Assembly (NCBI GenBank): GCA_964367095.1
Contig: CAYIXE010000002.1
Span: 1-51,698, forward strand
Direction: 5' to 3'
DNA length: 51,698 nt
Origin: an uncultured Gammaproteobacteria bacterium
GTDB taxonomy: Bacteria; Patescibacteriota; Microgenomatia; UBA10105; UBA927
Shown: one piece after another, positions 1-51,698 of the stretch
Numbering within the stretch: the first letter of the stretch is position 1
Layout of the letters: each line of letters begins with the position of its first letter
Position numbers and translations under genes: made by a program
The notes under the pieces: model-generated
Seen by the model: only the letters and a program-made list of their open reading frames with translations
Database searches by the model: none
What the model was told of the DNA's origin: nothing

Positions 1-12000: not shown

Positions 12001-15000
12001 ACTACATCGGCTCGCGCATACTCTTCAAGTGTCAATTTTTCTTCCGATGGATGCACGCCTATACCGTGATAGACAATCCCTGACCCCTCTTTATAAAACA
12101 TCTTGTGACTCTCAAGTGTTTCGGAAAAAAGTTTAAGGAATTTTTCCTTATTTTCTATCGATACATCACCACTGACAAAGATTGCATACTTATCTCCTGT
12201 TTCCCGAATAAATCCAAACGATTCATTGGTATCGCCAAACTTTGTGCGGGTTTCTTCAAACGCTTGCACGATTTCCTTTAAAAGATGGTCACCCAATAAT
12301 TTCTGCGTCGCTTCATCAGAAAGTACATGATTTGCTCCAAATAAATTTTTAATGTCGTACACTTTGGCAATCGTTTTCCCTAATTTCGCTAAAAGGGGCC
12401 ATGCCACTGAGCTCCACACCTGCTGAGGGGCGTTGCCCGAAGCATTTACCGATGCCAACCACTCTGGTGTTACCTTTAATCGCTCAGACTCCGGAAACAT
12501 TTCGAGTGTAAGAGGTGTCAATGACTTCTGATGCAAATCATCATAAAAGTAATCGGTAAATTCAGAGAGCACTTCTGGATTTGTTGAAAGCATTGTGTGA
12601 AGTTGTTGAGCAAGAATAATGTCATTTGGCTTACCGATAAACGACAAAAACGACTGGAGAATTGTGGTCTCTATCGCTTCGCGTTGCTTTACGCGGAGAG
12701 TATCGTTTTCAGATTTTGGTGGAAACCTGCCTGTTTCTTCTTGTATAGGTGGTGGCGGTGGCGTCAAAAAGCTGGGGAAGAATCTGCCAATGATAGTTCG
12801 GATTGGCTTCGCCCAACCAGTGTTTACAGGCAAAATGGCGTTGAGGAATCGAACCGTCCGTATTTTTAGGCTATCACCCACAACGATCAGCTTTAGCAAA
12901 GAAGGCATTTCAGATTCAAATCTACGAGGGGTATCTGTTCCATCATTACCTACAATCGTAATTACTTGTGATATTATTTTTGATCGTTCCACTTCTTCTA
13001 GATCTATAAACCGAATAATTTCCACAAACTCACGTATTCCTTCTTGCAAATTACCACTTCCCAACGTCACTAGTAAGGATTCCACATCGCCATTTATCGC
13101 ATGAAACAATATTTTTCTTGCTTCACTTGACCCACGTATATCCCCAAGATTTTTTTCCAATGCCTCAGAAACCTTGTTATATGTAGGATAGCTACCCTCT
13201 GATGTTACGTGTGCTTCCCAACCCTGTGTTCGTGCAAACTCACGTTGACCATATATGGACAGCGCTTCCGCCAACACATGAGCAATTTGTTTTGTTATTA
13301 TCCCTTGATCAGTAATATATTTAATAGGTTTATGAGTGTTTATGTGGACGAACTCATGAAACAATGCATCAAATATCCTGTTAGGATCAACCCGATATAT
13401 CCTACTAAGAAAACTTTCAGATAGGAAAATTTTTCTATACGCATCCATATAAACTAAAACCGTCAAATCACCAGGATACGCCTGAATTTGTTCTTGTTCT
13501 AATCGACCCATACCCATCGCCGTGACCCTTTCGTTAAACGCACTCAAAACTCGAGTAAGTTGTCTATCTGTCGATTCATCCATATACCCTATGGAGAATA
13601 TATATTCAAAAAAATTCATATGTTCATTATTTGCTCGCACCATCTCCGAGACTCTAGATAAATAAAATAAATAGAGACGGCTCATTAGTCTTAGAGTGAT
13701 AGTACTCCAATAATTCTGCATACTTTGCTTAATACTCTTTCGAGGAGTAGATTGAGATACTTGAGGCTCGATAACTTCTCGAATACGCGCCAGTAATTCA
13801 GTAAGATCTTTTTGCAACGTGTCAAGTTCTGCCTTAGCTACTCTAGTCTGTGCTTCATATCCTTTGGTAATTTCTGCAAGGGCTGCGTCAATTGCAGCCA
13901 CTGCTTCTTTCCATTGTTGTTTTGTACCGACCAATATTCCCTCAGCCGTTTCCACATTTGCATCTTCTGTTTTAACAACGATCCTGTTTTCTGCATTTTT
14001 ATGCTGGGCAACAAGTGTCTTTGCATTCTGTAGCGCTGTTACATCCCCTTTCAATGCATTCTCAATCAACGCTCTCAATGATTGAGCAAATATAAGACAA
14101 TTTGTGCAGCCGCCTAGAGGAGTAACTACTGCAGCAGCATTTTCTGTGGAGTCCATTACTTGCTGTATACCTGTTCGGATTAGAGACAGAGATCCCGATG
14201 GCGCAATATTTAATCCAAATCGGGTAAAAAATGGTGCCGCCCAGTTCAAAAATGGACTCTGGAGGATCGTTTCCAATGCGGGCATCCCAGCGCGGACAAC
14301 GTCAGAAACATTCGTTTGTTGTCTATAATTATTTTGAATCATCCTCTCAATTCGTGTCAGTTCTCCCCACGTAAAACTCATAAACTCTCCGATAACACTT
14401 GGTGGGTTTGCAGGGATATCGCCTAATCCCCGCTGGAATATCGGCGTAGACTCAACTTCGCCGCGAATTTTTTGCACTTGTCTAAATCGGAAATCCCAAT
14501 TAGAGCCAAAAAGGCGTAATCTTTGGATAATGGCTCGTGCTGATTTTCGCGCTGGCGTCAGATTGTTTTCTAAAATTTGTGTCCGTCGTTGGCCAAAGAA
14601 TGCTTCATCCAATAGAACCCCATACATCTGGAAGCGAAATCCGAGTAACCCGAGTGGGGAAAATAAACTCCCTACAATAGGGGCGACAGTACTTTGCGTC
14701 AATGTTCGGAATTCAGGTTTCATCTGTACTGTTCCTGCCACCTGTTCAACAAAAGTAAATTGCATAGGATCGCTACCCTTAGCGACATAATCGATAAACG
14801 CATACCGCAGCGGAGTCTCATGTTTAAGATATTCCGGTGCCCAAACATACAGCGCGATGCTATCAGCTAAGTCTTCACTGGAGGCCCGACGAAGCGCTTC
14901 TTCATTTGCTCCATATCCTTTGTAATAATCATTTGCATACGCAGTCGGCGGCAATTCATGTAGTATTGACGGGTCATAAGAAATAGTAGCCCCGTTAACT

Positions 15001-18000
15001 TCAGAAAACCCCCGATAGAATATATTTTCATACGCAGACGCAAGCGGACTATCACTAAAGCTTCCGTCAGGATTTTTCTGATACCGCATCAGGTGAATAA
15101 ATTCATGGGTCAATGAGGCCGCAGGAGATATATCTGATCTTCCCGTTTCGGATAAAAGCGTATACAGATGAGACTTCGGCGTCTTATATGCAGTGGTAAA
15201 TTGAAGACTTGCCAACCAGGATTTTTCGCTGTTTATGAGATCATTCCCGGCTATTGCGTAGTAAGACTCGCCTCCAGGAATACTTCCCTGCTCAACTTTC
15301 GTAAGTCGAGTTTCATCGGCCTGCATAAATCGATAAAATGGCGCTAGGCCGGTAAGAGCTCTTTGGATATCGCCAAGCTCGTCACTTGTCAAAGCCAAAC
15401 TTTGTTGTGAAAATCGAACGTCTATGGACTGTCCTCCCGTGTTATTGAAAACAAGATTTGGTATCGCAGTCGGTTCGATTCGATTTGTTATCGTATCTAG
15501 TGAAAAAGATGCAAGATATGCTTGTGTTTCTGAGGAAGGCTTGGCAGTGGACAGATTCCCCTGCAAATTTAGTGCCGATGATATCCAACCACTTTGAGTC
15601 AGTTCTATTATCCAACTTTCAACCAATTTATCCTCACCGGATTGATTTGGATGAACCACATCTATTAAATCAGATGGCTTTATGACTCCATGAAGATCTT
15701 TAGTAACTATTACCGGAGATTGTGTCGTAGATATTTGCCCTGCCAAGTCCTCGTACAATCTGTTTAATTCAACTACTTTTGCATCATAGGTAGCATCTGT
15801 TGACGGCAGCACAGAGGATAACACGATTTTTACATTCGGATTTTTTGATCGAAGTATTCCTATGATTGCCTGTATATTTTTAATCGTTACTTTTTCCAAA
15901 TCAAAATCAGACACTATATCATTCACTCCTAATTCTAAAATCACAAGATCGGGTATATTTTGGTCTATGGTTATTTCACTTATGACTCCATTCCAACTCC
16001 ATTGGCCGGCAAGCAAATCATTGAGCATTTTTTGCGTCGTATAGCCCCCATGTCCTTCCGTAGGCACAGCAGCTGTGTCCCGCGATCTTTGGCCGCCGAC
16101 AAACTCTGGTTGTAAACCGAGCTTAGTCAGCTCATCAAAAAACTTCGATCCAACCGATCCACGAGATGTTATAGAATCGCCAAGAATCATAACCTTTGGT
16201 GTAGTAGAGAGTGTCGAAGCTTGGGCTGGTATCGCTTTTGAATCCGCCGCTAGCTGATCATCTCTTCTCGAAACGCTCTCAATATTTTCTGAACTAGGAG
16301 GTATTTTTGACAATTGAGTATCCAGACTTAATGACTCAAATGCCGGAATCGTAACATTTGCATATACGCGATCTGAAATGATAACCCTAACCGGTGTATA
16401 GTAATCAATGCTTTTTGCTACATCAATCGGATCATACGTCCATTCTCCCTGTAAAAATACACCAGATTGGTACCCTGGAAGAGCCACATGGCTACCAACT
16501 GGTACAAGAATTCTATTATCCCAACTGTCGTCATAATCTGCTGGAGCAAACGATACATGATGCACACTTGAGGATAATCCGATTGGAAATTGCAGTACAC
16601 CATTAGCATATTCGAGGCGAGCAGAGTTAAATAACACATCATTACGAGCAATCAATTCAAACAAAAGCCCTTGATCTAACTCACCATTTGGGCCAATCCA
16701 TGGAGTGTCAGTCATGAAACTATCACCCTGCTGCAATTGACTTATCGTATCCTGCAATAACCGGAGCACTGGATGAAAATTGCCTTCAGTCAAAACCCTT
16801 CCTCCCATATCAAAAGCAATCTGTCCAAGCACCTGAGCTAATCGTGCCTCTCTCCCATATGCAGTTCCTCCCAACCAACCCTCACCAGTTCGAAGCCTCA
16901 CATACCAAAATACTCCTTCTCCATTAAGGTTATATGTTTTCCCTTTAACAAAGGCTTGCCTTAATCCTGTTGGCAATCCAGTTTTTTTATCATATCCAGT
17001 TGCGTATGATGTTGTTGCGATGGATGTAATATTCATACCATCAGGAAAAAGTGCGTCTATAAAACTTATAAATCCACTAAACCCGCCCATGGAGACTGAA
17101 TCTATCGGCCTACCGGTAAGCCATTCGACTCGTAGTCGCGTATTTTTTAAAGGGCTACGTGGATCATCCATATCTACTCCAGGAAGCGCACGTTGCTCAT
17201 CTATTGTTGTAGTTTTTGGATCATCTGGGATATTTGTCATCGATGAAGTATTAAAATAATGACCGTCGGCCATGATTAAGCTACGGTACAAGTTTGTAAC
17301 CGTAATTTCTCCCGTTTGAGTATTGAGGTAGACTACTATATTTTGGTCATTTCGAGATTCATTAAATGGAGCTACTCTACCTTTTAAGTCCTTCTGGGTG
17401 GACTTTTCGTTTTCACCAGCTGAATCTTCTCCGATAATCAGAGAGGCAACAACAGGATTATTGTAAACCGCATCTTTTTCTTCTTGCGTGGGATTTTCTT
17501 TACCTAAAATTCGTAACCAAAAGGGGCTTCCTTCTTCTTGAGCAAGTTGAGCTCTATGTGTCCGTGCGTATTCATATATCGGCTTAGAAAAAAATACGAC
17601 GAGTGGATTTTTTGTTTGTTTTGCTGCTTCCCAATCAGCCAGTACTTTTTCTTGATACATTTCTGCTGGTATTTTTTGAGGCGCTTCACCTACATTCTGA
17701 CTAGGATTGTCATATCCAAAAGGAGGAAGTGTTTCAATCGAGTTCGTTTGCTGTGAAATAATCGGGGGCGGATTAATAACTACTTGAGTGCTTGGTCTCG
17801 CAAACAGAATAGTTGAATACAAGGACACAACTCCAACCAATGAAACTACTCCTGATATTATTGCCCCATTTACAGCAGTTCGCATAAGTCGATTTTGTTG
17901 ATAAGTACGAGCGAATCCCTGCCCAACAAATTTGATTTGCCTATTAAACCGACGCACAAGTGATAATGAATCTAAAGCCTGATCATATTTCAAACGATAT

Positions 18001-21000
18001 TCAGCATTTGAAAGCACAATGTAGGCTTCTTGAAGTTGTTTTAATTCCCTGCGTACAAGAGCACGTTGTCGCCTTTCATAAGCCCACTGCCCAAATTTAC
18101 CAAATCTCTCTATAATCCTTCGACGTTGAAATTGTTGAACCTTTTTTTCATATGCTGCTTGTATTGCTTCTTTTGTAGCCTTGCGATTACGAATGCCAAG
18201 AATAGCATAATAATCCATGAATGCCTTCTCAGCTTTAACATTAGGAGACTCAACTATAATAGGCGTTATAATATTTCCGGTTTGAATTGGAGGCTCTTCA
18301 ATGGCAATTATCGGATCATATATCGGTTCCTGTATGTCAGAAAGAAATACTGCAAGAAGAGCAAACGGTCGTGTAAAATCATCTAAGGCTTTCGAGTTTG
18401 TTTTGATCTGATCTATTAAAGTTTTAAGTGTGGGTTCTTTCCTGAGGATGTCCAAAAATGTATTATGGAGCGAAGCACTCGTTAGAAAATCTGATCCAAC
18501 GATCTCATCGGGACCCCACGTAGTTTTTTCTAACGCCTCAATTGCAAGCTGGATTTGAGATATAAAAGTGGGCCATTGATTAACCTGCAATTTATTTAAT
18601 CCATTATATAACACAGGGATAAACAACATAAAATCATCATCTGTTGCCCCTCGGCTAAGTATGAACCCTTGTAACGATACTAAATTCTGCAAAGCTTTCT
18701 CGTTCTTTGACAGTTCTAGAAATAGTTTTTCGTTATCTTTCGTTTCCTCTACTCCTATTAATAAGTCTAAAATATGTTTTATCTCTGGCGTTGTTGCCTG
18801 ATCAAACTCTTGCTTCGCCCGTGCTTCTATAGCAACACGTAAATCATCCCATAAACCTACTTGCGTCTCGCTCCAAGATTCTGACTGCTTTTTCACATCG
18901 TCAAAGGCGGTCAACCGAGCAATTTGTCCGGCAACCAGTTCTTCAGTGGTTTCATTTATGGCTGGTGCAGTCACAAATTGAAACGCCTCACGTGCTATCG
19001 GAATAAGGTCTGCGATGAGACGTTTTTGCGTGTATCCGGAGTCTCCAAGCGCAAGTACGGCGTTTGAAATCTGATGTGCATCTAATATTCCCCGTATCAG
19101 AATACTCAGCTGATTATCTGATGTGTTTTTGTCGGTAACTGCAAGCATTACGTCACGGGAAGTAAGAAGCTCTGCCTCCACAATGGCCATTTCTTTACGC
19201 AGCCGTTCGGGTAAATTACTAAGCACGAATAATAGATTTACTCGTCTATTATGTGAATCATTGCGATCTTCTACGCTCGGCGTTCCCCCGCCTATATCGC
19301 TTCCCCCGCTTGGACCGCCATCACCATCCGTCCCCCCATCATCCGCTCCCAAATCAACAATTTTATATGTAGCTACTCTATCCAAAAATCGACTCAACGT
19401 TTGAACAGTAACAAGTGGTTTTAAAGCAGTGGGAAAATCCTCTCCTCCTTTGACCATCGCATTTCCCACCAAATCAAGAAGCAATTCTTTATACCACTGC
19501 GTCGAATACCGCTCGGTAGTTTCTTGTGTCAACCCAAACGCTTTCAAAATAATGTACCTATCTTCTTTATTGATAGATTCAAATTCTTTCGAATTTATAA
19601 TCGTTTGAATACGTTGCCGCTCTTCTTTTGTCGTTTGCTCAAACGACTTATTTGATAGAGTAGCATTTAGTTGTTCAACAAATTTTCCAGTACGTTCATC
19701 AACTCTATTAAATTTATAGAATTGTGCCAGCTGAATAATATGGATTCGCATTCGATCTACAACTTCTTTGGCAGACGGTGGGCTTGTTCCATACGCTGCT
19801 TCAAACTCATCATCTGGTATCCCAAGCTCTCGCATCTGTCCTACGTCAATGACACGAAGACGGTTTATCGTTTCATCCCAACGGTAATTCTCCATTTTTG
19901 GATCTAAGTTCACTAAATTCGCTTGACGCAATAAATACTGATAATGTACAAACTGCATCATCGCTTGTAGAACAATATCTATTGGATTTTGTTGGACAAA
20001 GATTACATCTGTTAATTGATCGCCTGAAATAAATTCGATGAATAAAACACCAGCTTTCTCACCATAATCATATGATTCATAGACATAATGTTCATTATGC
20101 CCAACGGGGTATTCAGCTTCGTTTCCATCCTCAGCGTTATAATTTAGTGCTGCGGCACGAAATTCGCTATATGCATTTCCGTCTAGACGAACTTTTGCCG
20201 CAACGTATTGCGGCATCGGTGCATCATTTCCACTTTTTATCACCTCGACAAGATACACTTTTCCTTCCGCGCTTCCACCCAAATACCGCAAGGGCTTCAC
20301 CGTCGCTCCAATTTCTTTTGCACCACTAAATATTCGCTGTACAAACAAATCGTCTTGTGATGTAAGCGCCTTTCCCATGGACAATATGCTGTCACCAACG
20401 ACCTGTGGGTAATAAAGATAGCGCAAAATATCGTTTGCGATACCATCAAATTCATCTTTCGTAATGCCAAAATTCTTCTGTATAGTTTGATAAGAAGATT
20501 CATCAAAACTAAAATAAGGAAAAGTTACGACGGGAACAGTCAAGTAGTTGCTGACGAGAATGTTTTTTACGTATACACTATTTTTTGTACTATTTACAAA
20601 TTCTTCTTCCGTCTTTCCAGAACGATCAAGCGTTTTAAACTCATCATCAAATTCTTTTATGTATGTCATCGTTTTATCCGTTTCACTCACTACCTTCGGC
20701 AATTGGCGAATCTCTACCGCTCCAAGTTCACGGATAAATACTGGCAATCGCTTGAAAAAGTCTTGAATTTTATCTGCTGTTTGCCCAACTACTCCCTCAA
20801 AAAAAGCTTTAATCTTCTCTCCATCCTCCCCGCTCAATCTCTGTGCTAAATCCACTGGAGGCATGGTTTTAATCATCACCTCTACCACTGCTTGAATTTG
20901 TCCTTTTTGCGCCTCCGTCTTCAACCCCATGGCGTCAAAAATGAAAGTGGTGAGTTGGTCAGAAAAAGAATCCTTAGCCTGTGGTACATAGGTATCCATA

Positions 21001-24000
21001 TCCTGCTTCAATTGTTCAGGCGTAATAAAGTTTACTTTGGACGCGTCACCATTCAGGAGTATCCTCACAAAAGCTTCATGATACGTCTTCAACATCGACA
21101 CCAAATTTTCATTTATATTCTCTCGCTTCCTTTGTGCTTGAGATGCCAAATCCTTATACTTCACGTCTGTTTGTAGTTGGTTAAATAAAGACATCATTTC
21201 ATCAACAGTCTCACGAGTAACATCACTTAGTTCTGCTAATTGTTCGAATGTGTATTGTGTATTGGTCTCCAATATAAATTGCACATACTGCGCATACCAT
21301 TGTATCAATCGCATAACTGCAAACGACTCCTTAGATAGGTTAAGTTTATGCAAATCAAGGCCAATAATATGCTCTGCACGTTCCACGAATGTAAGATTTG
21401 TAAAAATTCCTTGAAACTGTTTATCATATGGATGACCAATAGATGTATCAGATAATGCAGCTGGTAAAAGGGTAAACTCTGTAGGCAAACCAGGACTAGT
21501 AGTCAAATTTGATACCAATAACTGATCTCCTGCACTATCGCCTTGGTTAATCTCTACGCCGCCCATCTTCAAAATATTTTGACTGTCGAATCGAGAAATT
21601 CTATCTTTTGTAGTAGCCAGTTTGTATATTTCTTGCAGCTCAACTGGCACAAGTGAACTATCGGCGTTATTAGCTATACCAACTGCGAGCATATCGAGTA
21701 ATAATTCTCTGTAATTTTCAACATTCGCTGCCTCCTCGATAGATATACTCGGAATTCGCCCCAACATAACAAGGACTTGATACTGAAACACCTTTGGCAG
21801 ACTTGTAAATTGCAAAGATTGAAGTAACAACGACCGACGATCTTCATTCGTTGAGAAAATCAACACGTCTCGTATCGTTGATTCTGATTTCGGATAAAAA
21901 GCACGCGCTACATATTCAAGAAATTGAGCGTTAACTGCGATTGGTTGATACGGTTCTTGACTATAAGATCCAGGGTCAACAAACCGAAGCGTATCATCAA
22001 TGGTATATATGGCATCAAATACCTTATCCTGTTCAAATAATCCATTTTGACGAAGTAAATATTCTCGATGACCATATTGATATGCTTGTCGAACTGTTAA
22101 TCCTGGAGAGCCACTCGTGTCAGATTTAGAAATTAACAACTCCTCAAAAATAACATGATTATCCTTATCTATTAAATATGGCTTTACCGTGTATCGATCA
22201 GAAGTCGTAACAGCAAATTCGCCTTTTCGCTCTGCTTCTCGTAGTGTATTTGCCATCACATATTCATTTTCGACACTCTGAATTACTGTAACAACGTTTT
22301 TAGATTTCTGAACCTTAACGGCCATGTACTCCGCAACCCCTTTATCGTTCGCATTCGTTATATGTACCAAATAAACAAACCCAAATCCTCCTTCTGATAT
22401 ATATCCTTCTACCTTTACATCCCACTCTTGTTTTTTGGCAGACGAAATAATTTCTTGCACATTTGCACTGTCACGTGTATCTTCTAACGGTTTTTTCATC
22501 GCCTCAATTGCTTTAATCCGTTCTGTTTGCAAAATTCCGTCTTCCTTGAGTTTTTCTGGATTGATAACATTTATTTCGCTTAATTCTTTTTCTTGTAGTA
22601 ACTTCCCTGCTTTTACATTAAGTATTTCTTTGGAATCGGAAAATTTCGCTTGTTCTTCTCTCAATCTACCCAACTCCAATGCTAACTGTCTTTCTGCGTC
22701 TAGTGACGTAGTAAGTTCTGCTATATTCAATCGTGCTTGTTTTGACAAAGAAGCTTCCCTAAATGAAAGATCTTCCGCGTGCCCAATCTTTGCCGATACT
22801 GATTGAAGTACTCGTTGAACACGCCTATCCCATTGTGGTTGTAAAGTATTCTCAAATGCCACCAGCGCTTCGGAAATTGCTTCTAATTGTTCCAAAGTCT
22901 TCATGCGATTGAGTGCTTTATCTTTCATCAACGCCTCCAACTCTTCAAGAAGTGCTAACGGCGTCTCACGCGTCACTGCTAATCCTGCCGTATTTAAAGC
23001 ACTTTTTAGTGTTCTGGTCGCAGTTCTTAACGTATTTGATATTGGAAAAATTGAGACGCGCGCAGCCAGAGACCGTAGTCCACGAATAATTGGAGGTATG
23101 TTTGCTGCTTGTTCTGCTATTTGTTGTCGACGGGCATCAATTTGTACTTTTCGCTTTTCTGCAGCTCTCAATTTCTTTTCTTGGTCTGCAATCTGTTGTA
23201 AACGCTCTCGCTCTTTTACATCTGTCTTCCCAACTCGTTGGAGTTCTTTAGCATCAAGGTCAGCAAAAAATGTATCAAGTTTTGCTTGTAATTCTTTATT
23301 TTCTTTTTCTATCTGTGCTAACCGTTCCGTGGCGTACGTTTGGCGTATGGCTGCAACCACTTGTATCATCCATGTAGCCCTATCTGTACCTGCATCTGTA
23401 AACTCTTCAGGAGTCAATTGCCATGTAGTAGTAAGAAGATTGAGTATTCGCTCCTCAAGTATTGCATCCGAAACTCCCTGTATCGCAAGCCCTCGAAACT
23501 GATTTTCTGACACGATTTCATTCGCCGCCAAGAAAAGATTTTCTATGGCATCTAATCTTCGCAGCATACTCATGGATCGCACAGCTCCAAGTTCAATTAT
23601 TGGATTTGCCGCGGGCACCACACCTGACAGAAATGCTTGCCTGATAGTTGCATTAAATGATCCTTTGCTATCCATTTCTTCCAACGATGGCAACAATACT
23701 TTCGGACTCGTCAATAATGGCGCTATAGGGGAGCGTGGGCCTTCAATTCCCCCACTCTGCTCGGGCAAGCCTAAAACATACTCCGCAAATGGCTTCAAAA
23801 AGGAAATCTTACCTGCACTGAGCGGAGTCGAAGTGTTATGTGCCACGATACCATTGCCGATGAAGGTATGTGTACCATCTACTTCTATATCAAACACTTG
23901 CTCTCGTTTGCCTTTTGTAATCGAGACGATTTCTTCCCACCCATCTGCAGTCGCTATCCTATCGCCCTTTTTGAGGAATTTCACTTTCTGCCAAACGGTG

Positions 24001-27000
24001 GTATACTTTTTTCTAGATAAAGGACCATGTGAACTCGCTGATCCATGTAACCACTCATGGTGAAGAAGTTCTGAAGCCAAGAACCCATTGAGGATCGAAT
24101 TGGCCAGGGTCCTTTTCTGTTGACCTAGCACGTTTGATTTGACATGCTCTTCAGCATGTGATATGGTTTCTTCAGATAAGAGCTGAGGGATAACCAGTTC
24201 CCGACGTCGACCCAACATGGATGCATTTGTATCCTGCGGCGAGAGAGACAGCTCTTTTTCTGTACTTATAACTCCACGTTTGTCTACGCTCCCTAACCAC
24301 ATACAAGACAAAAAGAATTTTTGTCCTTTACCGATTGAACACACTACAGCTCTCACACGCACAAACTCAACAACAGCAGAAAGCGTCCAATATTCTATAA
24401 CCATATCGGATTTTTTCACTTTCCTGTATCCTTGTACTATTCCCGTGTTAGCAATGACATGTGGTACTCTTGGAAGAGCAAAAAATCTGGTAATAAGTTC
24501 ATTTATAGATCGATCTTTTTCTACAAAATGATTCCATCCTGTACGAGTAAAGAATACGTTACTTTTGAGAGCTTTTGACCAAACAGATGAACCCGCCAGA
24601 TGATTCATATAATATGCGCGAGCCACATCTTCCGAGTACTCATATGTATCTTTCTGAATACTATTAACATCATGAGGTTCCATATTTAATAAATATGGGT
24701 GCTCACTCGTTGTGCGGATAGTTTTTCCTGATGTGGTCGTCAATCCATAAACCTGCTGTACACCTTTTTTGAGAAGTTTATTGACGCGAGCAGGTTCAAG
24801 CTTGTGCGTAAATTCATTAAGGGACAATATTTCGTCGCCAGGCTCGATCTGATCGATACGAACATCCTCATACTCATCCGGATCCCCTGTCCCTCCGTAG
24901 CTTTTAGCGAAGGGGGATTTTTTCTTTCGTCGTCTTCGACGAAGCTTTGTGTCCCCTGTCACGCACTCAGGAATATCTTTACTGCTTGCTTGATTCTTAT
25001 TCTGCACCCCGTTATCAAGCGCGTTGATGATACCAAAAAGGGTTACGTTTTGTCCGTTGTTGGTGATAAGGGAGATAAGTTTGGCGCGAAGTACAAGATT
25101 ATCGAGGAGAGAAGACGCATCTTTGGCATCGTCCCATCCAGAACTCGTTTTCTCCAGTGCTTCGATTGACTTTTGAGTTTCGGTCAAGGCCTGGGGAATT
25201 TGAGAAGGAGCTTTGATCCCGACCGATCCAATCACACGAAGATAAATAGTCAACAGTGCGCGGGTATTTTGGACAGTACCGGTAAATTGAGACTGCAGAG
25301 AAGATATGGCAGTAGTAAATTCAGGATCTTTTACCAATGTATCAACAGCTTCTTTCAACTCTTTACCGGATGCATACGCAGCAAACATCGGGGCTACAGA
25401 CTTTATAAATGACTCCGTCAACACCTTCTTACGATTCGCTTTTTTCATGCCTGTCAACAGGGCGTTACCAATCTTTTTTGACGCAGAAAGCAATTGATTC
25501 TTGGTAGGAGGCTTAGGAGCTGGTGCCTGCCCCGGCGTAGTCGGCCTAACATCACTGCCTTGACGAGCTGGTTTAGGTCTACTCACATCAGGAACATGTC
25601 CAACAGTCTTAATCGTTTCTAATGTACGTTGTAATGTATCAAATGGTATCAAAGCATTTCGAACTACGTTATTTTTCCCCATCTCTTCATCAAGAGCGCG
25701 CCTGACCCATGTAGCAATACGATAAACATATAAATCATCACTCCACTCTTCTTGAGGCGCGTCGCTAGGATTAAATTCTCTCACTATATCTCCACGTAAT
25801 CTCAATAAATTTTCGATATGCAAGAAACGTTGGTCATCGGCTTCACGTAATACTTCGTTATATCTTTGGAGTGGTTCTATTATCTGTTTTTGTGATGCAC
25901 TGCTAAAGGCTTGCCTTAATGATGATGTCTGTCCAAAAATACTAAAAATATTTGCCGTATCCCATTTACCTTCATTTAAAACTATATTTAGAAGGTGTAA
26001 CGTATATTTTTCATAACCCGATACAAAAGCGGTTGTCCTAGCTTGGCCTATCGCAATATCTTCTACAGCACTCCCTTTCAGTCCATACGTCTTTCCCGCC
26101 TTTTCAATAGCACTCTTCACTCCAGGTGTTAGCTGTGTATACAACTCTCGGGATAAAGACTCAGGATTATTTACATAGTTTCTTAACGTAGAAAGCGCTT
26201 GAAACGTCGTCCGGCCATTATCGTACAAATATTTACTTCCTGCCCGCTCGTTTGCTGTCTGTACTGCAGTAACAGCATTAATCGCATCGGAAAGTGTCAG
26301 CAATTGATAACTATTAAATGAATTTGCCACTCCTTGAAGGTTACTTAGGGCATCGTTCACGACGTGTTCATCAACGTCATGTACTGAGTTTCTGCTGTTT
26401 AAGACAGGACGAAGCAAATCATATACGATCTGATTGCGCTTCCGAAGGACATCGGTTGAAAGGATCGCTTGCAAATCTGCCCCAAGCGTATCGCTAGCAC
26501 TTTCCAGCGCGAGTATTTGAGCTTGTACTGATGACACCCGAATATTATGAGATTTTTCTGTGTCGAGTACTTTTCCATTATTTGTCAATAATTCATACGA
26601 GATATCTATACTATCCCGACCAATTGCCTCTTTCAACACTTTATGAGCCTTTTCAACTTGAGCGCCATATCCATTCTTCTCAATACTTTTTTGCAGGCTC
26701 TCTATATCTCTAACGAAGTCGATAAGATTACTCTCTCGACTATGTACCTTATTCACTTCTTTTTTCATTCCCTCTGTCCTCGTCGCAATACGGGAAAGCC
26801 ATGTGTCAATCAGCGCTTTTGTCACAGGAGCATCTTTTTCTCCAGGCTCAAGCAATCCAAGATCAGATACTTGTTTCACTGCGTTAGTCAATAACTCTTT
26901 TTCTTCCAACTCATTTATCCGAGCCATGAGTGCAGCATGAGCTTTTTGAAGACTTATTACCGTGTTAACCAAGCGAATAGGAACCGTTTGGGTAAACGCC

Positions 27001-30000
27001 GCGTCCTTAAGCAAAGTCAGCACAGCACCCAGCGATTTTTGAACTTTCCCAAGAGTATCAGGCGTTTGATCTTCTAGGGCCGCTTGTCGCTCCCCTTCTT
27101 GAGCTACCTCGACAAGATATGAAACGATGCCGCTGCCAATAGAAACAAAATTATTTCTGTCTATTCCCTTCGTAATCTTATTCAATACTCCCTGTCCAAA
27201 ATCTTTGGCCGGCGCTAAAGCGATAATTTGACGAAACGCCTCGTTGGCCAAAACAATTTTTCGCGCATTATGACTAAAAGTCATCGCCTCTGCCAGTTCA
27301 GTTCTCATTTCGATAGCTTCTTTGTCAGTAAGCGTAATACCCAAATCCGAAAGACTTTCTTCAAGATCATCCATCGTAAGCATGGTACTTCCCTCTGCAC
27401 GAATTTCCCGACTCGCCGTTTCCATTGCGATACGTAGTTCTTGATCAATCGCTAACCCACGAAGCCTTTCCACCTCGTTATCTACTTCTGTCTGTGAAAA
27501 TTTCGAAGAAAGTGGTGTTAGAACAATTGGCAAATTATGAGTACTGATTCTTTCAGAAAGCTTGTCATACACACTTCGGTCGACGGGCAGTGTTTGTGAA
27601 GACTCCGCATTCTTTAACAACGCCAAATCCTTTTTTGCATTCGCTTTTGTTTGAGCTCCTGACTCAATATATGATCCATCGATAAATTTATTGAGAACAA
27701 CATCTCTTAGATGTATTGCGTTCGTAAAATTCGGACTCAGAATATCTAACCGAACAACATTGTGTCCATCTGTATATATCGCTCCGTAATCTTGAAGCAT
27801 ATTACCAAGTCTGATGCCAATACTAAACGACGGTTGCGTTGTATCCACTGCCATTCTTTGCAATTTTTCCTCTAAATGCGCTAAATCAGTAACTAAATCT
27901 GAAGTCGTACTCTGAAGGGTGATTGGGTAGTTCTCTGGGTATCCACCCGATTTAAGATCAGAAACAAACTTGGTAATTTTATTTTGTATCGATTCATTAG
28001 AACCTTTCTCTTGCCCTTGCCCAGCTGTTTCTTTTTCCAACCCATCAATATATCTTTGCGCTTCGATAATGTGCTCGTCATATATTTCTTCAAGTGTTGG
28101 GATACGCTCACGGCTAAGAGTATCAACGGCCCTGCGCTTCAAGCGTTCTACAAACCTAAACAAAGGATTTTCTGATAACGTTTCTGTCTTCTTCAATTCT
28201 TCAACTAGTGTGTTCAGTTCAGTCTGTGGATCCTCTGAAATCTTCATTGTCATAATCGCATCAAAATCCGACAGATACATGGTGTCTAAGAATGTACCTA
28301 CAGCCTCGAGAACAGTTTTATTTTTCTCTGAATCCTTAGCCGCCTTTACTATTTCATCTGCAAGTTTGAGTCGATTCTCATTTGAAGCATTGCTGTATAT
28401 TTTCGCCTCAGAAGGTTGATTGAGTATCCGCATAAGCGCCGCCAATTTCTGATTGGCAAAGTAGGCGGCGGTGCTAAAGAGCATTTCATTGCCAGGCTCT
28501 CCACTTTTCTTATGCTTTTCCCGCTCTGCGTTTACAATCTTTATAACACCCTCATATTTACTCTTGGCGTCATCATACTGCCCCGCTGCTAATAAACTTC
28601 CCGCTTCTGTAAATAATTGGACAAAAATTTCCTTCAATTCTTCACAGCTACCACATGCGAGCGGTTGGAGCTCTGCTCCCCTGTCTACTGCCTTCTCAAG
28701 ACCCTTTATTCCTTCTGTAAGCCCTCGCGCAAATTTATCAATGTCCTTTTTTTGATTAGCAGTAAGTGCTTCACCGCCTATTGGTGCGCTTGCTTTTTCT
28801 TCTATCTCTTCTACAGTCGCATCAAAATATGAAGAATCGTCAAATGTAACACGAAGCATAGACGCACCATCTCGCTTTTCAGGGGATACTGAAGCTACTC
28901 CAATTTTTAAAGAAATATCCCCATCCACTCCAAGCATTACTTCTACTCTAGAAACATCATGGTCTAATGAAGAATCTCTGTAGATATAGAATACATTTGT
29001 CAATGGAATCTCTTTCCCATCACCCACATTGATTTTACGTATACTGGCCGCACCACCGGTATCTAAAACAATTTTAGGAATTTCAATCTTTGATGAAGCG
29101 GTATCTATGCCTGTTTGTACCAATTTATTGAGCCCTGAAGAGTTAGAAAGGTATTTTTTGTTTAACGAAATATTTAATTGCCTTAACGCATCTACGTTAT
29201 CAGTAGTCAGAACAATGCTTTTTTCCGCTCTATATTGGAGCTCGTTCAACACCAACTCTAACTCTTGTTTTTTCGTGATTGCCAGCTCATCCGGACGCCT
29301 AGCCTTAGTATCTCCAAATCCATCGATGAGTCGTAATGTCCCTTCGGGTGTCAATATAATGTTTATTGAACGCAGGTCGCCATGAACAGAACCAGTTATT
29401 TTCCAATGATTTATAACATCCCTGACAAATTGGTTCACCTGTGCCAAGGTAAGTATTTTATTCGTTGCATCGAACATCCGAGTCCCCTCCACAAACTCAG
29501 CGACAAAACCAATAGTCTGACCATCTTTAGTAACATCGCTGTAATAGCGAGTAATATTTAATCCACTACTATAGTTTTCCTCTGTCCCGTATGTCCGATA
29601 ATATTGAAGCTGCGTTTGATTCGAGGAATCCTGAGGATTCTCAAATATCTTTACTGCATATATTTTTCCTGAGAATCCTTTTTCCACAAGAATAAAAGCG
29701 GACTCACCAGATAAAATTTTATCTCCAGTAATCTGGATAACATCTCCATTATTTAAAATGATCTTCGCGGGAACTATATATCCATTTGACAGCGTTACTG
29801 TTAAGTCCTCCGTCTGCCCAAATGCACTGAATAAGGAGGTACCACTATAAGGATATGTATCGGCTCCAGTTCCTTCAATTTCGACTAACTCCTCTAATGG
29901 CAACACTTCTTCAGATTGATCAAAGCTCTCCCACTCTGGCTCTGGAGGAATATCTTCCTGTATCGTAATCTTTGGAGATAGGAGTTCTTTTATTTGCAGT

Positions 30001-33000
30001 TGTATCAAATTGATACTCTCTGATAACTTCTCAAGATCTGCCCACGAGGCTACCTGGGCACTTTGCGCTTGAATCTCAGCTACTGTGGCCTTAAATACTA
30101 CTACATTTGGAATGGTCTTATAATCCAACGAAAGCATAGACTTGGTCACTGTTTTCCACTGCATATCCGCTATCTGCCGCAATAACATTATTTCCTGCTG
30201 GTGTAGTCTGTCTAATTCTTCTGCATTCTTTTCGCGCGCCGCTTGTGCATCTTCTAAATCAAGCCCCGCAATCATACTGGCCCTCTGTGCCTCTTTAATT
30301 TGCTTCAATAATTGCGTATCAGTATTTTTTGCCTCAGCGTATAATCGCTCCGCTTCAGAAAACGCACTAGTTAATGCTTTTATTTTCGCAGCATTTTCTT
30401 GACTCTCATCCTTACTAAGAGCAATCTGATTTTGAGAGATTTTTTTCAGCGCGTCATTCACGCGTCCAATCAAAACTGTAATATCAAGCTGCATCTGTAC
30501 AGGCAGTACAGCATTAGATATATCTGGTAATTTATCTATCTTGAGTTTTTTTGCTTGCCCTATAAGACTCTTTAACTGTGATTGACTACGGAATTGTACG
30601 AAATAGTCATCAAGTGTTGCATCTATAAGTATTTTCTCTGTATTTTCACCTACCGTGGCCTGAAGAAGCGTTTTATATTTTAAGACAATACCTTTGGCCT
30701 CCTCATCCGTCCAGTTATTCTTTAAAACCAAAGAGGACAGCTGTAGATATGCGCTGTCATACAAATCCTTCCTATTATTATCCCGAGCCATCATAAGTCT
30801 AAGATTTGCTGATTGGTAATATAAACTATAGATTCCAAATTGTTTCTCTGATAAAGTGCTACTAATTAATTTCCCTATCTCAAAGATACTCCGGCCTGCA
30901 CCCTGAATCTCCTCAATCGAATAGGATGCTTTTTGGGCAATCTCCTGTAATTTCCCGATGGCAACCGTAAACGCATCAGCATTCGCATTTACGTCCTCTC
31001 CTCTTACAAGAGAAATACCGTCGGAATCAAGACTTACTGTAATCGTCGCATCGCCCAACTGTAGCGTATCTCCTTTATGGAGTTCTGTAGCGTCTGTCAC
31101 ATCCTTGGTATTAACTTTCGTTAAAGAACCAGTATAGGGCTCATAGAACCACCTGTTATTGACCTGATGAATCGTCCCATGCGCATTCTTAATTGCCTGA
31201 TCTATGCCTATATTTGGAAGAAAAATATTTACAAATTCACCTGATCCAATAATAAATTTTTTCGGCCCTTCTGAAGTTATTGCCGCATCGATGGTATTTA
31301 TTCTTACCGTTTGATTGGGTTTGAGTGTCCCTCCGCCTCGCACATCCTCTATGATAATTCCCAGATCGTCGCCTCTATTTGTCTCAAACGCTTTACTTAT
31401 TCGATTCATCATCACCGTAGGAACTTCAAACTGTGTACCCAACACCCATCGCAATAATCCTATTGCTTTTCTGGATTCTATTTTCCCAGAAACAGGATTT
31501 CGCACTGAAACATATTGACCTTTTACAGCAATATCAAACTCACGTGTTTTATTGTTTCCATCGGCAGGCTTTACTAATTCCCACCCAACCAAAGACTGCA
31601 AATGATCACTCCCTGATAAAATCACAAAATCGCGCCCAGGAGACAAATGAAAGCTCGCATATTGCGCTCTCGCTTGTTGCGAGCTAAACATATCTTGAAC
31701 TTGTGGACTTTTTGCAGTCTGAAATGTGTAGCCAGTGGCGATGCCCTCATAGACGTCATTTCTGTTTATGTCTACTATTTTTGAAGCTACATAGGCTTTT
31801 GAAACGCTTCTATCAACCACTAATATTACGCTATCAGCAATTGTGGCAGTGTGCAGCATATTTTCTGTCGTATCTAATACATAAATTCCTGCGGTACTTG
31901 AACCATTGAACCCTGTTGAATCCCCTGTAATAGCGAGTATGTCTTCATTTGCACGGTCAATCGCATTTTGCATTGCTTCTCTAATATTTGAATCATCTGT
32001 TTCTAAACTTTCTGACAGATACTTACCGACTAATTGCGTGACCATGTCCGCCACATACTTGCTGTTTTCTCCGCCTTGAGTCACACCATCTGAAGTCACT
32101 CCTACCACCAACCTCTTGCCAGTATTAGTAACGATCTCAGCGCGATACGGCTTACCATCTTGGTATGAATGAGGACTACGCCTTTGATTAGCAAACTCTG
32201 CTATACCAGCAAGATTAGACCTTATACGCTGCGGCAATAATCCAAGCAACGAATCAGTCGCTTTCCCGAGATTAGCAATAGCTTTTTGTAATAATTGAAA
32301 CTTAAGAAACGAAGCATTCAGTCGATTTCTGTCCGCTGTTTGATCTGTTGAAGGTGCAAAAGAGGTGATCTTATCTTTCTTCGCTTTTGCCTTTGCATCC
32401 TGCAATGCTTTTTTCGACGCATACTCTTCAACGTCAAGGGTAAATTGATTTCGCAAAAATGTTGTATTTTCTTGGGACGTAATTTTTGTTTTCTCTTGTA
32501 ATAACTTCACCGCATTATCAATATCCTCAGGATGAATATCCTTAGAAGAATTAATATAATTTTTCATCGCCAGCGAATACTTTTCATACAATTCTGCCTG
32601 AGTTTTCAATTGTGCTTCGGTATACTCTGCTAACGCTACCACAGCTTGTGGTGCGCTCAGCGCTCTCACTTTTTCACTTTCTGCTAATGCAAGCGCTTTT
32701 TTAGCCGTCTCTACTTGAATCCAAAGATCATCTTTTTTCACTAAATGATCTGCATATTGTTTTCTTAATGGATCTATCTTCGCTGATTTGCTTTTATAAT
32801 CTTCTTCTAGCCTCTTAAGCTCTTTAGTAATTCTGTCTTCAGAAATAGTCTTAGCTCTAAGAGCGTTTTTAATTTCGTTTGCTTTTTGCGTAGCTTCTTC
32901 TAACGTGAGCTGAGCCTCTACGGGAATAGGCTTAACCTTTTCCGCTGGCTGACTATTTGGATTCATCGTGGTGAGAAATATCGATCCAAACCCAACCTGA

Positions 33001-36000
33001 CTGCGTGATGGTATACGAACGATAAATCCAGCACCTTTGCTGCTTAGCCAAATACGATCACCGTTTGACAACGTTTTCGCTTGAGTATCTTCCGAATCCA
33101 ATTTTCCGTTCTCGTTAAATATACTGCTTTTGTTTACATAAACGCCATTGGTCGAATTCAAATCTTCTACAACCCAAGAAGAACCAGAATAATATATTTC
33201 TGCATGATTTCTACTGACATCCGAATCTGTTAATACGATTGTATTATTAGTGAAACGGCCAATGCTGGCTTTATTCTTAACTCCAAATACTTTACTATCC
33301 AACTCTAACGTTTCATGATCTTTTACTATATATCCCAAATTTATCGCTGGTTCTGCGTCTGCAATCCCTATCGATGACATCTCGACAGCTTTTTCGGAAA
33401 GCGTTGGCTTTCTATATGGCTTTTGAATACTCGGAATAAACTGAATCGGCTCACCGTTGTTTGCTATAACCTGATCATCGCCAATAACCCAACCAGACAT
33501 AACATAGGTTGGAAATGAACGAAAATCAGGAGCTGCATGATCAAAATATGTTAACGTTGTCAACGTATACGCTAAAGGATCTCGACCAATAAAATTTGAC
33601 CGCAGTATTTCTTTGTAATGTTCGACAACTTGTGGGTTTAATACGGCAAATATCGGATCAAAAATTTCCTCAATTGTTTTAATACGTTGATCATATGAGG
33701 CCCATTGGACTTTCGCTTTAACGTCTACTAACTCGGCCGATTCTTTTATGAGAGCAATCGCACGCTTTGATGTAAATGGGATAGCAAGATGCAAAATCCC
33801 GGTATTACCACTTTCTTGTTGGGCCGAACCAAAATCACTCACCATGTGAGCTGTTTGAGCTCCCGAATATGCAGCGTCATCAAAATAAACAAAATCTACT
33901 ACTCCCTTATCTCCATTCCTTTTTTGCCACTGAGCCAAATCAGTAATTGACACGACTGCGACCGGTTGGCTTGTTAATGAGTCGCCCTCAAGCGATTGAC
34001 GAGCAATTTCTCGCACCCACGAATCGCTTGCTTGAGGATCATCAGACGTGACGATTACAAAAGGCTTTGATCCCAAAGATTTTTTCAAATCTTTCACTGT
34101 CTCGCGAAGTTGCTTCATAAAATCTTCAAACGAAATACGTGTTATATTGTTTGAAATTAACGTTGCCACGTCACGAATTTCACCATCAGGATGAGCATTT
34201 ACCCACTGAGTACGTTTCCTCTCATCAAATAACGCTGGTTTCACCGACAAATTTGGAGTTTCCACGACTTCTTCTATGAGACTCACAGCACCACCGGTAT
34301 CTACGACAGTCTCAACAATAGGCGCAATTTTCACATCTCTAGCTTGAACTTGCAAATGTTGAATACCATCTTTTAGCTTTACAATCCAATACAATAAACG
34401 ACCAGATCCACCAGACTCATTTTCATTACTTATCACTTTTGCCTTTACCGTAATCGTGTTCACGCCCGTTGTGTAGGTAACATCAACTTCATCACCCACT
34501 TTCACTGGATTATTTGCCACCATCGAAATATTTGTCGCACCAGCTATGTAGTTATATCCTGCAACGGGTGCAGGTTGTGCTGCAGGTGCAATTATTTTTT
34601 CTCTGTAGACTGTGTACGAACCATTACTGTTTCTTGCAAACACCGTTTTTTTGTCATTTATCTGAAATTGTATTTGATCTTGCACAATTTCTCGTTCAGT
34701 ATTTGTAGGAACATCACGACCTTTTGAATCCTTTACCCCAAAACGATCTATAGTGAAAAATAGTGACGTTATTGTTCCATCGTTTCTCCAGTTGGTATGG
34801 CCATATTGCGTCTGTAAATCAGACCGAACTGTGGTTAGTATCAATTCTCCTGAAGCATGCAATCCGATAAAGACTATCTGGCCATCTTTAATGTCTCCCA
34901 TCAATTCATAGACATTCAAATCGATTGCAACCGTCGCTACTGGCGCAGAAACTGGAGGAACAATCACTCTTGGCTGTTGTGCTGGCGTTATTTTAGTCCG
35001 ATTGATGACCCATCCAACGCCCCGCGCTGCTTGATACACGCTAAATGGAACTGTGATAATCCATAAGGGTATAACTGCTATGAAAAAAAATACTAAACCG
35101 ATTAACGGAAGACTCGCTAACCACGGAGCAATAAAGAATGAAGCTATGCCAAGTACTCCTAATGTCAATAACGTTCTTCTTAACGGAGCGTTAAGGATAT
35201 TCCATAGTCCGCCAGTACGTGCAAATATCGATTCCTTTACGATCGGCACCTCTGGTGAATCTTGTGGTGCAATAGTTGCAACTTGCGGCCTACCTGTACG
35301 AACTTCAAGCAATCGTGACAAAATTTGATCAATAAATTTTTTCCGATTTTCCTGCCATTGTTGATCAGATTCAGTAAACCCATAAAAAACTAATTGTACT
35401 TTTCCTGCATTTTTTACAATAGCGAAATAATCAACAAGCGCTTCTATTTCTTCAGCCTCTAATCCAATAATATCTTTACTTGTTTCCAAAATAGAATGGA
35501 GCGTTGTCTTATCTTCTGCAGAGAGCTTCGTGGTTCGCGGCGTCGATATATCCTTGACAAGAAAATTGTAACTTGCTCGTCCTAAAAGCGCTAACAACTC
35601 TGGACTCTTCGCTGAATCGCTTTTAAGAGCATTTGCTATCTTAACTTGACCAGTTTGGTACTGTGGATGTCGTTTGACAGCCTCTACCGGAAAACCGCTC
35701 AATAAACCGAAGCGTTTATCCTGAATTGGAGTATAACCTGAAATATTTAGCCACAACCATTCATTTGGATTTGCTATGAGCCACGCTCTAGGATCTTTTT
35801 GAGCCTCCGATGAATTAAATATATCAGAATTCTCTTGAATAATTTTTTTGGCGAGATCAAAATTTACTAGTGAATACCGCTCGAGACGCATCTCATCTGT
35901 CTCATCTGGGTGATGTATAAGTCCAACTACACCCCCCAAATCGTTAAGCGTTTTATCAATCTGGGCTTTTTCAGAATCTGTCAAATTCAAGAAGGCTTGT

Positions 36001-39000
36001 TTTTCTGGTAATCCTCCCGCAAACACAGCTGCAAACTGGTCATCATATTTCTGTACTTGATTCCGAACTCTTGGGACAAGAGCTGATCGAAATAATTGGT
36101 AATTTTTCAATCCAGTTTCAGCAGGTTCTGGAAGAGGTTGTTTTGCTGGCGCGACTTCCGCAGGTGGCAGCCATTTCCACTCTTTTAATGGATGATATAT
36201 TTGTGATTTCCCTAAACTCTTCCACCCATCACCGTAGAAAAATCGATGTGCATCGTAGTGCCATAATGGGCCAGTTGTTAGTCCTAAAATAGCTGCTGCT
36301 GCACCGATAATAAGTGGTGCCCCTGGTATCCACCACGTCGCAATTCCGGCAATTAGAAGAACTATCGCTGGCCCGCGAGTTGTCCACCAGATAAGCGAAT
36401 CATTTGTCGGTGTCGCATTGATCAACCGCCTCGGAACAAGACCAAACATGTGTCCACCCCTATTCCAGTAATCAGGTTTTTCATATCCGGCGTCTATAAG
36501 CTTTGCAGTTTTCCCTGTCACCCCTTCTACATACCGTCGCTCTGCTCTATATATATCCCACCCCAACAAATAGGGACGGCGAATCCTTGTGATTGTATGT
36601 GTAAATATGCTCGTAAACCAAGTTAATGGTGTCCATTGCGGATTTCCCGCGTCAAACATCGTCGCGTTTACTAAACTTTCAAGATACCCCTCTCGACTAT
36701 CTGCCAATACGTTTACCACCAGTTGTTGCGCATCTTTCGGTACCACCCAATCAACAAATTTTTTCAAACGTGGATATCCATCCAGAATATGTATATCTCC
36801 CAAAAAGAAATTCTGCACTCTCGGCCATTGTGCGATTATATAAAAAGGTAATTCCAATGCTGTCCGTAAAATATCATATACTGCAATTCCAAGAGAAATC
36901 GGTATACCGGCAGGCCCCAAAAACACTATCGGCGCTGCATATCGTGGAATAATGCTTGCGATCGCAAAGGTTAATTCAGGTGTTGAATAACGTTTACCAA
37001 AGATTGCATAAACATTCGGTGAAATAATTGCCTTTATCACATTGCCAAACTTCACCCACTCATTGGGCTCTAATCGATCTTGATGGGTTGATTGAACAGG
37101 CTGTGTAGCTTGTCCAGTCACATTCTGAGCAATTGGCGTTGAAGCACTATTCCCCTGCACATACGCGATAGCACTTGCAATGATCGCGTGTTTAGTAATA
37201 AATGCGTCTATTGCACGCTCAGCCGGCGATTGGGTCACAGGAATTGATGTAAACGTATTTTGTGCACGTTCTTGCCCCAATGCTTGAAGTGAAACAATAA
37301 CTCCGTGTTTATGAAGTTCTACTAATTCACTCGTTAATACGTCATCAAATGACCGATTGGTATTCTGCCTCATCTGAACTGTGGAAATGACAGCAGAGTC
37401 ATATCCAGCAATTGCGTCTACAAGGGTGATCTCTTTCTGTGTTTGCGGTGTATCATTTTGTAGCTCACCGTATTCATCTTTCAATCGACTCCAAATATTT
37501 TTTCTAATTTCAAGACTCAATGGATCAGCTATTTCTTTAGCATCTCCATCTTTGGATTCCAAAATCGTTGCAACCAACGCATACGCTTCTGCAGGATGAT
37601 TAGTACTAAATAATTGCTGGATAAATGCTTGCGCCTTTTTCTGTGCTACATCTGATTCTGTCGTAAGCTTAGTCACGTCATCGATTGCACGTTGAATTAA
37701 TAAAGCATCCTTTGTTGCGTTCGCATTAGAAAGCGCCGTTTCCGCTACTTTTTTGGCTGCAAATGTTTTTATATATACATCAAGCTCTACAGGCAACACG
37801 ATAGACACTGTTGGTGGTTGCGCTTCTGGCGGCTGACTGGCTGGCTTTTTTGTATCCTGTCGGACAAACTTTACAAAATCATCCTTGGTTAACGTGCGAG
37901 GGATAAAGGCTTGTCGAAATGACTGCCAGTTTTTTGCGATAAACTGTCCCGCAATTGCAAGTCTGCTCGGCCGAGAAGCTTTTCCTGCCTGCTGTAAACG
38001 ATCTTGTTGAAAAGTGATTACCTGTTCTAGCGCGCTATTCTCAAGACTGGAGAGAATCGGCGCTGAAATTGCCCGAGTCATCTCGCCTACCAGAGCTTGT
38101 TTATGGGCATCATCTTTCACCTTGTCAAGAGAACCATCGGAAAATTCAACTATGTCTCCCAGTTTCGCCTGTTTTGCTATCTCAATATTAGATTGAGCTT
38201 TTTCAAGCTCTGTATTTTTATACGTCACACCAGGAGCAGTGAGAATTACAGAAATAGCATCTGCCAAAACACCTTCTATGTTCTTTGTTTGCTCTGTCAC
38301 AAATGCCTTCGTCTGTTCGCTTGAAGCATTTGCTCCAATTGATCCGACTGCTTTTGATACCGCTTGCTCATAATTTACCATTGCAGCCGCCGCAATATTT
38401 AAGTTGACAACACTAAGCGAATCTACATTTATGACCCCTGACTTTGCGAGTTCTGCCTTAAGACGCTTCATTGCGTCTTCTTTAAGCATATCTGTTATCT
38501 GATCATCAGTTAAACTTAAAAGTGGAGCAATCAAGGTATCAATTTGAGCTATTTGTGTATTCAATTCCTGCAAGACTGTGCTACTTGGCGCAGTCTTTGA
38601 TCCATCGGTTACTAGTGTGGTTTCTGGGTGTTCATCAATGTTTAACATGCCATCAAAAGAATCGGGAGTAATTATACGAATGTCCGTAACACCTGCTGGA
38701 ACAGCAAAAGTGGTGTTGGATTTATCATCAAAAGTAAATGTATGTAACTTCGTTGAAGAAGGGGTGTCAAACCACTCTATTCGTGTCCCGTTTGTAATAA
38801 CTTGAGAGGCATCTACGTCTTTTTTATTCGTAATAACAACATCATTGAGAGTAATCTTTCCCGCATTACTTATAATCTGTGATTGCACATTTACTGCCGC
38901 AGTGAGTGATCTTTGCTTTATCAATTCTTGTTGACGAGTAAGAAATATTGACCGCTCCTGTTGGGCGAGAGTAAGCGTATGTCTTTCTTCTGGGGTCAGG

Positions 39001-42000
39001 AGTTTACCCGCTAAAGCCTTCTCTGCCACTGCTTTTGCCTTGGCTATAGAATCCAGTGCGACTTGTATACTTTCGTTACTTCGTGCTGAAGCTGCTCGTT
39101 CTAGCTGTGCTATTTGTTCTCGCGTTGATGCCGTGGGCGTCTGCCGGCCTTCACGGCCTATAGTGGCCGCGATGTCTGACTCAAATATCGCTTGATTTAT
39201 AAATTTTGTTCGTTCTGAGATACTCTTGGCTCCCTGCAAACTTCTCCGAACCGTAGACTCTGTGGGTGAACCACCTTGCAATGCAATAGGCACATCTTCA
39301 TAGTTATAAATATTTTTTAGATAATACTCGCGGACTTCGATTGGCAATTTAGCAAATTCCGGTGTCGACTTAATACTATTGATATAATCGCGAGCACGAG
39401 TCGCTGCTTTTTGGATTGCAACTGTTCCTACTTGAGAGGACTCGGTGAGTGCATCATTTACCCCACCCACCTTATCAAACTGCAACTTTAATCCATCAGA
39501 AAGAGACATTTCTCTCCCCTCATACGTCATCGTAAAATCTTCTCCACCATATTGCTTTACCATTTTCGCCAATGAATCTATCGTATTTTTTACCATGTCT
39601 GAATACCCATGGATCAAACTATTTGTGACCGAAATTTGTGTACTCGCTATTTCATTGACAAGAAGCCGAACTCCTGCGTCTTCTAAGGCAACTTTAGTCA
39701 AACCATCTGCAGCCTGCTTATTAAAAAGATACACAATAGTTTTTTCAGGTATTTCTCGAAATCTCCCAATACCTTGTGCAGCTGATGTTTGTGTGAGCGT
39801 TTCCGCGCTTCCAAAAAGATATGATGCATCAGTGGTTATAAACACGTCCTGAATATCAGTTCCTCTTCCAGATCCTTGATCAAAAACCAAGACAAATTTC
39901 TTGTCTCCCCTATTTTTAAACGCGTATTCTTTTTCAAAGCGTTGTATTGCTGTTTTTTCACTGTCTCCAACAATTGTTCTTTTTATTGTTCCGTCTTGAT
40001 TATAGATAACTACTTTTTCATTTTCTGCAATATTTGTATCGTTATTTATAACAATCAGCTCTACATCCTCACCTAATGCGTTTATCTTTTTTTGAAGACT
40101 TTTCAACGTTACTTCTTTTGAATAATCTTGCATCTCCAAAACAATTCGAGCTGCACCTTCTTTCCCCAATGTAATATTCGCATTGTCTACATCCTTTGCT
40201 CCAAACCACTCTGTCTGCTTAATTGGTTTTGTTTCGGGTGAACCAAAAATTTGAAGAATAGACGTAAGCTTTTTTACCCCAGGAACGACGAGTTGCATAT
40301 CAAGTGATAGTTGAGCATCTAAAAGGATGCTCTCTGGAGTACCGGTAAATCCATACAGTCTGTCTGCATAATGTCCCATTCCAAGTGTCTGTTTCCATGA
40401 CGAGGACTCTCCTTGAAGTGAGACGGTTACTTTATCGATAAAGGCCATTGCCTGATCATGGGTAAATGACGTATTACGCAATGAATTTTTTATCATTTGT
40501 CCCACAGTATCAAGCGCCAGTGCTTCATAAAGCGCTTGTGGACGAGTATTCTGAAGTCTCCCTGTCCCGTCGCCATAAACCAAAATCCCTTTCGGATCAA
40601 ATCCATATCCGCTTGTGGATCTGCTTGCTGTCTCCACAATAGCGTTTACTACTCCTGCCCTATCACTAAACTCTGCTTTAAATTCACTCGTTGCCTCATT
40701 TCCCTGATGATATTTTTCGAGCGCGGCGAGCACATCTCTTGGATTTGTTCTTGCCCCTGTTTCATCATGGGTAATAAAATTCTTCTGCAAAAATTCTTCT
40801 GCTGTTTGTGTATCACCTTGTGCTTTCACTTTTTCAAATGTTTGCTTCGCTGCCTCTATCACCAAATCTTTGTACAATCCTTTGGCCAAATCCGTATCAG
40901 CAAGGGAAACACTTTGTCCTTTTTGTACAAAAAGATCATCTCCTATAGATCCTCCATTTTTCACGGTACTCGCTTTTTCTATAAAGTCTTTAGCTAAATC
41001 AGATTTGAATACATCACGAAATTTTTGCGTTCGTATGGGATCATATTCAGCGGCCAATCGTGAATCACCACCGGACGAAAACTGCATGCTGTTTGCTATC
41101 ACATCAAACTCGTCGATAAGAAGCATCGCGCCCTTGGTCCCCTCTCGAAATCCCTGCGTGAGAAGATCTCCATTTCTTGAAGCATGAAACTCATAGGGGG
41201 TCTCTAGTGTCGGGCTGTAAATGATATCTGCGTTAGAGAGTATTTGTTTGGCAAGGACGTCATTTTGATGATTTGATATGCGTTGTTGTACTCCTGCCTC
41301 ATCTACATAAATTATTTCGGCACCAGATGGATTGTAATACACAGCCTTCACTTCATTTTGATGGTGTACTAACGGACTGTAGTCTTTCATCATGCCTAAG
41401 ACATCAGCCCATGAAGTCGCAAGCACGTTTACCTTCGCACCAGTAAGTTTTACTTTTGCATCTGCAATAGCATTGAGAAGAAATGCGGATTTTCCAAGAC
41501 CTGTCTGACCGTTAAATAAGACCCCTTTTACATGGCCAGATATTTCCGTGTCAAATAACGCTTTAATAAATATTTCTGACTGGTCAACGCGAGTGAGATG
41601 ATCCGGCCCTATCATTTCGGAGATTCTACCACCAGTTGCAGCTGATAAATTATCTTCGATAGTTCGTAAAAACTTCGATGCCTCATCCAACATTTTTACT
41701 GTTGCTTCATTTTTAGGCCCAGCCAGAGTATTTTCTGAACTTGCCATATCTACCAAATATAACTGTTTATCAGCTCCTCTTACTATTTGAAATCCCTCTT
41801 TCGTCAGTGCGTCTGCTACAACTGATAATTTTCCAAGTGTATCTGCGACAACAACCTGCTTTGCAGTCGATATTTCCTTTGGTCCAAACCACTTATATCT
41901 CAGGCTCGATGTATATGCTGCCTCTTTCGCATTTGATATAGCCAGCGCTTCGTTTGCTTTCTGGGTTAATTCTATGATTGTTCGATCAATAGATTCAATT

Positions 42001-45000
42001 GCTTTACTTTGATCGGGAGTCGGGTCACTTCCTGCTTCTTTAATAAGTAATTTTTTGTTATTTTCGGCTCTCGTGACAAGCTCAAAAGCATCAGCGTATT
42101 CAATTCGTGCTTTATACACTGCTTCACGAACAGATTTCCCTGTCCATAAATCACTTATCTTCTCTTTAATCGGTTTTGTAGCCAAGTCAATTTTTCCTCT
42201 AAGTGTGCCTGCCTTCACAAATTCCTGTTGCTTTCCTGCTATGGCCACTGCGGCTTTAGTAATATTTTTCTGCAACGCACTCGCAAGTTCCACCTTATTA
42301 TTAGCAACCGCAGTCATTCGTTCTACTATACTTTTTCCAAAAATCCCATCCGCTTCTAATTTCGCAATGGAATCAATAGCTTCTTTTGTTCTTGTAATAA
42401 TTCGCTCGGTCTCAGCTATAAGCGTTTTTGAGGCTCCAGTTTTTGCTTGTAGTTCGACAAGGCTTTCTTGTGAAGCTTTAAGAGCCGCTTCGTATGACTG
42501 TTTCACCTCTGGAAGTTTAGAAGGATCAGTAATAATGCTATTTTCGACTTCTATTTGCTTGATTTTCGCTTGCATGTCGACAAGGCCTTCTGCTGTTTCA
42601 CTGCCGTACTGTAAATCTCGAATTGCTAGGGCAATTGCACGTTTAGCTGGGGTCATTCGCGCTTCTGCGGCAATCGTCTTTAAAAGCTCTGTGGCCTGCA
42701 GTGCTGCGACATACTTGGCAGAAGTCGCACTTTCAGTTTTTACAATTCCCTCAAGTACTGCCGCTGCTTTTCGATACTCTGAAAATTCCGTGGTCTCACT
42801 GCCAAGAATTTTATCAAGAGCCGTTCTGCCTTCTGGTTCGATACGAGCCAACTGTTGCTGTTCATACGTTGATTGATTTAAGCGCACAGCAAGCCGCGCT
42901 GCCTCTACCATCTCTGCACTAATTTTTTCTTTTATCATCACCCCATCAGCATCGAAAAATTTCTTGTAGACTTCCAAACTTTTTATCAGCTCGTCTCTGA
43001 CAGGATTTGGTCCTGATGCTTTTTCCTTCGCAAACTGTTTAGAAAGCTCAAGAATCTGATATGTTTCACGCGCCACAGCATTGGTAGTTATTGCAAGACG
43101 AGTGTTTACTTCAGATTGCACGCTCAATTTAGTAACCTCAGTAACTTCGATACCATTTATGGTTAATTTTTGCCCCACTTTCCAATTGGCAAGCGCTACT
43201 TTGTCTGCAATTGCTTGTGACTGTTCAATATATGGATTTTTTATACTTGTTGGCTCGCCAACTGCTTGCGTCTGCGCTAGTTGACCCGCAGAAAGTCCCG
43301 CCATCATAACGGTGGTAGCACATTGTTCAAACGGCACTTCTCCAAATGCGGCAGCTGAACAGGCTACAACAGCTTGCGCTGTATTGACGCTCACATCCAA
43401 ATGACCGATGGATCGTTGCGTCGTAGGCGTATTGATTCTGGATGCAGGCGCAAGTCCCGCTAATCCTGAAACAAATCGCGCACCCATAACGCCTGCCATG
43501 CCAATCGATAGTGCACAGTCTACCGCTCTCGCCCCTTCTTGAGTACATGCTTCAGCGGCGTTGGCTCCAAAAACAATGGTTCCCAATCCATCACGGATAA
43601 TACGCGCACCATTACTCTCCACCGGACTATAGACACTCTTTCCCAACTTAAGTATGACATCATCAGATGATGCCATAACTTGTTCAAAAGTCGTACCTGT
43701 TTCCAAAGCCTCGTCACCAAACTGACGAAGTGAAATTACCGCATCATCAGAGGATGCATAACCGGTTAGTGCTCTACTCGTCGATACTCCTACAGCCCCT
43801 TGTTCTGCTTTTGCTATATTCGTAAGTGCCTTAACTCCTTTGAGCCCTGCTACAGACGACCATGCTGAAAATGCCGTCATGCCCGCAGATCTCAAGCACG
43901 CTCCGTCATCCTGATCGGTCCGCAGACTACACGCCTCTGCTGTATCCTGAAGACTCGATCCGGTCATGTAGATACCAGCCGCATTGCCTAACGTAGAAAG
44001 CGCAACTGCAGAGGTTATACCTTGTGCAGCAGCTCGGACAAGTTGTCCCCCTGGAAGAATAAGCGCCGCTCCACTGAGTATTGGCTTCGCTGTTTGCATT
44101 ACACCACCACGAAACTCATCCCATACAGCCTGCCCACAACCCATCGTTGGTGCATCTTCAGTCCCCAAACATGTGCCCCACATTTTGGCGTTATCCCGCA
44201 ACTGTTGTCCTTTCAAAAGCCCCCCGTTTTCAAATTCATTGAGCCACAAGGCGGCTTCTACACCTGGCTTTGTCGCTTTAAGATGTGCTAGGTCTGCTGA
44301 CATCTTCTCTACGTTATGTGTGCCATTCATGACCGACTCAAAAGAAATCTCAACTCCACCTGAACCCATAAGAAATTGCACGTCTTTATCATGAAGGAGT
44401 GCTGTAAACTGACGTTTTTGATACTCCTCTGGGGATCCTTCTATCCCGCGCTTTTTCATAGCCTCTTCAGTCAGCTTTAGACTATCCGCCAAGTCTTCTT
44501 CGTTTTTCATGTCAAAATATGCATTAGCCACAATCTTTTCCTGTGCTTTTACCGCCTCGTCGTGTTTTATTTGCCATGCCTCGTATGCAGGATTGGCAAC
44601 TCTTCCGTTGGTAGCTGATGGAGCTGATCCTACGTTTCTATCGTAATCAGCCTGCCACTGCTTCATTTGATCTACATACGCATCGACATTTTTTCCTGAA
44701 AACGCGGCGTTTTCAAGCCATCGCGGATCATATGCCAGAAGGCTCTCCATATTTTCCGACTCATAGTCTATCTTTGCCTTCATCTTATCCGTCTCAAGAT
44801 AGGCAAGAGCCAAATTTTTCTCTAAATATTCTTGGGCGTCATCTTTAGAGGAATCCAAATCAGCTGTTTTTGTAAACTGTATAAATTCTGGATCTTTTGC
44901 AATATTTGCTTTATAGGTATCAAGAAATAAGGGGTCTTTGTGTATTGCTTCACTCACAAAGATGTCTGAGGAACGTGCGGCCATAGTCTCTTTCGCACCT

Positions 45001-48000
45001 TCAGTGATAAGCCGGGCGCTCACTTTCCCATCTTGATCAGAAAAGACGAGTGCTCGAAGTTTTGTACTTGCATCTATCTTGTCATAAGCCTCAATTGCAT
45101 CAAACTCTCCCCGTTTTATCTTTTCGACAAGCGCTCGTTCAATCTCAGGATTATCAGGTCGCGTGTACCCTGCTGCTTCAAACTTTGATTTATTATTAAA
45201 AAAACGTTCAAGGCTAGCTATCGCTGCAGATTTTGCTGCTCCCTCAGGCATATCGATGGTTTGCCCAATCGCTTTATTATGTGATTCTTTTGGAGAATAC
45301 GAAAGCCGCTGATTTAATGCGGCACCAATATTATCGAAAACCTTTGCAACCCCATTAAGTCCTATTCGTGTATAACTCTGACACCCTTTTGTACACATTT
45401 CTGGATGCAATCGATCAAGCTCCGCAAGAGGATTTAACTCGCCTTTTCTATACTTATCCAAATTTATCTCAAATTCGCCGGCATTATCCCATTCAACCCT
45501 AAGAAGCGTTATAGCCTCCTCTTGAGCCTTCATATATCCTTCACGCGTCAAATCCTTATCTTTATTTTTGGGATCTTTTATCCACGCTTCAAAATCATCG
45601 TTGAGATTACTCTGCGCATTCATTTCTTGAACGATTATCCGTTCAGGGGGCGGGAGATTCGCTATAACTTTTTCCGGTCGAAGATTTGTGTCGGTAATGA
45701 GCTTTGTAAGCCTAGCCACTGCATCTTTTGTGGTAGCAAACCGTTCTGTCATGGGAATTTTTCCGTCTCGTTTTGCTTGAGCAATAGCCCCCGCTACAGC
45801 GACAGCATCTTGACTATTTAATGTCACTAACTGTGACAACTGCAACTCATATAACCTCGTATTCACCGCTCCCAGTTGGGTCGGCGCATTCTTTTTTGTA
45901 AAGTCTACAATCGTTTTTGTTACAAACGCAGGGTCATCTGTACACCCTTTTTTATCTTTCGCATTTGTGACAAGCATCCCGCAAAGAAGTCCATCAACCC
46001 CAAGAGAATCTCTATCGAGCATCTCTAAAAGAATATTTGTACGTTTGTCTGCAAATTCTTTAGCTTCCGTAACTCCCACTACTGGAGTTAGTTTATTTAC
46101 AACCGCTTCGGCTGAATCACACGGCACACCGTTGCATAATTTTGCATTACTTTGATACAGAACCATATAGATCTGACGCTGTTCTAGACCCTGATCCATA
46201 ATCCTTGAAAGCATTATTTTCTTCTCATCCTCTGAAAATTTGGCACTAGTGATCTGTGACCGTATCACCTGTTGTATTGAAAGAAGATCTTTCGTCAAAT
46301 CTGAACATTCAGCTAAAGACTCTTTGGAAGGACGAGGGCCTTGATTGGCAACGCAAGCTCCAACCTGCGCACTTTTGTTTAAATATTCATTCTCTAACTT
46401 CCCCAAAACAACCTCTTTATAGTGAGATTCCAGTTTTTCTGGTGTATCAAGTCCTAGGGTGGTAAGCTTTTCGTCAGCCTTTGCTTTCGCTAGATCCAGT
46501 TTGGTTTTAATATCACCGCAAACATCACTCCTTTCATAACTACTATCCTCAATGCCATCCAAGCACGTGTCATACGCCTCTTTCAGTGAAAGATACGAAT
46601 CCGTTGCAGTCGCGCTTTGTTTGTTAAGAAGTCTTTTTTGCTGGAGTGTCAGGTCTTCTTCTCTCGTAAACCCAAAGGTGGTTTCCAAAACTTTTTTCGC
46701 ATCGCTCACTTCTTTAGAGATTTCCTCGCACCCGCGTGCTGAATCGTATTTATCCGCACACGTATTGAGCTTGTCTACCAGTGCCAAATATTCCTCTATC
46801 TTTTTATTTTTTTCAATCAAATCCGAAATTGTCTTTTTCCATTCCACGCCAATTTTCGTATCGAGTAAGTTTTTTTGACCCTCGGCAAGATTTTTCTTTA
46901 ACTCTTCTACACATTTTGAGTCAGCTTGACCTTCACTTTTACATGCAAGAAAGTCATTTTGCTGAGAGACAAACTCTTCGGCTTCTTTTATGTATTCCTC
47001 GGCCTTGCCAAGGTAGGAAGGAATAACGCTCAACGGACACCCGGGACATTGTTCCCACATACCAAGGGTCGGATCTTTAGGATGTGGCACACAGCGCCAG
47101 CGCTGATTATCATTCATCTCTGTCGGAGCATCCCCATAGTCTTCTCCAGTCGCGACAGCATTTTCAGGAATAGAAACGTCATTTGCCCCATAACACGTCA
47201 CTTCTTTTTTGGGTTGTTCAATTGGACTAAACTCAGCTCTTTGGATCAAAGATAAACCGCCAAACGAAGAAGGTGCTCCAGCTATGGCAGGAGACACTCC
47301 TTGTGCAGCCATAAGACACTTTTCATAATCTCTCTCTGTCATACGCCCTGCTGCAAACTCCGCATCACAATCAGCCTCCGTCTTTGGCACTTTCGGTGTG
47401 GGGACTGCTACTGGCCGAAGAGTAGTTGAGGGGACTGGGGCAACCGGAGCAACTCTAGGATAATCCTCTCGCGTTCCTCCCCTAGCTGAATTAAGTGCAG
47501 GATCAGGTACAAGAGCAGGCTTACATATCGCATCATTATAAGTCTCTGTCGATCCATTTGGACACCGCAGGAAACAAAAAGGCCAACATTTTTCTCCTGG
47601 TTCTAACGGGAAGATTGTGACTCCACCCGCAGTCACTTGCGTTGTCGGGAAACATTGTTTAGTTTCCGCAATATAAACTTCTCCATCTTTGCAATTTTTA
47701 TTTAAAATCAGTTGTTGTGCTGTTGTAAGTGCGCTAGGCGCTTGAGGAGGAGCAGGCGTATTGGTTGGGACAGATGCTACTTGACGAATCGTTGGCGTCA
47801 CAGGAAAATTTACTTTACACGTAGACTCACATGCAGTTGAGTTCTGACAGAGCTGTATACAGTCAAAAAATGTTAATTTCAACGTTGGCACTGGCGACAC
47901 CACAACTGCTACTGGTACAGGTGTTTTTTCCGCGATAGGTGTTGTAGGTATAACAACTGGTATAGGGGTGGCGCCCCAAGCTGCAGCGATAAGACACTTT

Positions 48001-48572: not shown

Positions 48573-48602
48573 GCTCGGGATTACACGAAAATTTATCAAT
48601 CT

Positions 48603-48632
48603 ATTATAACAATCTATAAAAAAGTGGATCAA
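48603..48632 (-). promoter_or_regulatory. putative sigma70-type promoter of the giant ORF
   Basis: On the minus strand: TTGATC (48627-48632), an 18-nt spacer, then an extended -10 TGT-TATAAT (TATAAT at 48603-48608). The same 10-mer TTGTTATAAT precedes the tRNA-Ala gene at 49429-49438. Confidence 0.4.
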
Positions 48633-48744
48633 TAGTGACGATTTTGAAGACTGAGGAGATTTTTTGGTGTATTCACTTTGAATTGGCTCTATGATATGGT
48701 TTATCAAGGATTAACAAAAGCCCCGATATCCCCAAATGTTTCAT

Positions 48745-48762
48745 CCCGCCGCTTTTGGCGGG
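48745..48762. other. GC-rich stem-loop in the intergenic region
   Basis: cccgcc-gctttt-ggcggg, a 6-bp GC stem. There is no clear U-tract on either strand. Confidence 0.3.
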
Positions 48763-48814
48763 ACAAAACTTTATATCAGGTCTCTTATTACTACTATGAA
48801 GCCGTAAGGCGTAT

Positions 48815-49040
48815 AAAGTCAAGAAGAAAATGTAAGATGATCTCTCAATTTTCCTAAAAGATGATTTCTCAATTTTCACATCAGCAAGACCTTTAGTATG
48901 CTTGACTGATTGTAACGTAAATACAAAGCTCAATGAGCAGGTTGTAGGCTTTTTGCCTATAAGAATTTAAACCGTGCAAATTGAGAAATCAAAAAACGAC
49001 GTAAATTGAGAGATCACTTTACAAAAGTCAAGAAGAAAAT
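48815..49040. promoter_or_regulatory. nested repeat array (operator-like) between the giant ORF and the divergent small ORF
   Basis: The 14-mers tgatctctcaattt (48838-48851) and tgatttctcaattt (48862-48875) recur as exact inverted copies at 48978-48991 and 49003-49016. The block is bracketed by a 17-bp direct repeat aaagtcaagaagaaaat (48815-48831 and 49024-49040). Confidence 0.6.
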
Positions 49041-49046
49041 AGGCCC

Positions 49047-49077
49047 TTGACAACCACTCCCCATTTTCGTCTACACT
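49047..49077 (+). promoter_or_regulatory. possible promoter for the small ORF at 49184
   Basis: TTGACA (49047-49052) and TACACT (49072-49077), but the 19-nt spacer is long. Confidence 0.3.
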
Positions 49078-49142
49078 AATAGAGCCACATGAAGAATGTG
49101 CTGTATCGATTCATTCGAATATGTGGCATAAATAGTCGTAAT

Positions 49143-49169
49143 CCTAAATAATTGAAGCAATTATTTAGG
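49143..49169 (+). promoter_or_regulatory. perfect 12-bp hairpin overlapping the Shine-Dalgarno of the small ORF
   Basis: cctaaataattg-aag-caattatttagg. The 3' arm runs into AGGA (49167-49170), 13 nt upstream of the ATG at 49184. Confidence 0.45.
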
Positions 49170-49183
49170 AACGAACCATTAAA

Positions 49184-49396
49184 ATGAAAAAGAAAATACA
49201 TCGAAAGATTTCAAGGGCTACTCGCACAAAAAGTGCAAAACCTAAAGAATCGCTCCTCGTTCTCATCCGAAGCTGGATGCTTCTTGTCATGTTTGCACTG
49301 ATGTTGGGGCTTGGTGCTGTCGTCGGCACTTTCTTTAACGAAAAGTCAGCAGAGTCTACGCCAGTTGTCGCCGGAGCTTCTATTGAGGCAAGATAA
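49184..49396 (+). CDS. small hypothetical membrane protein (70 aa: basic N-terminus, one TM helix)
   Basis: Track ORF MKKKIHRKISRATRTKSAKPKESLLVLIRSWMLLVMFALMLGLGAVVGTFF... It has an ATG start with AGGA upstream and lies in an otherwise non-coding interval. Confidence 0.5.
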   Translation: MKKKIHRKISRATRTKSAKPKESLLVLIRSWMLLVMFALMLGLGAVVGTFFNEKSAESTPVVAGASIEAR

Positions 49397-49428
49397 TCTC
49401 ACCTTCTCGTTTCTAACACTATCTTTTT

Positions 49429-49438
49429 TTGTTATAAT
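49429..49438 (+). promoter_or_regulatory. extended -10 element (TGT-TATAAT) upstream of tRNA-Ala
   Basis: ttgttataat ends 17 nt before the tRNA 5' end. The -35 is weak. Confidence 0.4.
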
Positions 49439-49455
49439 CCTTTTATCACGTTCAC

Positions 49456-49526
49456 GGGCCTATAGGTAAGTGGTATACCGCTATCTTCGCATGATAGAGT
49501 CGCCAATTCGATTCTGGCTAGGTCCA
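49456..49526 (+). tRNA. tRNA-Ala (anticodon CGC), no encoded CCA
   Basis: Hand-folded cloverleaf. The acceptor GGGCCTA/TAGGTCC has G3-U70. The D stem is ggta/tacc with a GG loop. The anticodon stem is ctatc/gatag with loop ttCGCat. The T arm is gccaa-ttcgatt-ctggc with an A53-C61 mismatch. The discriminator is A. Confidence 0.75.
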
Positions 49527-49579
49527 CAAGAAAGAAAACAAATAGGACTTATAAGTCTTATAAGACGAATTAGTCAAAT

Positions 49580-50152
49580 ATGATTATGAATAAATCAGGT
49601 GGCTATGAAAGCCTTTTAGTGTATCGATTTGCAGTGGTGATATATGATTTGACAGAGGTATTTTGTCAAAAATACCTATTTAACCTCGCATTTAAGCGAG
49701 ACGTTGAGCAAATGCGACATGCAGCCCGAAGTGGGAAGCAAAATATCGCTGAAGGGTCACTCGAGAATAGTGTGGAGGGAAACCTAAAGCTTACTGGGGT
49801 TGCGAGAGCGAGTTTTGGAGAATTGCTTGAGGACTATAAAGATTTTATTCGAAGAAATAGTTTGTCTTTGTGGGAGAAAAATGATCCTAAAATATTGGAA
49901 ATACGAAAAATACGAGACGATGCCAATGGGTCAAATAAGTCTAATAGGTCTTATCAGTCGTATGTTTCTTATCTAGAAAAACCCGAAGAATTTGCTAATC
50001 TTATGGTCACGTTATGTTATACAGAGGGATACTTGATGGATCAGTTATTGAAGGCTATAGAAAATAAATTTGTCGAAGAAGGCGGGTTTCGTGAAAATTT
50101 ATTTCGAAAAAGAAGAGAGTATAAAGAGAAAGGGCCTGTGGTATACCGGTAA
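49580..50152 (+). CDS. four-helix-bundle protein (23S rRNA intervening-sequence protein / Avd-like family)
   Basis: Track ORF of 190 aa. YRFAVVIYDLTEVF ... RSGKQNIAEGS ... ARASFGELLEDY is typical of this family. The C-terminal GGFRENLFRKR looks like the described suffix domain. Confidence 0.7.
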   Translation: MIMNKSGGYESLLVYRFAVVIYDLTEVFCQKYLFNLAFKRDVEQMRHAARSGKQNIAEGSLENSVEGNLKLTGVARASFGELLEDYKDFIRRNSLSLWEKNDPKILEIRKIRDDANGSNKSNRSYQSYVSYLEKPEEFANLMVTLCYTEGYLMDQLLKAIENKFVEEGGFRENLFRKRREYKEKGPVVYR

Positions 50153-50202
50153 CACGTCGCTATGGCATAGCGAAATAGGGGGTCCGATTCCCCCCAGGTC
50201 CA
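50132..50202 (+). tRNA. tRNA-Ala (anticodon GGC), no encoded CCA; 5' 21 nt overlap the end of the preceding ORF
   Basis: The acceptor GGGCCTG/CAGGTCC has G3-U70. The D loop is accGGta. The anticodon stem is tcgct/agcga with loop atGGCat. The T arm is ggggg-tccgatt-ccccc, with C at position 55 instead of U. Confidence 0.65.
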
Positions 50203-50234
50203 CACTTCTCCCGCTGAAAGCGGGATTCGTGTGG
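50200..50234 (+). other. extended stem-loop starting in the tRNA 3' end
   Basis: ccacac..cccgc-tgaaa-gcggg..gtgtgg. No U-tract follows. Confidence 0.3.
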
Positions 50235-50254
50235 CACAGCCGCGCAAGAAGTGT

Positions 50255-50283
50255 GTCCCATGAAGCTTTATGCGAAATGGGAC
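50255..50283 (-). terminator. hairpin 9 nt downstream of the M23 peptidase stop codon
   Basis: gtcccat-(15 nt)-atgggac. The U-tract is weak or absent. Confidence 0.3.
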
Positions 50284-50291
50284 GTCATATT

Positions 50292-51440
50292 TTACTTCAA
50301 AAACGACAACGGGTTCACAATCGTGCCATTTTTCCGTACTTCAAAATGAAGATGTGTGCCTGTAGATTTACCCGTTGATCCCATTTTCCCGATCACCTGT
50401 CCGCGCGTAACCTTATCTCCGGTCTTTACATATATTTCAGTCATATGCGCATAAAGTGTTGACAGCCCGTCACTATGACCTAAGATCAGATGGTGTCCAT
50501 ACCCATACTTGAGATACTCTACCAATACCACCTGTCCATCAGAAGCAGCAGTCACCGGCGGCTGAGACGGATTCGCGATATCTAACGCTAAATGATACCA
50601 AATCGGATATTGGGTAATCACACCCACACTTGGCCACGAAAATTGTCCACTCCCTCCGGCGATAAGTGGTCTGGTAGTAAATGATCGAGGAATTATCGGT
50701 GCTGCTGCAGGAGGCACGCCATCCGGCACGATAAGCGTCTGCCCCACGTTTAATGCAAACGTATCAAGATCAGCGAAATCATTGAAAGGAAAGTTAAGTA
50801 TTTTTTGCGCTTCCGTCTGATACCGTTTTGCTATCGAATAAATCGTATCTCCTTCCCGCACTTTATGCACAATTCCCGTAACAGGAGGAATTTTTAATTC
50901 TTGCGCTATACTCAAACTATCTCTTTTTAGATCATTTGCCCACTTTATACTATCAACGGATACACCAAACTTTTCCGCAACTGTTGATAGGGTATCACCG
51001 CTTGTGACTTGATATGTTATGATTTGATCACGTGGTTTTTCGGATATTTGGGTTTGGATACCATATTCAGATACATCAAGAGACGTAAGTACAGCTGATG
51101 GTGCCGTAAAATCCGCAAGTGCTGATGGCACACCCGAAGGATAACTGTTGGCTAAAATAGGTGCCGACACGAATGCCGAAACGACCAAAACACTGACGGA
51201 GAAATGTAAAAATGGCCGTTGATATCCTCCGCGTCTGGCCATAAGCACATCCACCAGGACATCCTTTTTTGATTCAAAACGTACACCGAAATTTCTCAAC
51301 CTACGAGAAATGTACATGTACCAACCCTGTCCCCACAAGCGTATATCATCGATAAGAGTAGCTATGAATTTTCTCATACTGTATTGTCGTGGTAGCTTAG
51401 TCTTTCCCGAGGACGTCCAAAAATTCTTTATTTGACTCAA
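50292..51440 (-). CDS. LysM-domain M23 family metallopeptidase (membrane anchored)
   Basis: The track ORF shows a TM segment FLHFSVSVLVVSAFVSAPIL and two LysM repeats (YQVTSGDTLSTVAEKFG..., HKVREGDTIYSIAKRY...). The M23 core is GYGHHLILGH ... GSTGKSTGTHLHFEV. The real start may be the ATG at 51377, which avoids the 44-nt overlap with rho. Confidence 0.85.
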   Translation of the reverse strand: MSQIKNFWTSSGKTKLPRQYSMRKFIATLIDDIRLWGQGWYMYISRRLRNFGVRFESKKDVLVDVLMARRGGYQRPFLHFSVSVLVVSAFVSAPILANSYPSGVPSALADFTAPSAVLTSLDVSEYGIQTQISEKPRDQIITYQVTSGDTLSTVAEKFGVSVDSIKWANDLKRDSLSIAQELKIPPVTGIVHKVREGDTIYSIAKRYQTEAQKILNFPFNDFADLDTFALNVGQTLIVPDGVPPAAAPIIPRSFTTRPLIAGGSGQFSWPSVGVITQYPIWYHLALDIANPSQPPVTAASDGQVVLVEYLKYGYGHHLILGHSDGLSTLYAHMTEIYVKTGDKVTRGQVIGKMGSTGKSTGTHLHFEVRKNGTIVNPLSFLK

Positions 51441-51698
51441 TTTTGCTCATCTTGTCGATAAGCATGAGGGTTCGCTCATCATCAGACAAAAGAGTGAGCA
51501 TGTGCCGCAATGTAATAATCCGCTTCATACTCTCTTCCCCCAAGAGCAATTCATCATGGCGCGTGCCGCTTTTGCCTACATCGATAGCCGGAAACACGCG
51601 TCGTTCCTGAAGTGATCGGGAAAGATGAAGCTCCATGTTGCCTGTACCTTTAAATTCTTCGTAGATGAGGTCATCCATCCTGCTTCCCGTCTCTATAA
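51397..51698 (-). CDS. rho: transcription termination factor Rho, C-terminal part (5' end outside the window)
   Basis: IETGSRMDDLIYEEFKGTGNMELHLSRSLQERRVFPAIDVGKSGTRHDELLL matches the conserved Rho C-terminal region. The frame is open to the right edge of the window. Confidence 0.85.
   Translation of the reverse strand, partial: IETGSRMDDLIYEEFKGTGNMELHLSRSLQERRVFPAIDVGKSGTRHDELLLGEESMKRIITLRHMLTLLSDDERTLMLIDKMSKIESNKEFLDVLGKD

Follow-up and report, generated by a model that had tools for sequence, protein, structure and literature searches.

We consider it likely that the giant reading frame in the window (the whole stretch of DNA analysed, 51,698 nucleotides) contains a true class 1 intein, probably able to splice, which carries an LPD3-like domain as its insert and is a member of a mobile intein lineage of Patescibacteria. 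Inteins typically occupy conserved sites of essential enzymes, with a LAGLIDADG or HNH endonuclease inside; the window intein and several hundred relatives depart from both habits and have a splicing core that is fully canonical. The coordinates given in the original prediction (23835–24965) are right and the strand is minus, a plus-strand reading being rejected as stops occur throughout all three frames. Translation of 23775–25025 on the minus strand gives ...SSKDIPE↓CVTGDTKL...TTSEHPYL...VFDIEVDGTHTFIGNGIVAHN↓TSTPL (arrows mark the intein boundaries), as reported earlier, and it bears out the length of 377 amino acids, the Cys start, TTSEHPYL and the Thr after the C-terminal block; residue -1 is Glu (24966–24968). 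All three Hint/intein profiles PF14890, TIGR01445 and TIGR01443 matched above cut-off: Pfam PF14890 (Intein_splicing) at E=1.2e-17 and 64.5 bits (cut-off 35.8), TIGR01445 over the N-terminal splicing region and TIGR01443 over the C-terminal splicing region at 33.6 bits (cut-off 15.6). The closest solved structures by sequence were the Ssp and Npu DnaB mini-inteins (E ~2e-12), with blocks B, F and G aligned. Judged from these sequence matches, the similarity to inteins exceeds chance by far. The features are collected in Table 1.

Table 1. Positions in the window of the intein, its parts and the reading frame that hosts it
Feature	Position	Strand	Basis
Giant open frame hosting the intein, at least 16,236 codons, stop-free	3..48710	minus	six-frame scan; 3' end past the left edge of the window
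Class 1 intein, complete, Cys1 to Asn377, 377 aa	23835..24965	minus	translation, profiles, predicted fold
Block A, CVTGDTKL, with Cys1 nucleophile	24942..24965	minus	translation; alignment consensus CVTGDTxL
Polybasic run RRRRRKKK opening the loop	24918-24941	minus	translation
Family-specific loop after block A, predicted disordered	24861..24941	minus	pLDDT 57-76, intein residues 11-30
Acidic stretch DPDEYEDV closing the loop, variable spacer before	24861-24884	minus	translation
Block B, GKTIRTTSEHPYL, TxxH = T86-S-E-H89	24690..24728	minus	aligned to Ssp DnaB block B
LPD3-like alpha/beta domain, ~135 aa (intein residues ~100-232)	24270..24668	minus	HMMER, Pfam, fold match
Conserved tail motif KELSLSP...GRRRELVIPQLL, C-terminal to the LPD3-like domain	24177..24257	minus	alignment of relatives
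C-terminal splicing region, intein residues 322-377	23835..24002	minus	TIGR01443, DnaB alignment, model
Block F, VFDIEVDGTHTF	23862-23897	minus	VFDIEV..THTF pattern; block F Asp and His present
Block G, GNGIVAHN, His376-Asn377	23835-23858	minus	translation
Thr+1, first C-extein residue, transesterification nucleophile	23832..23834	minus	translation

The predicted structure agrees with the profiles. An AF2 model has pLDDT >90 over intein residues 1–100 and 320–378, and the top Foldseek matches in the PDB were DnaB, gp41-1 and RecA mini-inteins, with target-normalised TM-scores of 0.84–0.87 (Npu DnaB 0.84). The modelled splicing domain is of the Hint (hedgehog/intein) type, with the horseshoe fold and the significant Hint-domain match that had been named as the test of the prediction. 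The catalytic set is complete (C1, T86xxH89, block F Asp and His, H376, N377 and T+1), and with profile matches, catalytic blocks and predicted fold concordant, the reading as a canonical class 1 intein is upheld.

Canonical splicing, with the giant protein restored, is the most likely activity. The Hint domain would fold after translation and Cys1 would perform an N-S acyl shift; the N-extein would move to Thr+1, Asn377 would cyclise with the assistance of His376, and an O-N shift would re-form the peptide bond. The expected products are a free 377-amino-acid intein and an uninterrupted giant protein joined at ...SSKDIPE-TSTPLSAGK... (predicted ligated junction peptide DIPETSTPLSAGK). The alternative raised with the original prediction, that the protein is cleaved, deserves consideration, and a BIL-like self-cleaving module would divide the giant polyprotein, leaving ~7,900 amino acids on the N-terminal side and >7,900 on the C-terminal side, in parallel with the protease processing of polyvalent proteins. 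The low-complexity linker between domain-rich halves would suit such a role, as would the non-conserved giant or surface hosts, which are those of BIL domains too (PMC7765530), and Pfam identified no processing peptidase, zincin included, in the giant protein. However, Thr, which cleavage alone does not need, stands at +1 after 99 of 100 related C-terminal blocks, all found with a search pattern that stopped before Asn/Thr and so did not include +1, and the C-terminal motif of the window intein is the full HN↓T. The resemblance to bacterial intein-like domains that had been proposed holds for the host context only; by sequence, the PT-HINT profile PF07591 reached 19.9 bits against a cut-off of 27.7, compared with 64.5 bits for PF14890, and with HN↓T conserved, a BIL or PT-HINT identity was rejected. 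Because of the retained Thr+1 and this affiliation with inteins, splicing is favoured over mere cleavage, and we regard a dedicated self-cleaving module as unlikely. We note that, as the insertion site is a linker rather than a conserved catalytic motif, a failure of splicing might be tolerated, and cleavage might even be useful.

The intein lies in frame at residues 7916–8292 of the open frame, with ~8,000 codons on each side, a continuation that also speaks for splicing over cleavage; its earlier placing at about residue 7870 is acceptable as the true start codon is uncertain (candidates range from ~48632 to 48263) and these numbers count from the start of the open frame. Pfam detected FHA, PP2C, two Pkinase, PRTase-CE, GDSL lipase and LytR_cpsA_psr domains in the giant protein and one intein only, the FHA, PP2C and kinase domains being upstream of the intein and LytR and GDSL downstream; a hydrophobic N-terminal segment is present at open-frame residues 56–77. 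The description of the host as a giant non-housekeeping protein was accurate, and the insertion site is a low-complexity Pro/Ser/Gly-rich linker. The genome context is chromosomal, with Rho, M23 peptidase and tRNA-Ala genes nearby, and a candidate identity of the host as a polyvalent protein (Iyer et al., 2017) was rejected on this context and on the lack of a zincin peptidase by Pfam. The closest relatives of the neighbouring M23/LysM peptidase are proteins of Gottesmanbacteria, and the gene order Rho, M23, 23S-IVP-like gene and giant gene is common to groundwater contigs. The organism is a Gottesmanbacteria-like (Patescibacteria/CPR), ultra-small groundwater bacterium.

One alternative is that the giant frame or the junctions of the intein arose as an artefact of assembly or frame correction. 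The ENA contig ERZ1286166:contig_3783 represents the same DNA and differs from it by 26 indels of 1–2 bases (25 single-base and one GA), two of which fall within the intein, and its gene calls split the region into ~15 ORFs. However, there are no mismatches between the two, and the indels lie mostly in or beside short single-base runs, a pattern to be expected of long-read errors in the ENA contig. Chance cannot produce 16,236 codons without a stop. In independent short-read assemblies, giant genes of relatives follow the same gene order and are called at 13,413 amino acids; for another relative, merging the loci yields an open frame of 9,632 amino acids. The probability of an artefact is, in our judgement, negligible.

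The middle of the intein (~225 residues) had been described as having no obvious LAGLIDADG or HNH motif, and this stands: neither was found in the intein even at E<=1 with Pfam, NCBIfam and PHROG profiles. The middle is not featureless, as it contains a well-folding LPD3-like domain (AF2 model of the domain alone, pLDDT 87.7) in the position usually occupied by the homing endonuclease of inteins. The insert resembled none of the LAGLIDADG, HNH, GIY-YIG or His-Cys box families and had no match among the PHROGs; NCBIfam and PADLOC gave scattered single-member noise only, and no nuclease family matched in profile searches of Pfam, NCBIfam and PADLOC. Two antisense ORFs, at 23545–24063 and 22903–23502, were considered as out-of-frame endonuclease candidates and rejected, as neither matched any family. 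An all-against-library HMMER search with the insert recovered 70 relatives; of these, 53 are free-standing proteins with a length of <=200 amino acids, some of them 120–140 amino acids long, and the tail motif that follows the domain in the window also ends some of the free-standing forms (P0038, P0041). Pfam LPD3 (PF18798) matched the window insert at a borderline 26.4 bits (cut-off 27) and 13 of the 53 relatives, the best at 1.4e-7. The top matches of the insert in a BFVD fold search were phage proteins annotated as LPD3 (E 2.7e-4 to 1.3e-2), whereas among PDB folds Foldseek found none (best E 0.27), and sequence-profile searches of solved structures gave nothing significant. All six family-conserved residues (G143, H146, R152, R160, F218 and S220) are kept which, together with the confident domain model, argues that the insert is under selection. 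LPD3 is a domain of the polyvalent proteins of phages and conjugative elements that has no known activity (Iyer, Burroughs, Anand, de Souza and Aravind, 2017; PMC5512222).

A further departure from known inteins is a disordered insertion of ~20 amino acids behind block A that begins with RRRRRKKK. A poly-Arg/Lys loop directly follows block A in nearly all members of the lineage; all 76 related inteins with a recognised insert domain have the polybasic run, and the inteins that lack it all lack a recognised insert as well. This association could reflect mere shared ancestry. The conserved loop may be a nucleic-acid-binding element, and we speculate that the insert, aided by the loop, acts or once acted as the nuclease that mobilises the intein; this is conjecture, as LPD3 has neither a known activity nor a relative of solved structure nor a match to a nuclease family.

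Relatives of the window intein number 396 in species-representative genomes, which were scanned with an alignment of the C-terminal splicing block, and 464 in metagenome contigs, and almost all are from Patescibacteria. Four insert types occur, NYN, DUF3800, the LPD3-like domain and an unnamed 'EIDQS' domain, the last of which, as found in sister inteins, is without relatives in Pfam or the PDB. Two insertion contexts recur, both in non-housekeeping proteins. The majority of the lineage is inserted at a repeated motif, G[Q/H]↓TY..GNVGIGTT, and up to three inteins with different inserts can be found in one protein, whereas inteins of the window type are found in Pro/Ala/Gln-rich linkers of giant genes, at P[E/Q]↓T. 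The presence of several inteins in one protein at a repeated motif, accompanied by decayed inserts and mini-inteins, is the classic picture of a selfish homing element. These mobile inteins appear to use two short target motifs to settle in surface or giant proteins that have no housekeeping role. The four closest splicing domains (64–66% identity) all sit at P[E/Q]↓T and carry EIDQS, EIDQS, LPD3-like and NYN inserts, and hhalign of the LPD3-like insert against the EIDQS or NYN insert gave probabilities of <=1.2%, that is, no profile relationship. In the literature on Patescibacteria/CPR inteins, NYN/Hint-domain inteins and intein-bearing giant genes, of which our coverage was incomplete, the lineage is not described, and it is apparently both undescribed and previously unnamed.

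The check named with the original prediction, whether homologous giant genes lack the insert, gave an indirect answer. A search of 5.8 billion proteins with the spliced exteins (350 amino acids per side) returned a fragment of the giant protein itself only, none of 600 pattern matches of the 326-amino-acid junction region in metagenome contigs was confirmed, and tblastn of the intein-masked giant protein against ~180 loci aligned homologous blocks far from the site only. As an intein-free allele of the exact site was not found, recent homing is undocumented, and the GC content of the intein (38–47%), equal to that of its flanks, gives no sign of recent arrival. At a site other than that of the window intein, a homologous Gottesmanbacteria giant gene, on a 70,122-bp contig, carries an intein of the family where the window's gene has none, which shows presence/absence variation of inteins between homologous giant genes. 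A scan of viral contigs yielded distant, generic inteins only, so a phage origin is unsupported.

One explanation for the data is that the lineage has exchanged classical homing endonucleases for NYN, LPD3-like, DUF3800 or 'EIDQS' domains together with an obligatory poly-Arg loop, the inserts being either new homing nucleases or payloads released by splicing; this is put forward tentatively, as a possibility that we would not yet call probable. In another reading, splicing would be the means and the excised intein the end: released from a surface or giant protein, it would act as a free effector, its loop arginine-rich (cell-penetrating-like) and its insert an LPD3-like, NYN or DUF3800 domain, against host or competitor cells or nucleic acids. 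The insert types are those of conflict systems and are not known homing endonucleases (LPD3, PMC5512222; NYN; DUF3800), hydrophobic or signal-like segments lie at the N-terminus of the hosts, whose architecture is of the surface-repeat type, the poly-Arg loop is strictly conserved and small stand-alone genes of the LPD3-like domain exist. The proposal is, however, entirely inferential, no immunity-like partner gene was seen, and multiple inteins at one repeated motif, decayed inserts and mini-inteins bear the signature of selfish homing, so we hold effector release to be decidedly improbable. Another possibility is that the intein is an inactive relic, a fixed, non-splicing Hint domain retained as a structural or linker domain of the giant protein. 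Its linker position would make such a domain tolerable, and the failure to find an empty allele would fit, but catalytic residues and family-conserved positions are intact in the Hint and LPD3-like parts alike, whereas decayed members of the lineage have low-complexity inserts and have lost the basic run; a relic is very unlikely here.

If the window intein is active, as we favour, the integrity of a protein of >16,000 residues depends on protein splicing, and compact Thr+1 inteins suited to low-complexity linkers may be of use in protein engineering. The lineage offers a natural experiment in the exchange of insert domains among inteins and makes the orphan domains LPD3, 'EIDQS' and intein-borne NYN accessible to a concrete assay; were the inserts to prove nucleases or payloads, this would be the first testable activity for LPD3, which has been without a function for nearly a decade. 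It also adds a layer of mobile elements to the biology of giant and surface proteins in episymbiotic CPR bacteria, which is poorly understood.

The window intein shares with the Ssp and Npu DnaB mini-inteins (1MI8, 4O1R) the Hint horseshoe fold (TM 0.84) and blocks A, B, F and G, including Cys1, TxxH, the block F Asp, His-Asn and a hydroxyl or thiol nucleophile at +1. In those mini-inteins the site belongs to a motif conserved in a replication or repair enzyme, whereas here it is the linker of a giant protein, and the disordered RRRRRKKK insertion and the ~225-amino-acid insert with its LPD3-like domain are additional. As in the LAGLIDADG/HNH inteins PI-SceI and PI-PfuI, the architecture is bipartite, with a foreign domain between blocks B and F, and there are signs of mobility in multiple copies, mini-intein derivatives and decayed inserts; unlike in those, the insert is exchangeable within the lineage, with at least four types. 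BIL domains and the PT-HINT domains of polymorphic toxins likewise reside in variable, non-conserved and often very large or secreted hosts (PMC7765530), but A-type BIL domains have no conserved nucleophile at +1 and those of B-type no intein C-terminal motif, both intact here as HN↓T, and BIL domains bear no inserted domain. LPD3 is the sole family to match the insert by sequence, if just under cut-off, and the sole one to match it by predicted structure, and the domain also occurs alone; in contrast to known LPD3 domains, which belong to polyvalent proteins of phages and plasmids, this one is nested in an intein on a CPR chromosome.

The feature predicted at positions 23835-24965 is real and is encoded on the minus strand; a plus-strand reading of 23775-25027 was ruled out, all frames there being riddled with stops. 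The minus-strand translation reads ...NQASSKDIPE^CVTGDTKLRRRRRKKK...GKTIRTTSEHPYL...VFDIEVDGTHTFIGNGIVAHN^TSTPLSAGK... (^, intein boundary), which lies in frame as residues 7916-8292 of the stop-free giant frame. Pfam Intein_splicing matched this segment with E=1.2e-17 and 64.5 bits (cut-off 35.8) and the NCBIfam N- and C-terminal splicing-region models both exceeded their cut-offs; the polymorphic-toxin Hint model (PT-HINT) failed at 19.9 bits (cut-off 27.7). Among solved structures the Ssp and Npu DnaB mini-inteins come closest, and blocks B, F and G align with theirs residue by residue. In an AlphaFold2 model the splicing halves (intein residues 1-100 and 320-378) reached pLDDT >90, and Foldseek searches with the model were led by the DnaB, gp41-1 and RecA mini-inteins at target-normalised TM-scores of 0.84-0.87. 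The original prediction of a Hint domain is thus borne out by significant matches of both profile and horseshoe fold, as is its claim of a full set of class 1 splicing residues, since C1, T86xxH89, the block F Asp and His, H376-N377 and T+1 were all found. By every available test the element is an intein.

Features of the window and of the giant protein that hosts the intein
Feature	Position	Strand	Remarks
Giant host frame	48710-3	-	At least 16,236 codons, about 48.7 kb; exits the window at its 3' end
Giant protein, upstream of intein		-	Two FHA matches, PP2C, two protein-kinase-like regions, PRTase-CE
Intein	24965-23835	-	377 aa; Glu at -1, Thr at +1
Giant protein, downstream of intein		-	DnaJ-like match, LytR_cpsA_psr, GDSL lipase
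Antisense ORF	22903-23502	+	199 aa
Antisense ORF	23545-24063	+	172 aa; overlaps C-terminal part of intein
Two tRNA-Ala genes with enclosed ORF	49456-50203	+	Anticodons CGC and GGC
Four-helix-bundle ORF between the tRNA-Ala genes	49580-50152		190 aa; '23S rRNA intervening sequence protein' type; 3' end overlapped by second tRNA-Ala

The host is likely to be among the largest bacterial open reading frames that one may encounter. Thousands of its residues, in long stretches, are without a family match; the N-terminus carries a hydrophobic segment and the rare cysteines (0.38%) are paired and almost confined to the first ~1,800 residues. Upstream of the giant gene lie the two tRNA-Ala genes, the 3' end of rho and an M23/LysM peptidase gene; among named proteins the peptidase is closest to those of Candidatus Gottesmanbacteria. 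The gene order Rho, M23, the gene for the intervening sequence-like protein and giant gene recurs in Hainich groundwater contigs, with a giant product of 13,413 aa as called (ENA ERZ1292635, contig Hain_H43_02um_R3_53_length_89160, at about 23,347-63,588) that shares 55-72% identity with window residues 506-3222. Searches of the antisense and out-of-frame ORFs around the intein gave no family match, and the two antisense ORFs that oppose the giant gene are probably spurious.

The same DNA is present in ENA, from a groundwater sample, as ERZ1286166 contig_3783 (363,784 bp). Over the 23.5 kb shared with window positions 10877-34411 the two versions show no mismatch and differ by 26 short indels (25 of a single base and one GA), mostly inside or beside short single-base runs and two of them within the intein. 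This pattern is that of long-read errors in the ENA contig, and the uninterrupted frame of the window is the credible version. Because of the indels, about 15 separate ORFs are called in place of the giant gene, and the protein databases therefore hold only pieces of it, such as P0029, a protein that begins inside the intein.

Family profile searches of the intein gave no LAGLIDADG or HNH motif, as had been noted from the sequence; the middle is nevertheless not empty, as it contains an LPD3-like domain (at about intein residues 95-232). When 1.84 billion representative proteins were searched exhaustively by HMMER with intein residues 95-318, 70 relatives emerged, 53 of which are proteins of at most 200 aa (mostly 115-200 aa), the remainder lying within inteins of large proteins. 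The common core of ~135 aa has near-invariant Gly, His, two Arg, Phe and Ser, all of which are retained in the window insert (G143, H146, R152, R160, F218 and S220). LPD3 (PF18798) was the sole matching Pfam family, scoring 26.4 bits with the window insert, just under the cut-off of 27, and matching 13 of the 53 small relatives (best E 1.4e-7). A model built from the relatives' alignment (pLDDT 87.7) has a long helix, a hairpin, two helices and a four-stranded meander; nothing significant was found among solved structures (best E 0.27), and among predicted viral structures the top neighbours are annotated LPD3 (E 2.7e-4). NCBIfam and PADLOC searches with the insert added nothing. After the domain comes a conserved KELSLSP..GRRR..PQL tail, which some free-standing relatives also possess. 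The stand-alone insert genes are genuine: they start and stop with codons of their own, and their neighbours are unrelated small genes or a surface protein gene. The closest LPD3-type intein (46% identity) is in P0030, a 3,223-aa product from Logan contig SRR27730037_40660 with recorded Pfam matches that include all SecA domains; fusion of a giant protein to SecA would account for this, as would read-through or a join made in assembly.

For the intein as a whole, every homologue found was a fragment from a Patescibacteria metagenome. When one genome for each prokaryotic species was scanned with the block G pattern ending ahead of Asn/Thr, 396 relatives were confirmed, with named carriers among Daviesbacteria, Gottesmanbacteria, Woesebacteria, WWE3, Kaiserbacteria, Saccharibacteria, Peregrinibacteria and others; 464 more came from a metagenome-contig collection, and the viral contigs scanned yielded distant, generic inteins only. 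Many 'binchicken' TPA MAGs with the family (loci L003, L007, L011, L012, L018 and others) are titled 'uncultured Gammaproteobacteria', 'Planctomycetales' or 'Burkholderiaceae', titles that are probably wrong because the repeat proteins and inteins of these MAGs are of the same CPR type. In 74 genome loci, 60 unique complete inteins could be delimited and typed with home-built HMMs: 16 carry an unnamed insert that we term 'EIDQS', 15 a NYN domain, 10 an LPD3-like domain and two DUF3800, the others being minis of 214-263 aa or having low-complexity, apparently decayed inserts. Metagenome loci agree (EIDQS 15, NYN 13 and LPD3-like 7). DUF3800 (Pfam E 9.5e-10), found in L018 (626-1018 aa of its ORF) and in locus L036, is a fourth insert type. 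EIDQS, the commonest insert of the sister inteins (~135 aa; L007, L004, L024 and ~30 other loci), had no relative in Pfam or PDB, and its invariant residues (D7, S9, E13, K39, D81, Y84, G110, S113 and H116) would be in keeping with a metal-dependent nuclease. Comparison of profiles showed no relationship of the LPD3-like insert with EIDQS or NYN (hhalign probability ≤1.2%), and an ambiguous 51% between EIDQS and NYN across the C-terminal part. A run of at least six Arg/Lys at residues 8-19, just past block A, is present in 76 of 76 inteins with a recognised insert from genome and metagenome loci; inteins without the run all lack a recognised insert too. In the model of the window intein this basic loop is disordered.

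Of 100 C-terminal blocks in the 74 genome loci, 99 have Thr as the next residue; the other belongs to an ordinary GyrA intein, followed by CMGKFHPHGD, in a Yanofskybacteria contig (JACPNK010000005.1) that has a family intein in the same locus. This near-universal Thr+1, the intact active site and the continuation of the host frame support ordinary class 1 splicing, by which the giant protein would be restored and the intein, of roughly 40 kDa, freed, as the best-supported reading of the sequence; the spliced exteins would carry the junction tryptic peptide DIPETSTPLSAGK. Another explanation is that the element acts as a bacterial intein-like domain and cleaves a giant polyprotein in two. The linker position and the lack of a processing peptidase among the Pfam matches of the giant protein are consistent with such cleavage, which leaves the conserved +1 nucleophile unexplained, and we consider it quite unlikely.

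Family inteins occupy two contexts. The majority interrupt large repeat proteins, always at the same point of a recurring motif, ...GTT.P...LHV.G[Q/H]^TY..GNVGIGTT.... Three, the maximum per protein, are found in a repeat protein of 1,772 aa (P0032, Sungiibacteriota contig JACPYI010000029.1), with identical flanks (TSPAQLLSIAGH^C...N^TYLTGGLG) and inserts that all differ (a 278-aa mini, LPD3-like and NYN). The minority, including the window intein, are at P[E/Q]^T[S/T] in Pro/Ala/Gln/Ser-rich linkers, in ORFs that span the whole 16-20 kb fetched (L004, L024, L053, L068, L106, L136 and L154); these hosts are giant genes. The four nearest relatives of the window splicing domain (64-66% identity) are all of the P[E/Q]^T[S/T] class and contain EIDQS, EIDQS, LPD3-like and NYN inserts; the splicing domain thus goes with the target site, and it is the insert that is swapped. 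On Gottesmanbacteria MAG contig JAUXTO010000018.1, merging of the loci yielded an open frame of 9,632 aa that contains two family inteins of EIDQS type and has blocks colinear with two stretches of the window protein, residues 9243-9348 and 10160-10810. Between these blocks, at a place with no intein in the window, lies the second of the two inteins, and intein presence thus varies among homologous giant genes. No homologue of the exact window insertion site was detectable anywhere searched, so that an empty allele is undocumented at this site.

Genes with several inteins at a recurring motif, minis and decayed forms, the swapping of inserts and free-standing insert homologues together make up the signature of a selfish homing element. 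From this signature we infer that the LPD3-like domain, for which no nuclease homology was found, may be a present or former mobility nuclease of the element, and that the basic loop after block A may help nucleic-acid binding. The arginine-rich loop and conflict-type domain could also make the excised intein a released effector, to which we assign a low probability. Inteins as such are already known; this lineage is apparently undescribed, no description having been found in the literature searched, the coverage of which was incomplete. What sets it apart is that its members are spread across Patescibacteria, reside at linker or repeat sites in giant or surface proteins with no housekeeping role, and combine a mandatory poly-Arg loop with exchangeable inserts of non-canonical kinds, the LPD3-like domain among them. 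LPD3 was defined in polyvalent proteins of phages and conjugative elements, with its function listed as elusive (PMC5512222), whereas the LPD3-like domain of the window is nested in an intein.

Follow-up and report, generated by a model that had tools for sequence, protein, structure and literature searches.

A candidate FHA and PP2C-like phospho-signalling cassette inside a giant protein of Candidatus Gottesmanbacteria

The giant gene and its domains

The window, i.e., the whole 51,698-nucleotide stretch of DNA that was analysed, contains most of a giant gene. A six-frame stop scan found no stop codon in its minus-strand frame between positions 3 and 48710, and the remaining ~1,720 C-terminal codons lie past the left end of the window. 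The 17,894-aa product is a gene caller's call on the ENA contig Hain_H52_01um_R3_167 (Hainich groundwater), and the start codon is likely the TTG at 48599 or the GTG at 48515. Residues are numbered here as (48710-coordinate)/3+1. Four groundwater runs yielded independent Logan contigs that match positions 27000-37000 of the window, and the listed pieces align with no mismatch and no gap.

The host is Candidatus Gottesmanbacteria (CPR), an ultra-small groundwater bacterium. The region upstream of the giant gene contains the C-terminus of Rho, an M23/LysM peptidase, and two tRNA-Ala genes. A syntenic long ORF is present in at least 21 related species, as found by comparing 10-kb flanks that end before the position of the cassette. 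The locus is chromosomal and syntenic across many Gottesmanbacteria. A literature search for Gottesmanbacteria and giant genes found no paper linking the two. The domain types in the giant protein are ordinary, and what is unusual is their setting and the phosphatase subfamily.

An initial annotation had placed a phospho-signalling block at 31040-33310 in a single polypeptide, and all three of its profile-detectable domains were found there in one minus-strand frame. The domain order in this frame is a PRTase-CE-like domain, FHA1, a linker of ~275 residues, the PP2C-like domain, FHA2, and two kinase-like domains. The features are as follows (GA, Pfam gathering score).

3..48710, minus strand: stop-free frame of the giant gene, 16,236 codons within the window, left end open (six-frame stop scan)
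35040..35174, minus strand: hydrophobic hairpin, then basic residues, aa ~4513-4557 (hydropathy scan and sequence)
33573..34163, minus strand: PRTase-CE-like domain directly upstream of FHA1, aa 4850-5046 (Pfam PF24390, 28.1 bits, GA 27)
33048..33266, minus strand: FHA1, canonical phosphothreonine-binding FHA, aa 5149-5221 (Pfam, PDB, NCBIfam, alignment)
32187..33011, minus strand: helix-prone linker between FHA1 and the PP2C-like domain, aa 5234-5508 (composition, periodicity test)
31341..32183, minus strand: divergent PP2C/PPM-like phosphatase domain, aa ~5510-5790 (Pfam PP2C_2, Foldseek, alignments)
31053..31253, minus strand: FHA2, degenerate FHA fold, aa 5820-5886 (Pfam FHA, alignment)
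29304..29672, minus strand: kinase-like domain 1, aa 6347-6469 for the Pfam match (Pfam Pkinase, motifs)
17802..17861, minus strand: TM helix, aa ~10284-10303 (hydropathy scan and sequence)
10362..10712, minus strand: kinase-like domain 2, aa 12667-12783 for the Pfam match (Pfam Pkinase, PDB, PADLOC, PHROG)

The FHA domains and the PP2C-like domain

FHA1 deserves the description of a textbook FHA domain that it had been given. It matched Pfam PF00498 with 63.9 bits (E 1.9e-17, GA 20.7). Further evidence comes from the PDB, where it matched FHA structures including ArnA, EmbR, and GarA (E 1e-9 to 1e-5) as well as the KAPP FHA structure 1mzk, and from NCBIfam, where its best match was FhaB/FipA Rv0019c (E 1.3e-13). 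The alignment corroborates these matches, with the phosphothreonine-binding Arg, Ser, His, and Asn kept in G5151-R5152, S5166-R-N-H5169, and S-T-N5188-G, as predicted. The stretch that follows had been called helical and coiled-coil. The helical part of this claim holds up: the linker is helix-prone and rich in K/A/L/E, its Pro+Gly content is 3.7%, and its last ~20 residues are helical in an AlphaFold model. The coiled-coil part was not confirmed, as only 2 of 10 windows showed a heptad periodicity above that of shuffles (p~0.03). A Pfam search of aa 5234-5508 returned no match.

In the PP2C-like domain, Pfam PP2C_2 matched aa 5528-5635 with 26.7 bits (E 4.7e-6), barely above its GA of 24, and only profile positions 19-124 of 209 were covered. 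Nevertheless, the profile search that the initial annotation had put forward gave scores above the curated Pfam cut-offs for both FHA domains and for PP2C_2, and so did not refute it. The NCBIfam Stp1/IreP model matched at E 1e-3, and a sequence search of the PDB with this domain found no match. The AlphaFold model of the region has a mean pLDDT of 52.7; the N-terminal half of the PP2C-like domain (model residues ~31-140) reaches 68-88, and the C-terminal half of the model is of low confidence. A Foldseek search of the PDB with this model returned 84 matches at E<=1e-3, and the best 50 of the 84 all have the PPM/PP2C fold, including Stp1, tPphA, STP, SpoIIE, RsbX, PppA, and TAB1.

The motif residues were aligned with those of PstP, Stp1, and a canonical PP2C from L004. 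They comprise H5514-x-x-Q-D5518, D5541-G5542, G-S-S-T-A, D5626-S, S-D5702-H-L, and D5781-D5782. Among these, D5518, D5541 (followed by G5542), D5626, and D5781 align with PstP D25, D38(-G39), D118, and D229, as predicted. D5702 is a plausible counterpart of PstP D191, a motif-8 assignment that has no statistical support on its own.

As judged from sequence searches, the module formed by the PP2C-like domain and FHA2 is nearly an orphan: 1.84 billion cluster representatives include only two relatives of it. In the homologue P0010, the two domains again occur together, at 25-32% identity, and every aligned acidic motif is kept, which argues for selection on the PP2C active site. FHA2 matched Pfam FHA with 28.8 bits (E 1.7e-6, GA 20.7) and is degenerate, as had been proposed: in the alignment, the Arg, Ser, and Asn of the phosphothreonine triad are replaced by S5823, K5841, and S5862, and the structural His5844 is retained. 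FHA2 of P0010 displays the same pattern.

Is the PP2C-like domain an active phosphatase? One reading is that it is a TAB1-like pseudophosphatase and FHA2 a pseudo-reader, so that the block would be a structural or docking scaffold, with a biochemical role, namely binding, left to FHA1 alone. The marginal half-profile match, the failure to match the PDB by sequence, and the presence of TAB1 pseudophosphatase structures among the fold matches are consistent with this reading, as is the loss of all three phosphate-contacting residues from FHA2. Likewise, neither the glycine pair of the canonical DGxGG nor the phosphate-binding Arg of motif 1, whose spacing is non-canonical in both the giant protein and P0010, is conserved across the three relatives, and long insertions lie between motifs 6, 8, and 11. 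However, the alignable metal-binding Asp residues (motifs 1, 2, 6, 11, and probably 8) are all kept. P0010 and P0011 retain the same residues despite an identity of only 25-42%, which is not expected of a decayed active site, and active bacterial PPMs provide the best fold matches. A pseudophosphatase is unlikely. The domain has a very divergent PP2C/PPM fold with its metal-binding aspartates in place, and its phosphatase activity is predicted.

Kinase-like domains and membrane topology

The presence of kinase-like domains in the same polypeptide was borne out by two matches in the same frame, both with significant E-values and with bit scores under the Pfam Pkinase GA of 31.7. Kinase-like domain 1 (E 8.3e-7, 29.1 bits) lies ~450 residues past FHA2 and has the motifs K6353 (AVK), H-G-D6445-L-R-S-I-N6450, and D6463-G-F. 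It matched the PADLOC PD-T4-6 kinase at E 2e-5, and its Bud32 and PAK/PknG matches were weak. Kinase-like domain 2 (E 1.6e-6, 28.2 bits) lies ~6,200 residues further on. Its motifs are H-G-D12764-W-K-L-D-N12769, D12787-F-G, and a candidate beta3 Lys, K12651, picked by eye in 'VVVVK'. This domain matched CaMK1G (E 7e-5) and APH(2'')-Id in the PDB, PADLOC at E 1.8e-8, and a PHROG Ser/Thr kinase at E 1.5e-5. Both domains have no recognisable C-lobe and are also similar to APH or Bud32-type small kinases. The labels of writer, reader, and eraser for the parts of the cassette are putative ones, taken from domain families.

On which side of the membrane would the cassette function? The giant protein has an N-terminal TM helix at aa 56-74. 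The proposed membrane boundaries of the cassette are the hairpin at aa ~4513-4557 on its upstream side and the TM helix at aa ~10284-10303 on its downstream side. A strongly basic stretch comes before this TM helix; a Pro-rich segment comes after it, and then LytR_cpsA_psr-like (24.2 bits, GA 24.6) and GDSL (Lipase_GDSL_2, 58.6 bits) domains. The segment at aa ~4558-10283, including the cassette, is probably cytoplasmic because the hydrophobic helices that bracket it carry basic residues on their inner sides. The same logic would put kinase-like domain 2 on the non-cytoplasmic side, and the cluster at aa 3913-4557 allows more than one helix count, which makes the topology uncertain.

Another idea is that the cassette is a trans-acting effector module, the giant protein or its released fragments being presented to or delivered into a host cell of this presumably episymbiotic CPR bacterium. 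The FHA, PP2C, and kinase domains would rewire the Ser/Thr phospho-signalling of that cell, as polyvalent or polymorphic effector proteins do. The N-terminal ~1,800 aa do look extracellular (Cys-rich and Pro/Thr-rich), secreted-type enzymes (GDSL, LCP-like) occur in the same chain, and the central region is fast-evolving and orphan-like. Furthermore, there are weak matches to LPD3 (large polyvalent protein-associated domain; 23.3-23.8 bits) and a match to PRTase-CE, both families described from conflict systems, and prey has been proposed as a target of Omnitrophota giant proteins (bioRxiv 10.1101/2023.11.21.568195). However, the LPD3 matches are below the cut-off and sit inside an intein instead of the host protein proper, no relatives were found in the phage, plasmid, or viral collections searched, and the surroundings of the block revealed neither a secretion signal nor a cleavage signal. 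The chromosomal, syntenic locus and the charge distribution of the flanking helices, which puts the cassette inside the cell, also argue against an effector, and we regard this idea as doubtful.

That the matches are chance or compositional, in a block with no phospho-signalling role, is hardly credible and is refuted at the sequence-analysis level by the Pfam and fold searches: weak matches are expected somewhere among ~16,000 scanned residues and PP2C_2 and FHA2 have modest scores, but chance is impossible for FHA1, the other two matches (~1e-6) survive correction for ~30 queries, the three are adjacent in a biologically recurrent combination, the independent best 50 of 84 Foldseek matches are PP2C structures throughout, and the homologue P0010 weakly matches another PP2C-clan model (SpoIIE).

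A putative phospho-switch and its known counterparts

The reading that we lean towards, with somewhat better than even confidence, is that the block is a built-in, KAPP-like Ser/Thr phospho-switch in the cytoplasmic part of a giant membrane-anchored protein. One or both kinase-like domains would write phosphothreonines, either within the giant protein or on partners, and FHA1 would dock onto them. Docking would bring the tethered PP2C to the phosphosites, and their erasure would make the switch self-resetting. FHA2, which has lost its phosphate-binding residues both here and in the only full-length relative, probably serves the phosphatase as a phospho-independent module for packing or docking. 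The segment at aa ~4558-10283 would have ATP and Mn2+/Mg2+ available in the cytoplasm.

The plant kinase-associated protein phosphatase (KAPP) is membrane-anchored. As in KAPP, and as in Deinococcus radiodurans DRA0334, which is a KI-FHA and PP2C in one protein (bioRxiv 10.64898/2026.01.23.701218), the FHA is N-terminal to the PP2C catalytic domain in one chain. This shared arrangement suggests that the phosphothreonine reader guides the eraser to its phosphorylated targets, be they kinases or substrates. Unlike in KAPP and DRA0334, the pair is embedded at residue ~5,100 of 17,894, the helical linker separates FHA from PP2C, a second, phosphate-blind FHA fold follows, and two kinase-like domains occur in the same chain. 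The PP2C is also far more divergent than in these proteins, as its database searches indicate.

The same three functional classes occur in the STPK/PP2C/FHA triads of M. tuberculosis (PknA/PknB-PstP-FhaA/FhaB(FipA)) and of the T6SS (PpkA-PppA-Fha1, a threonine-phosphorylation pathway), and the structures that come closest to the PP2C-like model include PstP, Stp1, and PppA. The triads consist of separate operon-encoded proteins, and what they regulate is cell division or a secretion machine. In the giant protein, by contrast, a single chain unites the classes, and its kinase-like domains are truncated, Bud32/APH-sized, and below the Pkinase cut-off.

Polyvalent proteins of phages and conjugative elements (Iyer et al. 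2017, PMC5512222) likewise have many unrelated enzymatic domains per chain, and the weak LPD3 matches are a further likeness. The giant protein differs in being ~10x the typical polyvalent length and in its chromosomal setting beside rho, M23, and tRNA genes.

Giant multi-domain proteins are also known from Omnitrophota and others (West-Roberts et al. 2023, bioRxiv 10.1101/2023.11.21.568195), and those of Omnitrophota include membrane-anchored ones with cytoplasmic signalling modules (bioRxiv 10.64898/2026.06.07.730766). These giants and the protein described here are all encoded by non-repetitive ORFs of >10,000 aa in ultra-small, probably host-dependent bacteria. They are TM-anchored, and the domains detected in them are sparse, signalling modules and Ser/Thr phosphatases being among them. 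However, the present protein belongs to another phylum (Patescibacteria/Gottesmanbacteria), no sequence relationship was found, and FHA and PP2C have 0 occurrences in the 2026 Omnitrophota paper. SecA is a recurrent domain of the Omnitrophota giants, and one relative of the cassette (L003) adjoins an intein+SecA fusion.

A single giant reading frame and its genomic setting

The proposed phospho-signaling block (the cassette) is embedded in one minus-strand frame that spans positions 3-48710 of the window without a stop codon (16,236 codons in a six-frame stop scan) and is open at the left end. Residues of this frame are numbered as (48710 - coordinate)/3 + 1, which places the block at residues 5134-5891. 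The window makes up the final 51.7 kb of the ENA contig Hain_H52_01um_R3_167 (61,452 nt), a groundwater contig whose name points to a 0.1-µm filter fraction, and a gene caller applied to that contig returned an ORF product of 17,894 residues. Is the giant gene one ORF? Split gene calls in two other assemblies' copies of the locus, L001 and L002, were considered as evidence to the contrary and rejected, because the differences are indels and sequences from four Illumina-type runs agree exactly with the window. L001 (contig_3783, in a 364-kb assembly) has 29 gap openings and 0 mismatches over 21 kb, and L002 (NODE_2009, a low-coverage SPAdes contig) has 7 gaps and 2 mismatches. Logan contigs from the four separate groundwater runs match window positions 27000-37000 with 0 mismatches and 0 gaps in all pieces listed, and one of them (15 kb) covers the entire stretch. 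The 17,894-residue call, the indel-only differences, and the exact Logan matches therefore establish that the giant gene is one real long ORF. It takes up ~5% of a genome of ~1-1.2 Mb, a size taken from MAG contigs of relatives, complete or nearly so (0.99-1.2 Mb). Over most of its length the protein shows no recognizable domain, and it has few internal repeats.

In L001 and L002, indel errors alone split the gene into separate calls, numbering 6 to 17 or more. As a result, protein databases contain it only as fragments (P0001, P0002, P0009, and P0012), which hide the ORF from protein-level searches.

Features of the window and of the giant protein (aa, residue of the stop-free frame; GA, Pfam gathering score)
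Window 49456-50203, plus strand: two genes for tRNA-Ala, with anticodons CGC and GGC, flanking a 190-aa ORF
aa 4850-5046, minus strand: PRTase-CE-like domain
aa 5149-5221, minus strand: FHA1; Pfam PF00498, 63.9 bits (GA 20.7), E 1.9e-17
aa 5528-5635, minus strand: core match of the PP2C-like domain; Pfam PP2C_2, 26.7 bits (GA 24), E 4.7e-6, profile positions 19-124 of 209
aa 5820-5886, minus strand: FHA2; Pfam PF00498, 28.8 bits (GA 20.7), E 1.7e-6, profile positions 2-67 of 67
aa 6347-6469, minus strand: kinase-like 1; Pfam Pkinase, 29.1 bits (GA 31.7), E 8.3e-7
Window 23835-24965 (aa 7916-8292), minus strand: class-1 intein, starting at Cys7916 and ending in His-Asn, followed by Thr8293 (+1 extein)
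Window 18132-18215 (aa 10166-10193), minus strand: partial J-domain-like match; DnaJ profile positions 1-27 of 63
Window 34911-37073 and 17802-17861 (aa 3913-3947, 4106-4146, 4513-4557, and 10284-10303), minus strand: internal hydrophobic helices
aa 10453-10632, minus strand: LytR_cpsA_psr-like (LCP-like) domain, just under its cut-off
aa 10843-11026, minus strand: GDSL hydrolase, solid match
aa 12667-12783, minus strand: kinase-like 2; Pfam Pkinase, 28.2 bits (GA 31.7), E 1.6e-6

Upstream of the giant gene and on the same strand lie genes for an M23/LysM peptidase and a Rho C-terminus. In the interval that separates the M23 gene from the giant one, the opposite strand carries the two tRNA-Ala genes and the 190-aa ORF, which resembles a 23S rRNA intervening-sequence protein below threshold (28.9 bits, GA 33.8) and whose 3' end overlaps the second tRNA-Ala by ~20 nt. 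The M23 protein is 60-96% identical to proteins of Candidatus Gottesmanbacteria/Patescibacteria MAGs, including bins from Hainich well H41. At least 21 of the species representatives carry a stop-free ORF that begins shortly after the M23 gene and has not closed where the 10-kb flank ends, 1,100-3,175 residues in. The N-terminal ~3,200 residues of the giant protein are 55-61% identical to the syntenic Gottesmanbacteria loci L010 (CAYIBX010000002.1) and L011 (JBBTUH010000028.1) and 25-34% identical to more distant relatives; further syntenic loci include L015 (CAZNKB010000003.1) and L018 (JAHFKN010000004.1). Because this comparison was limited to 10-kb flanks, it ends before residue ~3,600, upstream of the cassette. 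The shared position and the N-terminal identities thus indicate a syntenic, fast-evolving long gene of Gottesmanbacteria. Judged from database comparisons, the giant gene is not mobile-element cargo, because searches of IMG/VR and of phage and plasmid collections yielded no relative.

Many third-party MAG records of these loci (L009, L010, L014-L016, and others) are titled 'uncultured Gammaproteobacteria bacterium'. Since the closest named relatives, by the M23 neighbor, belong to Gottesmanbacteria/Patescibacteria, these titles look like placeholder mislabels.

FHA domains and a divergent PP2C-like domain

The initial annotation described an FHA domain at 33012-33310, a helical stretch, a PP2C-like phosphatase at 31345-32185, and a second, degenerate FHA-like domain. 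Save for a coiled coil in the helical stretch, this description was accurate: the three domains lie where it had placed them, and a profile search returned two PF00498 matches and one PP2C_2 match, all above GA.

FHA1 also matches the solved FHA domains of ArnA, EmbR, GarA, Rv0020c, and KAPP in the PDB (E 1e-9 to 1e-4) and the NCBIfam FhaB/FipA model (E 1.3e-13). The residues scored for phosphothreonine (pThr) contact were the Arg of the GR motif, the Ser and His of SxxH, and the Asn of the (S/T)-x-N-G loop. Aligned with genuine FHA domains, FHA1 keeps all of them (G5151-R5152, S5166-x-x-H5169, and N5188-G), including the Arg, Ser, and Asn by which its identity was to be checked, and the predicted reader site is intact. 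The linker that follows (residues 5234-5508) is rich in Lys, Ala, Leu, and Glu (47%) and poor in Pro and Gly (3.7%), and is therefore helix-prone. Calling it helical is reasonable on this composition; the coiled-coil label was not supported, as heptad periodicity exceeded that of shuffled sequences in just 2 of 10 windows.

FHA2 is an FHA member by fold and profile, and its degeneracy is evident from the contact residues: S5823 stands in for Arg, K5841 for Ser, and S5862 for Asn, and of the four only the structural His5844 is kept. Because of these replacements, FHA2 should not bind pThr. The same contact residues are lost in the degenerate FHA domain of P0010, one of two distant relatives of the PP2C-like+FHA2 unit. 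An FHA2 domain always accompanies the PP2C-like domain, and in both full-length members (the giant protein and P0010) it has lost its pThr contacts.

The PP2C-like domain was treated as the weakest claim of the initial annotation and hence received extra testing. Sequence similarity to known phosphatases is faint. The domain matches NCBIfam Stp1 at E 1e-3, far under the equivalog cut-off, and a PDB sequence search with the domain alone or with a three-sequence profile returned no PP2C match, FHA2 giving weak, non-significant FHA matches only. Aligning the three-sequence profile to PstP with hhalign gave no meaningful alignment, a comparison that is uninformative because the profiles are too shallow. 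Evidence for the fold came from an AlphaFold model built on the three-sequence alignment, which had a mean pLDDT of 52.7 and values of 68-88 over the N-terminal half of the domain (model residues ~31-140). A Foldseek search of the PDB with this model gave 84 matches at E<=1e-3. The best 50 of the 84 all have the PPM/PP2C fold, that is, a central beta-sandwich flanked by helix pairs, and include S. aureus Stp1, tPphA, S. agalactiae STP, SpoIIE, RsbX, PppA, PPM1B/K, plant PP2Cs, and TAB1. The best match has E 1.3e-6, and TM(target) values are 0.49-0.67 for a model that is confident in the N-terminal half of the domain only.

Metal-site residues were aligned by MAFFT and pairwise with Stp1, with a canonical PP2C from L004 (the locus of P0011, the other distant relative), and with PstP. 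H-S-Y-Q-D5518 aligns on N-N-E-D25 of PstP (motif 1), S-D5541-G5542 on A-D38-G39 (motif 2), G-S-S-T-A on G-M-G-T-T, A-D5626-S on G-D118-S (the third-metal Asp), and G-D5781-D on P-D229-N (motif 11). The expected acidic positions are thus in place, and motif 8 (S-D5702-H-L) pairs with S-D191-G-L in the pairwise alignment, its local score alone not being significant. All of these acidic residues are identical in P0010, as are the first three (D5518, D5541, and D5626) in the truncated P0011. Motif 1, with the reference form R-x-x-N-E-D, reads P-H-S-Y-Q-D in the giant protein, G-H-D-N-Q-D in P0010, and R-H-E-N-Q-D in P0011. An Arg at the canonical spacing for phosphate binding is present in P0011 only; in the giant protein an Arg lies 7-8 residues upstream of the Asp. 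The domain is best described as a very divergent PPM fold whose metal site is apparently intact. A pseudophosphatase scaffold, with FHA1 as the only functional part, would suit the non-conserved motif-1 Arg; with the acidic positions kept here and in the relatives, we consider it improbable.

Kinase-like domains and predicted membrane topology

Both kinase-like domains share the stop-free frame with the block, as had been proposed, and their Pkinase matches, though statistically significant, score below GA; they are therefore called kinase-like rather than Pkinase members. The profile matches run from the N-lobe through the DFG motif only, and both domains are short. Each has a beta3 Lys (a candidate in the second), an H-G-D...N catalytic loop, and a DFG-type Asp: K6353, D6445, N6450, and D6463 in kinase-like 1, and D12764, N12769, D12787, and candidate K12651 in kinase-like 2. 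The assignments come from reading the sequence, and HMMER alignments back most of them; K12651 was assigned by eye and falls outside both alignments. Other matches were to PADLOC PD-T4-6 Ser/Thr-kinase models, a PHROG Ser/Thr kinase family, Bud32, and PDB kinases/APH(2'')-Id. PADLOC and PHROGs searches gave the kinase-like domains generic Ser/Thr-kinase similarity only and the block no defense-system or phage-family assignment, and an AlphaFold model of kinase-like 1 from its single sequence was unusable (pLDDT 37.8). The two domains are best called kinase-like, with either proteins or small molecules as candidate substrates.

Where would these domains lie relative to the membrane? Hydropathy indicates an N-terminal transmembrane helix (residues 56-74), a cluster at residues 3913-4557 whose number of helices is uncertain, and a strong helix at residues 10284-10303, which suggest that the chain crosses the membrane several times. 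Basic residues directly follow residue 4557, a strongly basic stretch directly precedes residue 10284, and a Pro-rich neutral segment follows that helix. The positive-inside rule would put residues 4558-10283, which hold the cassette and kinase-like 1, in the cytoplasm. The LCP-like and GDSL domains come after the last helix, and kinase-like 2 would be on the presumed outside. The distribution of cysteines supports a change of compartment along the chain: 45 fall within residues 1-1,800 (window 43300-48710), mostly in close pairs beside Pro/Thr-rich linkers, none lie between residues 1797 and 6686, and just 16 occur over the remaining ~9,500 residues. This pattern suggests that the N-terminal region is extracellular and disulfide-bonded. 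A role of the cassette as a trans-acting effector aimed at a host cell, which would accord with an N-terminal region that looks extracellular, is unlikely for a block whose flanking hydrophobic helices predict a place inside the cell.

Between the cassette and the last helix, the class-1 intein contains, at the usual position of a homing endonuclease, a weak LPD3-like domain (residues 8029-8116; 23.3-23.8 bits, GA 27). Polyvalent proteins, which are encoded by phages, plasmids, and conjugative elements, carry LPD domains (Iyer et al. 2017, PMC5512222). The giant protein was rejected as a polyvalent mobile-element protein on its sub-GA LPD3 score, its chromosomal syntenic context, and the lack of phage, plasmid, or viral relatives. 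The J-domain-like match covers helices I-II only, with no HPD motif seen, and is probably a J-like remnant rather than a functional J domain.

Rarity and possible function of the block

When 1.84 billion cluster representatives were searched exhaustively with HMMER for the PP2C-like+FHA2 unit, only P0010 and P0011 came up besides its own locus. P0010 (480 residues, 32% identity) is encoded on a Logan contig of 54% GC and matches the SpoIIE model below GA (E 4e-4, 20.8 bits, GA 25). P0011 is a 163-residue fragment (42% identity) from a contig of 52% GC. At its locus, L003, P0010 is followed by an intein 46% identical to that of the window and then by a complete SecA, in overlapping stop-free frames. 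P0011 lies within a row of same-strand ORF fragments in L004 that includes the canonical PP2C. A word-indexed search of 5.8 billion proteins matched the cassette only to fragments of its own locus and to generic FHA proteins. No relatives of the cassette were found in GTDB genomes, IMG/VR, or JGI metagenomes, nor by tblastn in phage and plasmid collections, and a protein search with its downstream flank, including kinase-like 1, returned only itself. Protein databases yielded no orthologs of the block; the presence of orthologous Gottesmanbacteria giants in them had no positive control, and the absence of the cassette from such orthologs is therefore not established.

In L004:6580-8643, on a low-coverage contig, the canonical PstP-like PP2C matches PDB PstP at E 1e-27; that lineage therefore pairs a canonical with an atypical PP2C.

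The standard toolkit of Ser/Thr signaling in bacteria consists of FHA, PP2C, and Hanks-type kinases. The KAPP FHA-PP2C fusion and the kinase/PP2C/FHA triads PknB-PstP-FhaA/B and PpkA-PppA-Fha1 are well known. The biochemistry is thus not new, and the likeness to KAPP is one of shared domain families, with a pThr-competent FHA1 N-terminal to the PP2C-like domain (residues 5510-5790) in one frame. A further known FHA-PP2C fusion is DRA0334 of Deinococcus (bioRxiv 10.64898/2026.01.23.701218), and giant multi-domain, TM-anchored proteins with signaling modules and Ser/Thr phosphatases are reported from Omnitrophota and Actinobacteriota (bioRxiv 10.1101/2023.11.21.568195; 10.64898/2026.06.07.730766). 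Unlike these systems, the present one belongs to a CPR host. Reader, eraser, and kinase-like domains are separate in the known triads, whereas here they are fused in one 17,894-residue chain, and in contrast to known FHA-PP2C proteins, the PP2C-like domain forms a near-orphan unit with a pseudo-FHA. What is unusual is the setting, with all parts in one membrane-anchored protein of a Gottesmanbacterium whose related genomes are just ~1-1.2 Mb, and the rarity of a unit with two relatives in so large a search. No paper that connects Gottesmanbacteria with giant genes turned up in a literature search.

How might the block work? By analogy with KAPP and DRA0334, we lean slightly toward a switch on the membrane-spanning mega-protein. 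The kinase-like domain(s) would write phosphothreonines, either within the giant protein or on its partners, FHA1 would dock on these, and the docked FHA1 would position the tethered PP2C-like phosphatase to erase the same sites. The result would be a switch that resets itself, located on the protein's cytoplasmic face, and FHA2 would probably serve the phosphatase as a structural or docking accessory. More tentatively, the mega-protein may carry a complete cis-acting Ser/Thr phosphorylation circuit, with a kinase-like writer, an FHA reader, and an orphan-type PP2C eraser in one polypeptide. It would thus control its own enzyme modules, extracellular and cytoplasmic, and need no diffusible partners. 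This possible reading includes the PP2C+pseudo-FHA unit as an unrecognized PPM subfamily specific to giant proteins; the unit occurs in three unrelated lineages, always within apparent giant or fragmented-giant ORFs. Chance domain matches are effectively excluded by the scores above GA and the fold matches. If the cassette is active, it would offer a handle on the regulation of such giant proteins, and an expressible fragment of ~800 residues would open biochemistry on otherwise intractable proteins of uncultured CPR bacteria.

Within the giant ORF, an antisense Rfam tRNA match (window 1641-1708, plus strand) lies at the gathering score (29.4 vs. 29 bits), is absent from ARAGORN output, and is probably a false positive. 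The C-terminal third (window 6900-9100 and 3-6000, minus strand; residues ~12570-16233) bears a few repeats. A 66-residue repeat at 13225-13290 and 13821-13886 is 85% identical, Trp-rich motifs of ~50 residues lie on either side of kinase-like 2, and further repeats are at residues 14250-14344, 15574-15620, and 16118-16233.
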